In this document: positions 1 to 59,668 of the stretch, piece by piece
Layout: the number at the start of each line of letters is the position of its first letter
Numbering within the stretch: the first letter of the stretch is position 1
Origin: Desulfovibrionaceae bacterium
GTDB taxonomy: Bacteria > Desulfobacterota > Desulfovibrionia > Desulfovibrionales > Desulfovibrionaceae
DNA: 59,668 nucleotides
Assembly (NCBI GenBank): GCA_040307025.1
Contig: JAWRKJ010000291.1
Location: forward strand, 1-59,668
Reading direction: 5' to 3'
The notes under the pieces: model-generated
The model's input: only the letters and a program-made list of their open reading frames with translations
Databases searched by the model: none
Told to the model about the DNA's origin: nothing
Position numbers and translations under genes: made by a program

Positions 1-1
1 G

Positions 2-658
2 GACGAGATCGAAGCGGCCCGGTCCGAGGCCGACGTGGACTTCCTCCAGGACGAAGCCCCCCGGGCCCTGGAACAATCCGTGGAGGGCGTGAACCGGGTC
101 ACGGCCATCGTCTCGGCCATGAAGAAGTTTTCCCATCCCGGCGGCGAGGAAAAAACCGCCGTGGACATCAACGCCGCCGTGGAGAACACAATCACCGTGG
201 CGAAAAACGAATGGAAGTACGTGGCCGACGTGGTGCTGGAACTCGACCGCGACCTGCCGCCGGTGTTCTGCCTTCCCGGAGACTTCAATCAGGTCATCCT
301 CAACATCCTGGTCAACGCCGCCCACGCCATCGCCGACAAGGTCAAGGGCACCACCGACAAGGGTACCATCACCATCCGCACCGAGGCCGACGGGGATTTT
401 TGCAAGCTTTCCGTGGCCGACACCGGCAAGGGCATTCCCGAGGAAAACCGCAGCAAGATTTTCGATCCGTTCTTCACCACCAAGGAGGTGGGCAAGGGCA
501 CGGGCCAGGGCCTGGCCATCACCCACAACATCGTCGTCACCAAGCACGGCGGCAGCATCGATTTCGAGTCCGAGGTGGGCAAGGGCACGACCTTCGTGGT
601 CCGGGTACCGTTTGGCACCCTCGATCCCGTCGGCGGTCTGACCGAGGAGCCGGCATGA
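2..658 (+). CDS. Sensor histidine kinase, C-terminal HATPase_c part (5' truncated by the window edge)
   Basis: N-box [15 protein letters not shown]1 DTGKGI, F-box FDPFFTTK, G2 GKGTGQGL. The frame is open to the window start, and the stop overlaps the next ATG (ATGA 655-658). Confidence 0.93.
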
Positions 659-1878
659 AGACCCGCATCCTGTTCGTGGACGACGAACCCAATGTCCTTT
701 CGGCCTTGCGGCGCATGTTCCACGACATGCGGGGCGAGTGGGAGATGGCGTTCGTGTCCGACGCCCGGGATGGGCTGGCCTTGCTCGCCGAGCAACCCTG
801 CGACGTGGTGGTGGCCGACATGCGCATGCCGGGCATGGACGGGGCGACGTTTTTGCGCGAATCCCAGTCTGTTTGTCCCGGGGCCATCCGCATCGTGCTC
901 TCCGGCCATTCGGATCGGGACATGATTTTGCAGACCGTGCGGCCGGCCCACCAGTTCTTGCCCAAGCCCTGCCAGCCGGACGAACTCAAGGCCGTCATCA
1001 CCCGGGGGCTGGCCCTGCGCGAGGTGTTTCTGGACGACCGGGTCAAGGACGTGGTGGCCCGGATCGACCGGTTGCCCACGGTGCCCCGGCTCTACTCGGC
1101 CCTGGTCGACGAACTGGGCAAGCCCGAGCCGTCGGTGCGGGTAGTGGCCGGGCTCATCGCCCAGGACGTGGGCATGGCGGCCGGCATATTAAAACTCGTC
1201 AACTCGGCCTTTTTCGGCCTGCGCGTCCACGTGTCGAGCCCTGCCCACGCCGTGAACCTGCTCGGACTCGACATTGTCACGTCCCTGGTGCTGACGGTCG
1301 GCCTGTTCGACCGGTTCAACAAGGAGGCCTTCCGCGATTTCGATCTGGAAAAGCTGTGGCGCCACAGCCTGTCCACGGGCCGGCTGGCCCGGGTGATCGC
1401 CACCCTGGAAGGGGTGGCCGTGGCCCAGCAGGAACAGTGCTTTATCGCCGGCCTGCTCCATGACGTGGGCAAGCTCGTCATGGCCACCAATTTTCCGGAG
1501 GCCTATGCCACGGTCATCGCCGGCTGCCAGCAGGGGCAGGGCACGATCCTCGACATGGAGCGGCAGGTGTTCGGCGCTTCCCATGCCGAGGTGGGGGCGT
1601 ATCTGCTCGGGTTGTGGGGCGTGGACGACGCCGTGGTGCGCGCGGTCTACCTGCACCACGAGCCCGGCCGGGACCAGCGGGCCGGCTTTTCCATCCTGGC
1701 CGCCGTGCACACGGCCAACCGGTTCGAGCACGAACTGGTGGTCATCAGCCACGGCTATGCCATCAATCCCCTGGACGAACTCTTTTTGGCCGCCTCGGGG
1801 TTGTCGGACCGCCTGCCGGTCTGGCGTGAGGCCTGCCAGGAGGCCGTGGCCAAGGCCCTGGACGCCGACGAGGAGTGA
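655..1878 (+). CDS. Response regulator with REC and HDOD domains
   Basis: [11 protein letters not shown]...[12 protein letters not shown] receiver. [31 protein letters not shown] and [12 protein letters not shown] are HDOD motifs. RBS GAGGAG precedes ATG 655. Confidence 0.92.
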
Positions 1879-1922
1879 GCGGCCGAACCTCCTCTCCGCC
1901 GAACCGCCGCCTCCCTCTCCCC

Positions 1923-1960
1923 GGGATTCCAAAGGGTGCCGCCCGTTGGCCGCCGGAGGC
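1923..1960 (+). repeat. REP-like intergenic palindromic repeat, copy 1
   Basis: GGGATTCCAAAGGG-TGCCG-CCCGTTGGCCGCCGGAGGC, between convergent genes. The same unit recurs at 6068, 28963, 41265 and 59654. Confidence 0.8.
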
Positions 1961-1980
1961 CTTTTTCCCTGCCTTTGCAG

Positions 1981-3120
1981 CTAACGCGGCATCAGGATGT
2001 AGGACTTGGCCGTGCCCTTCATGAGGCCGGCCTGATGGGCGGCTTTCGCTCCGGGGCCGAGGTAGAGGTCGAAATGGTTGCCGCGCATGCAGCCGGTGTC
2101 CTGGGCCATGACGAACCCGGTGAAGCGCTCGGGCGCGGGGCTCGTGAAGCCCGGCAAATCCCCGTCCACCACCATGAGCGTGCCGTAGGGCACGAATCCC
2201 GGGTCCACGGCCACGCTGCAGTGGGGCGTGACCGGCACGCCCATGGCCCCGACCGGCGGGGTCTGGGAGGCCTTGAAAAAGATGTAGCTCGGGTTTTGGG
2301 TCAGGTATTCCCGGATCTGGGTGGGATGCTCTTCCAGATAGCGCCGGATGCGCTGCATGCTCATCTCTTCCTGGGGAAAGCAGCCCCGGTTGACCATGAC
2401 CCGGCCCACGCCCACGTAGCGATGGCTGTTTTTGCCGTTGAACAGGACGTAGGTCGTGGAGCCGTCCTCGATGAAGCGCAGCTTGCCCGAACCCTGGACG
2501 TGCAGGAAAAACACGTCGATCGGGTCCTTGGCATAGCCGATTTCCAGGCCCCGGCCGCGCAGGGCCTTGCCGTAGTCGATGGCCTCCCGGCTGTAGTTTT
2601 TGCCGGCGCCGCCGGGATTGCGGTAAATGGGCCAGACGTAGGGCGCGTGCTCGGTGCGCGAGACCTCGATGGTGGGCTCGTAGTAGCCGGTGAGCAGCGT
2701 GTCGGACTCGATGGGCACCCACTTGAAATACTTGCCGAGCACGGACGGGTCGCGGTCCAGTTCCGGCAGGATGCGCCGGAAGGTGACCAGAGTCTGATGC
2801 AACTGGCCGTAGGTGAGCCGGGCGCCGGGACGATCCACGGCCAGGGCGCCTTGGGGCTTCCGGGCCACGTGGGCGATGGAACGGTCCACGGCCGGGGCCA
2901 GGGAGGCGAAGCTTTGAACCTGCTGGCTGGCCGGGGAAATGCGCGTGGGCCAGGGCGTGGTGATCGGAGCCTGGGCCACGGGCGGCGCGGTGCGGGTCGC
3001 GGGCAGGTTTTGGCTGACCGGAGTCTTGGCCGTGCCGGCGCAGCCGCCAAGCAGGGCCAGACCGGCCAGGCACGAAAGGACCACAAGGACGCGGGTGTGG
3101 GAAAATATCGGGTGACGCAT
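1981..3120 (-). CDS. mltA: Membrane-bound lytic murein transglycosylase A (MltA + 3D domain), lipoprotein
   Basis: Lipobox LLGGC; motifs TGYYEP, FFLHVQGSG, NPSYIFF, SVAVDP, AQDTG...HFDLYLG. Start placed at MRHPIF (ATG 3120). Confidence 0.92.
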   Translation of the reverse strand: MRHPIFSHTRVLVVLSCLAGLALLGGCAGTAKTPVSQNLPATRTAPPVAQAPITTPWPTRISPASQQVQSFASLAPAVDRSIAHVARKPQGALAVDRPGARLTYGQLHQTLVTFRRILPELDRDPSVLGKYFKWVPIESDTLLTGYYEPTIEVSRTEHAPYVWPIYRNPGGAGKNYSREAIDYGKALRGRGLEIGYAKDPIDVFFLHVQGSGKLRFIEDGSTTYVLFNGKNSHRYVGVGRVMVNRGCFPQEEMSMQRIRRYLEEHPTQIREYLTQNPSYIFFKASQTPPVGAMGVPVTPHCSVAVDPGFVPYGTLMVVDGDLPGFTSPAPERFTGFVMAQDTGCMRGNHFDLYLGPGAKAAHQAGLMKGTAKSYILMPR

Positions 3121-3325
3121 GGACCGGACTCTAGCGCGGGGAATGCGGGTTGACAACGGACAGGGCGGCGTGGAGCAGACGCCGGAGCCGGAATGGACTG
3201 GACGGGCGCGGCGGACGGGCGCGGTGTTGACAGATCGCCCGCCAGTCGACACCTTTCCCCGGGTCGCGCCAGCCGGCCGGCTCCTGGCCGGACACGGCAG
3301 ACGGGCGTGACGCCAAGGAGATTTC

Positions 3326-4876
3326 GTGCGTAAAACCGCATCCCTCGCCGTCTGGCTTGCCGGGCTGACCGTGGTGTTGGTCGTGGTGCTGTTCCGGCTT
3401 GAAGGCCGGCTCGACTTCAGCCTCTACGACGAAGGCTTTCTCTGGTACGGCGTGCAGCGCGTCCTGGCCGGCGAGGTCCCCATGCGGGATTTCATGGCCT
3501 ACGATCCCGGGCGCTACTATTTCTCCGCCGCCCTCATGCGCTTGTGGGGGGACTCCGGGCTTCTTTCCCTGCGCGCGACCGGGGCGGTCGTCGAGGCCCT
3601 GGGGCTTTTTGCCGGCCTGTGGATCGTGGCGCGGTCCGCGCGCCGGGCAGGGGCGGTGTTCCTGGTCCTGGCCGCCGTCACGCTGGTGGCCTGGATGCAG
3701 TGTTACTGGATCATATATAACATCACCATCGCGATCCTGCTCGTGGCCGCCTTGGTGTGGCTCGCGGCCCATCCGTCCGGCGCGCGCCACCTCGGGGCCG
3801 GGATCATGGTCGGCCTGGCCGCGGTCATCGGCCGCAACCACGGCGTCTACGGCCTGGCCGGCAGCCTGTGCGCCCTGGCCTTTGTCAATGCCCACCGGGG
3901 CGTCAACCGCGCCCTGGTCGGCCGGCTGGCCCTGTGGGGCCTGGGCGTTGTGATCGGGTTTGCGCCGACCCTTGCCATGTGCGCCGTGGTACCCGGGTTT
4001 TACGCGGCGTATTGCGACAACATCCGCCAGCTTTTGGCCATGTCCGGCACCAACGTCACCTTGCCCGTCCCCTGGCCCTGGACCGTGCCCTTTGCCCACC
4101 TCTCCCCGGACATGGCCGTGCGCAAGCTGCTCGTGTCCCTGTTTTTCCTGGCCACGGGTCTGTTCGGGGTCGTTTCTTTGGCTTGGCTGGCCATCCAGGG
4201 CCTGCGCCGCCGGCCGCTGCCGCCGGTGTTCGTCGGCGCCGCCTGCCTGGGGCTGCCCTACGCCCATTATGCCTTTTCCCGGGCCGATATCATCCATCTG
4301 GCCCACGGCATTTTCCCCATGCTGCTCGGCTGCCTGGGATTTTTGGCCGGGAAGCGGGGAGCCATAAAGTGGCTTGCCACCTTGGTCCTTTGCGGGGCGA
4401 GCGTATTTGTCATGATGGGCGAGTACCGCTTTGTGTACAGCAGCCCGGAAAAAGGCTGGACCGAGGTGAGCATCGGCGGCGACCGGATCGTGGTCGATGC
4501 GCCGACCGCTCGGGATGTGGCCTTTTTGCGCGGGCTCGCGGCCAAATACCTGGGGCCGGACAAGGGCCTGCTCACCATGCCCCGTTGGCCCGGGGCCTAT
4601 GCCCTGCTCGGCCAGCGCTCCCCGGTGTGGGAGATCTACGCCATCCATCCGCGCCCCCGGGCCTTCGAGGAACAGGAAATCGCGCGCCTCGATCCCGCCC
4701 GGATCGGTCTGGTGCTGCTCGACAACCAGGCCCTGGACGGCCGGGACGATCTGCGCTTTCAAAACACCCATCCCCTGACCTACCGGTTCGTGCGCGAGCA
4801 CTTCGACCGGCTGCCGGAGGGGACCGATCCGCGCTTCGAACTGTATGTTCCGAAAAAGCCCGGAGAAAACGGTTAA
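3326..4876 (+). CDS. Polytopic membrane protein, probable GT-C-fold (lipid-linked donor) glycosyltransferase
   Basis: About 11-12 hydrophobic segments. YDEG follows TM1, then GEVPMRDF-x2-Y-x-PG, a pattern typical of ArnT/PMT-like GT-C proteins. It has a soluble C-terminal domain and lies next to GT2 and GtrA genes. Confidence 0.6.
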   Translation: MRKTASLAVWLAGLTVVLVVVLFRLEGRLDFSLYDEGFLWYGVQRVLAGEVPMRDFMAYDPGRYYFSAALMRLWGDSGLLSLRATGAVVEALGLFAGLWIVARSARRAGAVFLVLAAVTLVAWMQCYWIIYNITIAILLVAALVWLAAHPSGARHLGAGIMVGLAAVIGRNHGVYGLAGSLCALAFVNAHRGVNRALVGRLALWGLGVVIGFAPTLAMCAVVPGFYAAYCDNIRQLLAMSGTNVTLPVPWPWTVPFAHLSPDMAVRKLLVSLFFLATGLFGVVSLAWLAIQGLRRRPLPPVFVGAACLGLPYAHYAFSRADIIHLAHGIFPMLLGCLGFLAGKRGAIKWLATLVLCGASVFVMMGEYRFVYSSPEKGWTEVSIGGDRIVVDAPTARDVAFLRGLAAKYLGPDKGLLTMPRWPGAYALLGQRSPVWEIYAIHPRPRAFEEQEIARLDPARIGLVLLDNQALDGRDDLRFQNTHPLTYRFVREHFDRLPEGTDPRFELYVPKKPGENG

Positions 4877-4895
4877 CGCCGATCAAGGAAACAGT

Positions 4896-6047
4896 ATGCG
4901 ACATCCCTGGTGGTCGACGCTTCGCACGTTCGCGGGCATAAGCGCCGTCACGCTCCTGCTGGCCGTAGTGGCCTATGGCCTGTTTCTCTACGTCCGCTCG
5001 GCCGATTTTTACGACTACGCCAAGTGCGGGACCCGGGGCTGGATCAACAGCCCCCACGAACTCGATGCGGAACTGGGCTTCCGCGCGGCTCCGGGCAAGA
5101 CCGGCGAGGAGTTCTACGCCGTTGGCCCGAATATCGTCAGCCGCATTTCCCGCGACGGTTTCCGCATCCCCGTGGGCGCGCCGGACACGGTCCCGACACA
5201 GCGCCCCCTGGTTTTGAGCCTCGGCTGTTCCTTCGCTTTCGGCTCCTCGACCCTGGCCGAGGAAAATTACGCCTATCTCTTCGCCGCCGGGCTCCACGGC
5301 ACGGCGCTCAATGCCGGGGTCAGCAGCTACGGCCTGTCCCACATGCTGCTGCGCGCCCGCAAGCTCATCCCGCGCTACAAGCCCGACATCGTCATCTTCC
5401 AGTATGCGCCCTGGCTCGTGGACCGGTCCTTCGGCTATGCCCCGACCTATTTCGCCAAGCTGCCCGGACCGTATTTCTACCGGGCCGCGGACGGCGGCCT
5501 GCGCCTGCACGGACCGTTCTATTTGAGCCAGACCTTTGATGTGAAGCTCGACGCCTACCGCGACTGCCACAAGTCTCTCTGGGACCGGCTGCGCTTTTTC
5601 GCCACCGTGGCCGCGCCCCTGCTCGTGACCCAGGACGCCCGGGAACTGGCTACGCGCTACGGCATGCTGCGCGGCACGATCCCTGTTCCGGTGCGGGACC
5701 GGATGGCCGTGCTCCAGGCCGCCTCTACGGAAATCGAGCGGTTGTGCCGGGAAAACGGCGCAAGCCTGTTCGTGCTGGCCCTGGATAATCCCGACACCCT
5801 GGACGACGCCGCCGTGCGGCGGGAAAAGGACTGGTTGGCGGCGCATTTCAAGGAACGTTTCGTGGACACCCGGCCCGTGCTCGCCGCCTACGCCGAGGCC
5901 CATCACCAGACGCCCCGGCTCCTTTTTACGCTGATGCGCGAAGGCAAGCAGATGGACGGCCATCCCAACGCCCTGGCCCACCGCCTGTACGCCGAGGCCC
6001 TGGCCCGGGCCTACGCGGCCCAGGCCACGCCACAGCCGGCGCAGTGA
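4896..6047 (+). CDS. Membrane-anchored SGNH/GDSL hydrolase-like protein
   Basis: N-terminal TM; block I LGCSFAFG, block II NAGVSSYG, C-terminal DGHPN (DxHP). AAGGA precedes ATG 4896. Confidence 0.72.
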   Translation: MRHPWWSTLRTFAGISAVTLLLAVVAYGLFLYVRSADFYDYAKCGTRGWINSPHELDAELGFRAAPGKTGEEFYAVGPNIVSRISRDGFRIPVGAPDTVPTQRPLVLSLGCSFAFGSSTLAEENYAYLFAAGLHGTALNAGVSSYGLSHMLLRARKLIPRYKPDIVIFQYAPWLVDRSFGYAPTYFAKLPGPYFYRAADGGLRLHGPFYLSQTFDVKLDAYRDCHKSLWDRLRFFATVAAPLLVTQDARELATRYGMLRGTIPVPVRDRMAVLQAASTEIERLCRENGASLFVLALDNPDTLDDAAVRREKDWLAAHFKERFVDTRPVLAAYAEAHHQTPRLLFTLMREGKQMDGHPNALAHRLYAEALARAYAAQATPQPAQ

Positions 6048-6067
6048 GGAGGTGGGGGGGGAAGAGC

Positions 6068-6104
6068 GCTTCCGGCGGCCAAAGGACGGAGTCCTTTGGA
6101 ATCC
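6068..6104 (-). repeat. REP-like intergenic palindromic repeat, copy 2 (inverted)
   Basis: Reverse complement reads GGATTCCAAAGGA-CTCCG-TCCTTTGGCCGCCGGAAGC; between convergent genes. Confidence 0.8.
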
Positions 6105-6138
6105 TGCCCCGAGGGGAGCGAAGGACGGCTCTGTCGGC

Positions 6139-6843
6139 TCAGGCGCCGGCGGGGTGGCGCTCCAGGTAGGTGGCCGCGGCCTCGCCCGTGTTGAGGATGA
6201 GGTCGAGGGCGGTCACGGCGTGGTCAAAAGGCGGGTAGAGCTGGGGATATTCGGGATACCCGGCATAGCTCATCCAGGCCACGGCAATGCCGTGGGCCGC
6301 GAACTGGGACTCGTCCAGATAGTCCTTGGCCGCCGGGCCGGACAGATAGAGCGTGGCCCCGGCTTGCAGGCACAGGGAAAGCAGCCGCTCGGTCTTGGTG
6401 CCGTGGCCCTGGTAGTCCAGGGACGAGCTGAGGACGGTCGGAATGCCGAGATAGCCGCAGATCCAGTCGAGAAACAGGCGGTTGACGTCGATGAGGCGCC
6501 TGAGGTCGGCGGCCTTGGCGTAAAGCTCCTGCAGGGCCGGATAGACGGCCTCGAAGGCGGGCGCCTTCTTGTAGTGGTGCAGGAAGCTTTGCAGATGCTT
6601 CTGGGCCCATTGGCCGTCCTCGATGGTCGCCTCGTGGATGAGACTGGAGCGGCCGCTGGCATGCACCGGCACGCTGAGCCACAAGGGACCTTGGGCGGTC
6701 TTGATGCGGTTACGGTTGCGCCAGTCCCGCTTGGTGTACTGCACGTCGTCGTAAAGAATGAACTCGTCGACCTGCTTGATGATGTCGAAATAGCCCTTCC
6801 AGGGAATATAGTTGCTCTGGAGGATGGCGACGCGCTTCCCCAT
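6139..6843 (-). CDS. WbqC family protein
   Basis: MGKRVAILQSNYIPWKGYFD...FILYDDVQYTKRDWRNRNRIKT; YLSGPAAKDYL; Y-x-Q-L...LDL C-terminus. These are hallmark WbqC motifs. Confidence 0.92.
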   Translation of the reverse strand: MGKRVAILQSNYIPWKGYFDIIKQVDEFILYDDVQYTKRDWRNRNRIKTAQGPLWLSVPVHASGRSSLIHEATIEDGQWAQKHLQSFLHHYKKAPAFEAVYPALQELYAKAADLRRLIDVNRLFLDWICGYLGIPTVLSSSLDYQGHGTKTERLLSLCLQAGATLYLSGPAAKDYLDESQFAAHGIAVAWMSYAGYPEYPQLYPPFDHAVTALDLILNTGEAAATYLERHPAGA

Positions 6844-6857
6844 GGTGTCTCCCGGCG

Positions 6858-7790
6858 TCACGAATTGTCGTCGCGGCCGTATATTTGCCGTATGATCGTA
6901 TACGGGCGTTGCTTGGTTTCCATGAAGACCTTGGACAGATAGATGCCGACGATGCCGATGCAAAAGATGATCAGGCCGCCGAGGAGCCAGATGGAAGCCA
7001 TGACCGAGGTCCAACCGCTGACCGGCATCGAAAACACGAAGCGGTGCAGTACGAGATAGGCCACATACAGGGCCGACAGGGCCGACATGACAAGGCCGAT
7101 GTAGAAAATGCCCTTGAGCGGCACGTCGCTGAACGAGGTGATGCCGTTGACCATGGCCGAGACCTTGCGCCGCAGGGTGTAGGTCGTCTCGGACGTACTC
7201 CACTTGTTGACGGTGTGGGGGCACTGGGCGAATCCGGTGATGAGCCACAGGCCGGCGATCATGATCTCCCGTTCCCTGTGGCCGAGCAGGGCATCGACGT
7301 AGCGCCGGGTCATGAGCCTGGCCGTGGTGATGTTGCGGGGAAAATCGAGGCCGGAGAGGGTGCGGAACACGGTGTAGAACAGGGCACCGCTCCAGCGTTC
7401 GTAAAAACTGCCCTTGCGCTGCTTTTGCACGCCGTAGACCACGTCGCAGCCTTCGCCGCGCATCCGGTCGGCAAAGGGAGCCAGCCATTCCGGTTCCTCT
7501 TCGAGGTCCACGTCGAGCAGGTAGACCAGCTCGCCCCGGGCCTGGGCCAGGCCGGTCATCATGGCCTTGTGGTGGCCGAAATTGCGCGAAAGATCGACCA
7601 CGGTCAGGCGCGGGTCGTGCCGGGCCAGGGTCACGGCGACATCCAGGCTGTTGTCCGGAGAGCCGTCGTTGACCAGGACGATTTCGTGGTCGTCGCCGAC
7701 CAGGGCCTCGGCCGCGGCATGGGCGCGGCGGCAAAATTCCTCGATATAGGCGGCCGAGCGGTACAGGGTGGCGACAATGGACAGCTTCAT
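6858..7790 (-). CDS. GT2 polyprenol-phosphate glycosyltransferase (GtrB/ArnC-like)
   Basis: LVNDGSPD, LSRNFGHHKAMMTGL, DVDLEEEP (DxD), two C-terminal TMs, ETKQRPYTII. Confidence 0.92.
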   Translation of the reverse strand: MKLSIVATLYRSAAYIEEFCRRAHAAAEALVGDDHEIVLVNDGSPDNSLDVAVTLARHDPRLTVVDLSRNFGHHKAMMTGLAQARGELVYLLDVDLEEEPEWLAPFADRMRGEGCDVVYGVQKQRKGSFYERWSGALFYTVFRTLSGLDFPRNITTARLMTRRYVDALLGHREREIMIAGLWLITGFAQCPHTVNKWSTSETTYTLRRKVSAMVNGITSFSDVPLKGIFYIGLVMSALSALYVAYLVLHRFVFSMPVSGWTSVMASIWLLGGLIIFCIGIVGIYLSKVFMETKQRPYTIIRQIYGRDDNS

Positions 7791-8497
7791 CGGCCGTGCT
7801 CCTTGGCGGCGCCGCCCGGGCAAGCCTGGTCCGGGGTGGCGCCGATACGCAGGCCGTGGGCGAGGTTGCGGAAGTAGTAGTCGTTGAAACCGGCCCGGGC
7901 CATGGCGGCCATGGTCTGCTCCACCGGATAGGCCACCCGGTGGAGGGTGAAGGCCTCGCCGTCGAAGGTGGCAAAGGCGGCGCGCGGGTCGCCGTCCCGG
8001 GGCTGGCCCACCGAACCGGGGTTGCACCAGACCGCGCCTTCCCCCTGCCACAGGGTCTGGACATGGCTGTGGCCGGACACGAACCGCCGGCCCTCCAGGG
8101 CCCGGAAATAAGCCGCGTCCGGGACGAGGTATTCGTCCAGGGGATCGCGCCAGCCGCCGTGGACGATTTCCATGTCTTCCAGCCGGCCGGCCGGGGCCAG
8201 GGAACCGAGCCAGGCCCGGTTTTCGGGCGTGATGACGCGTGCCTGGTAGGCCAGGCAGTCGTTGGCGCTTCGGGACCTGGGACAGGGCGTGCCCGTGGCC
8301 AGGTAGAAGTCGTGGTTGCCCTGGACCACCAGGGCCTCGGCCTCGCGCAGGCACTGGCAGCACTCGTTTATAAACGGGTAATAGCCGGCCACGTCCCCCG
8401 CGCAGACCAGCCGGTCGGCGCCAAGGGCCGCCAGGGCGGCCAGCACGGCCTGAAGGGCCGGCAGATTGCCGTGGATGTCAGAAATGATGCCGATCAT
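7787..8497 (-). CDS. Metallophosphoesterase (calcineurin-like, YfcE/MJ0912 type)
   Basis: SDIHGN, GDVAGY, GNHD, GHSH, NPGSVGQPRDGDPRA. Alternative start at 8506. Confidence 0.9.
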   Translation of the reverse strand: MIGIISDIHGNLPALQAVLAALAALGADRLVCAGDVAGYYPFINECCQCLREAEALVVQGNHDFYLATGTPCPRSRSANDCLAYQARVITPENRAWLGSLAPAGRLEDMEIVHGGWRDPLDEYLVPDAAYFRALEGRRFVSGHSHVQTLWQGEGAVWCNPGSVGQPRDGDPRAAFATFDGEAFTLHRVAYPVEQTMAAMARAGFNDYYFRNLAHGLRIGATPDQACPGGAAKEHGR

Positions 8498-9455
8498 AGA
8501 CCACATGGTCCGCGACGTAGCGCACGGCGAATCCGTCCCGGACGGCGGGTTGTTCGGGCAGGATGCCGGTCAGGACATGGTCCAGGGCCATGCTCGCCTC
8601 GTTGTAGCCGAAGGCGGCGCGCAACGACGTGGAGGCGGAAATGCGGGCATTGACTTCCAGGAGCTTCCACTGCCCGTCGGCCAGGCGGAACTGGAAATTG
8701 GTGGGCCCCAGGGGGCGCAAGGCCGCGCACAACCGGTCGATGACCGCGTCCAGGGAGGCGTCCCGGACGATATGGGCCTTTTCCGTGGCCCCGGCCCGGG
8801 AGAGGGTGCGGCGCATGGCGATGGTCGCCCGGGCCCGGCCCTCGCCGTCGCCGAAAACGCCCACCGTATATTCGGCGTCGTCCGCGCCGACGATCGGCTG
8901 GATGAGACGGGTATCGTCGGTCTCGGCCGGGCCGAGGGCCGCGAGGTCCTCGGGACGCGCCAGGCGGATCAGGCCCTTGGAGGCCGAGCCGCAACGCTCC
9001 TTGAGCAGGCAGGGCAGGCCGTGGCGGGCGACAAAGGCCGCACTGTCGCAGGCCAGGGCCGTGGGAATGCGCACGTCCTCGCCGACCTGCCCCAGGGCTT
9101 GGTATTGGAGCCACTTGTCCTTGGAAAGCTCGATGAGTTCGCCGCGGTTGAGCACACAACGCACACCCAATCCGGCCAGGAAGTCCCGGCTTGCGTTGGC
9201 GTGGAACACGTCCGGCTCGATGCCGGGCACGAGTACGTCCACCCCGTGTTTTGCCACGACCCGGGCCAGCCAGGCGTCGTAGCCGGGATCGCGCGTGTAC
9301 GGGGCCTGTTCGAAGGCGTCGGTCCAGGCCTGGCCCACGGCGTCGGGATAGATGTCCGCGCCGATGATTCGGCAGGGCGCGGCACGCAGGCGCAGGCTGC
9401 GGATGATGCCGTAGCCGATGACCGAGCCCACACCCGTGACCAGGACCGTGGTCAT
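8478..9455 (-). CDS. ATP-grasp domain protein (carbamoyl-phosphate-synthase-like ligase of polysaccharide loci)
   Basis: MTTVLVTGVG, VLVPGIE, DKW, KERCGSASKG, EYTVGVF, NFQF...LEVNARISAS. Confidence 0.85.
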   Translation of the reverse strand: MTTVLVTGVGSVIGYGIIRSLRLRAAPCRIIGADIYPDAVGQAWTDAFEQAPYTRDPGYDAWLARVVAKHGVDVLVPGIEPDVFHANASRDFLAGLGVRCVLNRGELIELSKDKWLQYQALGQVGEDVRIPTALACDSAAFVARHGLPCLLKERCGSASKGLIRLARPEDLAALGPAETDDTRLIQPIVGADDAEYTVGVFGDGEGRARATIAMRRTLSRAGATEKAHIVRDASLDAVIDRLCAALRPLGPTNFQFRLADGQWKLLEVNARISASTSLRAAFGYNEASMALDHVLTGILPEQPAVRDGFAVRYVADHVVYDRHHF

Positions 9456-10501
9456 CGCCCGGCCCCGAGCCCCATGACCTGGCGCACGGCCGCGACGATG
9501 TGCGGCACGTCGGGATAGTAGGCCTCTTCCAGCACGGGCGAGGCCGGGATGGGCGCGTCGGGGAAGGTCACCCGGCGTACCGGGGCCTTGAGGGCCTGGG
9601 GCACGGTTTCCGCCACCACGGCGCAGATTTCGGCCGCCAGGCCGCCGTGGGGGTGGCCGAGGTCCGCCACCACCAGCCGGCCGGTCTTGGCCACCGAGCT
9701 GGCGATGGCTTCCCGGTCCAGGGGCGCGGCGCAACGCGGGTCGAGCACCTCGCAGTCGATGCCTTCCCCGGCCAGGGCCTCGGCGGCGCGCAGGCTTTCG
9801 CGCACCATCTGGGACACGGCGACAATGGTGATATCGGTGCCTGGGCGTCGGATCACGGCCTGGCCGAAGGGGACCTTGTACGGCTCGGCCGGCACCGGGC
9901 CCACGTCGTTGTACAGCCACCGGTGTTCGATAAAAAGCACCGGATTGCCGTCGTTGACGGCCTGCAAAAACAGTCCCTTGACGTCGTGGGGCGAGGCCGG
10001 CAGCACGATGCGCAAACCCGGGACCGGCAAAAACACGCCGTGCAGGGCCTGGGCGTGCTGGGCCCCGGAGCCCCAGCCCCGGGCCACGATGGCCCGGATA
10101 ATGAGCGGGACGTGGACTTGCCCGTTGGTCAGGTAGTGCCATTTGGCGGCGTGGTTGACGATCTGGTCCATGGACATGAGCTGGAAATCGAGGCGCATGT
10201 GGACCAGGATCGGGCGTTTGCCGGCGCAGGCCGCGCCAATGCAGGCGCCGGTGACGGCGTTTTCGGCGATGGGGGAATCGAGGATGCGCTCGGCGCCGTA
10301 ACGCTCGGCAAAGCCGTCCAGGACGCCGAAACTGCCGCCCGGTTCGGTGATGCCCTGGCCGATGATGAAGGCGTCCGGGCAGGCGTCCATGTAGAATTCG
10401 TGGGCTTCGCGCAGGGCTTCCTTGTAGCTCGCGCAACGCACGCCGTTGGCCGCGTCGCCGAGCAGGCGGATGTCGCTGTTGCAGATCTTGGTCCAGGGCA
10501 T
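9452..10501 (-). CDS. TPP-dependent 2-oxoacid dehydrogenase E1 beta-like / transketolase C-terminal subunit
   Basis: DSPIAENAVTG, DQIVNHAAK, GAQHAQ, NPVLFIEHR, EVLD, SVAKTGRL. Confidence 0.88.
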   Translation of the reverse strand: MPWTKICNSDIRLLGDAANGVRCASYKEALREAHEFYMDACPDAFIIGQGITEPGGSFGVLDGFAERYGAERILDSPIAENAVTGACIGAACAGKRPILVHMRLDFQLMSMDQIVNHAAKWHYLTNGQVHVPLIIRAIVARGWGSGAQHAQALHGVFLPVPGLRIVLPASPHDVKGLFLQAVNDGNPVLFIEHRWLYNDVGPVPAEPYKVPFGQAVIRRPGTDITIVAVSQMVRESLRAAEALAGEGIDCEVLDPRCAAPLDREAIASSVAKTGRLVVADLGHPHGGLAAEICAVVAETVPQALKAPVRRVTFPDAPIPASPVLEEAYYPDVPHIVAAVRQVMGLGAGR

Positions 10502-10505
10502 GGGC

Positions 10506-11486
10506 TCAGCTCCAGAAAACCGGTCCGAGGGCTTCCTCGGGGTCGGGGAAGGGCAGGCGTTGGGCCCGGACCATGACGGCGTCCATGGCCGCCCGCTGGC
10601 GGGCCATGAGCACGGGCACCTGGGCGGCCAGTTCCGGCGCCTCTTCCCCGAGCACGGACTCCAGCACCTTGATGGGGCAGCGCAACTGCCAGCTGCGCAG
10701 TTCGTGCCACGGGCGCACGCCCTGCTCCTGGTCGAACTTGACGCCCATGTGGCCGTACCAGCGGTAGGTCAGGCATTCGAGGAAAAAGGGGCCCTGCCCC
10801 TGGCGCACGGCGGCCACGGCGTTTCGGGCCGCCTTGTAGACCTCGACCACGTTGTTGCCGTCCACCCGGGCGGAACGGATGCCATAGGCCTTGGCCCGGG
10901 CGGCAATGTCCTCGTTGGGCTGGCGGCAGCATAGGGCCGAAGACGCGCCGTAGCCGTTGTTTTCGCACACGAACAGCACCGGCAGCCGGTGCAGGGCGGC
11001 GAAATTGAGGGATTCCGAGCTGCTGCCTTCTTCCATGGCGCCGTCGCCGAAAAAGGCCACGCTCACCCGGGAGCTGTGGTCCATTTTCGCGGCCAGGGCC
11101 TGGCCCACGGCATGGGGCACGCCCCCGCCGACAATGGCCGAGGTGCCGTAGATGCCGTAGCGCGGCGCCACGGGATGCATGGAGCCGCCCTTGCCGCCGG
11201 CGCAGCCGGCCTTGCGGCCGAAGCATTCCGCGGCCAGGGCCAGGGGCGGTACGCCCTTGGCCAGGCAATGGCCGTGGTTGCGGTGGTTGGTGCAGATGGT
11301 GTCCCGACGTTCGAGATGGGCGCATACCCCGGCCGCCACGGCCTCCTGCCCGGTGGACAGGTGGACCGGCGACTTCATGTTCTGCTCGGGGTAGACCGCG
11401 ACCACGGCATCCTCGAAGGCGCGGATGCGCAGCATGGTCAGCAGCAGGCGCCGCAGCACCGGCACGGGCAGCTGGGTCGTCTTCAC
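10506..11486 (-). CDS. TPP-dependent 2-oxoacid dehydrogenase E1 alpha-like subunit
   Basis: HLSTGQEA, HRNHGH, GKGGSMH, TPP motif GDGA...ENN, TYRWYGH. The GTG start overlaps the upstream TGA. Confidence 0.88.
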   Translation of the reverse strand: MKTTQLPVPVLRRLLLTMLRIRAFEDAVVAVYPEQNMKSPVHLSTGQEAVAAGVCAHLERRDTICTNHRNHGHCLAKGVPPLALAAECFGRKAGCAGGKGGSMHPVAPRYGIYGTSAIVGGGVPHAVGQALAAKMDHSSRVSVAFFGDGAMEEGSSSESLNFAALHRLPVLFVCENNGYGASSALCCRQPNEDIAARAKAYGIRSARVDGNNVVEVYKAARNAVAAVRQGQGPFFLECLTYRWYGHMGVKFDQEQGVRPWHELRSWQLRCPIKVLESVLGEEAPELAAQVPVLMARQRAAMDAVMVRAQRLPFPDPEEALGPVFWS

Positions 11487-12409
11487 CGGATGGGCCCGTC
11501 GTGGGTGGCGTAACCGAAACCGGTCTTGCCGTAGCCGTTGCCGTTGTACATCAGGAACCAGACGCCGTTGTGCTCGAACACGTGGGGATAGCCGACCATT
11601 TCGGAGTCCCAGCCCTCGGGCGACACGTCGATGCCGGCCTCGTCGTCCTTGCGGGTCCAGGCCAGGCCGTCGGCGGACGTGGCGTAGCCGATGCGGTAGG
11701 TATGGATGGTCGGGGTTTCCCGGTAGGTGTACCACATGTGGTAGGTGTCGCCGAGCTTGGTCACGGACGGCCGGGCAATGGCGTATTCCGTCTCGTACTG
11801 GAACGGAATGCAGACTTCGGGGCTGGCTTCCCAGTGTATGCCGTCGTCGGAGTTGGCGTGCTTGATGGTGTAGTAGTGCTTGAGCACGCCGTTGTTGTTT
11901 TCCCAGTTGACCCCGCCGGTGTACCACATACGCCAGGCTTTGCCTTCGCGCAGGACATAGGCGGCGGCGTTCAGGAACAGGTTGCGGGTGTCCTTGGCCA
12001 GGACCGGTCCCGGGAATTCCTTGGTGATGGTGAGCTTTTCCGGATCGAAAATGGCCCGGCCGATGGCGAATTCGAAGGTGACGTCGTGGAGGAGCTGCCA
12101 GCCGGTATAATAATAATAGACGACGCCGTTGTCGCCCTGGGCAAAGGCCGAGGCCATGGCGCCCCGGTCGTCGAAATAGCCCAAGGGACCCGGCGCCAGC
12201 ACGAGCTTGGGCTTTTGCAGGATTTCGAGCCGGTGGCCGTCCACCCGCATGGTGGTGATGAAGGTATGGGAACGCATGGAAGCGTCCACGGACGTAAAGA
12301 CCAGGGCGTAGATATCGTCATGGAGTCGCCAGACATTGGGCAACCGGGCCTGTGAAAAGCCTTCCAGCGGCGAACAAAAAAGAAATCCCTGTTTTTGCCA
12401 CGCGATCAT
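11483..12409 (-). CDS. Five-bladed beta-propeller glycoside hydrolase-like protein (GH32/43/130-like fold)
   Basis: Repeated blades WRMWYTG, YHMWYTYR and WFLMYNGN; Asp-box-like SDDGIHW and SADGLAW; RPSV and YPHV. Confidence 0.65.
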   Translation of the reverse strand: MIAWQKQGFLFCSPLEGFSQARLPNVWRLHDDIYALVFTSVDASMRSHTFITTMRVDGHRLEILQKPKLVLAPGPLGYFDDRGAMASAFAQGDNGVVYYYYTGWQLLHDVTFEFAIGRAIFDPEKLTITKEFPGPVLAKDTRNLFLNAAAYVLREGKAWRMWYTGGVNWENNNGVLKHYYTIKHANSDDGIHWEASPEVCIPFQYETEYAIARPSVTKLGDTYHMWYTYRETPTIHTYRIGYATSADGLAWTRKDDEAGIDVSPEGWDSEMVGYPHVFEHNGVWFLMYNGNGYGKTGFGYATHDGPIR

Positions 12410-12610
12410 GCCAGAATTTTCCTCCCTGGGCGTTTGCGGCGCAAAACCAAGCGCACCGCCGGTCGGATGACGACCGAAGCGGTCGCTTGTCCCCGCAGAT
12501 AGGGAAGGGAGTATGGGCGCGAAGGCCCGTCTCCGTCAAGGCCGCCAGACCCCGGACAGGCTGTGTCGCGCTGGCGGCGGCCGGTTTTGCCGTACCCGGC
12601 GCTCCCGGCC

Positions 12611-13063
12611 TCAGACGGCTTTCGGGCGCGGGAAGACGAAGAACTTCAGGGCGAAAAACAGGTAGCCGGCGACCACGAAAATGGAGGCGGCCTGGATGAG
12701 CTGGTGCGGATAGCCGAGATGGTCGACAAACACCAGAAGGAGCAGGATATTGAGGAGATAACCGCCGCTGTGGGCCACGAAAAACCGGACCATGGCCCAG
12801 CGCACGGACCCGGCATGGGCAAAGGTGAAGCGGCGGTTGCCGAAAAAGGAAATCAGGACGCCGACGACATAGAGGATGGAGACGGCGGTCTTGGGCGGGA
12901 GCCCAAGCCAGGTCACGAGCAGATAGAGACCGTAGCCGATGGCGTTTTGCGACAGGCCGACCAGGCCGTAGCGCCACAGCTGCCGGACCACGGGCAAACG
13001 CCACAGCTCGCGCAGGGGCGTTTGCCGCACGGTTCGCACAAAGGCCCTAAACGAGGACGCCAC
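12611..13063 (-). CDS. GtrA family polyprenol-P-sugar flippase
   Basis: 150 aa with four TMs; RYGLVG, FFGNRRFTF, KFFVF. The exact start is uncertain. Confidence 0.85.
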   Translation of the reverse strand: MASSFRAFVRTVRQTPLRELWRLPVVRQLWRYGLVGLSQNAIGYGLYLLVTWLGLPPKTAVSILYVVGVLISFFGNRRFTFAHAGSVRWAMVRFFVAHSGGYLLNILLLLVFVDHLGYPHQLIQAASIFVVAGYLFFALKFFVFPRPKAV

Positions 13064-13084
13064 CGCAAGATCCCGGGCCAGGAC

Positions 13085-14230
13085 TCAGGCCGTCCGGGGC
13101 TGGCCGAAAAAGGCGAAGATCCGGTCCACGACCCGGTCCACCTCGTCGGGGCGCATGCCGAAATAGAGGGGCAGGCGCAACAGGCGGTCGGCCGTGGCCA
13201 GGGTGACCGGCAGCTCGCCCACGGCCCGGCCGAAACGCCGGCCGGCCGGCGAGGCGTGCAGGGGGACGTAATGGAACACGGCCGAAATGTCGTCTTCCTT
13301 GAGCGCGGCGGTCAGGGCTTCGCGCACGGCCAGGGATTCGGTCAGGATGTAGAAGATGTGGCCGTTGGCCAGACCTTCCGGCACCTGGGGCAGGCGCAGG
13401 CAACCGGCGTCCTGCAACGGGCGCAGGGCGTGCAGGTAGCGGTCGAACGAGGCCCGGCGGTTGGCGATGATGGTTTCCGCCTCCTCAATCTGGCCCCATA
13501 AAAACGCGCCGATGAGTTCGCTCGGCAGAAACGACGAGCCCACGTCCACCCAGGTGTACTTGTCCACCTGGCCCCGGAAGAACTGGGCCCGGTTGGTGCC
13601 TTTTTCCCGCAGGATCTCGGCCCGCTGCACGAAGGACGGGGTGTTGACGAGCAGGGCCCCGCCCTCGCCGCTGATGATGTTTTTGGTCTCGTGGAAGCTC
13701 AGGCAGCCGAAATCGCCGAGACTGCCCAGCATGCGGCCCTTGTAGGTGGAGAAAAACGCCTGGGCCGCGTCCTCGACTACGAGCAGGCCATGGGCTCGGG
13801 CCAGGTCCATGATCGTGTCCATCTCGCAGGACACGCCCGCGTAATGGACCGGCACGATCACCTTGGTGCGCGGGGTGAGGGCCCCGGGCAACAGGGTCTC
13901 GTTCAGGTTGCAGTTGTCCGGTCGGATGTCCACGAAGACCGGGGTGGCGCCGCGCAGCACGAAGGCGGTGGCGGTGGACGAAAACGTGAACGACGGCATG
14001 ATGACTTCGTCGCCCGGCCCGACGTCGCACAAAAGGGCGGCCATCTCCAGGGCGGCGGTGCAGGAATGGGTGAGCAGGGCGCGGCGCACGCCGAAATGCT
14101 CTTCCATCCAGGTCTGGCAGCGCTTGGTGAATGTGCCGTCCCCGGAAAGATGGGCCTGCATCACGGCCTGGGCGATGTAATACAGTTCCTTGCCGGCGAT
14201 GAAGGGCCGATTGAAAGGTATTTTTTCCAT
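13085..14230 (-). CDS. rffA: dTDP-4-amino-4,6-dideoxygalactose transaminase (DegT/DnrJ family)
   Basis: IPFNRP, HLSGDGTFTKRC, SCTAALEM, EDAAQA, SFHETKN (PLP Lys), REKGTNR, VDKYTWVDVGSSFLPSE. Closely matches WecE/RffA. Confidence 0.92.
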   Translation of the reverse strand: MEKIPFNRPFIAGKELYYIAQAVMQAHLSGDGTFTKRCQTWMEEHFGVRRALLTHSCTAALEMAALLCDVGPGDEVIMPSFTFSSTATAFVLRGATPVFVDIRPDNCNLNETLLPGALTPRTKVIVPVHYAGVSCEMDTIMDLARAHGLLVVEDAAQAFFSTYKGRMLGSLGDFGCLSFHETKNIISGEGGALLVNTPSFVQRAEILREKGTNRAQFFRGQVDKYTWVDVGSSFLPSELIGAFLWGQIEEAETIIANRRASFDRYLHALRPLQDAGCLRLPQVPEGLANGHIFYILTESLAVREALTAALKEDDISAVFHYVPLHASPAGRRFGRAVGELPVTLATADRLLRLPLYFGMRPDEVDRVVDRIFAFFGQPRTA

Positions 14231-14310
14231 GGTGATCCGCGAAAACGGTGGTTGGCCGCTGGGCTGGAAACGTTACGAACCGCTCCCGTACGATGTCGGG
14301 TCCGTGCGGA

Positions 14311-14685
14311 CTACGGCAGGGGATGGGTGCGGGCGAAGGCCAGGAGATCCTCGTAGATCTGCTGGCAGGTGGCCACGGGCACGTCCGGAGCATGCATGAC
14401 GGTGGGGCCTTCCTGGGAAAAAAGCGCGGCCCAGGGTTTGAGCTGGAGCTCTTCCCAGGCGCCGTAACGGCCGTAGCTGATGACGCCGCCGACGGTTTGC
14501 AGGCGCAGGTCAAAGGATTCGTAGCCCATGGGGCCAGGCAGCAGCTTCTGGGGCCGGCATTCGTGGTACGGGCCGGCCTGGGCGGAAAAATAGAACCAGC
14601 CGCCGATCTGGATGTCCCCGAACCAGCGGTCCTCGGCGCCGAAATGGTCCGTTTCCATGAGCAGTGTCCTGAAATCCTCGGCCAT
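14311..14685 (-). CDS. Hypothetical protein (124 aa)
   Basis: Strong RBS AAGGAGG, GC3-rich codons, fills the gap between operons. Confidence 0.7.
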   Translation of the reverse strand: MAEDFRTLLMETDHFGAEDRWFGDIQIGGWFYFSAQAGPYHECRPQKLLPGPMGYESFDLRLQTVGGVISYGRYGAWEELQLKPWAALFSQEGPTVMHAPDVPVATCQQIYEDLLAFARTHPLP

Positions 14686-14742
14686 GCCTGTCCTCCTTGG
14701 TGTTTGGTGTCCCCGGCTTGTAGCCCGGCCCGGGAGCCCGGG

Positions 14743-15810
14743 TCAACGACCCGTGCGCGAGGACAGGGCGAGCAGGTATTTGAACACCGTGGACACATAC
14801 CGTCCCGAGACCACGTCCGGCAGGGGAAACCCGGGCAACGGCCCGTCGCCGAGGCTCCCGGCCAGGGCCAGAAACACCTGGCGCGACAGGGTGGTCAGGC
14901 CCGGTTCCAGCTTTTTTTCCCACAACGCGGCGGCTTCGTCCTCGGCCAGGCCGTGGAGCCGGCAGGCCAGGGGGCGATGCGACAGGATCAGGCAGGCCCC
15001 GTCCCGGGACAGCGGGCACAACCGGGACCAGGACGACAGGCAATATTCCGGGTTGTCGCCATGAAGCCGCGTCAGGTGTTCCATCTCCCGGGAGGCCTCG
15101 GCCGCGTCCTCGATGACCGCCAGCCGGGTTTCGCTCGACAGGCACACGTTGATGCGGTGGCTCACGTGCACGGCTTCGATCAGGGACAGGGTCAAGGGCC
15201 GGCGGCAACAGCGGTCGTGGTCCCGGCCGCACCGGGGCAGGCTCCGGGTCGCGAGCCGGACCGTGGCCACCAGGCCCGTGTAGTCGGCCAGAAACGGGGC
15301 CAGGTTGACCAGATGGTTGCTCTCCAGGCGCGGCTCCCGGATGGTCAGCCGGCCGGAGGCCTTGCCGTAGCGGCGGATGGTCCACCACTGGTCGAAGCTC
15401 GTGGGCTTGGAGCGCAGGGGCGAGAGCACCCGGGCGGCCAGTTTGTGCCCCAGGCCCCGGCGCAGCAGGTAGGCATTTAACACCGTGCCGGTGCGGCCGA
15501 TGCCGTGGCGGCAGTGGATGAGCACCTTCTTGCCGAGATAGACGGCCTCGTCGAGCCAGGCCAGGGCGCGTTCCAGGGCGGGCAGGTCCGGAGCCTTTTC
15601 GTCCGGGATGGGCAGGTAATGAACCTCGAAGCCGGCCGCGGCCTCGATATCGTGCAGGTCGCAGAATTCCGCGCACAGGTTGAGGATGGCCGTGATGCCC
15701 TGCTCGTGCAGGGAATCGAGCTGATCGTAGGTCATGGGCGCGCCGCCGACGGCCAGGTGGTCGGTCACCCATGTCAAGGGGTAGGCGTGGTTTGCGTCGG
15801 TGTCGGCCAT
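14743..15810 (-). CDS. Dual-specificity protein phosphatase fused to a Cys-cluster (YkgJ-like) domain
   Basis: P-loop HCRHGIGRTG (CX5R) and PIPD acid loop. C-terminal CGRDHDRCC...CPL...C...RPLACR. RBS GAGGA precedes ATG 15810. Confidence 0.85.
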   Translation of the reverse strand: MADTDANHAYPLTWVTDHLAVGGAPMTYDQLDSLHEQGITAILNLCAEFCDLHDIEAAAGFEVHYLPIPDEKAPDLPALERALAWLDEAVYLGKKVLIHCRHGIGRTGTVLNAYLLRRGLGHKLAARVLSPLRSKPTSFDQWWTIRRYGKASGRLTIREPRLESNHLVNLAPFLADYTGLVATVRLATRSLPRCGRDHDRCCRRPLTLSLIEAVHVSHRINVCLSSETRLAVIEDAAEASREMEHLTRLHGDNPEYCLSSWSRLCPLSRDGACLILSHRPLACRLHGLAEDEAAALWEKKLEPGLTTLSRQVFLALAGSLGDGPLPGFPLPDVVSGRYVSTVFKYLLALSSRTGR

Positions 15811-15820
15811 GGGGTCCTCG

Positions 15821-18289
15821 TCAACGGTCGGTGCGGGCCAGGAAACGCGTGATCCAGGCATCCACGGCGGTCGGGTCGGTCAGACGCATGTCGAGCATGC
15901 GGGTGCCGGCCAGGAGGTAGCCCAGCATGGCCAGGCGCTTTTGGGCGATGTGCTCGGGGATGCGCGACAGGCGCGCGTCGAGCAGGTCGCCGGTGACGCG
16001 CACGGTGAAACCGAAATGGCCGAGGACCCGGGTGACGCAGTCCAGGCGTAAGCCGCGCTGGTCCGCCGCGGCTCCGCCGCCCTTGAACCGGAAATTGACG
16101 TAATTTTGTTCGGTCTGGGGGCCGCACAGGGCGTCGACCACGGTGAAATGGTAGCCGAAACGCAGCATGACATGGGCATAGACGTCCGAAACCACGGCAT
16201 AGCTGGCCAGATGCCGGGCGCCGGCGGGAAAAAGGCCGGCGCTCGTGCGGTCCAGGGCCTTGTCGTCGGTGACGGGCGGTCCCGACGGCCAGGGCGCGTC
16301 CTCGGCGGCCAGACCGGACCACAGGGCCCAAAGCGGCGCGCTTTTGATCTGGTCGGGCCGCAGTTCCTTGTCCGCGGCCGCGGATTCGAACACGCCGCCG
16401 CCGAGATCGAGCAGATACATGGTCACGGGCAGGCCGCTTTTGATCTTGCGGGCCGAGGCCAGGCCCCGGGGTTCGCCACCGACCAGGGAAAACATGGCGC
16501 CCACGGCCTTTTCGTGGGCGAAACGCACGATGTCGTGCAGGGAGCGGACTTTTTCGGGCACGAAATCCGGTGCTTCGGGATCGGTCAGGGTCAGCCGGGA
16601 CACAAGGGGCGTCAGGTCCGCCAGGCGCCTGGCCACTGGCGACTCAGCCTCCGGCCGTGTCGGCCGGGACCAGGCGAGCAGGGATTCGATCCGGCCCGGA
16701 TACACGGCCCCGGCCTCGGCATCGACCGTGACCGTGGTTCCTTCCTCCAGGGCGTCGAAGGCTTCGGGCAGGCCGGTGATCACCGGCAGGCCGAATTCCC
16801 GGGCCACCGAGGCGAAATGGCCGGCCCGGCTGCCCGCCACGGCCACCACCGCTTCCAGCCGGTCCACGGCCCGGGCCAGGGTCGTCGGCAGGGTGGCGGT
16901 GACAAGCACCGTGCCCGGACCGATGGCTTCCATGTCGAGGACCGTGGCGGCATGGAGCACCGTGCCGCTGGCCACGCCGCCCGAGGCGCATTGCCCACCC
17001 GTGGCCACGGGGGCGATGTCCGGAATTTCGGGGCGGACCGTGATCTGGCCGGGGTCTGACGCGGCCCGTTCCACGGCCATGGGCCGGGACTGGAGAATGA
17101 CCGGGCCGCCTGTGGGCGGGAGCACCCATTCCACGTCCTGGGGCGCGCCAAAGGCCTGTTCCAGGGACAACCCCAGGGCGGCCAGGCGCAAGGCGGCCTG
17201 TTCGGGCAGCACCGGTCCTTCGAGGGATTGGCGGTCGAGCAGGCAATGGGGCGGGTCATGGGACAGGGCCAGGCGTTCGGGATTGGCCGCGCCCTCGACC
17301 AGATCCGAACCCAGGCCCGGCACGGCATAGGCGGCCATGGGCGCTTCCGGATCGGCGCTGTCACGGGTGTAGAGCACGCCCGAGGCCGTGGCCGCGAACA
17401 TGGGCACGAACAACACCGCCATGGGTGTCTCGTCGTCGGCGTGGCCGGTCAGCACCCGGTAGGTGATGGCCTTGGCCGAGTACTTGCCGGCCACCACCCG
17501 CAGGTAGGCGCCCACGGCCACGTCGGCCGGGATGTGGAGCAGGCTTTCGTACTGGCCGGCGAACGAGGCCCGGCCATCCTCGGCCACGGCCGAACTGCGC
17601 GCGGCCAGCTCGCGCGGGCTGCCGTCGGGGCCCCGGCCGAGCAGCCGGGCGGCTTCGGCCAGGGGGCTCGCCACGTCGTCCGGCAGCCGGGCGGACAGGA
17701 TGCGGCGACGGATGTCCGCGGCCAGTCCGCCCAGTTCGTCGGGCCTGGCCAGGTCCACCCGACGCAGGAGCCGGTCGATGGCCGGCCGCAGCTCGGTTGC
17801 TTCCAGGAAATAGCGGAAGGCGTTGGTGGTGACCACGAAGCCCTCGGGCACCGGCACCTTGGCGTCCCGGGCCGCCCGGGCAAGATGGGCGGCCTTGCCG
17901 CCGGCCGCGTCCGGAGCGTCGGCCACGGTTTCCAGGGGCACCACAAAGGGCGGTCCCATGCCGCCCAGGGGAATGTCCAAGGCCATCTGGACGTAGAAAT
18001 CGAGTTTTTTGGCGTAGTCGGCCAGATCGAGGTGACGGGTCGGCTCCAGGCGGGTCAGGCGCGCCACCATTTCGGTGACCGCGTGGCGCAGCTGGTTGGT
18101 CAGATGGACGATGCGGGCCCAGTCCACGACCGCGTCACCGTAGTGGATGGCCTCGATGGCGGCGATCAGTTCCAGGCAGACCTCGTCCTGGCGCAACAGC
18201 TCCCGAAAGGCGTTGTATTTTTCCCGCAACAACACCCCTGGGGCAAAGACCTGATAGGTCCAGCGGCGCAACAGCTCCCTGGAAAACAC
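15821..18289 (-). CDS. PEP-synthase/PPDK-like ATP-grasp plus phosphohistidine swivel domain protein (PEP-utilizing enzyme family)
   Basis: GGKAAHL, VPEGFVVT, RSSAVAED...SFAGQYES, DVEW, LQSRP; swivel motif GSRAGHFASVARE. No pyruvate-binding TIM-barrel C-terminus. Confidence 0.85.
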   Translation of the reverse strand: MFSRELLRRWTYQVFAPGVLLREKYNAFRELLRQDEVCLELIAAIEAIHYGDAVVDWARIVHLTNQLRHAVTEMVARLTRLEPTRHLDLADYAKKLDFYVQMALDIPLGGMGPPFVVPLETVADAPDAAGGKAAHLARAARDAKVPVPEGFVVTTNAFRYFLEATELRPAIDRLLRRVDLARPDELGGLAADIRRRILSARLPDDVASPLAEAARLLGRGPDGSPRELAARSSAVAEDGRASFAGQYESLLHIPADVAVGAYLRVVAGKYSAKAITYRVLTGHADDETPMAVLFVPMFAATASGVLYTRDSADPEAPMAAYAVPGLGSDLVEGAANPERLALSHDPPHCLLDRQSLEGPVLPEQAALRLAALGLSLEQAFGAPQDVEWVLPPTGGPVILQSRPMAVERAASDPGQITVRPEIPDIAPVATGGQCASGGVASGTVLHAATVLDMEAIGPGTVLVTATLPTTLARAVDRLEAVVAVAGSRAGHFASVAREFGLPVITGLPEAFDALEEGTTVTVDAEAGAVYPGRIESLLAWSRPTRPEAESPVARRLADLTPLVSRLTLTDPEAPDFVPEKVRSLHDIVRFAHEKAVGAMFSLVGGEPRGLASARKIKSGLPVTMYLLDLGGGVFESAAADKELRPDQIKSAPLWALWSGLAAEDAPWPSGPPVTDDKALDRTSAGLFPAGARHLASYAVVSDVYAHVMLRFGYHFTVVDALCGPQTEQNYVNFRFKGGGAAADQRGLRLDCVTRVLGHFGFTVRVTGDLLDARLSRIPEHIAQKRLAMLGYLLAGTRMLDMRLTDPTAVDAWITRFLARTDR

Positions 18290-18299
18290 GCGTCCTCCG

Positions 18300-18668
18300 C
18301 TACCGGCCGTCGCCGGCCAGGGCCTCCTCGACCTTGCGTTCGAGTTCGTCCTTGTCGATGGGTTTGACGCAGTACTGGCAGGCTCCGAGCTGCACGGACT
18401 GGCGGGCCGTTTCCAGGGTCGGGTAGCCGGTGAGCATGATGACCCGGGTCTCGGGGGAGCGTTTCTTGATCTCTTCGAGCACTTCCACGCCGCTGAGCTT
18501 TTTGAGCTTCATGTCCAGGATGGCCAGTGCCGGATGTTTTTTCCCCACATGGGCCAGGGCATCCTCTTCCTCGGTGAAGACGGTGACGGCATGGCCCTTG
18601 CGTTCGAGTATCCGTTTGATGACGACGCCGGCGTCAATGACGTCGTCGAGCACGATGATGTCGGCCAT
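18300..18668 (-). CDS. Single-domain response regulator (REC only)
   Basis: IIVLDD, LAILDMKL, MLTGY, YCVKP; 122 aa. Confidence 0.92.
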   Translation of the reverse strand: MADIIVLDDVIDAGVVIKRILERKGHAVTVFTEEEDALAHVGKKHPALAILDMKLKKLSGVEVLEEIKKRSPETRVIMLTGYPTLETARQSVQLGACQYCVKPIDKDELERKVEEALAGDGR

Positions 18669-18674
18669 GGCAGG

Positions 18675-20716
<2,042 letters not shown>

Positions 20717-20720
<4 letters not shown>

Positions 20721-21649
20721 TCCGCCTCCTCCATGGCTTCAAGTCCCAGGCGTTCGGCCAGGGCCCGCACCGGGGCGTAATCGGCATCGGTGGCCGGGAT
20801 GATGCCGCGCATGCCGGCGGTTTCGAGGATGACCGCATCCTCGGAACGCTTGGGCGACAGGGCGAACATGGCCCGGGCGATCTTGTCCACGATCTGGGGC
20901 GACAGCCCGGTCCGGGCGGCATAGACCCAGCCGGGATAGGCCTTGCTCTCGGCCAGCACGCGGATCTGGCTGAGGGCGATCTTGCCGCGCAGGATGTCCA
21001 GGGTGCCGTCGCGGATGGAGCCGATGTCGTAGGTGCCGGCGTAGACAGCCAGCACGACCTTTTCCTGCTTGCCGCCCGGGCCCGGGGCGAAACTGATTTC
21101 GCTGAAGTCGCTGCGCTTGATGCCGTTGTCCAGGAATTCGCCCAGGGCGTAGAGATACCCGCCGGCCGAGGACGGGTCCACGGCGATCCAACGCTTGCCG
21201 CGGCAATCCTCAAGGGTCCGGATGGCGGTGTTGTCCCGGCGGCAGATGATCTGGCTCTTGAAATCGGGTTTGCCGGACGGCTCGATGATGCGGGCAAAGG
21301 CCCGGGCGCCGTAACGTGCCATGCGGATATAGGCGAAGGGGTTGGAAAAGGAGATGTCGATCTCGCCGCGCTCCACCATGCGCACGTGTTCCTCGAAGGT
21401 GTCGGGGAAAATCTGGCGCAGGGCAATGCCCGTGGCCCGGGAGAGGTAGTCGAGGAGCAGCCGGTGGCGCTCGTAGGACACGGTGTGGGCGTACTGGGGC
21501 AGATAGGCGTAGGTCACGGCCCGGGGCGGGGTGCGCACGGTGATGTCCTCGCGCCGGGACATGTCCACGCGGATGGCGTCCTCGTCCTGGCCGCAGCCGG
21601 TGAGCACCGAGGCGCACAGGACGGCGCGCAGGAAATCCCGTCGGTTCAC
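20717..21649 (-). CDS. PhnD/PtxB-like phosphate/phosphite/phosphonate substrate-binding lipoprotein
   Basis: Tat-like VNRRDFL and lipobox LTGC; DISFSNPFAY, VDPSSAGGYL, DADYAPVR. GTG start at 21649. Confidence 0.82.
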
Positions 21650-22215
21650 GGGTCCCCCCTGGGGTTGCCGAGCTCGGTCCAGCTGCGCAGCCGGGCACGT
21701 CTGGCAGCTGTGTCCCGCCGGCGTTTTTCGACGCTGCCGAACAACGGCAACCGCTGCCAAAGTGGCCACATGCCGAGCCGCAGCAGGATATAAATTCCCA
21801 GAAAAACGGCATTGTAGCGTACGGTATGGCCCGGAAGGAAGGGAATGTCCACCCCGCTGAAGCGTCCGTCCAGCCAGGCCAGGGCAAAGGGCAGGGGCCA
21901 GATGGACACGGAAAAAAGCGCCGCCCCGGCGAAAAAGGATTTGCCGAAGGCCTCGTTCGCCTCTGTGTTGGCGGCCTTGTAGGCTTCCTTGTTGCGGGCT
22001 TCGATGGCGGCCACGGACAAGTTGTGCATGCGCACCATCTCGGCCTCTTCCTTGGTGTAATGGCCGCGGTTGAAAAGCCAGGTCAGGTCATAGGTGAGGC
22101 GGCCGAGAACCAGGCTCGCCAGGGCCAGCACCAGGGTGCCCAGATAGAAGCCGGCCACCGGGTTGGCGACGAGGCGGTAGGGGGCGATGCAGATGGCGTC
22201 GAAGAGTTCGGTCAC
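21646..22215 (-). CDS. Conserved hypothetical membrane protein (about 3 TMs)
   Basis: VTELFDAICIAPYRL...YKAANTEANEAFGKSFF...WPLPFALAW. RBS GAGGG precedes GTG 22215; the stop overlaps the next start. Confidence 0.72.
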   Translation of the reverse strand: MTELFDAICIAPYRLVANPVAGFYLGTLVLALASLVLGRLTYDLTWLFNRGHYTKEEAEMVRMHNLSVAAIEARNKEAYKAANTEANEAFGKSFFAGAALFSVSIWPLPFALAWLDGRFSGVDIPFLPGHTVRYNAVFLGIYILLRLGMWPLWQRLPLFGSVEKRRRDTAARRARLRSWTELGNPRGDP

Positions 22216-22326
22216 GATTCCCTCGTTGTGCGCGTTGACGAACCGTACCACAACCGGCGTTCCTGGGGAACGGGCTGTCCGGCCTTTGTTTGGCCCGTAC
22301 CCCGGGGAGCGGTCGGATACGGGCAT

Positions 22327-22355
22327 AAAAAAAGCCCCGGGCCGAGGCCCGGGGC
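22327..22355 (-). terminator. Rho-independent terminator after the tauE-like gene
   Basis: Minus strand GCCCCGGGCC-TC-GGCCCGGGGC followed by T7. Confidence 0.8.
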
Positions 22356-22379
22356 CAGGCAGGGGAGGTGGGATTCCCC

Positions 22380-23525
22380 TTAGATATTGATGGCGAAGAA
22401 ACCGCGCAGCACATAGCGGGCGCCGACATACAGGGCGAGCACGATAAACAGGCGCTTGAGCCAGATGTCGGGGATGTACTTGGACGTGCGCGGGCCGATG
22501 ATGGAGCCGATGACGATGCCGATCAGTTCGATGCCGATCAGGTGCCAGTGAATGGACACGCCGCCGGACATGAAGGTGGTGATCGAGGTGATCATGCCGA
22601 CCAGCACGGCCAGGGCCGAGGTGCCGGCGGCCAGATACATGGGCAGTTGGGCCACGTTGGTCAAAAAGGGCACGAGCAGGAAGCCGCCGCCGACACCCAG
22701 GAATGCGGCCACGCCGGCGATGACGATGCCGCCGATGAACGGGATCAACGGGTTGAAGCCGAACTGCACGCCGTAGAAGGTAAAGGTGACGCGGGTCAGG
22801 GAGATCGAGGTCACCTTGACGCCCAGGGCCTTGGTGTCGACCTTTTCCCCGCTTTTCTGGCGCTTGACGGTTTCCTCGAAGGCCTTGGCCGCTTCCTTGG
22901 CCTGCTTTTTCCCCGCCTGGGCCCGGGAAGTGGTGCCCCAGAAGAGATAGGCGCCCAGGAACAGGACGAACAGACCGAAATAGCCCTGGTAGGCCGAGAA
23001 GGACACCTTCCCCTGGGACAGGGTCACCGACAGCCAGCTGCCGACGATGGAGCCCGCGCCGAGCGACACGGCCAACGGTAGCACGAGACGGCCCATCTTC
23101 CAGTAGTTGAAGGAGGAAATCAGCGCCGACAGGCCGACCAGCCACTGGTTGGACACGCGGATGGAGTCGGTGACGAGCTTGTTGAGCTGGGGTGCGGTGC
23201 TCTTAAACGACTTGGCGTAGTTGCCGAGGCCGTAGACGGTGATGTGGCCCACGCCGGCCATGACGCCGCCGAAGGCGCCGACCGTGGAGAAAATCCAGCC
23301 CACCCACACGGCCCAGCAGAAGGCCAGGATGAGATTGACCTCGGGCGCGCCGTTGATGCCGAGAAAACCTGCCGGCTTGGACGGGTCGATCTGCCCCGGT
23401 CCCGAGCCCTGGGGAGCCTTGGCAATGGCATCGGCCAGTTTGTCGGCAAAGGCCGGTTCGATCCACAGGGTCAGGGCCGCCAGGGCCAAAAGCCCCACGG
23501 GCAGGGTCAATTTCCAATGTTTCAC
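22380..23525 (-). CDS. TauE/SafE (TSUP) family sulfur-oxyanion permease
   Basis: Two repeats of the TSUP motifs: STVGAFGG and FLGVGGGFLLVP, AAGTS, GSIIG. About 8 TMs plus a signal-like N-terminus. AAGGAGG precedes GTG 23525. Confidence 0.88.
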   Translation of the reverse strand: MKHWKLTLPVGLLALAALTLWIEPAFADKLADAIAKAPQGSGPGQIDPSKPAGFLGINGAPEVNLILAFCWAVWVGWIFSTVGAFGGVMAGVGHITVYGLGNYAKSFKSTAPQLNKLVTDSIRVSNQWLVGLSALISSFNYWKMGRLVLPLAVSLGAGSIVGSWLSVTLSQGKVSFSAYQGYFGLFVLFLGAYLFWGTTSRAQAGKKQAKEAAKAFEETVKRQKSGEKVDTKALGVKVTSISLTRVTFTFYGVQFGFNPLIPFIGGIVIAGVAAFLGVGGGFLLVPFLTNVAQLPMYLAAGTSALAVLVGMITSITTFMSGGVSIHWHLIGIELIGIVIGSIIGPRTSKYIPDIWLKRLFIVLALYVGARYVLRGFFAINI

Positions 23526-23799
23526 CAGGCGCCTCCTTGGTTTGGCAACATTGCCGTCTTGTTTTGCGGCGGGCCGAGCCCAGCCGGATGCAGCACATGG
23601 GGCGCGGACCTGCGTGAGGCCGGGCCCGCGGTCTTCCCTGGCCGACCGGCGACTGGCTGGAACCGCTTGCGGCGACCGGAAACGGGAAGGGGCTGAGGGC
23701 AGGATAGACCATTGCAACTTGGAACTGTCAAGAAAGACGTGCCAATGTGCCACTTTTCGCAAGGGTGGGACCAAATGGAGGGACAAGGTGGGCTGGGCG

Positions 23800-23837
23800 A
23801 TCCCTGACTTTGTGATAATTTTCACAAAGTCAGGGAT
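23800..23837. promoter_or_regulatory. 38-bp palindrome containing a Rex (or Crp/HcpR-type) operator
   Basis: ATCCCTGACTTTGTGA-TAATTT-TCACAAAGTCAGGGAT has perfect 16-bp arms. The core TTGTGATAATTTTCACAA fits the Rex consensus TTGTGAAnnnnTTCACAA. Confidence 0.75.
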
Positions 23838-23935
23838 TAAAAAAGGGCCTCGCCAAACGGCGAAACCCTTTAACCGGATGCACATGGCCGGCACGCTTTT
23901 TTTGACCCAAAGTGCGAGACAGGGCAAGTCTTTTT

Positions 23936-23954
23936 TTGTATGATTTTCATTTTG
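23936..23954. promoter_or_regulatory. Weak Fur-box-like site overlapping a TTGACC -35 element
   Basis: Reverse strand CAAAATGAAAATCATACAA, 12/19 to GATAATGATAATCATTATC. TTGACC-N17-TATACG lies upstream of ATG 24035. Confidence 0.35.
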
Positions 23955-24034
23955 ACCCCTTGTCCCGGCCGGTATATACGGCGTCAGCCCCGGCCCCGCG
24001 ACGGACGGGCCCTACTTCCGGAGGCGTGGCGTCC

Positions 24035-24565
24035 ATGTTCCCTTTTTCGCGGCCCAGAACCATCAAGGATATCGGCGACAAACTGCGCGGCCGCGTCCGC
24101 CGCTACCGACTGCCCCGAAACGGCGGCATGCTGTCCTTTGTCGGGACCTTGCTGACGTTTTACCGCCACCAAAACGGGCCGGAGGCCGCGCCGTTTCCGC
24201 CGGAAGTCGGCTATGTGGACCTGCTGGCCGTCTTCAGGACCCGGGCCGGACGCGCGCTCGTCTATTATATCGTGGCCTGCTCCGGTCACGACGACCTGAC
24301 CCTGCGCCGTGAATACGCCCATGTCTGCCCGGACATCGATGTCCTGGCGGATTTTTTGGACGCCATGACCTATCCCAACAAAGCCTGTTTTGCGGATCGG
24401 ATCGTGGCCGAAGCGGCCGGGCGCCCGGTTTCCCCTCCCCCAGCGGCCACGCCCGAAGCGCCCGACAGGTCCGGTCAAACCGACCGACCGCAAGCGACGG
24501 ACGCAACCGAGACCACCGCCCCCGCGTCCTCTTCCGACCCGTCCCTGCCAGCCGTGGAGCCGTAA
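24035..24565 (+). CDS. Hypothetical protein
   Basis: GGAGG RBS, ATG 24035, Pro/Thr-rich tail. Confidence 0.65.
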   Translation: MFPFSRPRTIKDIGDKLRGRVRRYRLPRNGGMLSFVGTLLTFYRHQNGPEAAPFPPEVGYVDLLAVFRTRAGRALVYYIVACSGHDDLTLRREYAHVCPDIDVLADFLDAMTYPNKACFADRIVAEAAGRPVSPPPAATPEAPDRSGQTDRPQATDATETTAPASSSDPSLPAVEP

Positions 24566-24603
24566 CCCGGCCTTGAGCCTGCCGATCCTGGTCGCCGCGC
24601 CCC

Positions 24604-24630
24604 TAAAGTTCCCCCGGGCAAGGCCGAAAG
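24604..24630 (+). promoter_or_regulatory. Sigma28 (FliA) promoter candidate
   Basis: TAAA-N15-GCCGAAAG (TAAAGTT...GCCGAAAG), 68 nt before ATG 24698. Confidence 0.65.
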
Positions 24631-24697
24631 GCCTTTTGGAAGGACGTCGCATTTCGTGGGCGTCTGTTTCCGGCGCCATAAGTCACGGAGGGCGGCC

Positions 24698-26209
24698 ATG
24701 GACGAGCGGACGAGCGACACGCGGGATCGGCAGGCGAATCCCTGCCCTACGGACGCCCGGCGGGTTTGTCCCGACAATCGTGAAACGGTCGCGGCCTCGC
24801 GGCTGGTTCCGGAACCGCAAGCGCCATCCGGCCCCGGTCCGGGACGTCCGGTGACATTTCGGTCCGGCCCCGGCGGCGAGAGCCCTTGGACCGCGGTGTT
24901 CGGCCTGACCACCGGCGTCACCGTGCTGCCAAGCGGCCTGGCCCGGGAGACCGATGTGGACGGCGAGCGCCTGGAGGTTCTGGAACTCGACGCGACGGGC
25001 CTCGGTGCGATCCAGAACGGCCGGGTGGACGAGACCGCGGCATCCCTTGAGACCGGACGCTACGACCACGACGGCCGGCCCGTGACCCGGCTTGTGGCCG
25101 AATTGCACGGCGTGGAAGGCTTTTCCCCGGCCATGACCGCCGCGGCCTTGCACCGGGACGGGCAATGGTTTGCGGATGGCCTGCTCACCCGGGAACTCCT
25201 CGACGGGGTGCGGGTGTTCACCATTCGGGCTTCCGATCTGGGCGAGCCGTTGCGCGGCACGCACGCGGCCACTCCTGACAGTTTTCATGTCCGCTACACG
25301 GCGAGCCTGCGCGAATATCAGGGGGAAACCCTGCTGCGCGACGCCATTGTTGACCAAACGTGGGACCTGGAGGCTGGGAAGTCCTCAGGCGGTCCGAGCG
25401 TGGGCCACCGTTTTTCCGTGTCCATCACCACCCGGGATGCCCTGGGCCGGCCCGTGCGGACCGTTGCCTGCCACAATACCCTGGAGGCCAACGGGGGCGA
25501 ACGGGAACGTCTGGCCGCCACCTGGTACGATGGCGGCCGGCGACGGGTCGCACTTGCCGGGGAATGCGTCCTCGGCTCCGGCGGCTGGCGCGCCCCGGAC
25601 GCCCTGGCTTGGCGGCTGTCGCCGGCCGGACTCGGGTCCTGCGCCCTGGGTCGGGACGGGTATGCGGCCGCCGGTGACTGCCTGACCGGCGTTTTTCTCG
25701 CCGCCGCCCGGGACGGGGGCCTGTTTCTCGATCCCTTGCGGGAGGCCCTGGCCGCCGGATTGTGCGATCCCTTGGGCGCCGCCACCGATGGCGCCCGCGA
25801 CATCCCCTACGAACTCACCTGGTGCCGGCGGCGCTTCGAGGCCGGCAAGCCCGTGGCCCGGCGCGATGACACGGCTTGGCGTCGGCGGGTCGAACCGGTG
25901 TCCGGCCGCGGGCCGTCGTTGCTTGCCGGGGCCAGCCATACCGACGAACGGTTCTGGAGCGGCCTGTGCATCAGCCGCCAGCGCCTGGAGCTGGCCGAGG
26001 TGCCCCAGGCGGGCGGCTTGGCCACGACATGCACGGCCACGGCCGGCCTGGGCGACCGGTCCCGTCCGGCCACGCGTCTGGTGCCGGGCTGTCTGGCCGG
26101 GGCCGATCCCGAGGCCGGCCGGGCCGCAAGGTCCCTGGCCCGGGAGGCGGCGGCCATCAAGGCCGAGATCGGCCGTCTCCTCAAGCGCCTCGTCACCCCC
26201 GTGGGCTGA
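24698..26209 (+). CDS. Hypothetical protein (503 aa) with two YD-repeat-like segments
   Basis: GGAGGG RBS precedes ATG 24698; segments YDHDGRPVT and RDALGRPVRT. No family recognised. Confidence 0.55.
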   Translation: MDERTSDTRDRQANPCPTDARRVCPDNRETVAASRLVPEPQAPSGPGPGRPVTFRSGPGGESPWTAVFGLTTGVTVLPSGLARETDVDGERLEVLELDATGLGAIQNGRVDETAASLETGRYDHDGRPVTRLVAELHGVEGFSPAMTAAALHRDGQWFADGLLTRELLDGVRVFTIRASDLGEPLRGTHAATPDSFHVRYTASLREYQGETLLRDAIVDQTWDLEAGKSSGGPSVGHRFSVSITTRDALGRPVRTVACHNTLEANGGERERLAATWYDGGRRRVALAGECVLGSGGWRAPDALAWRLSPAGLGSCALGRDGYAAAGDCLTGVFLAAARDGGLFLDPLREALAAGLCDPLGAATDGARDIPYELTWCRRRFEAGKPVARRDDTAWRRRVEPVSGRGPSLLAGASHTDERFWSGLCISRQRLELAEVPQAGGLATTCTATAGLGDRSRPATRLVPGCLAGADPEAGRAARSLAREAAAIKAEIGRLLKRLVTPVG

Positions 26210-26508
26210 CCCTCACCCGGCAACCGGCCGCTCCGGGCGGCCTCCTTGCCGTAGCGCCCGGCCTGCTGGCCTTGAATCCGTGCGGCTGTCTCGTTGCGCT
26301 TTTGAGCGGCGCGGTTTTTGCTCTATTATCTACTTAAAAGATCAAGAAATAGTGTGGCGACAAACAACGCGCAACGTCATGTTTGTGCAATTGTTTGTTT
26401 GCAAAGGCGTGCGCCCATGCTACAGGAAAAACAACTTTCTCCAGCGGAAGCCTGCCTTGGACAACGGCAAGTCCCGGTACGCGCATGAGCCGGGCAGAAG
26501 GAGGAACC

Positions 26509-28179
26509 ATGCGTTTGCGGCATCGCTCCTGGACACCGTTTGGCCTGCTGGCCCTGTTGTGCGGGGCCCTGCTGCTGGGACCGGCCGGACTATCCGGCGC
26601 CGGGGACCAGGAGGCCGACGCGGACAAGGCCCCGGGCCGCCAGCTCGCGCGCAGCGCCGTCAAGGCGCCCGGTGCCCGCTGGACCACGGCCGATCACTCG
26701 AAATTCGAGGTGCTCAAAAAGGACTTCGGCAAGCCCGAGGAAGTAACGGCGGCCTGCCTGTCCTGTCATGACCTGGCCGCCGACCAGATCCACCATGCCA
26801 TCCACTGGACCTGGATCTGCGCCGACTGCGGCGACGGCAAGACCATGGGCAAGTACGGCCGTACCATCAACAACTTCTGCATCTCCGTGCCGACCAATGA
26901 ACCGCGCTGCACCTCGTGCCACATTGGCTACGGCTGGAAGAACAAGAATTTCGACTTCGCCTCCAACGACCGCATCGACTGTCTGGTCTGCCACGACACG
27001 ACCCACACCTACAAGAAGTTCCCCACCAAGGCCGGCTATCCCGTGACCGAGCCCACGGTCTTTCCCGAGGACGGCCAGACCTACCTGCCTCCGGATTACA
27101 AGGCCATCGTGGCCAAGGTCGGCCGGCCGGACCGGCTCAATTGCGGGGCCTGCCACTTCTACGGCGGGGGCGGCGACGGCGTGAAGCACGGCGACCTGGA
27201 CAGTTCCATGGGCCTGCCCAAGAAGTCCCTGGACGTGCACATGGACGTCGACGGCCTTAATTTCACGTGTCAGCGCTGCCACACCACCAAGGAACACCAG
27301 ATCGCCGGCCGGCTCTACACCTCGCCGGCCGCGCCCGAGCGCATCAGCCTCACCGAGGCCGACCTGGCCTCCAAGATCGCCTGCGAGTCCTGCCACGGCC
27401 AAAAGCCGCACAAGAAGGATGCCAAGGCCAATGACCACACCGATAAGGTTGCCTGCCAGGCCTGCCATATCCCCCGCTTCGCCCGGGTGCTGCCGACCAA
27501 GATGTCGTGGGACTGGTCGGCCGCCGGCAAGCTCAATGCCGAAGGCAAGCCGTTCAAGAAGGAAGGCCCGTACGGCAAGCCGGTCTACGATTCCAAGAAG
27601 GGCGATTTCGTCTGGGAAAAAAACGTGGTGCCGCGTTACTACTGGTTCAACGGTGCCATGAGCAACCTGCTCGTGACCGACACTGTGGACCCGAGCCAGA
27701 TGATAAGCGTCAACCACCCGGTGGGCTCGTCCGACGACCCGCGCTCGCGCATCATGCCGTTCAAGCGCCACACCGGCAAACAGCCCTTTGATCCCGTGAA
27801 CAACACCTTGGTTTTTCCGCATCTTTTTGGCCCAAAGGACGATACCGACGCCTTCTGGGTCGGCTTCGACTGGAAGCGGGCCGTCACCGTGGCCATGAAT
27901 GCCGTGGGTCTGCCGTTTTCCGGGGAGGTCGGGTTCGTCTCCACCGAATACTTCTTTCCCATCACCCACATGGTGGCACCCAAGGAGCAGGTGGTGGCCT
28001 GCCGGGAATGCCACACGCGCCAGGGACGCCTGGAAGGCGTGCCCGGGGTGTACGTACCCGGACGCGACATCCATGCCGGCGTGTCCACCGTGGGCTGGGC
28101 GGCCGTGATCGCGGCCCTGGTCGCGGTGTGCGGCCACGGGCTGATCCGCATCGTCTCCCGAGGCAGGAGGAAGCAATGA
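26509..28179 (+). CDS. Octaheme c-type cytochrome, tetrathionate reductase (OTR) family
   Basis: Signal peptide; eight CxxCH motifs (CLSCH, CTSCH, CLVCH, CGACH, CQRCH, CESCH, CQACH, CRECH); GK...INNFC and GGGGDGVKHGDLD; C-terminal TM; AGGAGG RBS. Confidence 0.92.
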   Translation: MRLRHRSWTPFGLLALLCGALLLGPAGLSGAGDQEADADKAPGRQLARSAVKAPGARWTTADHSKFEVLKKDFGKPEEVTAACLSCHDLAADQIHHAIHWTWICADCGDGKTMGKYGRTINNFCISVPTNEPRCTSCHIGYGWKNKNFDFASNDRIDCLVCHDTTHTYKKFPTKAGYPVTEPTVFPEDGQTYLPPDYKAIVAKVGRPDRLNCGACHFYGGGGDGVKHGDLDSSMGLPKKSLDVHMDVDGLNFTCQRCHTTKEHQIAGRLYTSPAAPERISLTEADLASKIACESCHGQKPHKKDAKANDHTDKVACQACHIPRFARVLPTKMSWDWSAAGKLNAEGKPFKKEGPYGKPVYDSKKGDFVWEKNVVPRYYWFNGAMSNLLVTDTVDPSQMISVNHPVGSSDDPRSRIMPFKRHTGKQPFDPVNNTLVFPHLFGPKDDTDAFWVGFDWKRAVTVAMNAVGLPFSGEVGFVSTEYFFPITHMVAPKEQVVACRECHTRQGRLEGVPGVYVPGRDIHAGVSTVGWAAVIAALVAVCGHGLIRIVSRGRRKQ

Positions 28180-28835
28180 CCATGCGTTGCGACAACAACA
28201 CGGCGAGCGGCAAGTTCTATCTCTACACCCGCTACGAACGCTTCTGGCATTGGCTGCAAGCCTTGCTCATTGCCTGCCTGCTGGTGACGGGCCTGGAGGT
28301 GCACGGCACCTTTGAGCTCATCGGCTACAAACGGGCCGTGGCCTGGCACGCGGGCCTGGGCGTGGCCTGGCTCGTGGCCTTTGCCTTCTTCGTCTTTTGG
28401 ATCGCGACCACGGGCGAGTGGCGCCAGTACCTGCCGACCACGAAGAAGATGTTCGAGGTCATGCGCTTTTACGCCTACGGCATTTTCGCCGGCTGGCCCC
28501 ATCCCTGTCCCAAGACGCCCGAGGCCAAGCACAATCCGTTGCAGCGCCTGACCTATCTGGCCCTGGCCGCCATCCTGCTGCCCTTTATGATGATCACAGG
28601 GTTGCTCTATTATCTCTATAACGACTGGGCGAGTCTGGGGCTTGGCGGATTGCGCCTGCCCGTGGTGTCCCTGCTCCATTTGGCCGGGGCGTTCGCGGTG
28701 CTGGTCTTTCTGGTGGTGCACGTCTACATGACCACCACCGGGCACACGCCCCTGGCCCATGTGCGTTCCATGATCACGGGCTGGGAGGACGCCAGCTCCT
28801 GCACCCCGGCCGAGTGGGAGCAACGCTCGGCCTAG
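28176..28835 (+). CDS. Cytochrome b subunit (Ni/Fe-hydrogenase b / PhsC-like membrane anchor)
   Basis: YERFWHWLQ, WHAGLG, KHNPLQRLTY, LLHL...VHVYM, SMITG. Four TMs with heme-ligating His; ATGA overlap with the cytochrome c gene. Confidence 0.9.
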   Translation: MTMRCDNNTASGKFYLYTRYERFWHWLQALLIACLLVTGLEVHGTFELIGYKRAVAWHAGLGVAWLVAFAFFVFWIATTGEWRQYLPTTKKMFEVMRFYAYGIFAGWPHPCPKTPEAKHNPLQRLTYLALAAILLPFMMITGLLYYLYNDWASLGLGGLRLPVVSLLHLAGAFAVLVFLVVHVYMTTTGHTPLAHVRSMITGWEDASSCTPAEWEQRSA

Positions 28836-28849
28836 CCCTGCAAAAGCAA

Positions 28850-28881
28850 ACGCCCCGCCCGGTCTGCCCGTGGCGGGGCGT
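28850..28881. terminator. Hairpin between convergent genes (probable terminator)
   Basis: ACGCCCCGCC-N12-GGCGGGGCGT with an A-rich 5' flank. Confidence 0.5.
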
Positions 28882-28962
28882 CTGGCCTTTCCAAACCGTT
28901 CTTCTCTTGCCCGTTTGCCTATCGTTACGGAAGGCTTACGGCACAACCATCCTGCCTCAAAT

Positions 28963-29000
28963 GGGTTTCCAAAGGGCGCGGCCCTTTGGCCGCCGGAGGC
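28963..29000 (+). repeat. REP-like intergenic palindromic repeat, copy 3
   Basis: GGGTTTCCAAAGGGC-GCG-GCCCTTTGGCCGCCGGAGGC, between convergent genes. Confidence 0.82.
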
Positions 29001-29021
29001 ATCCCTTCTACCGCACGGCCT

Positions 29022-30845
29022 TCACGCCTCGGCGCAGGTCGGGCTCGGGTCGGGACGGGTCTCGTCGTCGAAGCGCCACAACCGGCTTGGCTTGGCAAAG
29101 GAGCGGTTGATGCTTTCGGGCGGGAAATCCCGGCCGAACACGTGGCAGTGGTAGCGCCGGGCATCGTCCTTCAGATCGAAGGCGAACCGGTCCGGGTGCA
29201 GGACATTGGCCAGATGGCGCAGCCCGAGCACCCATTTGGGCGCGCCGAAGTCGCTCGACGGCACCGGCGCCGTATGCACCCGGCCCGTGCGCACGGCCGA
29301 GACGTCGAGGCCCTCCTCCCGGCACAGGCGGCAAAATTCTCCGGGCTCGCAGGACAGAAACGACGAGATGCAGATGACCTCCGGGTCGAGGCGCATGAAG
29401 GTGGCGGCGTCGATGGTCCGGCCGGGCCGGCCCTCCAGTTCCAGCCGGGTGTTGAGGCTTTCCCCGCCGGCCACCGCGGCCAGATGGTTCTCGAACCGGT
29501 CGCCCTTGATGGCGAAAAGCGGCCGGCCCATGGCGTAGTAGACCCGGGGCCGTCGCGTGATCGTGGCCACGCCGGCGCGCACGGGTTCGATCATCTCCGA
29601 CAGGAAGTCGATCAGGCCCTCGGCCGCCGTTCCCCGACCCAGGACCGTGCCGAAATGGCGCACGAGCCCGAAATAGCCGTCAATGGTCTGGATGTCCTTG
29701 TGGAGCTGGTTGAGCATGCGCTCGGCGAGCAGATGCTCCCAGGCGCGCACGACCTCGGCCTGGCTGGTGGCGCCCATGGCCAGGCACAACGATTCCACGA
29801 TTTCCAGGCCCCGGGTGAAGGGATAGCCGCCCTGGAAGGCCTTTTCCCGCAGGGCCGGGAGCGAGACCGGGCCGGTGATGGCCGGACCTGCGCCGCAGCC
29901 GGGACAGATCACGGCGTCGGGTGCGACATCGGGCCCGAGCCCGAGCAGGCGGGCTCCCATGGGGCCGTAGAAATCGCGGTTCACGAGCAGCTTGCCGCAG
30001 TCCGGACAGACCGTGTCCAGTTCCCGGGTGCCCGGGGTGTTGAACACATAGGTGAAGGGCAGCACGGCGCGAAGGCTTCGGGCAAAGCCTTCGGTGTCGG
30101 CGATGGCCGGCTCCAGGGCCGGGTCCGCGTCCTCCAGGGGCACATAGCGCATGAGCTGCAACACGAGGTTCGGGTCGATGGCCGCCAGGACCCCGGCCAG
30201 GCACCGGGTGTCGTCGCGGTTGTCGCGCCGGTCCATGCAGGCGACTTCCACATGGACCCCGGCCTGGCGCAGCGTGCGGATGTTGCGCAGAACCGGCTCG
30301 GGATTGTCGCCGCCGCAGGCGCCGATGCCGGTCCGGGTCAGGCCCTTGATGCCGATGTTGATGCCGTCGAGCAGTTCCAGGAACGGGAGCAGGGAGGCCT
30401 CGGTGAAGTAGGCGTTGGAGGCGCAGCACACGAGCAGCCCCCGGGCCTTGGCTGTCCGGGCCAGACCGAGGAAGGTCTGGTAGGAGGCCAGGGGATCGTT
30501 CATGAGAAAGGCGATGCCCCGGCAGCCGGCGGCCACGGCCATGTCGACCACGGCCTCGGGCGGTAGGTGGCGCAGCACCGGGCTGTCGGGTTGCATTTCC
30601 CGGGCCGTGACCGTGGCGATGCAACCCGGGCAGTCGAAGTTGCAGCCCACGGTGCTCACCTGGAAAAACGGCGCCCCGGGGTGGAAGTGGAGCAGGGGAA
30701 TGGTCTCCACCGAAATGGGGCTGGTGATCAGGTAGCGGTCGGGATAGCGCTCGACCATGCGGCCGCCGTCGTTGCGGTAGCGGCCGCACAGACCAGTGTC
30801 CCCCGGGGTGACCCGGCAGCCCCGTTCGCAGATCATGCAGCGCAT
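29022..30845 (-). CDS. Radical SAM protein (PFL-activase/AmmeMemoRadiSam-like) fused to a C-terminal solute-binding-protein-like domain
   Basis: N-terminal CMICERGC...GLC; PLLHFHPG; CNFDCPGC (CxxxCxxC); CPDC and CPGC knuckles. C-terminal PRVYYAMG...AGG...DPEVI...AVRTGRV...LANVLHPD resembles helical-backbone binding proteins. Confidence 0.82.
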   Translation of the reverse strand: MRCMICERGCRVTPGDTGLCGRYRNDGGRMVERYPDRYLITSPISVETIPLLHFHPGAPFFQVSTVGCNFDCPGCIATVTAREMQPDSPVLRHLPPEAVVDMAVAAGCRGIAFLMNDPLASYQTFLGLARTAKARGLLVCCASNAYFTEASLLPFLELLDGINIGIKGLTRTGIGACGGDNPEPVLRNIRTLRQAGVHVEVACMDRRDNRDDTRCLAGVLAAIDPNLVLQLMRYVPLEDADPALEPAIADTEGFARSLRAVLPFTYVFNTPGTRELDTVCPDCGKLLVNRDFYGPMGARLLGLGPDVAPDAVICPGCGAGPAITGPVSLPALREKAFQGGYPFTRGLEIVESLCLAMGATSQAEVVRAWEHLLAERMLNQLHKDIQTIDGYFGLVRHFGTVLGRGTAAEGLIDFLSEMIEPVRAGVATITRRPRVYYAMGRPLFAIKGDRFENHLAAVAGGESLNTRLELEGRPGRTIDAATFMRLDPEVICISSFLSCEPGEFCRLCREEGLDVSAVRTGRVHTAPVPSSDFGAPKWVLGLRHLANVLHPDRFAFDLKDDARRYHCHVFGRDFPPESINRSFAKPSRLWRFDDETRPDPSPTCAEA

Positions 30846-30860
30846 GGCGTCTCCTTTCCC

Positions 30861-31508
30861 TTATTTCCCGGCCGTGTCGGCCTCAGCCGGTTTGCGGATG
30901 TGCACCCAGACACCGTAGGAGTCCCGGTGCTCGGACGCCCCGACCACCCCGGCCTCGCGCAGGACCTGGGCCAGATAGCCGTCCTGCTTCCAGTTGTTGC
31001 GGTCGTCCTTTTGCTCTTCTCCCGACCATTTGGGGCGCATGGCCCGGACTTCCTCGATGGGCTGGTAGCGGCTGAAGCCGCAGCCGACCAGGGCCGCCCC
31101 GCCCGGCGACAGCACCCGGAAGATCTCCCGGAAGGCGGCCACGTGATCCTCCCAGAACGGAATCGAGCCCCGGCTGACCAGGAAATTCACGCTGCCGTCC
31201 TCCAGGGGCATGGCCGTGACATCGGCTTCGAGGAACCGGAAGCGCTCGGCCGGAAGGGCGTGGCGGACCACGTTTTCCCGGGCCATGTCGAGGATCTCGG
31301 CCTTGGCGTCCAGGCCGATCATGGTAAGGTCCGTGATCTTGGCCAACTCGATGATGACGGCGGCGCTGCCCGTGCCCACATCCAGGCACACGCCCTTGGT
31401 GATGCCGAAATCGTCCACGATCTGCCTGGCGAGCAGGGGATACATGACCGCGAACCGGTGGTTGGCGTCGTAGCAGTAGAAATCCTTTTCAACGGTGGTC
31501 TCGCTCAT
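30861..31508 (-). CDS. Class I SAM-dependent methyltransferase
   Basis: CLDVGTGSA, ADVTAMPLEDGSVNFLVSRGS, RVLSPGG. Confidence 0.92.
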   Translation of the reverse strand: MSETTVEKDFYCYDANHRFAVMYPLLARQIVDDFGITKGVCLDVGTGSAAVIIELAKITDLTMIGLDAKAEILDMARENVVRHALPAERFRFLEADVTAMPLEDGSVNFLVSRGSIPFWEDHVAAFREIFRVLSPGGAALVGCGFSRYQPIEEVRAMRPKWSGEEQKDDRNNWKQDGYLAQVLREAGVVGASEHRDSYGVWVHIRKPAEADTAGK

Positions 31509-32358
31509 GGGAACTCCTTGGCGGCGACGGCGGCGTCGCGGGAAAGGTTGCGGACGACACGGCGGGCTGGCGACGTCCGGGTCGGGGAATGCCGTCCGGT
31601 ACGCAGATCCGCAGGGCGCCGTCTATGGTGTGGATGGAAATCGGGGCGTCATAGAGGCGGCCGAGGCTGTCCTCGGTGACCACGGTGTCCGGGGCGCCGT
31701 CGGCCACGAGGGACCCGCCGCGCAGCATGAGCACCCGGTCGGCCAGCCACAGGGCATGGTCCGGGAAATGGGTGGTCATGACAATGGTGCGCCCGGCCGC
31801 GCGCAGGGCGTCGAGGATGCCCAGGAACCGCGTCTGGTGGCCGAAATCCAGGCCGGTGGTGGGCTCGTCGAACACGATGGTGGGGGTGTCCTGGGCCAGG
31901 GCACGGGCGAGCAGGGTGCGCTGGCGCTGGCCGCCGCTTAAGCGCGTGTACGGGACCTCGGCCAGGTCGGCGATGTCGAACCGGGCCAGGGCCTCGCGGG
32001 CGATGTCGCGGTCCCGGCGGGTCGGCCGGCCGAAAAAGGCCCCCCGGGCGGCCCGGCCCATGAGCACCATGGCCAGGACCGTGTAGGCAAAAGCCGGCTG
32101 ACCGGATTGGGGCACGCTGGCCAGGCGCCGGGCCAGTTCCCGGCGGGAATACGATCCGGCGTCCCGGCCCGCCAGCAGCAACCGGCCGGAGGTGGGGGCG
32201 AGCAGGCCGCGCATGAGCTTGAGCAGGGTGGTCTTGCCGCAGCCGTTGGGTCCAAGCAGGCAGACGAGTTCTCCCGGGCGCACCGTAAACGACACCCGGG
32301 ACAGGACCGGTTTGCGGTCATAGGCAAAACTCAGGTTTTCGGCCCGAAACACGTCCAT
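31489..32358 (-). CDS. Iron-chelate/cobalamin ABC transporter ATP-binding protein
   Basis: GPNGCGKTT, LSGGQRQR, FDEPT, TTH. Confidence 0.93.
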   Translation of the reverse strand: MDVFRAENLSFAYDRKPVLSRVSFTVRPGELVCLLGPNGCGKTTLLKLMRGLLAPTSGRLLLAGRDAGSYSRRELARRLASVPQSGQPAFAYTVLAMVLMGRAARGAFFGRPTRRDRDIAREALARFDIADLAEVPYTRLSGGQRQRTLLARALAQDTPTIVFDEPTTGLDFGHQTRFLGILDALRAAGRTIVMTTHFPDHALWLADRVLMLRGGSLVADGAPDTVVTEDSLGRLYDAPISIHTIDGALRICVPDGIPRPGRRQPAVSSATFPATPPSPPRSSHERDHR

Positions 32359-32361
32359 GGC

Positions 32362-33405
32362 CTAGCTCCAGGCCCGCCGGGCATGGCGCAGCACGATGGG
32401 GAAAAACGGGATGCCGATCAGGGCGGTCAGGATGCCCAGGGGGATTTCCACCGAAAAGGTCAGCCGGGCCACAGCGTCCACCAAAAGCAGGAACAGTCCG
32501 CCGAGCAGGGCCACCGTGGGCAGGAGCCGGCGGTTGTCCGGCCCGACCAGCATGCGGCCGGCATGGGGGATGATGAGCCCCACCCAGCCGATCAGCCCGG
32601 CAATGGACACGGTGGCGGCGCACAGCACCGTGGTCAGGCCGATGAGGACCAGCCGTACCGGGGCCACGGACAGGCCGAGGCTCTGGGCCTCCTCGTCACC
32701 GAGGCTCAGGAGATCGAGCGGGCGGGAAAAGGCGAACAGTCCGGCCATGCAGACAAGCATCACTGGTGCGGCCCGGGCCATGGTGGGGCCGTCGGCCCGG
32801 GACAGGCCGCCCATGAGCCAGTAGGTGATGGCCGGGAGTTGGTCCTTGGGATCGGCCACGTACTTGGCCGCCGCAAGCAGGGCCGTGAAAAGGGCCGTGC
32901 TGATGACGCCGCTCAAAATGAGTACGAGTTGCCGGTCGCCCCGGCAGATGGCGGCCAGAAACAGGGCCAGGCCCACGGCCAGCAATCCGCCGGCAAAGGA
33001 ACAGGCCTGGACGGCCAGCCAGGGCGCGCCGACGAGCATGCCACAGGCCGCGCCGAAGCCGGCTCCGGCCAGAACGCCAAGGAGTGCCGGCGAGACCAGG
33101 GGATTGACGAACATGGCCTGGTAGGCGGCGCCGCTCATGGAAAGGGCCGCCCCGAGCAGCACGGCGGCCACGAGCCGGGGCAGGCGGATGTCGTAGAGCA
33201 CCACGCCGACCAGCCGCATCCGGGCGGCCGCGTCCTCACCCGCGACGGTCCCGGTCAGGGCGCGCCATTGATCACCCAGGCCGACGGGATAATTGCCCGC
33301 GGTCAGGGACCAGACCGCTCCCACGAGCAGCATGGCCGCCAGCAGCCAGGGGATGGACCGTCCCTTGACGGCGGTCCCGGAAAGCGTTTGGCAGGGAACG
33401 GTCAC
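32362..33405 (-). CDS. FecCD/BtuC family ABC permease
   Basis: IRLPRL, QAMFVNPLVSP, GDEEAQSLG, IGWVGLIIPH, EIPLGILTALIG. Confidence 0.93.
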   Translation of the reverse strand: MTVPCQTLSGTAVKGRSIPWLLAAMLLVGAVWSLTAGNYPVGLGDQWRALTGTVAGEDAAARMRLVGVVLYDIRLPRLVAAVLLGAALSMSGAAYQAMFVNPLVSPALLGVLAGAGFGAACGMLVGAPWLAVQACSFAGGLLAVGLALFLAAICRGDRQLVLILSGVISTALFTALLAAAKYVADPKDQLPAITYWLMGGLSRADGPTMARAAPVMLVCMAGLFAFSRPLDLLSLGDEEAQSLGLSVAPVRLVLIGLTTVLCAATVSIAGLIGWVGLIIPHAGRMLVGPDNRRLLPTVALLGGLFLLLVDAVARLTFSVEIPLGILTALIGIPFFPIVLRHARRAWS

Positions 33406-34466
33406 GGCTTGGGTACGGCCTTTTGATCCAGCAGCGCCCGGGCCTCGGCGTCGGTCAGGTCCTGGCCCAGGAAAAGCTTCATGAATGTTCGCGTCTCCTG
33501 GACCATGTCAGAGGGGAACGTCTCGGGATAGAGGATGTTGGCCAGCCATTTGAGCCCGAGCAGCCGCATGAACGACGGCGGCCGGTCGAACCAGTTGAGC
33601 GGCTTGTCCGGGATCAGATAGACCCGGCCCTGCTGCACGGCCGGGATGGTCTTCCAGACCGGAGAGGCCAGGATCATGTCGCGGCAGGCCGCGTCCTGGA
33701 CCAGGATGACCTGGGGCGCGTAGCCGATGACCGTCTCCAGGGTGACCTTGTCCATGCCGTAGCGCCGGCTCTGGGGCGTGGGGTGGACGTTGAGGCCGCC
33801 GGCCAGGTCCAGGACCAGGGTATGGAAGGAGCCGCGACCGTCGGTGTAGAGCCCGTCGCCGCCCTCGGCGTAGTAGACGGTCAGGCGCTTGTTTTCGGGG
33901 ATGGTGGCCAGGCCCTGGCGCAGGTCGGCCAGGGTGGATTCGGCATAAGCGGCCAGGGCTTCGCCGCGTGTCTCGTGTCCCAGGACCTCGCCCAGGAACC
34001 GGAAGTCCTTGGCATATTCCTCGGGGGATTCGCTGTCGATGTGCACGACCGGAATGTGCAGGTCTGCAAAAAAGCATTCGAATCCCCGGTGTGGTTTGGC
34101 CATGGTGCCGCTGACCACTATATCCGGGGCGGCCTTGACCAGGGACTCCTTGTTGGGGGTCATGGCTTGGCCGAAAAAGCCTCCGAGCACCGGCAGGCCG
34201 CGCACGCACGGGTCAAGGTAGGGCGCGGCCGTGCCCGGCAGGGGATAGTTCCAGCCGGCAAGCAGGCAGGGCGCCACGGCATAGACGAGCAGGGTGTCCG
34301 GCGGAGACAGGGTGTAGACCCGTTTGGGCGCGTCGGGCACGGTGACGGAGAGGCCATCCATGTCCGTGACGGTCTTGGCCTGGACCGGGGCAACCAGCAA
34401 CAACAGCAAGAAACCGAGGCAAAGAACCGGGACCCGCGGACGGGGCCAAGCGGCAGGGCAGGGCAT
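33402..34466 (-). CDS. Iron-chelate/cobalamin ABC periplasmic binding protein (helical backbone)
   Basis: Signal peptide ending VQA, TVTDMDG, PKRV, WFDRPPS...LGLKWLA. AAGGA precedes ATG 34466; TTGCGT-N16-TATAGT promoter candidate at 34522-34495. Confidence 0.9.
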   Translation of the reverse strand: MPCPAAWPRPRVPVLCLGFLLLLLVAPVQAKTVTDMDGLSVTVPDAPKRVYTLSPPDTLLVYAVAPCLLAGWNYPLPGTAAPYLDPCVRGLPVLGGFFGQAMTPNKESLVKAAPDIVVSGTMAKPHRGFECFFADLHIPVVHIDSESPEEYAKDFRFLGEVLGHETRGEALAAYAESTLADLRQGLATIPENKRLTVYYAEGGDGLYTDGRGSFHTLVLDLAGGLNVHPTPQSRRYGMDKVTLETVIGYAPQVILVQDAACRDMILASPVWKTIPAVQQGRVYLIPDKPLNWFDRPPSFMRLLGLKWLANILYPETFPSDMVQETRTFMKLFLGQDLTDAEARALLDQKAVPKP

Positions 34467-34536
34467 GGTGACATCCTTGGACGCAGTTTTCGTCACTATA
34501 GCCCGGCCCGGTGGAGACGCAACGGGATACTTGTCA

Positions 34537-34554
34537 TAAATAGTTAGTTATTTA
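34537..34554. promoter_or_regulatory. AT-rich palindromic operator candidate upstream of the ABC operon
   Basis: TAAATA-GTTAGT-TATTTA in an otherwise GC-rich intergenic region. Confidence 0.4.
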
Positions 34555-34638
34555 GGTGTGTTGCCGAGTGGCGTCGAGGTATTTACTGTCACGCGGAGTC
34601 CGGGAAACGGCAGTCTTCCGGCGTGAACCCGGGAAGCA

Positions 34639-37395
34639 TTAGGAAGGCGTGTTGCCGTGGCAGGCGGCAGCGCGGGCGGCCATGACCTGCTCGATGACCT
34701 GAAGCAGGGTCGGCGCGTCCATGGGCTTGGCCACGTAGTCATTCATCCCGGCGGCCAGGAATTTTTCCCGATCGCCGCTCATGGCGTAGGCGGTCATGGC
34801 CACCACGGGAATGGCCGGATCGAAGCGGCCCGAGGTGTCGGAGCGGATGCGCCGGGTGGCGGTCAGGCCGTCCATGATCGGCATCTGCACGTCCATGAGC
34901 ACGAGGTCGAAAGAGGCCTCGGCCAGGGCGGCCAGGGCCAACTCCCCGTTGGCGCACAACCTTGGCCGGTGCCCGACCTTGGTCAAAAGCCGCTCGATGG
35001 CGAACTGGTTCATGGCGTCGTCCTCGGCCACGAGGATGGACAGGACACGGTCCGGCCGTTTCAGGGCCAGGGACACCCCCTCCGCCTCCGGTCGGGAGCC
35101 GGCCACGGCAAAGGGCAGGGTCACCCGTATGGTCGTGCCGTGCCCAAGCGCACTGTCCAGGGCGATGGTGCCGCCCATGAGGTCGGTCAGGCGCTTGACA
35201 ATGGCCAGGCCCAGCCCCACTCCGCCGGGCGCCTTGGCGGCGGCGTTCCCGACCTGGACGAAACGGTCGAAGATGGCCTCTCGCATAGCCGCGGCAATGC
35301 CTCGCCCGGTGTCGGACACGGTAAAGCACACCGCGAGCCTCCCATCCGGCCGGTCGGTTGCGACAGGCGCGACCGTGACCCGGATGCCGCCGGTATCGGT
35401 GTATTTGACCGCGTTGCCGACCAGATTGAGCAGGACCTGGCGCAACCGGGCATCGTCTCCGATCAGGCCGGGCGGCAGCTTGTCGTCGAGATCGAAGGCC
35501 AGGGCGAGGCCCTTTTTACCGGCCATGGGCGCGAAAATATCGAGCACGGCTTGCCGGACCTCCCCGGGTGCGAACTCCGCCTCGCGCAGACTGAGCTTGC
35601 CGGATTCGATCTGACTGAGGTCGAGGATGTCCGAGAGCAGACGGGTCAGGCGTTTCGAGGCGCCGGTGGCCATCTGCACGAAGTCGCGTTGCTCGTCGTC
35701 GAGGTTCGAGGCGGCCAGAAGCTGGAGCATGCCGAGGACGCCGGACAGTGGCGTGCGGATTTCGTGGCTCATGTTGGCCAGAAATTCGCTCTTGGCCTGG
35801 TTGGCGGCATCGGCCTGGGCCTTGGCCGCCTTGAGCGCGCCTTCGATGCGCAACTGCTCGGTCATGTCCCGGTTGGAACCGCGTCGGCCCAAGGGGCTGC
35901 CATCGGCCGCGACAATGGCTTCGCAGACGTGGCCGATGGGCACGACCGTGCCGTCCGGACGCAGGATGCGGACATTGAGCTCGCCATGGGGCGCGGAGGT
36001 CTGGTCGAGGGTCGCAAGATGGCTCTCCCAGATCTTTCGATCCTCGGGATGGATGATGGCGTCGAAGGTTACCCGTCCGCTCAAAAATGCCTCGGAAGGA
36101 TAGCCGGAAATGCGCAGGCAGGATGGCGACACCCACTGGCAGCTGCCGGCCGCGTCCACCCAGTATTCCCAGTTGGCGGAGTTGTCGGCCACGATGCGGA
36201 AGATGCGGTCATGCTCCTTGAGCCGTTCCTCGGTTTCCTGGCGTTTGCGTTCCGCAGCCTCACGCTCGGCGGCGCGGGTGCGCAAAAGCCACGAGGCGTT
36301 GTCCAGGGCCTTGGCCACCTGCAAGGTCTCGTCGAGGTTGTGGCTGGACAGGTCCACGGGCGTTCCCTCGGCCAGGGCCCGGGCCTGGGGGATCAGGGCC
36401 TGGATGGACCGGGTGATGCCCCGGGCCATGCCCATGGCCACGCCGAGACCAAGCAGGGAGAGCAGGGCCGTGCCGCCGATCGTCCACCAGAGCCAGATGC
36501 GCTGTTCGGCCAGCAGGAGCGTCTGGGGAACGCTCACCACCACGCCGAAGCCAGACTTTTTGGCCCGAACAAAGGTGGCCAGGACAGGCACGTGTTCGAG
36601 ATTGACCGTGGTGTAGGCGACGGATGCGCCGGCTTCGGGAAAAAGCCCCGGCAGGGCCTTTTCCGCCGACTGGCCCACCAGGGATTCGGGGCCGGCCGTG
36701 CGCGCGACCACGGTATTGCCAGGGTCGAGGATGGTGATCACCCAGTGTGGCTCGTGGGCATGCTGGGCCAGGATGCCGGAAAACCGTGCAGCCGGTACGG
36801 TCATGGCCAGATCATAGTGGACCCGGCCGTCCTTCCAGACCGGCATGTCCAGGCTGATCATGGCCCGGCCGGTGACCGCCCCGCGAAACAGCCGGCTTTG
36901 ACCCGGTCTGCCGGTCTCGAACACCTGTCTTACCACCGCAGGCACGCCCCGCTTGGGCAGGGGCGCCTCCGGCGGCAAATAGGAGTTGAACACTTGTTGG
37001 CCGGTAGCATCGGCCATGACAATGTCGGACTGGGGAAAGGAACGCAAAAGCTTGGCGACCTGGACACGAAAGGCCGGAAAATCGTCGTGGTCCAGGGCCG
37101 GCGAAGTGGTCAGGCCTTCCAGGGCGGTCTGGATGATGGCCAGTTCCTGGTCCACGGCCAGGGCCAGGGCCCGGGCCGATTCGGCCATATGGCTCTCGAC
37201 CAGGGCCCATTTGGTTTTGACGGCGTAATGGACGAGCAGGCCCGCGCACAGCCAGACCGGTAACACGCAGGCCGCCACCAGCTGGGTCAGACGCCAGCGG
37301 ACCGTGCGCCGGGTCACAAGCGGGCACGAAGCCGGCGTGCCTTGCGGCGCAGGCACCGGAGGGCCGGAGGCGGCGTCTGGCGTGATAGGGACCAT
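34639..37395 (-). CDS. Hybrid sensor histidine kinase/response regulator (Cache, PAS, HisKA, HATPase, REC)
   Basis: Two TMs flanking a Cache-like domain; PAS (IHPED); ANMSHEIRTPL, NLVGNAVKYT, GLGLAI, VLMDVQMP. Confidence 0.93.
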   Translation of the reverse strand: MVPITPDAASGPPVPAPQGTPASCPLVTRRTVRWRLTQLVAACVLPVWLCAGLLVHYAVKTKWALVESHMAESARALALAVDQELAIIQTALEGLTTSPALDHDDFPAFRVQVAKLLRSFPQSDIVMADATGQQVFNSYLPPEAPLPKRGVPAVVRQVFETGRPGQSRLFRGAVTGRAMISLDMPVWKDGRVHYDLAMTVPAARFSGILAQHAHEPHWVITILDPGNTVVARTAGPESLVGQSAEKALPGLFPEAGASVAYTTVNLEHVPVLATFVRAKKSGFGVVVSVPQTLLLAEQRIWLWWTIGGTALLSLLGLGVAMGMARGITRSIQALIPQARALAEGTPVDLSSHNLDETLQVAKALDNASWLLRTRAAEREAAERKRQETEERLKEHDRIFRIVADNSANWEYWVDAAGSCQWVSPSCLRISGYPSEAFLSGRVTFDAIIHPEDRKIWESHLATLDQTSAPHGELNVRILRPDGTVVPIGHVCEAIVAADGSPLGRRGSNRDMTEQLRIEGALKAAKAQADAANQAKSEFLANMSHEIRTPLSGVLGMLQLLAASNLDDEQRDFVQMATGASKRLTRLLSDILDLSQIESGKLSLREAEFAPGEVRQAVLDIFAPMAGKKGLALAFDLDDKLPPGLIGDDARLRQVLLNLVGNAVKYTDTGGIRVTVAPVATDRPDGRLAVCFTVSDTGRGIAAAMREAIFDRFVQVGNAAAKAPGGVGLGLAIVKRLTDLMGGTIALDSALGHGTTIRVTLPFAVAGSRPEAEGVSLALKRPDRVLSILVAEDDAMNQFAIERLLTKVGHRPRLCANGELALAALAEASFDLVLMDVQMPIMDGLTATRRIRSDTSGRFDPAIPVVAMTAYAMSGDREKFLAAGMNDYVAKPMDAPTLLQVIEQVMAARAAACHGNTPS

Positions 37396-37523
37396 GCCTC
37401 CCTATAAGCCCGATTTCCCTGAAGCTGTCCAGACCTTGGGGTCTTGGCGGGGGCCGCCACGCAAAAAAATTCGTCATCGCATGGTCTGGCGGTCCCGGGC
37501 GGCGAAAAAGGCGTACGGAAGGA

Positions 37524-38189
37524 TTACGCGTCCGCGTCGTCGTCAGCGCCGGCGCGATCCTGACGATCCAGGGTGATGGAAAAGGCGACGGAATAGAAAT
37601 GATGGAAGAAGTCCACGTATTCCACGTAGACATCGGCTGGGACCGTGAGCATGGCCGGGGAGTAGTTGATGATACCCTTGACGCCGGCCTCGATGAGGAA
37701 ATTGGCGGCGCGTTGGGCCCGGTTGACCGGGGTGGTGATGAGCCCGATCTCGATGCCGAGTTCGGCCACGGCGTCCTTGAGACGCCGGGTGCAGACCACT
37801 TCCAGGCCCGAGACTTCCTCGCCGATCTTGAACGGATCGCAGTCGAAGGCGCCGACGATGTCGAAGCCGCGGAACTTGAAGTCCTGATGGCGCAACAACG
37901 CCTTGCCGAGATTCCCCACGCCGACCAGGGCGCATTTCCAGACCCGGTCGACCCCCAGGGAATGCTTGATGGAAACGATGAGATCCTGGACATGGTAGCC
38001 GACGCCGCGCACGCCGAATTCGCCGAAATAGGCGAGGTCCTTACGGATCTGAGAGGGATTGACGCTGCAGGTGCGCGCCAGGAGTTCCGAGGAGACCACC
38101 TGGGTACCCTCGCGCTTGAGGGTCTCCAGCACCTGGACATACATGGCCAGGCGCTTGATGGTGGCCTTTGGGATGTGTTCGCTTTTCAA
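37524..38189 (-). CDS. rex: Redox-sensing transcriptional repressor Rex
   Basis: IPKATIKRL, QIRKDLAYFGEFGVRGVGY, GVGNLG (NADH-binding). TTG start with AAGGA RBS. Confidence 0.96.
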   Translation of the reverse strand: MKSEHIPKATIKRLAMYVQVLETLKREGTQVVSSELLARTCSVNPSQIRKDLAYFGEFGVRGVGYHVQDLIVSIKHSLGVDRVWKCALVGVGNLGKALLRHQDFKFRGFDIVGAFDCDPFKIGEEVSGLEVVCTRRLKDAVAELGIEIGLITTPVNRAQRAANFLIEAGVKGIINYSPAMLTVPADVYVEYVDFFHHFYSVAFSITLDRQDRAGADDDADA

Positions 38190-38222
38190 CGCGGCGTCCT
38201 TGGGTGTCCGACTCGCTCACCG

Positions 38223-38240
38223 TTGTGAAAGTTTGGACAC
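38223..38240. promoter_or_regulatory. Degenerate Rex operator upstream of rex (possible autoregulation)
   Basis: TTGTGAAAGTTTGGACAC: one perfect half-site and three mismatches in the other. Confidence 0.45.
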
Positions 38241-38249
38241 GCCGTGGTC

Positions 38250-38282
38250 AAAAAAAGGAGGCCGGAGAGCCCGGCCTCCTTT
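38250..38282 (-). terminator. Rho-independent terminator after atpE
   Basis: AGGAGGCCGG-N5-CCGGCCTCCT stem with a T-run on the minus strand. Confidence 0.82.
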
Positions 38283-38296
38283 CCTATCGAACAGTC

Positions 38297-39417
<1,121 letters not shown>

Positions 39418-39420
39418 GTC

Positions 39421-39873
39421 CTATGCCTCCTTTCCCGTAAACGTTTGGTGCGCCTTGGAACCGCCTTGGCGCAGGGCGCCCCAGACGACGAAGTTCCCCA
39501 CCACCGTCGAAATGCCGGCCAAAAGCGGCAACGGCTTGGCCCCGAGCCATGCGATGCAAACGAACAACACGAGTCCGGTCACGGCCAGACGCAGGTAGAA
39601 CCTGATCAGCACGGCCGCCACGGCCTCGCGTCGATTGGCGTATCCCGTGATCCGCTGGCCGAATCGGGCCAGGGAACAAAAATTGAACGTAATCAGGCAG
39701 GTGCCCACGGCCAGGGCCCAGGCGCCGTCCCAGAACGGAAAGGTCAGGGCGCTTGCGGCCAGGACCAGGGCGGTGAGCAGGATCTGGTTGCGCACCAGCT
39801 CGCGCACCTCGGGGTGGACATAGCCCCGGCGCAACAGCCAGCCTTCCAGCCTGTCCAGTACGCTACGTGTCAT
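39421..39873 (-). CDS. atpI: ATP synthase subunit I
   Basis: Four TMs, FYLRL; conserved position before atpB. Confidence 0.8.
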   Translation of the reverse strand: MTRSVLDRLEGWLLRRGYVHPEVRELVRNQILLTALVLAASALTFPFWDGAWALAVGTCLITFNFCSLARFGQRITGYANRREAVAAVLIRFYLRLAVTGLVLFVCIAWLGAKPLPLLAGISTVVGNFVVWGALRQGGSKAHQTFTGKEA

Positions 39874-40126
39874 CCTTGCCATCCGTCGGTTCGTCCGTGT
39901 CGGCCTTCTGGATCTTCCTGACTTCCGACACGACGTTTTTAAATCCGGCCACAATGCCGAGCACCAAAAAAACGAGCAGAAGCCAAGGCTTCGTGCCCAG
40001 CCAGCGGTCCAGCCAATAGCCGATCAAAAGACCCACGAAGGTGGCGGTCACCAGATTGAGGCCCACCACCGAGGCCGAGGCGATGGCTTCGCGCAGGGCC
40101 TTGTCCTTGATCAGCTTTCCGAACAC
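39863..40126 (-). CDS. AtpZ/AtpI family protein
   Basis: GLLIGYWLDRWLGTKPW...LGIVAGF; first gene of the atp block. Confidence 0.88.
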   Translation of the reverse strand: MFGKLIKDKALREAIASASVVGLNLVTATFVGLLIGYWLDRWLGTKPWLLLVFLVLGIVAGFKNVVSEVRKIQKADTDEPTDGKDDT

Positions 40127-40174
40127 CAGGCCGCCTCCCCCAGGGAACCGGCACGCGACCTGTCCGGCCGGCGC

Positions 40175-40192
40175 TCGTGCACAAGTTCACAA
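40175..40192. promoter_or_regulatory. Rex operator upstream of the atp operon
   Basis: TCGTGCACAAGTTCACAA (GTG-N8-CAC core, 18 bp), about 50 nt upstream of the atpZ start. Confidence 0.65.
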
Positions 40193-40414
40193 GTCGCGAA
40201 GGCCTAGCACGCCCGCCGCGCGAAAGTCAATGGGGTCGGCCCGATTCCGCGAGTTTTCCCACCCGCTGCCAGTACGCCGGGCCGTTGACTCCAATAGCCC
40301 CCAACCGCTTGCGGCACAAGCCAAAACGCCACGAAAGGGGCCGTATTCCCCGATGACAACCGCCGGCCCATGGAGTAACGTCCCCTACACTGTGATTTGC
40401 CAAGGAGGGAATGC

Positions 40415-40846
40415 ATGCAACGCATCCTGTTTTCAATCCTGCTCGTGAGTCTGCTGGTGGCCGGCGCCGCGCCTGCCTTTGCCCAGGGGTATTTTTATTG
40501 TGTCAAACCCGATGGTGCGCCCGTGGCCAGCATCCTCATGCCGGCCGGTTCCCACCACGACCCCAGTGTGGTGTGCAACGCCATGGTGCCCCAATGTTTT
40601 CTGACCTGCGCCGCGGTCGAGCAGCGCCAGGACGGCCAGGCCGTGCTGCCGCCCAATCTGCCCGCCATCACGGTCACGCCGCAGATGCTTTCGGGGCTTG
40701 GCGCGCCGACCTACGAATCCCCGGCCCAGTGCGAAAGCCAGTACCAGGCCTGCGTGGCCAAGTGCCGGGGTGACCGGGCCTGCGAGTCCTACTGCCGGAG
40801 CGTGCGTTCGGGCTGCGGCACCGGCAACACCCGTACCGGGCAGTAA
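40415..40846 (+). CDS. Secreted cysteine-rich hypothetical protein
   Basis: AAGGAGG RBS; signal peptide ending AFA; 10 Cys. Confidence 0.78.
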   Translation: MQRILFSILLVSLLVAGAAPAFAQGYFYCVKPDGAPVASILMPAGSHHDPSVVCNAMVPQCFLTCAAVEQRQDGQAVLPPNLPAITVTPQMLSGLGAPTYESPAQCESQYQACVAKCRGDRACESYCRSVRSGCGTGNTRTGQ

Positions 40847-40926
40847 ATCCCCCGCGTTTTTCGGACGTCCGGGAGGGGCAAACCGTCCCTCCCGGATGAG
40901 CCGCGAACAGCGCTTGACCTTCTATC

Positions 40927-40945
40927 GATGGTGATTATCATTTTC
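40927..40945. promoter_or_regulatory. Fur box overlapping the -10 of a sigma70 promoter
   Basis: GATGGTGATTATCATTTTC, 15/19 to GATAATGATAATCATTATC; TTGACC(40914)-N16-TATCAT. Confidence 0.6.
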
Positions 40946-40983
40946 AAGCGTCGGGCAAGGACCCGCGCCGGGAGGTGAGCACC

Positions 40984-41193
40984 ATGACGACCGCACTGAC
41001 ACGCGAGTATAAGGGATATCGGATCGAACTGACCCCGACCGGTGATTATTGCGCCGCTTTTGCCGTAGATGTCCGTGACGGCGAAGGCCGCCTCGTCACC
41101 CACCTGGGCGTGGGAGGGAATACCGAGGCCCGGGCCGTGGAGCGGGGCCAGGAGCTGATCGACTTCGAACGTTCCTTTGGCACCAATCATTAA
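40984..41193 (+). CDS. Small hypothetical protein (69 aa)
   Basis: GGAGG precedes ATG 40984; EYKGYRIEL...AVERGQELID. Confidence 0.72.
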   Translation: MTTALTREYKGYRIELTPTGDYCAAFAVDVRDGEGRLVTHLGVGGNTEARAVERGQELIDFERSFGTNH

Positions 41194-41264
41194 ATATGTT
41201 GCGGTAACTATGCTGCATTGACGGGATGGTCAGGAGGAAAGCCGAACAGGCCGCTCCCCGTTCA

Positions 41265-41303
41265 GGGTTTCCAAAGGGCGGGAGCCCTTTGGCCGCCGGA
41301 GGC
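41265..41303 (+). repeat. REP-like intergenic palindromic repeat, copy 4
   Basis: GGGTTTCCAAAGGGC-GGGA-GCCCTTTGGCCGCCGGAGGC. Confidence 0.82.
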
Positions 41304-41397
41304 TTTCTCCCGGACCCATCTCCCCATAGCTTCTCCTGCCTTATCAACCCGCTGCCGGGGGCTCGCCCTGAGGCGGGTTTTTGTTTACCCTTTCGCC

Positions 41398-42264
41398 ATG
41401 GACTACGTCGGTACCGTGATTCGTCCGCCGAGCGAGGCGGACAGTATTCTGCTCCAGGCCGCTTTCGGCTGCCCCCACAACGCGTGCGCCTTTTGCGGCG
41501 CCTATCGCGACAAGCCGTATGGCCTGAAGGACGAGGCCGCCTTGCTCGCCGACCTCGACTGGGCCGCCGTCCATTGCCGCCGCCAACGCCGGGTGTTTTT
41601 GTGCGACGGCGACGTGCTGGCCCTGCCGGTGGCCCGGCTGCGCCGGTTGCTTGCCGCCATCCGGGAGCGCCTGCCCTGGGTCACCCGGGTGGCGTCTTAT
41701 GCCTCGGGGGCGAGCCTTGGCCGACGGTCCGACGCCGAACTCCTTATCCTGCGCCGTGACGGCCTGGGCATGCTCTATGTGGGTCTGGAATCCGGCGACG
41801 AAACCGTGCTTGCCGCCATGAACAAGGCCGAGAGCGCGGCCAGCATCGTGGCCGGCGGTCGTCGCGCCAAGGCGGCCGGGTTCAAGCTCTCGGTCACGGT
41901 GCTGCTCGGGCTGGCCGGGCCCGAAGGTTCCGAACGCCATGCCCGTCTGACCGGGGAGGCGCTGACCACCCTGGCTCCGGATCAGGCTGCGGCGTTATCG
42001 TTGATGCTCATTGACGGCACCCCCCTGGACACGTTGGCCCGGCAGGGCCGGTTCACGCTCCTCGGGTCGGACGGGCTGCTGGCCGAACTCCACACCCTGC
42101 TTAGCCATACAGACTATCGGGGGCTTTTTTTCGCCAACCACGCCTCCAACCATCTGCCCCTGCGGTTACGCCTGCCCCGGGACAAGGCCGACGGCCTGGC
42201 CCGCATCGAGGCCGCCTTGGCCGGGACCATCCCCCTGCGCCCCGAAGCCTTGCGCCGCCTGTAG
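41398..42264 (+). CDS. Radical SAM protein (RPPSEA subfamily, function unknown)
   Basis: IRPPSEADSILLQ, CPHNACAFC, FLCDGD, GLESG, NHASN. Confidence 0.88.
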   Translation: MDYVGTVIRPPSEADSILLQAAFGCPHNACAFCGAYRDKPYGLKDEAALLADLDWAAVHCRRQRRVFLCDGDVLALPVARLRRLLAAIRERLPWVTRVASYASGASLGRRSDAELLILRRDGLGMLYVGLESGDETVLAAMNKAESAASIVAGGRRAKAAGFKLSVTVLLGLAGPEGSERHARLTGEALTTLAPDQAAALSLMLIDGTPLDTLARQGRFTLLGSDGLLAELHTLLSHTDYRGLFFANHASNHLPLRLRLPRDKADGLARIEAALAGTIPLRPEALRRL

Positions 42265-42273
42265 CGTCGCGGC

Positions 42274-43131
42274 TCAGACGCCGGTCCGATGGGACAGGTG
42301 GCTGGGGTAGCGGGCCATGTCCGCCAGCCAGTTCTCCGGGATGTCGCCGGCAAAGTAGTCGCGGACAAAGGCGTACTGGTCGGCAAGCTGGTGGTAGACT
42401 TGACGACGGGTCTTGTCGGTGAGTCGTGCGGCGACCGGGCTCTTGCTGGCGTTGATCCGCAAGCCGTAGCGGCCGGGCAGAAAATCGATTTCACAGAATT
42501 CGCAGACGCGGCGGATGGTATCGTCGCAAAACAGCCGTTCGTAAAACAGGTACAGGACCTGCCCCGGTGCGGCCCGGTCGTAGTCCGTGAGCGTGCGCCG
42601 GTAGTCTGCCCGGACCCTGAGGTGGTTCGAATACAGGCTGGTGCGGATGTATTGGTCCGGGTTTTGCAAATCGATATCCAGGGAGTGGAGCATGTAAAAG
42701 GCGTTGGAGATGAACCGCTCCATGGGGTTGCGGAGGAGGAAAATGAATTTGACCTTGGGGTGCAGGGCCGTGATGCGTTTGACCATGGCGCTATTCAGCA
42801 GGCAATAGGCCGGGGAGAATTCGCCGAAGCAACGCTCGCCGGCCATATACTGCTCGAAATACTTGAGATACAGCCCCGGGTCCTCGATCATGTCCACCCG
42901 CATGCGGATGTGGTCCCGGTTGTCGACGGTTTCGCCGAGGGTGAGCAGACTGTGGATGTAGACGTGGTCGAAATAGGCGCAGGTGTCGGGCAGGAACCGG
43001 GCATCGAAGTAATGCAGTTCCTTGAGCGGCGACATGTAGAACTGGGGATGGCGGTTCAAATAGGTGGCCAGCCAGGTGGTGCCCGCCCGGGGCGCGCCAA
43101 TGCCAAGGACCAGGGTCGTGCCGTCGTGCAT
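42274..43131 (-). CDS. Sulfotransferase family protein
   Basis: 5'-PSB GAPRAGTTWL, KELHYF, EFSPAY, 3'-PB LRNPMERFIS. Confidence 0.85.
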   Translation of the reverse strand: MHDGTTLVLGIGAPRAGTTWLATYLNRHPQFYMSPLKELHYFDARFLPDTCAYFDHVYIHSLLTLGETVDNRDHIRMRVDMIEDPGLYLKYFEQYMAGERCFGEFSPAYCLLNSAMVKRITALHPKVKFIFLLRNPMERFISNAFYMLHSLDIDLQNPDQYIRTSLYSNHLRVRADYRRTLTDYDRAAPGQVLYLFYERLFCDDTIRRVCEFCEIDFLPGRYGLRINASKSPVAARLTDKTRRQVYHQLADQYAFVRDYFAGDIPENWLADMARYPSHLSHRTGV

Positions 43132-43287
43132 GCCGTTGTCTTCCGTGTTCGGGGGGTGCCAGCGGGGCCGTGACAATCGTCCCCATATGACAAAGACGTA
43201 AGGTGGAAGACCGGGGTCACAGTCCGGGCCCCTGAAAAATTATTTCCCAGCAAGTTTCTGACGGAAGAGAAAGGCTGGTCAGAACGC

Positions 43288-43322
43288 AAAAAAGCCGGGA
43301 AGGGCGTTTGCTCCTTCCCGGC
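43288..43322 (-). terminator. Rho-independent terminator after lon
   Basis: GCCGGGAAGG-N9-CCTTCCCGGC stem with T6 on the minus strand. Confidence 0.8.
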
Positions 43323-43347
43323 CTTGTCGTTTTGGCGAACGGAGTGA

Positions 43348-45882
43348 TCAGGCTGCGGTGGTCGTCTCGGAGGCCGCGGTCTTTGTTTCCTCCCGGTCGC
43401 AGGCCAGGGGCCAGACCTCGTCGATGCGCTCCACGGGCGTGACCTTGATGCGGCCGCGCAGGTCCTTGGGGATGTCGCGCAGGTCCTTCATGTTCTGGGC
43501 CGGAATGATGGCCCGTTTCATGCCGGCAGCCACGGCGGCCAGGATCTTTTCCTTGATCCCACCCACCGGCAGCACCCGGCCGCGCAACGAGATCTCGCCG
43601 GTCATGGCCAGGTCGTTGCGCACCGGGGTGTTGGTCAAAAGCGAGATGAGAGCCGTGACCATGGTCACACCGGCCGACGGACCGTCCTTGGGCGTGGCCC
43701 CGGCCGGCACGTGGATGTGGATGTCGTGCTTGTCGAACACCTCGGGATCGATGCCGAGCTCCTTGGCCCGGGACTTGGCATAGGTGAGCGCCGCCTGGGC
43801 CGATTCCTTCATGACGTCGCCGAGCTTGCCCGTGAGCTGCAACCCGCCCTTGCCGGGCACCGTGGCCGCCTCGATGTGCAGGATAGCCCCGCCCACCGGG
43901 GTCCAGGCCAGGCCCACGGCCACGCCCGGCGGCAGATCGGCCTCGCGCTCGTCGTCCAGGAACCGGGCCGGTCCGAGCAGCTTGTCCAGGGAAGCCACCG
44001 TCACCATGAACGGCGGGGTTTCACCCTCGGCCTTGCGCCGGGCCAGTTTGCGGCACACCGAGCCCACTTCGCGTTCGAGGTTCCGCAGGCCCGCCTCCCG
44101 GGTGTAATCCCGGATGACCCGGGCCAGCACCCGGTCTGAGATGCGCATGTCGCCCGGTTCGAGCCCGTTTTCCTTGATTTGGCGCGGCAGGATGAACCGG
44201 CGCGCGATCTTCACCTTTTCCTGTTCGGTGTAGCCCGGCAGCTGGATGAGTTCCATGCGGTCGAGCAGGGGCGGCGGAATGGTGTCGAGCATGTTGGCCG
44301 TGCAGATGAACATGACCTTGGAGAGGTCGAAGGGCACGTTGAGGTAGTGATCGGAGAAGGAGAAGTTCTGCTCCGGATCAAGGACCTCAAGGAGTGCCGA
44401 CGACGGATCGCCTCGGAAATCCGAGCCGAGCTTGTCGATTTCATCGAGCATGATGACCGGGTTTCGGGTGCCGGCCTGCTTGATGTTCTGGATGACCCGG
44501 CCGGGCATGGCGCCGATGTAGGTGCGGCGGTGCCCCCGGATCTCGGCCTCGTCGCGCATGCCGCCAAGGCTCATGCGCACGAACTTGCGTCCGAGCGCCC
44601 GGGCGATGGACCGGCCAAGCGAGGTCTTGCCGACGCCGGGCGGGCCGACAAAGCACAGGATCGGGCCTTTCATGCCCGGGTTGAGCTTGCGCACGGACAG
44701 GTATTCGAGGATGCGCTCCTTGACCTTTTCCAGGTCGTAGTGGTCTTCGTCCAGGATGGTCTTGGCTTCCTTGATGTCGAGCCGGTCCTTGGACTGCTTT
44801 TTCCAAGGGAGATCCACGATCCAGTCGAGGTAGGTCCGTATGACGGTCGCCTCGGAGGAATCGGGATGCATGGAAGCCAGCCGCTTGAACTGCTTGTCCG
44901 TCTCCTTCTTGACGTCTTTCGGCAGTCCGGCCTTGTCCAGGGCGTTCTTGAGCTCTTCGAGCTCGTCGGTCTCTTCGCCACCCTCGCCCAGTTCCCGGCG
45001 GATGGCCTTCATCTGCTCGCGCAGGAAGAAGTCCTTCTGGGCCTTGTCCATGCCTTCCTTGGCCATGTTCTGGATCTTGGCCTGCATGGCCGCCACTTCG
45101 GCTTCCTTGACGAGCTGCTCGTTGACCAGGCGCAACCGCTCGATGGGGTCTTCGCATTCGAGCAGCCGCTGGGCTTCCTCGACCCGCATGCGCAGGTTGG
45201 AGGCGACCAGGTCGGCCAGCCGGCCCGGTTCGTTGACGCTGTTGAGCACGGCCATGATGTCGGCCGAGGCCATGCCGCGAAGCGACAGGATCTTTTCGCT
45301 TTCCTCCCGGGCGGCCCGCATCATGGCTTCCTGTTCGAGGGTGACCTCCTTGGTCTCGCGCTCGCCGAGGATGGCCACCTTGGCCATGTGGAAGGGCTCG
45401 GTCTGGATAAAGGACTCCACCTTGGCCCGGGTCAGGCCCTGGACCAGGACCTTGAGCCGGCCGTCGGGCATTTTGAGCATGCGCATGATCATGCCCACGG
45501 TGCCGACCCGGTAGAGGTCGTCCACGCCGGGTTCGTCCACCTTCTCGTCCTTCTGGGTCAGGATGAGGATGTAGCGGGAACCGTTCAGGGCCGCGTCCAC
45601 GGCCTGGACGGATTTCTCCCGGCCCACGAACAGCGGCAATATCATATAATTGAAGACCACGATGTCGCGCACCGGCAACACCGGCAGTTCCAAGGGAATG
45701 TCGGGCTGGGCCTTGTCCTCGGGGTCGGACTCCTTGGCCACGGGGGGACTGTCGGCCGCCGGGGACGCGCTGTCCTCGGGGAGGGCCGTCTTTTCCGGGG
45801 CCTCGGGTGCGTCGGCATCGGCTCTCGGCTCGGAAGCGTCCACGGCCCCGGGGGACACTTTCGGATCGGATTCGTTGACCAT
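43348..45882 (-). CDS. lon: ATP-dependent Lon protease
   Basis: LON N-domain (LPVRD), GPPGVGKTS, DEIDK, catalytic PKDGPSAG and GGIKEK. Confidence 0.97.
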   Translation of the reverse strand: MVNESDPKVSPGAVDASEPRADADAPEAPEKTALPEDSASPAADSPPVAKESDPEDKAQPDIPLELPVLPVRDIVVFNYMILPLFVGREKSVQAVDAALNGSRYILILTQKDEKVDEPGVDDLYRVGTVGMIMRMLKMPDGRLKVLVQGLTRAKVESFIQTEPFHMAKVAILGERETKEVTLEQEAMMRAAREESEKILSLRGMASADIMAVLNSVNEPGRLADLVASNLRMRVEEAQRLLECEDPIERLRLVNEQLVKEAEVAAMQAKIQNMAKEGMDKAQKDFFLREQMKAIRRELGEGGEETDELEELKNALDKAGLPKDVKKETDKQFKRLASMHPDSSEATVIRTYLDWIVDLPWKKQSKDRLDIKEAKTILDEDHYDLEKVKERILEYLSVRKLNPGMKGPILCFVGPPGVGKTSLGRSIARALGRKFVRMSLGGMRDEAEIRGHRRTYIGAMPGRVIQNIKQAGTRNPVIMLDEIDKLGSDFRGDPSSALLEVLDPEQNFSFSDHYLNVPFDLSKVMFICTANMLDTIPPPLLDRMELIQLPGYTEQEKVKIARRFILPRQIKENGLEPGDMRISDRVLARVIRDYTREAGLRNLEREVGSVCRKLARRKAEGETPPFMVTVASLDKLLGPARFLDDEREADLPPGVAVGLAWTPVGGAILHIEAATVPGKGGLQLTGKLGDVMKESAQAALTYAKSRAKELGIDPEVFDKHDIHIHVPAGATPKDGPSAGVTMVTALISLLTNTPVRNDLAMTGEISLRGRVLPVGGIKEKILAAVAAGMKRAIIPAQNMKDLRDIPKDLRGRIKVTPVERIDEVWPLACDREETKTAASETTTAA

Positions 45883-45995
45883 AGCAGCTCACTCCTTCCT
45901 GGCCGCCTGCCGGCGGCGTCTGGATGCGGCCGGAGGGCCGGCGGCCTTGAGCCGTCAGCCCCCGGCGGGTCGGTATGTTTTTTACGCGCGTGGCA

Positions 45996-46271
45996 TCAGC
46001 CCCGGATCTGAAACTCCGGGTAATGCTTTTCGTATTCGATGCTCTCCGCCTTGACGGACTGGACCCGGGACAGGGGTGAACCCTGGTACAGGCGTTCCTT
46101 GAGGGCATCGAGCCCTTCCGGCGCGCCCTGGGCCAGGATTTCCACCTTGCCGTCCTGGAGGTTGCGCACCCAGCCCGTGAGGCCGAGGCTCTGCGCCTGA
46201 TCAAAGACCCAGGCTCGGAAATACACACCTTGGACCGTACCGGTAACGGTTGCGTGCAGGCTTGGCGTCAT
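45996..46271 (-). CDS. acyP: Acylphosphatase
   Basis: GTVQGVYFR, GWVRNLQDGKVE. Confidence 0.93.
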   Translation of the reverse strand: MTPSLHATVTGTVQGVYFRAWVFDQAQSLGLTGWVRNLQDGKVEILAQGAPEGLDALKERLYQGSPLSRVQSVKAESIEYEKHYPEFQIRG

Positions 46272-46325
46272 GGGTCCATTCTCCTTGTTGTCGCGTCTGG
46301 CGTTGGGAAACCGCGGCCTTGGCCG

Positions 46326-47012
46326 TTACAGCATCCCTTCGGCCTGGAAACTGAAAAAGCGGTTGTCCGTGACCACCAAATGGTCCAGCACCCGGACATC
46401 AAGCTCGTGGGCGGCCTGCCGGATGCGCCTCGTGAATTCAATGTCCTGGATGGAGGGCTTGGGGTCGGACCCGGGATGGTTGTGGACGAGGATGATGCCG
46501 CTGGCCTTGCGGGCGAGCGCCACGCCCAGCACCTCCCGGGGATAGACCGCCGCCTGGTCCACGGTGCCCTTGCTGATCCGTTCCCAGCCGATGAGCCGGT
46601 TTTTGTTGTCGAGCAGGGCCATCCAGAACTCCTCGTGCTCCGCGGTCCCGAGCCGGGCCTTGGCCGCCTCGGCCACGATGTCGGGACTGTTGAAGGTCAC
46701 CCGGTCCCGCAGAGGCTGTTCGTGAAACCGGGCCCAGGCCTCGCGCCACAGGGTGAGAAACTCCTCGAGCCCGGGACCGAAACCCTCCACCCCCCGCAAT
46801 TCCCCCATTCGGGCGGTCAGCGTGCCCCGCAGGGTGCCGAACCGGGCCAACAGCTCCTTGGCCAGGGGTTTGTTGTCGCGGCGGACGTTGACATAGCCCA
46901 AGAGCAACTCCAGGACCTCGTAATCGGCCAGCGCCCGGGGATCTTCCATGAGCCGGTCCTTGAGGCGTCGTCGATGGCCAAGGTAGTGGGGACGTTCTTT
47001 CTTATTAAGCAT
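46326..47012 (-). CDS. radC: RadC family JAB-domain protein
   Basis: GHRRRL, ELLELL-like segment, YPREV, HNHPGSDPKPS-x2-D, LDHLVV. Confidence 0.92.
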   Translation of the reverse strand: MLNKKERPHYLGHRRRLKDRLMEDPRALADYEVLELLLGYVNVRRDNKPLAKELLARFGTLRGTLTARMGELRGVEGFGPGLEEFLTLWREAWARFHEQPLRDRVTFNSPDIVAEAAKARLGTAEHEEFWMALLDNKNRLIGWERISKGTVDQAAVYPREVLGVALARKASGIILVHNHPGSDPKPSIQDIEFTRRIRQAAHELDVRVLDHLVVTDNRFFSFQAEGML

Positions 47013-47098
47013 GGCTGTGGGCCTGGGCAAGACTTATTGGGGAAAAACCGCGGTTCCAGCCGGCCGAATCCGGTGCTGGCCGGGGAATTCAGGGGAAA

Positions 47099-48091
47099 TC
47101 ATGGCCGAAATCGCTCCCGGGACCCGGTTGGACCGCCCAAAATTCGGAAAAGTTCCGCCGTGAGCCGCTCCATGGCCTGATCCGGCCGTCTGGCTCCGGA
47201 TTTGATCCCGGCCTCGGCCGTAAAGGCGGCTTCGAAAATCCGGGCCAGTCCGGCCGCACCCAGGCGCCGGGCCATGGCCTGCTTTTTTTCGAGCACGTAA
47301 GGCGGCAGGCGGATGTCCGAACCCTCGCCCGCGGCCAGCCGCCACATGGTCCGGGCCTCGTAGAGCAGCAGACCCAGAAACGGAAAGACCATTTCCTCCC
47401 CGGCCAGCTCCTTGTCGAAAATTTCGCGCCAGACCGCCGCCGGATCTCGCCGGCTGGACAGGGCGTCCAGGAAGGCGAAGCCGTCCATGCCCTCGTGGTA
47501 GGTGAGCAGGGCGAGGTCGGCCAGTTCGATCTCGGTGCGGTCGCCCAGGGCCAGTTCGAGCTTGGCCAATTCGTTGTCGGCCCGGGCCAGGTCCGGGGGC
47601 AGGGCGGCGGCGAGCCCCTCGGCCACGCCCGGTCCCAGGGCCAGGCCGCGACCGGCGGCCCAGTCGGCCAGGCGCGGCCCCATGTCCCGACGGGTCAGGC
47701 CGGGCGAGGTGAAAACCCACTTGCGCTTGACCGCCACCTTGTAAAAAGGCTGGTCGGCCAGGCCCTTGGGCAGCTTGGGCCCCTTGCGGTCAAAGGGGCC
47801 TTCCAGACAGAAAAACGGCCAGACCGCGTCGTTGAACCCGCGCAGGGCCGGGGCCAGGGCGGACCAGAATTCGGGCGGACAAGCCTCGGCCCGGCGCAGC
47901 ACCACGGCCCGGCGACCACCGAGCAGGCTCGGCACGGTCAGGGCATTCCAGTAGGACGCGCCGATTTCCTCGTCGCCCCAGAAGACTTCCTTGGCAAAGG
48001 TCGTCTTGGTGTCGGCGAGCAGGCGATCCACCCGTTCCCGGATGATTTCCGGGTCCGGACAGGCCAGAAAGGTGAAGCCGGGACGTTCCAT
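47099..48091 (-). CDS. holA: DNA polymerase III delta subunit (Desulfovibrio type)
   Basis: SLLGGRRAVVLR, NELAKLEL, AEAGIKSG...MERL; about 330 aa. Confidence 0.72.
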   Translation of the reverse strand: MERPGFTFLACPDPEIIRERVDRLLADTKTTFAKEVFWGDEEIGASYWNALTVPSLLGGRRAVVLRRAEACPPEFWSALAPALRGFNDAVWPFFCLEGPFDRKGPKLPKGLADQPFYKVAVKRKWVFTSPGLTRRDMGPRLADWAAGRGLALGPGVAEGLAAALPPDLARADNELAKLELALGDRTEIELADLALLTYHEGMDGFAFLDALSSRRDPAAVWREIFDKELAGEEMVFPFLGLLLYEARTMWRLAAGEGSDIRLPPYVLEKKQAMARRLGAAGLARIFEAAFTAEAGIKSGARRPDQAMERLTAELFRILGGPTGSRERFRP

Positions 48092-48255
48092 GGCCCGAGA
48101 GTAGCCGAGGCCCGGCCGGGGGGCAACGTCGGCGAGGCCGCTCCCGGGGCTGGCGGAGGACCGGGCAGGAATTTCCCGGCGTGTATTATGCATCGGCGCA
48201 AAGCGGCCCTCGGACCGTCACGGCCCGGACAACCGCAGCTCAGGAGCGCCTCGGC

Positions 48256-49316
48256 ATGACTATGCAATCGTCCCGGCCAATAGCGAAGCTTTCCGTCGCG
48301 GAGTTTCTGCGCTGCCATCTGATCCACCGGGACCCGCTCGTCATCCTGTCCTACGGCCTGCCGTTGAGCGCGCCCATCCAGCTTTCGCCCTTTCTGGCGG
48401 ACCGCCGGGTCTATTTCCTCAACGGCAACTGGTGGAGCCTGTGCGATCCCAAGGAATTGGCCCGGATCAAGGGGTACTATGCCCAGCTTTCGAATTGGTA
48501 CCCGAAGCACCGTTTCCTGTTTTTGACCAACGCGCCGCAGGAGGAGCAGGCCTTGGAAGCGGCCGGGCTGCCGCATTTTTTTTGTCACCACAACGCGTTC
48601 CTGGACGAAGGGATCTTCCGCCCGCTGCCGCGGGTCAAAAAAACGTTGGATGCGGTCTATACGGCCCGGCTCCACCCCTTCAAACGCCAGATTCTGGCCC
48701 GGCGCATCCCGTCCTGGGGCTTGCTGTACTATGGCGACCAGACCCGGGCCGAGTCCCAACCCGCCTACCTTGACTACCTGCGGCGGGCCATGCCCGGCAT
48801 GGTCTGCCTCAACCACGACCCTGCCACGGACACCTACCACCGTCTGACGCCCCAGGAGATGTGCCTGGCCTACAACCGGGCCCGGGTGGGGCTGTGCCTG
48901 TCCCGGGTGGAGGGCGGCAACTACGCCACCACCGAGTACCAGTTGTGCGGCCTGCCGGTGGTGTCCACACCGAGCGAGGGCGGCCGGGACGTCTTTCTGG
49001 ATCCGGAGACCAGTCGCATTGTCGAGCCGGACACCCGGGCCGTGGCCGCGGCCGTGGCAGAACTGGCTGCCAGGCGTTTTCTTCCGGGAGAGGTGCGGCT
49101 GCGCGCGCTGGCGCGCCTGCGCGAGCATCGTCTGCGTTTCATAAGCCTTGTTGAATCCATCCTGCCCGGGAGGGCCGCCCCGAACCCTTCGCCGACCGCT
49201 TCGAGGCCATTTTCGTCAACAAGATGCTTACCTACCCGGGCACGCCGGAAAAGTTTCTGGCCGCCCACGGCCTGCTGTCCGGTCCCGCGGCCCGGGCGGC
49301 CGGCGCGCCTTGTTGA
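48256..49316 (+). pseudogene. Glycosyltransferase (GT-B/GT4-like) with an apparent 1-nt frameshift near 49164
   Basis: YTARLHPFKR, YNRARVGLCLS-x2-EG-x5-EY-x2-CGLPVVST. The reading frame switches at about 49164 (see findings). Confidence 0.65.
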
Positions 49317-49348
49317 CAAGACCGGAAGCCGGGGCTAGGGGGGCTCAA

Positions 49349-49468
49349 AACGTCGAGTCCCGCCTGGGGCGGGAGCGGGGGACCCACTCCCCGGGGCGTA
49401 TCGCCAAAGCGCGTAGGGCAACCTCTTCGGCCCGAGCCCGTCAGCTAACCTCGCAGACGTCGAAGGGG
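49349..49468 (+). ncRNA. c-di-AMP riboswitch (ydaO-yuaA class)
   Basis: Conserved elements GGGGGACCC, GGGGCG, GTAGGG, CCCGAGCCCGTCAGCTAACCTCG. P1 pairs ACGTC(49350)/GACGT(49456). Located 5' of a KimA/YdaO homolog. Confidence 0.88.
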
Positions 49469-49698
49469 AAACCTCCGGAATACCGCTGGTTTCCCAAAAA
49501 CCGGTTGTCCGGAGGTCGTGTCATGTCCGCACGCGTTTTCGTGTCGGGTTCCTGCCCATTCCCGTCCGTTCGTCTGCTTCCTTGCCGTCGTGTCTGGCCT
49601 TGCGGCCGGTTTTGTTTCGCCGTCTGAGGTCTGTGTCGCGTCGCATTGCAGGCGCGTCCGTGGTCCGACCCGGGTGCGGTCCGTGAGGGGAGCCGTCC

Positions 49699-51744
49699 AT
49701 GTCCACGCCTTCTCATCTTTCGCCCTGGCGTCGTCTGCGCCGGGCCGTCATCGGCGATTCCATCAGTCTCGCCGACCAGTCGCTCTTTCACAAACTGTCG
49801 CTCATCGCCTTTTTCGCCTGGGTGGGCCTGGGCGCGGACGGGTTGTCCTCGTCCTGCTACGGACCGGCCGAGGCCTACCTGGCCCTGGGCAAGCACACCT
49901 TCCTGGCCGTGTTCGTGGCCCTGGGCACGGCGTTGACCATTTTCGTCATCAGCGCCGCCTATTCCCAGATCATCGAACTGTTCCCCTCCGGGGGCGGCGG
50001 CTACATCGTGGCCAGCTCGCTGCTTTCGCCCAAGGTGGGCATGGTCTCGGGCTGCGCGCTGCTCATCGACTACGTGCTCACCATCACTCTGTCCGTGGCC
50101 AGCGGCGCGGACGCGGTCTTCAGTTTCCTGCCCGTGTCCTGGCAACCCTGGCGCCTGTCCGTGGCCATCGCCGGGGTGGTGCTGTTGATCATGCTCAACC
50201 TGCGCGGGGTCAAGGAATCGGTCATGGCGCTCGTGCCGGTGTTCATGACCTTTGTCGTCACCCACGCCGTGATGATCGGCTACGGCTTCTTCGCCCATTT
50301 GACCGATCTGCCCGCCCTGGGCGTCCGGCTGAGCCAGGATGTGGGCGCGGCCCGCTCCGAACTCGGGACCATGGGCATGCTGCTGCTCGTGCTGCACGCC
50401 TACAGCATGGGCGCCGGCACCTATACCGGCATCGAGGCCGTGTCCAACGGCCTGCCCATCCTGCGCGAGCCCCGGGAAAAAACCGGCAAGCGCACCATGC
50501 TCTACATGGCCCTGTCCCTGTCCGTCACCGTGGTCGGGCTCATCGTCTGCTATCTGCTGTTTCGGGTCGGCCAGGAACCGGGCAAGACGCTCAATGCCGT
50601 GCTTTTTTCCGCGGTGACCGCCGGTTGGGGGCCGACCTTGGGCGGCGGGTTCGTGCTCGTGACGTTGGTGTCCGAGGCCTTGCTGCTTTTTGTGGCCGCC
50701 CAGGCCGGTTTCGTGGACGGGCCCCGGGTGCTGGCCAACATGGCCATCGACCGCTGGCTGCCCAGCCGCTTCGCCATGCTCTCGGATCGCCTCGTCACCC
50801 AGAACGGCATCCTGCTCATGGGCGTCGGCGCCCTGGTCCTCATGATCGTGTCCAACGGCTCGGTGGACCTGCTCATCGTGCTTTACAGCATCAACGTCTT
50901 CATCACCTTCGTACTGTCCCAGCTCGGCATGGTGCGCCACTGGTGGCAGGTGCGGGGGCGCGCGCCCCATTGGCGCAAGGGGCTGTGCCTGAACGGCCTG
51001 GGCTTGGTCCTCACGGCCTTCATCCTCATTATGGTGACCTGGGTGAAGTTTTTCGAGGGCGGCTGGGTGACCCTGGTCATCACCGGCTTGCTGGCGACCG
51101 CGGCCGTGTCCATCAACCGGCACTACCGGCAGGTCGGCGCGCGCATCAAAAAACTCGACGTGCTGCGGGCGGTCATCGACCCCCAAAACCCGTACACCCC
51201 GCCCATCCCCAAAAATCCCGTCCCGACCCCGCAACCGGACCTCCAGGCGCCCACGGCAGTCATTTTCGTCAGTGGCTTCAACGGCCTGGGCGTGCATACC
51301 CTGCTTTCCGTGCTGCGGCTTTTCGGCAAGGACATGAAGAACTACGTGTTCGTGCAGATCGGTGTGGTGGACGCGGCGGTGTTACGCGGCGCGGCGGAGC
51401 TGACCAAGCTCAAGGCCGACATGGCCCACGATCTGGGCACGTATGTGGAAATCCTGCGGGACCATGGCTACCATGCCGAGGCCCACTGGGCCGTGGGCAC
51501 CGATGTGGTCCAGGAGATCCTGGAACTGGCGCCGTCCATCCGGGAACGTTTTCCCCGGGCGGTCTTTTTCGGCGGGCAAATCGTGTTCGAAAAGGAAACC
51601 TTTTTCACCCGGCTGCTGCACAACTACGTGGTGTTCACCCTCCAGCGCCAGCTCTACCGGCTGGGCATGCCCTTCGTCATCATGCCGGTCCGACTCGACG
51701 AGGGGGATCGGGCCGAGCCCGCTTCCGGGGCCGTGGCGGCCTGA
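49699..51744 (+). CDS. APC-superfamily K+/H+ transporter, KimA (YdaO)-like
   Basis: ADGLSSSCYG (compare KimA DALSSVAY), AYSQII...GGGGYIVA, DYVLTITLSVASG, NLRGVKES, TGIEAVSNG; cytoplasmic C-terminal domain. Confidence 0.85.
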   Translation: MSTPSHLSPWRRLRRAVIGDSISLADQSLFHKLSLIAFFAWVGLGADGLSSSCYGPAEAYLALGKHTFLAVFVALGTALTIFVISAAYSQIIELFPSGGGGYIVASSLLSPKVGMVSGCALLIDYVLTITLSVASGADAVFSFLPVSWQPWRLSVAIAGVVLLIMLNLRGVKESVMALVPVFMTFVVTHAVMIGYGFFAHLTDLPALGVRLSQDVGAARSELGTMGMLLLVLHAYSMGAGTYTGIEAVSNGLPILREPREKTGKRTMLYMALSLSVTVVGLIVCYLLFRVGQEPGKTLNAVLFSAVTAGWGPTLGGGFVLVTLVSEALLLFVAAQAGFVDGPRVLANMAIDRWLPSRFAMLSDRLVTQNGILLMGVGALVLMIVSNGSVDLLIVLYSINVFITFVLSQLGMVRHWWQVRGRAPHWRKGLCLNGLGLVLTAFILIMVTWVKFFEGGWVTLVITGLLATAAVSINRHYRQVGARIKKLDVLRAVIDPQNPYTPPIPKNPVPTPQPDLQAPTAVIFVSGFNGLGVHTLLSVLRLFGKDMKNYVFVQIGVVDAAVLRGAAELTKLKADMAHDLGTYVEILRDHGYHAEAHWAVGTDVVQEILELAPSIRERFPRAVFFGGQIVFEKETFFTRLLHNYVVFTLQRQLYRLGMPFVIMPVRLDEGDRAEPASGAVAA

Positions 51745-51947
51745 AAAAACTTGGTCCCACGGATTGTCCGGCACCACGCGGAGTTGGGGCAGCTCTCCAA
51801 AAACTGTGGAAAGCCCCCCCCCTTGCAAATGGCCGGGGCGGGCGTATGACAAGGCAGGCTTTTGGGGTGTTTCGGGGAGGTCCCGGCTTGGTCCGTCGGG
51901 GAGCGGTCGGGAAGACGCAACTTCTATCTGGCTGGAATCCTTACTGT

Positions 51948-52736
51948 ATGCAGTCCTCTTCTGCCTGGGAGCTCGTGCGCGGCATCGAGCCCATGTCCTT
52001 TTGCGATTGGCCGGGCCGGCTGACGGCCGTGCTGTTTTTCGGCGGCTGCAACTTGCGCTGCCCGCATTGTCACAACGCCGATCTGGCTTGGCGTCCCGAG
52101 GCCATGCCGCCGCTTCCCGCCGCGTCCGTGCGCCGGTTCGTGGCAAGCCACGGCCGCTGGCTCGACGGGCTGGTCCTGTCCGGCGGCGAGCCGACCTTGG
52201 TGCCCGGACTGGCCGATTTCGCGGCCGAACTGGCCGGCCTTGGCCTGCCGGTCAAAATCGACACCAACGGTCTGCGCCCGGACGTCATGGCCGAGGTCTT
52301 TGATCGCTATCCCGAGGCCTCGTTTTCCGTGGATGTCAAAGCGCCCCTGGCCAAGTACCGGCGCGCCACGGGCGGGGCCGTGGGCGCGGCTGTGGCCGGG
52401 GAATGCCTGGCCGCGGTCTTTGACTTGGCCGGGCGGCATCCGGGGCGCATCGCCTTTCGGACCACCCTCGTGCCGGAACTGGACGCGTCCGATGTCGGGC
52501 TGATCAGGGAGGGCCTGCCGTCGGGGTGCGCGCATACCATCCAACCTTTCAGACCGACCGGGAGCAACGGGGAGGAGAGGCGGCATGCCCACGCAGATTC
52601 GCAAACGCGACGGATGTCTGGAAACATGGTCCACCCAGCGCATCGCCCATGCGATCCTGAAGGCCCTCAAGGCCAGCGGTATCCAGGACCCGCTTTTGGC
52701 CACGCGACTGGCCCACAAGGTCGAAGCCAAGCTTGA
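51948..52736 (+). CDS. nrdG: Anaerobic ribonucleoside-triphosphate reductase activating protein (radical SAM)
   Basis: SFCDWPG, GCNLRCPHCHN, SGGEPT, DTNG, FRTT; immediately upstream of nrdD. Confidence 0.88.
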   Translation: MQSSSAWELVRGIEPMSFCDWPGRLTAVLFFGGCNLRCPHCHNADLAWRPEAMPPLPAASVRRFVASHGRWLDGLVLSGGEPTLVPGLADFAAELAGLGLPVKIDTNGLRPDVMAEVFDRYPEASFSVDVKAPLAKYRRATGGAVGAAVAGECLAAVFDLAGRHPGRIAFRTTLVPELDASDVGLIREGLPSGCAHTIQPFRPTGSNGEERRHAHADSQTRRMSGNMVHPAHRPCDPEGPQGQRYPGPAFGHATGPQGRSQA

Positions 52737-54630
52737 GGCCGACATCCCGGAGCAGGAGCACGTCCAGGACGCGGTCGAGCTCGTGCTCATGGAGTCGCGG
52801 CTCTACAACGTGGCCCGGCGCTACATCGTCTACCGCGAAAAGCGGCGCGAACTGCGCGAACAAAAAGCCGCCTACCTCGACATCGCCGACGTCATCGACA
52901 CCTACATCGCCAAGACCGACTGGCGGGTGGCCGAAAACGCCAACATGAACCATTCCTTCCAGGGGCTCATGCTGCACCTGTCCGGCACGGTGCAGGCCCG
53001 CTACGCCCTGGGCAAATATCCCGAAGAGGTGCGCGAGGCCCACGACCACGGCTATTTCCACATCCACGACCTGTCCTTCGGTCTGGCCGGCTACTGCGCC
53101 GGCTGGAGTCTGCGCGATCTGCTGCTGGAGGGATTCAACCTGCCCGGGCGGTCCTGCGCCGGCCCGGCCCGGCATTTCGACGCGGCCATGGGGCAGATGG
53201 TCAATTTTCTCGGCACGCTCCAAAACGAGTGGGCCGGAGCCCAGGCCTTCAACAACGTCGACACCTATCTCGCCCCGTTCGTGCGCTACGACAACCTCTC
53301 CTACCGCGAGGTGTTGCAAGCCATGCAGAAGTTCGTGTTCAACCTGAACACGACCTCGCGCTGGGGCGGCCAGAGCCCGTTCACCAACCTGACCTTCGAC
53401 CTGGCCCCGCCCAAGCATTTGGCCGGCGAGGCCGTGATCCACGGCGGCAAGCTCCTCGACGCGACATACGGCGAATTCGGGCCGGAAATGGAGATGATCA
53501 ACAAGGCCTTCCTGGAAGTCATGGGCGAAGGCGATTACCAGGGCCGCATTTTTTCCTTTCCCATCCCCACCTACAACGTCACGGCCGATTTCCCCTGGGA
53601 CTCCGAGATCGGCACACTGCTGCTCGAACTCACGGCCAAGTACGGGGCGCCGTATTTCCAGAACTTCATCAATTCCGACCTGTCGCCCGAGGACGTGCGC
53701 TCCATGTGCTGCCGGTTGCAGATGGATTTGCGCCAGTTGCGCAACAAGGTGGGCGGGCTGTTTGGCGCCGGCGATCTGACCGGCTCGGTCGGCGTGGTGA
53801 CGCTGAACCTTCCCAAGCTGGCCTTTCTGGCCCAGGGCGAGGAGGATTTCCTCGACCTGCTTACCGAATACGCCGAGCTGGCCAAGACGGCGCTCGAATT
53901 CAAGCGCAAGATGATCAGCGACAATCTGGAGCGGGGGCTTTTCCCCTGGACGAGACGCTACCTCAAAAACGGTTTCAAGGGGCATTTCTCGACCATCGGC
54001 CTGGTCGGCGGCCACGAGGCCTGCCTGAACCTGCTCGGCAAGGGCATCGAGACCGACGCGGGCCTGCGCCTCATGACCCGGGCGCTCAACCACTTGCGCG
54101 ACCTGACCGTGCGCTTCCAGGAGGAGACGGGCACCCTCTACAACCTGGAGGCCACCCCGGCCGAGGGCACGAGCTACCGGCTCGCCAAGATCGACAAGGC
54201 GCTCTACACGGACATCAAGGCCTCGGGCAACGGCACGCCGTACTACACCAATTCGACGACCTTGCCGGTGGGGCTGTCGCGCGACGTGTTCTACGCCCTG
54301 GAGCACCAGAACAAGCTCCAACCGCTCTATACGGGCGGCACGGTGTTCCACACCTACCTTGGCGAGGCCGTGGCCGACACCGAGGCGCTCAAGCATTTCA
54401 TCGTCAAGGCCTTCACCATGACGAAGATTCCGTACCTCTCCATCACGCCGACGTTTTCGATCTGCAAGACCCACGGCTACCTCAAGGGCGAGCATTTCGA
54501 ATGTCCCCAGTGCGGCGCGCCGGCCGAGGTGTTCACGCGTATTGTGGGTTACTACCGGCCCGTGTCCTTGTGGAACAAGGGCAAACAGGCCGAGTACGCC
54601 GAGCGGCTCACTTACGGGGAGATTTGCTGA
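52585..54630 (+). CDS. nrdD: Class III anaerobic ribonucleoside-triphosphate reductase with ATP cone
   Basis: IRKRDG ATP cone, HIHDL, SMCCRL, EATPAEG, CKTHG...CPQCG, glycyl-radical loop RIVGYYRP. Confidence 0.96.
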   Translation: MPTQIRKRDGCLETWSTQRIAHAILKALKASGIQDPLLATRLAHKVEAKLEADIPEQEHVQDAVELVLMESRLYNVARRYIVYREKRRELREQKAAYLDIADVIDTYIAKTDWRVAENANMNHSFQGLMLHLSGTVQARYALGKYPEEVREAHDHGYFHIHDLSFGLAGYCAGWSLRDLLLEGFNLPGRSCAGPARHFDAAMGQMVNFLGTLQNEWAGAQAFNNVDTYLAPFVRYDNLSYREVLQAMQKFVFNLNTTSRWGGQSPFTNLTFDLAPPKHLAGEAVIHGGKLLDATYGEFGPEMEMINKAFLEVMGEGDYQGRIFSFPIPTYNVTADFPWDSEIGTLLLELTAKYGAPYFQNFINSDLSPEDVRSMCCRLQMDLRQLRNKVGGLFGAGDLTGSVGVVTLNLPKLAFLAQGEEDFLDLLTEYAELAKTALEFKRKMISDNLERGLFPWTRRYLKNGFKGHFSTIGLVGGHEACLNLLGKGIETDAGLRLMTRALNHLRDLTVRFQEETGTLYNLEATPAEGTSYRLAKIDKALYTDIKASGNGTPYYTNSTTLPVGLSRDVFYALEHQNKLQPLYTGGTVFHTYLGEAVADTEALKHFIVKAFTMTKIPYLSITPTFSICKTHGYLKGEHFECPQCGAPAEVFTRIVGYYRPVSLWNKGKQAEYAERLTYGEIC

Positions 54631-54894
54631 GGGGCGCGGGGGATCGCGAAGGTGATTTCCTGGTGCCCCGCCCCCTTTCCCGCGTGAATTCCTTGCGCTG
54701 ACCGAGCAGTCCTTTTGCCGTTTCCTTTCTCACCGCTCCTGTGGTGCTTGCCCGTCGTGCCTGCATGGAACCGTGTTTATTTAGCCGCCAATTTTATGTA
54801 TTTTCTTTTTAGATTGACAACTCCCTCCGCCGGAGGCAAGCAGGGTAGAGGGAAGGACTTGTGCTTGGGGGACCCGCAACAGGGAGTGACGGCC

Positions 54895-55272
54895 ATGACG
54901 CCGGCACGGATTATGATCGTCGAGGACGAAGCCATTACCGCCATGGCCACCGGCGCCATGCTCAAACGCCTGGGGCACGAGGTGTCCGCCTCGGTCTCCT
55001 CGGGCGAGGCCGCCCTGGAGGCCTTCCGCAAACGGCGCCCTGATCTCATCCTCATGGACATCCGCCTCGACGGCCGCCTCGACGGCATCGAAACCGCCAA
55101 GCTCCTGCACCAGGCCGATGACGTGCCGGTCATCTTCGTCACCGCCTACATCGACGATCAGACCCGGCGCCGGGCGGCCGAGACCGGACCCCTCGCCTTC
55201 GTGGCCAAGCCCCTCGACGAGATCGACCTGGGCCGGCTTCTCGAACTGCTGCCCGAAAAACGCCCGGATTGA
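54895..55272 (+). CDS. Single-domain response regulator
   Basis: IMIVEDE, LILMDIRL, FVTAY, VAKP; AGGGAG RBS. Confidence 0.92.
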   Translation: MTPARIMIVEDEAITAMATGAMLKRLGHEVSASVSSGEAALEAFRKRRPDLILMDIRLDGRLDGIETAKLLHQADDVPVIFVTAYIDDQTRRRAAETGPLAFVAKPLDEIDLGRLLELLPEKRPD

Positions 55273-55274
55273 GC

Positions 55275-56822
55275 ATGCTGGACGGGGAGGGAATTGGTCT
55301 CGACGGCGATTTCACCGCCGCCTATCTGGCGGTGCAGCGTCTGGCCGGCTTGGCCGAACGCGACCCCACGGCCTTGGCCCCGCAGACCGTGGCCGCCCTG
55401 GAAACCCTGCTTGCGCGCGACGCCCACGCCCGGCAAACCCAGGCCCGCATCCTCTACCGCGACGCGGCCTCCATCCTGACCCGGCTTCTGGCCAACGGTC
55501 CGGGCCATCTGGCCCGAGCCTCCCGAAGCGCCCTCGAACGCGCCCTCAACACCCCGGGCAAGCCCCGGCTCGCCGCAGCCGAGGCCGCCGGCAGCCTGCC
55601 CCTCGGCCTCACCGGCCCGGCGCTCCATTTCCCCGATCCCGGCCACCCGCGACCCGTGCCCTTCGCCCGTCTGCTGGGCCAGGCCGAGGTCGCCCCGGAT
55701 TTCCGTCCCCGCACGGCTGGCCGCAGCCATATCGTACCCACCCGCGACCCGGACACCCTGCTCGTGGTCAAGCGCCTGCGCCGGGGCGAGGACCCGGCCG
55801 GCCTCGTGCGCGAAGCGGTCTGGATGCGTTTCTGCGTCGGGCTCGATTTTCCGGTGCCCTGCCATGTGCCCCGGCCCCTGGGCACGGAGGCGTCGCCACT
55901 GGTGGCCGTGACCGACGCCCCGGACCTGCCCGGCCAGGTCCCGGACGCCTCGGGGCTGGCCCTGGCCTATCTGGCGCGGCGCGAGTATTTCGCCTATCCC
56001 AACAATCCGCCGGCTGCCGGCGGGCCGAACGCCACCGTCTTTGCCGGGGCCATGACCCGGGCCGCCTTGCTTTTGGGCTGGCTGGCCGGGCGGGGCATCC
56101 TGCACGAGGCGGCCATTCCGCTGTTCCACAACCGGGTGCAGCAGGACCGGCGCGAGGACGGTGGGGTCTACGACTGGCGGTTGCCCGGGCGGCTGGACCG
56201 CTGGCTGGCCTCATCCCTGCATCCCAATTTCGGCCTGTCCGGACTGCGCGATTTCGAACACCTGGCCAGCCTTGGCGGCCGTCCGTCCCGGCTCTACCGG
56301 TGCATGGGCGACCACTTCGTGAGCCTGTTTCTGGTCGCGGGCAGCTACTACCGCATGCGCGATCCATCCCTGCTCGGACGTCATCCGGACGGTTCCCCGG
56401 TGGACGCACGCCACCTCTTTGACGAGGACCACCTGACCGACGTCGTGGCCGCCATGGTCGCGGCCTACCGCACGGGCTTCGTGGGCCGGGCCCCGGCCGA
56501 ACCGCCTTTTTGCGCCCGTTCCCTGGCCCGGCGCATGATCGAGGAAATGGGCGTGGACCGCCACATGACCGAACTCGTGCGCGTGGCCGACCAGGAAGCC
56601 ATGACCGACGCGGCCTTTGCGGATTTTTGCGTCGCCCGGGGCATGGCGCCCGAAACGGCCCGCAGCTTGCGACGCGGGCAGGTCGATGTGGAACTTGTCA
56701 CCGGCCCGCACCTGGGCGCGTTCAACGGTCGGACCAGCCTGCCGGAATTGGCCGAATGTACGGCCGCCGCTGCCGCTGCCTGCCTGGTGGGGCGCTATTT
56801 CGCCGATCGGGGCAAAAATTAG
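55275..56822 (+). CDS. SidJ-related pseudokinase
   Basis: VVKRL (VAIK-like Lys) and LFHNRVQQDRREDGGVY...GRLDRW...PNFGLSGLRDFE. The motif order and spacing match the Legionella SidJ active site as I recall it. Confidence 0.8.
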   Translation: MLDGEGIGLDGDFTAAYLAVQRLAGLAERDPTALAPQTVAALETLLARDAHARQTQARILYRDAASILTRLLANGPGHLARASRSALERALNTPGKPRLAAAEAAGSLPLGLTGPALHFPDPGHPRPVPFARLLGQAEVAPDFRPRTAGRSHIVPTRDPDTLLVVKRLRRGEDPAGLVREAVWMRFCVGLDFPVPCHVPRPLGTEASPLVAVTDAPDLPGQVPDASGLALAYLARREYFAYPNNPPAAGGPNATVFAGAMTRAALLLGWLAGRGILHEAAIPLFHNRVQQDRREDGGVYDWRLPGRLDRWLASSLHPNFGLSGLRDFEHLASLGGRPSRLYRCMGDHFVSLFLVAGSYYRMRDPSLLGRHPDGSPVDARHLFDEDHLTDVVAAMVAAYRTGFVGRAPAEPPFCARSLARRMIEEMGVDRHMTELVRVADQEAMTDAAFADFCVARGMAPETARSLRRGQVDVELVTGPHLGAFNGRTSLPELAECTAAAAAACLVGRYFADRGKN

Positions 56823-56844
56823 CGAAGGGAGAGGCAGGGGAGTC

Positions 56845-56885
56845 GCCTCCGGCGTCCTGGAGGGGAGTCATTTCCCTCCAGGACC
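56845..56885. repeat. Variant of the REP-like element / hairpin after the SidJ-like gene
   Basis: GCCTCCGGCG followed by TCCTGGAGGG-N10-CCTCCAGGA; shares the GCCTCCGGCG end with the repeat family. Confidence 0.5.
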
Positions 56886-57047
56886 ACTCGGGCGATCCCA
56901 ATTTCGAGCGTTGGCCCTTCGCTGGGAAAACGCGGAGGTTTAGAAAATATTTTCCAAGTAAAGCTATAGGATTTTTTGTTGCCTCAGGCTGTTTTTTTGT
57001 AAAAATTATTAATATATTCTGCCGACGTAATAAAATTTTCAAGCGCA

Positions 57048-57074
57048 TAAAGTTTTGCACGCGAGAGCCGATAA
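57048..57074 (+). promoter_or_regulatory. Sigma28 (FliA) promoter
   Basis: TAAAGTTT-N11-GCCGATAA, an exact consensus match, 35 nt before ATG 57109. Confidence 0.85.
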
Positions 57075-57108
57075 GGGTGCCGAGAGTCATGCGCGGGAGG
57101 CTTCCAGC

Positions 57109-57777
57109 ATGGGCACCAACGGAATTTTCGGGCTTTCCAGTCAGTTGACGAACAGTTTGACACAGATACAGGAAAAGCAGCAGGAAGAGCTCGCCGTCAA
57201 TACGGATGTGGCTGCGACGCTTGTCTCCACGGCGCAAACCGATTCTGTAAGTATTTCCAGTGAGGCTTACACGAAAAGCCAAAATATGCTGGAGACGAAT
57301 TTCGTTGACGGAAATACTGCCGACACGACGTATATCGATGCCCAATTGACGGCATTTTCCGTCAAAAAGTCTCTGCAAAACTCCATGGATGACTCCTTAA
57401 AATCCTCTTTGGAGTCAGTTATTGCAGATGCGGCCTTTTGGTATAGCGATCCAAGGATGCGTAATGCCAAGATGCTCAAAGATTCGATCGAAAGCAATGA
57501 GAAACTTTTTTCCGAACTCAGGGACAATATCGAAGAACAGGCCGCTGCGGCGACGGCGCCCAAGGATGCGAACGGCAATCCCATTGAGCAGCCTACGGCA
57601 GCTTCTTCTCCAGAAAATGCCGCGATCGATACGGCCCAAGCCTCGGATGGGAGCGTTGACAGCGGCGCAGCCGCCCAAGCCGCGGTTGCTCCCTCTCAAA
57701 ACGCTGCCACTGGCGTCGCGAGTGACGCGGTCGCCCAGGCTGCGGAAGCGGTTCCATCGATTTCAATAACGGTGTAG
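57109..57777 (+). CDS. Sigma28-dependent acidic, low-complexity hypothetical protein
   Basis: GGGAGG RBS; Ser/Thr/Ala/Gln-rich; TDSVSISSEA motif; visibly lower GC than the flanks. Confidence 0.8.
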   Translation: MGTNGIFGLSSQLTNSLTQIQEKQQEELAVNTDVAATLVSTAQTDSVSISSEAYTKSQNMLETNFVDGNTADTTYIDAQLTAFSVKKSLQNSMDDSLKSSLESVIADAAFWYSDPRMRNAKMLKDSIESNEKLFSELRDNIEEQAAAATAPKDANGNPIEQPTAASSPENAAIDTAQASDGSVDSGAAAQAAVAPSQNAATGVASDAVAQAAEAVPSISITV

Positions 57778-57894
57778 TGCATAGCGCGCATGGCATAAGG
57801 ACCAGGTTGTTCGGCATGATCGCAGGCGGCAAGAGCAACTGGCTCCAAGCCGCACGGGCGCTCAACACGCGAAGCCCGCAACCCAATCCTCCTC

Positions 57895-58617
57895 CTAGAA
57901 CAACCAGATATGGTCCAGCTCGGCGCCTTCGTGGCCCTGGGTCTGGCGTTCGCGTATGACCTTGGCCGGCCGGCCCATGACCACCATGCCCGCCGGCACG
58001 TCGTGGGTGACCAGGGAGCCGGCCGCCACGATGGCCTGGCTGCCGATGGTCACTCCGGGCAGGATGACCACCCCGGAATAGATTTTGGCATAGTCCTCGA
58101 TGACCACGCCCTGGTAGGTCCGTTCGATATGCGAGGCCTCGCCGTGGCTGTGGGTGAAAATCCGCACGTCCTCGGCCAGGGCCACGCCGTTGCCGATGGT
58201 GATGCCGCCCTTGCTGTCCAGGAATACGTTGCGGTTGCTAAAAAAGCCGTCTCCCACCCGGATGAGCTGGCCGAAATTGAAGCGCAGGTTTTCCTCGGCC
58301 GCGAACATCGTGCCGCAGGCCGCGAAAAGCCGTTTGGCCAGGGCGCGCCGGAAGGGAAAGGCGAAGGTCACGGACAGGCTGAGCGGCAGTTTGTCGAACG
58401 CATCCCACAGAAAGTGCAAATGGCGCTGGGTGGGCGTGAAGGGGTATTCCTCGGCCTTGGGCAGGGTTTCGCTGTACAGCCGCATGTGGCGGATGCTTTC
58501 CAGGTCCATGGGCGGGGCCTGGAGCACGGCCAGGATGTCCTGGACCGCCTCGGGCTCGTCCACATGGTTGAGCAGTTCCTCGATTTGGCACAGGCAAGCG
58601 TCGAACCAATTGCTCAT
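57895..58617 (-). CDS. Hexapeptide-repeat acyltransferase (maltose/galactoside O-acetyltransferase-like)
   Basis: [41 protein letters not shown]. Confidence 0.88.
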
Positions 58618-58755
58618 GGGGGGGCTCCCTCGAAAGGATTGGCACCAGTCTAACAAGGAAAGCGTCCCAGGGGCAACGGATCATACCCCCTAATGCCAGG
58701 CCTGTATGCTGTCGATAGGAGCGACGACAGCGATGTGAACGCTTGGGAGGCAGGC

Positions 58756-59634
58756 ATGGCACGCGCGGGATTTTTCGCGGCCCTGGATCGATGGGGACTC
58801 CTCAAATACGCCCTGGCGACCCTTTTTACGGTTCTGGCCTTTACCCTGACGGCCGGGGCCTTTCTGCTCGACGAGCTGGCCAAGCGTCCGGCCCGGCCGC
58901 GTGCCTTGCCGGCGGCCTGGGTCGAACGCCAGTCCGCGCCACCGGCTCCGGGTTGGCGCATGCGCGCACCCGTGGCCCATGCCGTGCGTTTTGCCGCCGA
59001 GGCCAAGGCGCCGACCGGCTTCTCCTTTTACGACATCGCCGCTTCCGACACGCCCCAAACCCTGGCCGCCAAGTGCGCTCGCAAGCAGTTCCGGCTGAGC
59101 AAGATTCAGGGCGAGGCCTGCGATTTCACTGCCGCCCTGTCCGGCCAGAACGCGCCCGAGGGTGCGGTGGCCGCTTTTGTCCGGGAGCGCGGTCGCGCGT
59201 GTTGTGCCGTGACCACGCACCTGCCGCACCAGCTCGTCACCTACGTCTTCGGCCAGGAGCGTACGGCTTCCGGTCCGGCCGCCGAACCCATCCGTGGCAC
59301 GGTCGTCTTTTCCGAGGTTGGGGGCGGCCTGCTGCGCCTCACCTTGCGTTTTTCCGCCCGGATCGACAGCTATGCCACGGCCGTGACCCGCTACCTCGAC
59401 GAGCGTTGCGGTCCGCCCATGCCCTTGCCCGGCAGCGGCGCGGTCTGGGCCCGGGACGGTGGGCTCGTCACGCTGGTCCGCGCCGGGCGGGAACTGGTCG
59501 TTACGGCTTACTACCTGGCCAACATCGACCGCCATGCCGCCCAGACCCGGGAATTGGCCGCACGCCAGCCGCAACCCCAGCCGCACCCGGGCCCCACCGC
59601 GCCCCCCGGCCGCCTGGCCATGGCCAATCCGTAG
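58756..59634 (+). CDS. Hypothetical membrane-anchored protein
   Basis: GGAGG precedes ATG 58756; single N-terminal TM. Confidence 0.65.
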   Translation: MARAGFFAALDRWGLLKYALATLFTVLAFTLTAGAFLLDELAKRPARPRALPAAWVERQSAPPAPGWRMRAPVAHAVRFAAEAKAPTGFSFYDIAASDTPQTLAAKCARKQFRLSKIQGEACDFTAALSGQNAPEGAVAAFVRERGRACCAVTTHLPHQLVTYVFGQERTASGPAAEPIRGTVVFSEVGGGLLRLTLRFSARIDSYATAVTRYLDERCGPPMPLPGSGAVWARDGGLVTLVRAGRELVVTAYYLANIDRHAAQTRELAARQPQPQPHPGPTAPPGRLAMANP

Positions 59635-59653
59635 GATGTGGCGGGGAAAAGAT

Positions 59654-59668
59654 GCCTCCGGCGGCCAG
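59654..59668 (-). repeat. REP-like repeat, copy 5 (truncated at the window end)
   Basis: GCCTCCGGCGGCCA is the reverse complement of the conserved TGGCCGCCGGAGGC end. Confidence 0.65.

What the first reader, a model, noticed from the sequence alone, without database searches (positions are those of the whole stretch)
14743..23525. Candidate undescribed signalling system: TauE permease, PhnD-like lipoprotein, kinase, REC, dikinase and Cys-phosphatase
Seen: seven co-directional genes. After tauE the spacing is overlapping or about 5-10 nt, apart from a terminator-containing gap directly after tauE. The binding lipoprotein has no ABC permease or ATPase partner and instead overlaps a membrane histidine kinase. 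The regulator has no output domain, and the last two genes encode a potential writer (PEP-synthase-like His phosphotransferase) and eraser (CX5R phosphatase). Inference: a periplasmic oxyanion (sulfur or phosphorus) is sensed through binding protein plus kinase, relayed by the REC protein to control a reversible phosphorylation pair, and linked to TSUP transport and redox control through the upstream palindrome. Similar gene sets are, to my recollection, repeated in Desulfovibrionaceae, but I know of no established mechanism.
Basis: partly seen in the sequence, partly recalled or inferred. Interest (0 to 1): 0.78.

Follow-up and report, generated by a model that had tools for sequence, protein, structure and literature searches.

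The report
Known nitrate cluster with dikinase–phosphatase switch
These seven genes match, domain for domain and in order, the published Desulfovibrio "nitrate cluster" whose loss makes sulfate-reducing bacteria nitrate-resistant; they likely sense a sulfur oxyanion and likely use an unusual kinase–phosphatase pair to switch a permease, a mechanism that is still untested.

Summary
The seven genes are real and spaced as described. They are not undescribed: order and domains match the "nitrate cluster" DVU0251–0245/Dde_0598–0605 (Korte 2014), where insertions give nitrate resistance and thiosulfate uptake was proposed. I found no mechanism in print. The scan noted this module twice before on other genomes.

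New evidence for a coupled dikinase–phosphatase pair:
- The two genes are adjacent in 38 of 40, 15 of 18 and 66 of 67 loci.
- Two natural fusions join them in one protein.
- Catalytic residues are invariant in both.
- The receiver co-occurs with the phosphatase (88 genomes both, 7 one only, 56 neither) and is weakly predicted to bind the dikinase.

Also found: a six-cysteine insert in the kinase, a Rex-like operator, and a dead dikinase paralogue beside the permease in other lineages.

Against a simple switch: the permease occurs without the phosphatase in 28 genomes, and phosphatase mutants behave differently in the two published strains.

Best reading (0.4): a post-translational switch on sulfur-oxyanion uptake. 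Ligand and substrate are unknown.

The parts
23800..23837 (.). Palindrome with a Rex-like operator core at 23810-23827, about 285 nt upstream of tauE
   Evidence: inverted repeat; 1 mismatch to a recalled Rex consensus; similar site upstream of 13 of 56 tauE orthologues, background 0.008 per 600 bp; same motif before hydrogenase, pyrophosphatase and ATP synthase genes
22380..23525 (-). TauE/SafE (TSUP) permease, 381 aa; counterpart of DVU0251/Dde_0598
   Evidence: PF01925 E 4e-25; Table 3 of PMC4001038
22333..22356 (-). Intrinsic-terminator-like hairpin after tauE
   Evidence: terminator-like sites in 29 of 68 tauE-to-membrane-gene gaps by a simple scan with no shuffle control
21646..22215 (-). 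Small membrane protein, 189 aa, no Pfam family; constant partner of this TauE; counterpart of DVU0250/Dde_0600
   Evidence: in the same locus as tauE in 17 of 17, 35 of 36 and 1 of 1 loci; directly after tauE in 16 of 16 further loci
20717..21649 (-). PhnD/PtxB-fold periplasmic binding lipoprotein, 310 aa, lipobox Cys19; counterpart of DVU0249/Dde_0601
   Evidence: PF12974 E 5e-60; PDB relatives PtxB, ArrX, HtxB, AioX; Cys19 conserved
18675..20720 (-). Membrane histidine kinase, 681 aa: TM-sCache-TM-HAMP-PAS-HisKA-HATPase; counterpart of DVU0248/Dde_0602
19932..20054 (-). Six-cysteine 'two-CW'-type insert that splits the kinase's HAMP domain (C223, C229, C234, C244, C260, C263); possible metal or Fe-S site (inferred)
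   Evidence: Each Cys in 91-93 of 96 rows; NF045718 matched 4 of 4 orthologous inserts, 2 over cut-off, but not the window's own copy
18300..18668 (-). Receiver-only response regulator, 122 aa, D8/D9/D52/T80/K102 invariant; counterpart of DVU0247/Dde_0603
   Evidence: PF00072; invariant in 97 of 97 rows; most conserved of the five proteins compared in distant loci, median 69% against 43% for the dikinase
15821..18289 (-). Dikinase-fold phosphotransferase, 822 aa: N-terminal helices, ATP-grasp (about 110-405), phospho-His swivel domain (His491 codon at 16817-16819), unclassified C-terminal domain (550-822); counterpart of DVU0246/Dde_0604
   Evidence: PF01326 + PF00391; K132, R231, E387, Q400, R402, H491 invariant; model pLDDT 87; ATP-grasp Z 32.3, rmsd 2.2, 289 aligned to rifampin phosphotransferase 5hv1
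14743..15810 (-). Dual-specificity-type cysteine phosphatase, 355 aa (HCxHGIGRTG, Cys100-Arg106 at 15513-15493) fused to a CxxCxxCC-like cysteine domain; counterpart of DVU0245/Dde_0605
   Evidence: PF03692 in 18 of 49 members; model pLDDT 93; Z about 20 to Tk-PTP, VHZ, SsoPTP, KAP

Best explanation
The cluster is this organism's copy of the Desulfovibrio nitrate cluster and likely works as a post-translational switch on sulfur-oxyanion uptake: the lipoprotein likely binds a periplasmic oxyanion (probably thiosulfate, with nitrate as an accidental mimic or passenger), the kinase would then phosphorylate the receiver, the receiver is predicted to bind the dikinase, and the dikinase likely moves a phosphate from ATP through His491 onto a protein target, probably the TauE-membrane-protein complex, from which the CX5R phosphatase would remove it. 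Shown: gene set, conserved order, intact catalytic residues, dikinase-phosphatase fusions, and the published mutant phenotype. Inferred from family chemistry: ATP to AMP + Pi with a phospho-His intermediate, and His-to-Asp transfer from kinase to receiver. Weakly predicted: receiver-dikinase contact. Unshown: ligand, substrate and the sign of regulation.
For: (1) Genetics in PMC4001038: in G20, insertions in all seven genes gain fitness in nitrate (2.1-3.5) but not in NaCl, KCl or nitrite. In DvH, isolated DVU0246, 0247, 0250 and 0251 mutants resist nitrate, while DVU0245 (phosphatase) does not. Receiver and dikinase lie downstream of the permease, so their phenotypes cannot be polar on it. 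The authors cite unpublished mild sickness on thiosulfate. (2) No DNA-binding output in the cluster. (3) Dikinase-phosphatase adjacency in 38 of 40, 15 of 18 and 66 of 67 loci; two fusion proteins, 43% identical to each other, among the 150 best of 1,508 hits. (4) Receiver and phosphatase co-occur: 88 both, 2 and 5 alone, 56 neither, of 151 genomes. (5) Receiver-dikinase complex: weak support, score 0.60 against best control 0.00; runs agree in 100% of contacts, partner pLDDT at least 85; the mark was reached by 116 of 157 solved and 2 of 215 mismatched pairs, but at 0.60 or under by only 18 of the 157 and by both mismatches. (6) The phosphatase fold is nearer small protein phosphatases (Z about 20) than glucan, inositol-pyrophosphate or RNA phosphatases (Z 13-15). 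(7) Precedent for PF12974 sensors of oxyanions: ArrX and AioX among the PDB hits; TtrS has a PhnD-like sensing domain and thiosulfate was argued to fit one (PMC5408782). (8) The dikinase family recurs beside TSUP permeases: USP-TauE-TM-dikinase-receiver on contig C8 of this genome; a dead paralogue beside tauE and the membrane gene in 7 loci; neighbouring 'PEP synthase', TM and TauE proteins rise together on thiosulfate in Dissulfuribacter (PMC13490349; not compared by sequence).
Against: The TauE orthologue occurs in 28 genomes without the phosphatase (18 of 29 in one genus with no receiver or phosphatase match), and 10 of 90 phosphatase-bearing genomes have no match to it. No Ser/Thr/Tyr/His in TauE or the membrane protein stood out as conserved only where the module is present (64 against 9 rows for TauE). 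In G20 the phosphatase mutant is resistant too (+2.08), although it is the last gene; a pure eraser should not behave so. In DvH the kinase is annotated as a pseudogene and its isolated mutant has little or no advantage, while the receiver mutant scores 9.14. Insertions can be polar on downstream genes. The dikinase's closest solved relatives in these searches (RPH, PEPS, PPDK, HpeI) act on small molecules, as recalled. Lipid phosphatases score almost as well as protein ones (Z 18-19).
Confidence: 0.4

Rival explanations
1. The dikinase phosphorylates a small molecule or polymer (a metabolite, the imported solute or a second messenger) and the phosphatase removes that phosphate. The two are consecutive steps of one cycle that the sensor switches on, as glucan water dikinase and SEX4/LSF2 are in starch turnover (recalled), so loss of either can give the same phenotype.
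For: Closest folds are small-molecule dikinases (RPH Z 32.3, HpeI Z 26.5). The C-terminal domain has an enzyme-like set of conserved residues (H585, D586, R589, H592, E593, G712-H714, G737-G739, R748). G20 phosphatase and dikinase mutants share the phenotype. A fusion suits sequential chemistry as well as antagonism.
Against: The DvH phosphatase mutant is not resistant. No carbohydrate-binding domain in either protein. Glucan phosphatases rank lower by fold (Z 13.5-13.9). No metabolic enzyme gene is part of the conserved set.
Confidence: 0.27
2. The dikinase is a non-canonical phosphodonor or sink for the receiver: its phospho-His passes phosphate to or from Asp52 and merges ATP/AMP status with the periplasmic signal. 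The receiver, not the dikinase, is the output and binds the permease or another target.
For: The receiver is the best-conserved of the five proteins compared, which suggests several partners. Weak predicted contact with the dikinase. In DvH the receiver mutant is strong while the kinase is a pseudogene with a weak phenotype. In the model the N-terminal helices pack with the HDxxRxxHE helix into a four-helix bundle.
Against: The bundle matches to CheA P1 (Z 9.1-9.3) are at the level common for helical bundles. CX5R phosphatases are not needed for acyl-phosphates (established chemistry), yet the phosphatase is the dikinase's most constant neighbour. In several lineages the receiver gene lies apart from the dikinase-phosphatase pair.
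Confidence: 0.15
3. The genes are ordinary and unrelated: a PEP synthase for gluconeogenesis, a phosphonate ABC binding protein whose permease lies elsewhere, and a generic two-component pair.
For: Pfam and NCBIfam give PEP-synthase and PhnD names as nearest labels.
Against: PEP synthase score 203.5 against a cut-off of 739.75 and no PEP-binding barrel. PhnD score 84.9 against 261.1; no PhnE over cut-off. Conserved order, fusions and a shared mutant phenotype.
Confidence: 0.04

Closest known systems
Desulfovibrio 'nitrate cluster' DVU0251-DVU0245 / Dde_0597-Dde_0605 (Korte et al. 2014, PMC4001038)
   Same: Same seven domain types in the same order: TauE, conserved hypothetical, PtxB/PhnD-like, HAMP-PAS kinase, receiver, PPDK_N plus mobile domain, dual-specificity phosphatase. 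Similar gene sizes for the receiver (360 against 369 bp), membrane gene (588 against 570) and phosphatase (1110 against 1068). The G20-type DUF169 gene precedes tauE in 9 of 64 family loci.
   Different: The kinase is intact here (pseudogene in DvH). DUF169 lies on another contig here. Annotated DVU0251 and DVU0246 are shorter (963 and 2235 bp against 1146 and 2469). This copy has a Rex-like operator. No direct sequence comparison with DVU or Dde proteins was made.
AioXSR / ArrXSR and TtrSR / ThsSR oxyanion sensors
   Same: A PhnD/PtxB-fold protein serves a histidine kinase rather than an ABC transporter; ArrX and AioX are among the 17 PDB matches, and the TtrS model matches the lipoprotein.
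   Different: Their regulators bind DNA (recalled); here the regulator is receiver-only and is followed by two enzymes. The ligand is unknown.
Rifampin phosphotransferase, PEP synthase, PPDK and PigC/RedH (swivelling phospho-His dikinases)
   Same: ATP-grasp domain with conserved Lys/Arg/Glu/Gln/Arg and a phospho-His swivel domain.
   Different: No PEP-binding barrel. The His domain is central, not C-terminal as in RPH (recalled). The C-terminal domain has no Pfam, NCBIfam or PDB sequence match. The PDRP-regulated Thr two residues before the His (recalled) is Ala in 120 of 145 rows.
Plant glucan water dikinase with SEX4/LSF2 phosphatases (recalled)
   Same: A dikinase-fold writer paired with a CX5R eraser.
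   Different: No carbohydrate-binding module; the phosphatase is closer to Tk-PTP, VHZ and KAP; a two-component sensor and a permease are part of the set.

Membership tests
Desulfovibrio nitrate cluster | Seven genes with these domains in this order | tested here: met
   against Table 3 of PMC4001038
Desulfovibrio nitrate cluster | Sequence orthology to the DVU/Dde proteins | not tested
   No record named as DvH or G20 was among the 80 loci returned. Indirect support: single-copy receiver and phosphatase across the order and the DUF169 layout
Desulfovibrio nitrate cluster | Loss of function gives nitrate but not nitrite resistance | not testable with these tools
   Shown only for DvH and G20
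PEP synthase / PPDK | ATP-grasp catalytic residues and phospho-His domain | tested here: met
   K132, R231, E387, Q400, R402, H491 invariant in 52 of 52 and 97 of 97 rows
PEP synthase / PPDK | C-terminal PEP/pyruvate-binding barrel and family score | tested here: not met
   Only PF01326 and PF00391 found; TIGR01418 203.5 against 739.75, TIGR01828 33.1 against 843.45
Rifamycin phosphotransferase (Rph) | Whole-protein match with C-terminal His domain | tested here: not met
   NF041857 157.7 against 999; His domain at 458-527 of 822. Works like it in the ATP-grasp only
PhnD/PtxB ABC binding protein | Permease and ATPase partners; family score | tested here: not met
   None in the cluster; PhnE below cut-off in this 89%-complete genome; TIGR03431 84.9 against 261.1
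PhnD/PtxB ABC binding protein | Ser-Thr-Ser oxyanion loop and distal His (roles recalled) | tested here: not met
   PtxB STSS aligns with SSAG and GTHD with GKQE; SAGG and QE are conserved in the family
AioX/ArrX/TtrS-type signalling binding protein | PF12974 fold encoded with a histidine kinase | tested here: met
   4-nt overlap with the kinase; the five-gene run holds in 29 of 37 and 42 of 55 loci
AioX/ArrX/TtrS-type signalling binding protein | DNA-binding cognate response regulator | tested here: not met
   122-aa receiver only
AioX/ArrX/TtrS-type signalling binding protein | Binds an oxyanion and changes kinase activity | not testable with these tools
   Needs ITC and kinase assays
Dual-specificity (CX5R) phosphatase | HCX5R loop, general-acid Asp, PTP fold | tested here: met
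   H99, C100, R106 invariant and D70 in at least 90% of 49 rows; Z 20.3, rmsd 2.6, 150 aligned to Tk-PTP
Glucan phosphatase (SEX4/LSF2/laforin) | Glucan-binding platform or module | tested here: inconclusive
   No module by Pfam; Z 13.5-13.9 against 20 for protein phosphatases
TSUP (TauE/SafE) permease | PF01925 over cut-off | tested here: met
   89.2 bits against 32.6; substrate not testable
Rex regulon | Rex-type palindrome upstream, shared with known Rex targets | tested here: met
   Pyrophosphatase is a Rex target in G20 (PMC4045070); a Rex site is predicted at hnd (PMC10084766). The consensus was recalled, and a CRP/FNR-family factor is not excluded
Rex regulon | Rex binds the site | not testable with these tools
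   Needs a binding assay

The most novel reading that the evidence does not exclude
The 'PEP/pyruvate-binding' proteins of sulfur-cycling anaerobes are an unrecognised class of bacterial protein kinase. They use dikinase chemistry (ATP to AMP, phospho-His swivel), are gated directly by receiver-only regulators, are reversed by a fused or adjacent Fe/Zn-cysteine CX5R phosphatase, and open and close TSUP anion permeases. The family is large (1,508 clusters at 50% identity match its unclassified C-terminal domain), and dead paralogues act as pseudokinase partners of the permease.
Probability: 0.33. Interest if true: 0.82.

Novelty: new member of a known kind. Interest (0 to 1): 0.5.

Why it matters
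The cluster is a main genetic route to nitrate resistance in two model sulfate reducers, which bears on nitrate control of oil-field souring, and a candidate control point for sulfur-oxyanion uptake. Its mechanism was left open in 2014. The fusions, invariant residues (H491, C100, D52), the cysteine insert and the dead paralogue give specific point mutants and assays in strains that already have mutant libraries. If the dikinase proves to phosphorylate a protein, it would add a new kind of output to two-component signalling. As a locus, though, this is another copy of a published cluster.

Tried and rejected
Literature. Locus tags were recalled leads. DVU0149/0150/0152 led to a different, syntrophy-linked cluster (passages). 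DVU3214-3219 found nothing. Searches for a mechanism returned only Korte 2014 on this cluster, plus one passing mention of DVU0251 (PMC3431258). The library lacks most subscription papers. Wu 2020, Carlson 2015, Stoeva 2020 and a recalled 2023 phosphatase survey were not held; they and their supplements may say more. Of the first three I saw only reference entries and a summary sentence in PMC9723548.

C-terminal domain of the dikinase. No PDB sequence match, no Pfam or NCBIfam family, no Atlas answer. It was not folded alone, so its fold is untested rather than new. A search of shorter proteins gave 75 hits, many on short contigs or named partial; no stand-alone form is shown. The phosphatase's C-terminal domain was likewise barely tested by fold.

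Expression. Contigs of three metatranscriptome runs and one probable DNA run covered only scattered short pieces; they say nothing on operon structure or read-through of the terminator.

Promoters. The sigma-70 scan found one site, on the opposite strand, as expected by chance. I saw no clear sigma-54 site by eye.

A TauE phospho-site specific to module-bearing genomes was sought and not seen (only 9 negative rows). Earlier-findings search by sequence gave nothing. No Rfam family lies in the cluster.
Full report
1. Observation. Pfam names them TauE permease, an unclassified membrane protein, a phosphonate-binding-fold lipoprotein, an sCache-HAMP-PAS histidine kinase, a receiver-only regulator, a PPDK_N plus PEP-utiliser protein and a dual-specificity phosphatase. 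The hairpin after tauE and the upstream palindrome are real. The closest named relatives are Solidesulfovibrio.

2. Conservation. The phosphatase matched in 90 of 151 genomes of the order and 24 of 251 of the phylum, nearly always once. I fetched 40 of the 89 other order matches and 20 of the 22 new phylum matches; the tool returned the best 80 of 544 named loci. Counting only loci with enough upstream DNA, dikinase and phosphatase are adjacent in 38 of 40, 15 of 18 and 66 of 67. The five-gene run from lipoprotein to phosphatase holds in 29 of 37, 2 of 16 and 42 of 55. All seven are colinear in 13 of 37, 0 of 16 and 25 of 53. The sets can overlap, kin are not independent, and the 10-kb flank can cut off tauE. 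The core is therefore dikinase plus phosphatase, then the receiver, then sensor and binding protein; permease plus membrane protein form a separate, constant pair. Genome-wide, receiver and phosphatase go together (88 both, 2 and 5 alone, 56 neither). The permease does not (80 both, 28 permease only, 10 phosphatase only, 33 neither).

3. It is published. Korte et al. 2014 (PMC4001038; I read the abstract, introduction, two results sections, discussion passages and the supplement) describe DVU0251-0245 and Dde_0597-0605 as the 'nitrate cluster'. Their Table 3 lists the same seven domain types in the same order. In G20, insertions in every gene gain fitness in nitrate (2.1-3.5) and not in NaCl, KCl or nitrite. 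In DvH, isolated mutants of permease, membrane protein, receiver and dikinase resist nitrate; the phosphatase mutant does not (pooled fitness -6.04); the kinase is annotated as a pseudogene. The authors propose a leaky thiosulfate transporter and cite unpublished mild defects on thiosulfate. A 2021 paper repeats that reading (PMC9723548, passages). I could not compare sequences with the DVU or Dde proteins, but the G20-type DUF169 gene precedes tauE in 9 of 64 family loci. Searches found no mechanism; several follow-up papers were not held.

4. The dikinase. The ATP-grasp superposes on rifampin phosphotransferase (Z 32.3, rmsd 2.2, 289 residues). K132, R231, E387, Q400, R402 and H491 are invariant, so ATP-to-AMP chemistry with a phospho-His is likely. 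It is not a PEP synthase or Rph by score or architecture. The C-terminal 270 residues have their own conserved motifs (HDxxRxxHE, GYH, FKGGG, R748) and no family or PDB sequence match. A profile of that domain finds 1,508 clusters at E up to 0.001. This genome has paralogues on three other contigs; one lies in a USP-TauE-TM-dikinase-receiver cluster, another beside a hybrid kinase. In a tree of 87 rows (143 before removing near-identical ones), the 9 paralogues form their own clade (support 1.0), apart from the phosphatase-adjacent group.

5. The pair. Among the 150 listed hits, two proteins of 1,252 and 1,205 aa fuse a complete dikinase to a complete phosphatase (36-37% and 43-44% identical to the window's proteins, 43% to each other). 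I did not see their DNA, so read-through artefacts are not excluded, but two distinct proteins make that less likely. The phosphatase has an intact CX5R loop and acid Asp. Its fold is nearest small protein phosphatases (Z about 20), then lipid (18-19), and further from glucan, inositol-pyrophosphate and RNA phosphatases (13-15). Its C-terminal half carries conserved cysteines that match PF03692 in 18 of 49 members.

6. The sensor arm. The lipoprotein's PDB relatives include PtxB, HtxB and PhnD, and also ArrX and AioX, which serve kinases (role recalled). The PtxB Ser-Thr-Ser loop and His are replaced by conserved SAGG and QE, and no PhnE passes cut-off in this 89%-complete genome. TtrS has a PhnD-like sensing domain, and thiosulfate was argued to fit such a domain (PMC5408782, passages). 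The kinase has a six-cysteine insert in its HAMP domain, each Cys in 91-93 of 96 rows; 4 of 4 orthologous inserts matched the two-CW model, 2 over cut-off, while the window's own copy did not. It may add a metal or redox input (inference). The receiver keeps all phosphorylation residues and is the best-conserved of the five proteins compared. The receiver-dikinase complex got weak support: 0.60 against best control 0.00, runs agreeing in 100% of contacts, partner pLDDT at least 85. The mark was reached by 116 of 157 solved and 2 of 215 mismatched pairs, but at 0.60 or under by only 18 of the 157 and by both mismatches.

7. Link to the permease. Where the cluster is split, a shortened dikinase paralogue often stays beside tauE and the membrane gene (7 loci). 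Six were checked: all lack the His and most ATP-grasp residues. Five form a clade (support 0.987) nested among the phosphatase-adjacent dikinases, with a long-branch caveat. This suggests a non-catalytic tie between the dikinase scaffold and the permease (inference). In Dissulfuribacter, neighbouring 'PEP synthase', TM and TauE proteins rise on thiosulfate (log2 3.40, 1.79, 1.56; PMC13490349, table passages); the gene types resemble the paralogous module, and I did not compare sequences. Against the link: the permease exists without the phosphatase in 28 genomes, and no module-specific phospho-site was seen.

8. The palindrome. Its core is one mismatch from a recalled Rex consensus. Only two such sites exist in the assembly; the other precedes an FeFe-hydrogenase operon. 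Among the 12 sites with up to two mismatches are ones before a DHH pyrophosphatase, ATP synthase b and the atp-rex operon in this window. A similar site lies upstream of 13 of 56 tauE orthologues, 9 of them close relatives, against 0 of 81, 1 of 105 and 0 of 127 for the other genes tested. Redox control by Rex is thus likely in this genus and not general. Published support is indirect (PMC4045070 and PMC10084766, passages).

9. Mechanism. Most likely (0.4): oxyanion, binding protein, kinase, receiver, dikinase, phosphorylation of the permease complex or a close partner, reversed by the phosphatase. The DvH genetics fit this; the G20 phosphatase result, the weak DvH kinase phenotype and the separable permease do not. 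Rivals: a small-molecule or polymer cycle (0.27); the dikinase as phosphodonor for the receiver (0.15); unrelated ordinary genes (0.04).

10. Verdict. Observation confirmed; interpretation partly supported. This is a new member of a published cluster whose mechanism is still open and unusual. Two earlier scan notes reached the same identification on other genomes; I had stated it before seeing them. Interest 0.5.

Noticed in passing
L033:14293-16281, L166:11671-13806, L167:1459-3501, L169:11604-13553, L170:8324-10024, L171:8593-10026, L178:8899-10746: Shortened, catalytically dead dikinase paralogue (His and most ATP-grasp residues lost in the six checked) kept next to tauE and the membrane gene in several lineages; a possible pseudo-enzyme partner of the permease.
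   Followed up: partly
P0252, P0275: Natural dikinase-phosphatase fusion proteins with all catalytic motifs intact.
   Followed up: yes
P0307, P0326, P0329, P0333, P0335, P0340: Dikinase-family proteins with a C-terminal extension of about 215 aa; two of the six match concanavalin-like lectin models.
   Followed up: partly
window 37524-38189 (-), site at 40175: rex gene (PF06971 + PF02629) behind the atpI-atpB genes, 14 kb from the cluster, with a Rex-like site upstream of that operon. Both loci whose loss gave nitrate resistance in Korte 2014 lie in this window.
   Followed up: partly
window 49341-49474 (+): c-di-AMP riboswitch, RF00379, 86.9 bits, upstream of the long ORF at 49518-52736, which has a radical SAM domain near its end, and of nrdD at 52585-54630.
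   Followed up: no
window 26383-28835 (+): Octaheme tetrathionate-reductase-family cytochrome (TIGR04315 over cut-off) and cytochrome b, 3 kb from tauE on the other strand; a possible sulfur-oxyanion link, conservation not tested.
   Followed up: no
L011 (G000:C8), 8019-13744: Paralogous module USP - TauE - Alph_Pro_TM - dikinase - receiver - second, apparently degenerate dikinase cut by the contig end, with a divergent sigma-54 two-component pair.
   Followed up: partly
L010 (G000:C256) and L012 (G000:C285): Three more dikinase paralogues around a hybrid kinase and a 755-aa unclassified protein on C256; one divergent from PadR and a chromate transporter on C285.
   Followed up: no
G000:C289:65-826: DUF169 homologue, 64% identical to the copy that precedes tauE in other genomes, but unlinked here.
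   Followed up: no
window 23912-24565 (+), 24656-26209 (+), 14311-14685 (-): Flanking ORFs with no Pfam or NCBIfam match.
   Followed up: no
L030, L044, L041: Tandem tauE duplicates in two loci, and one locus with two divergent copies of receiver-dikinase-phosphatase.
   Followed up: no
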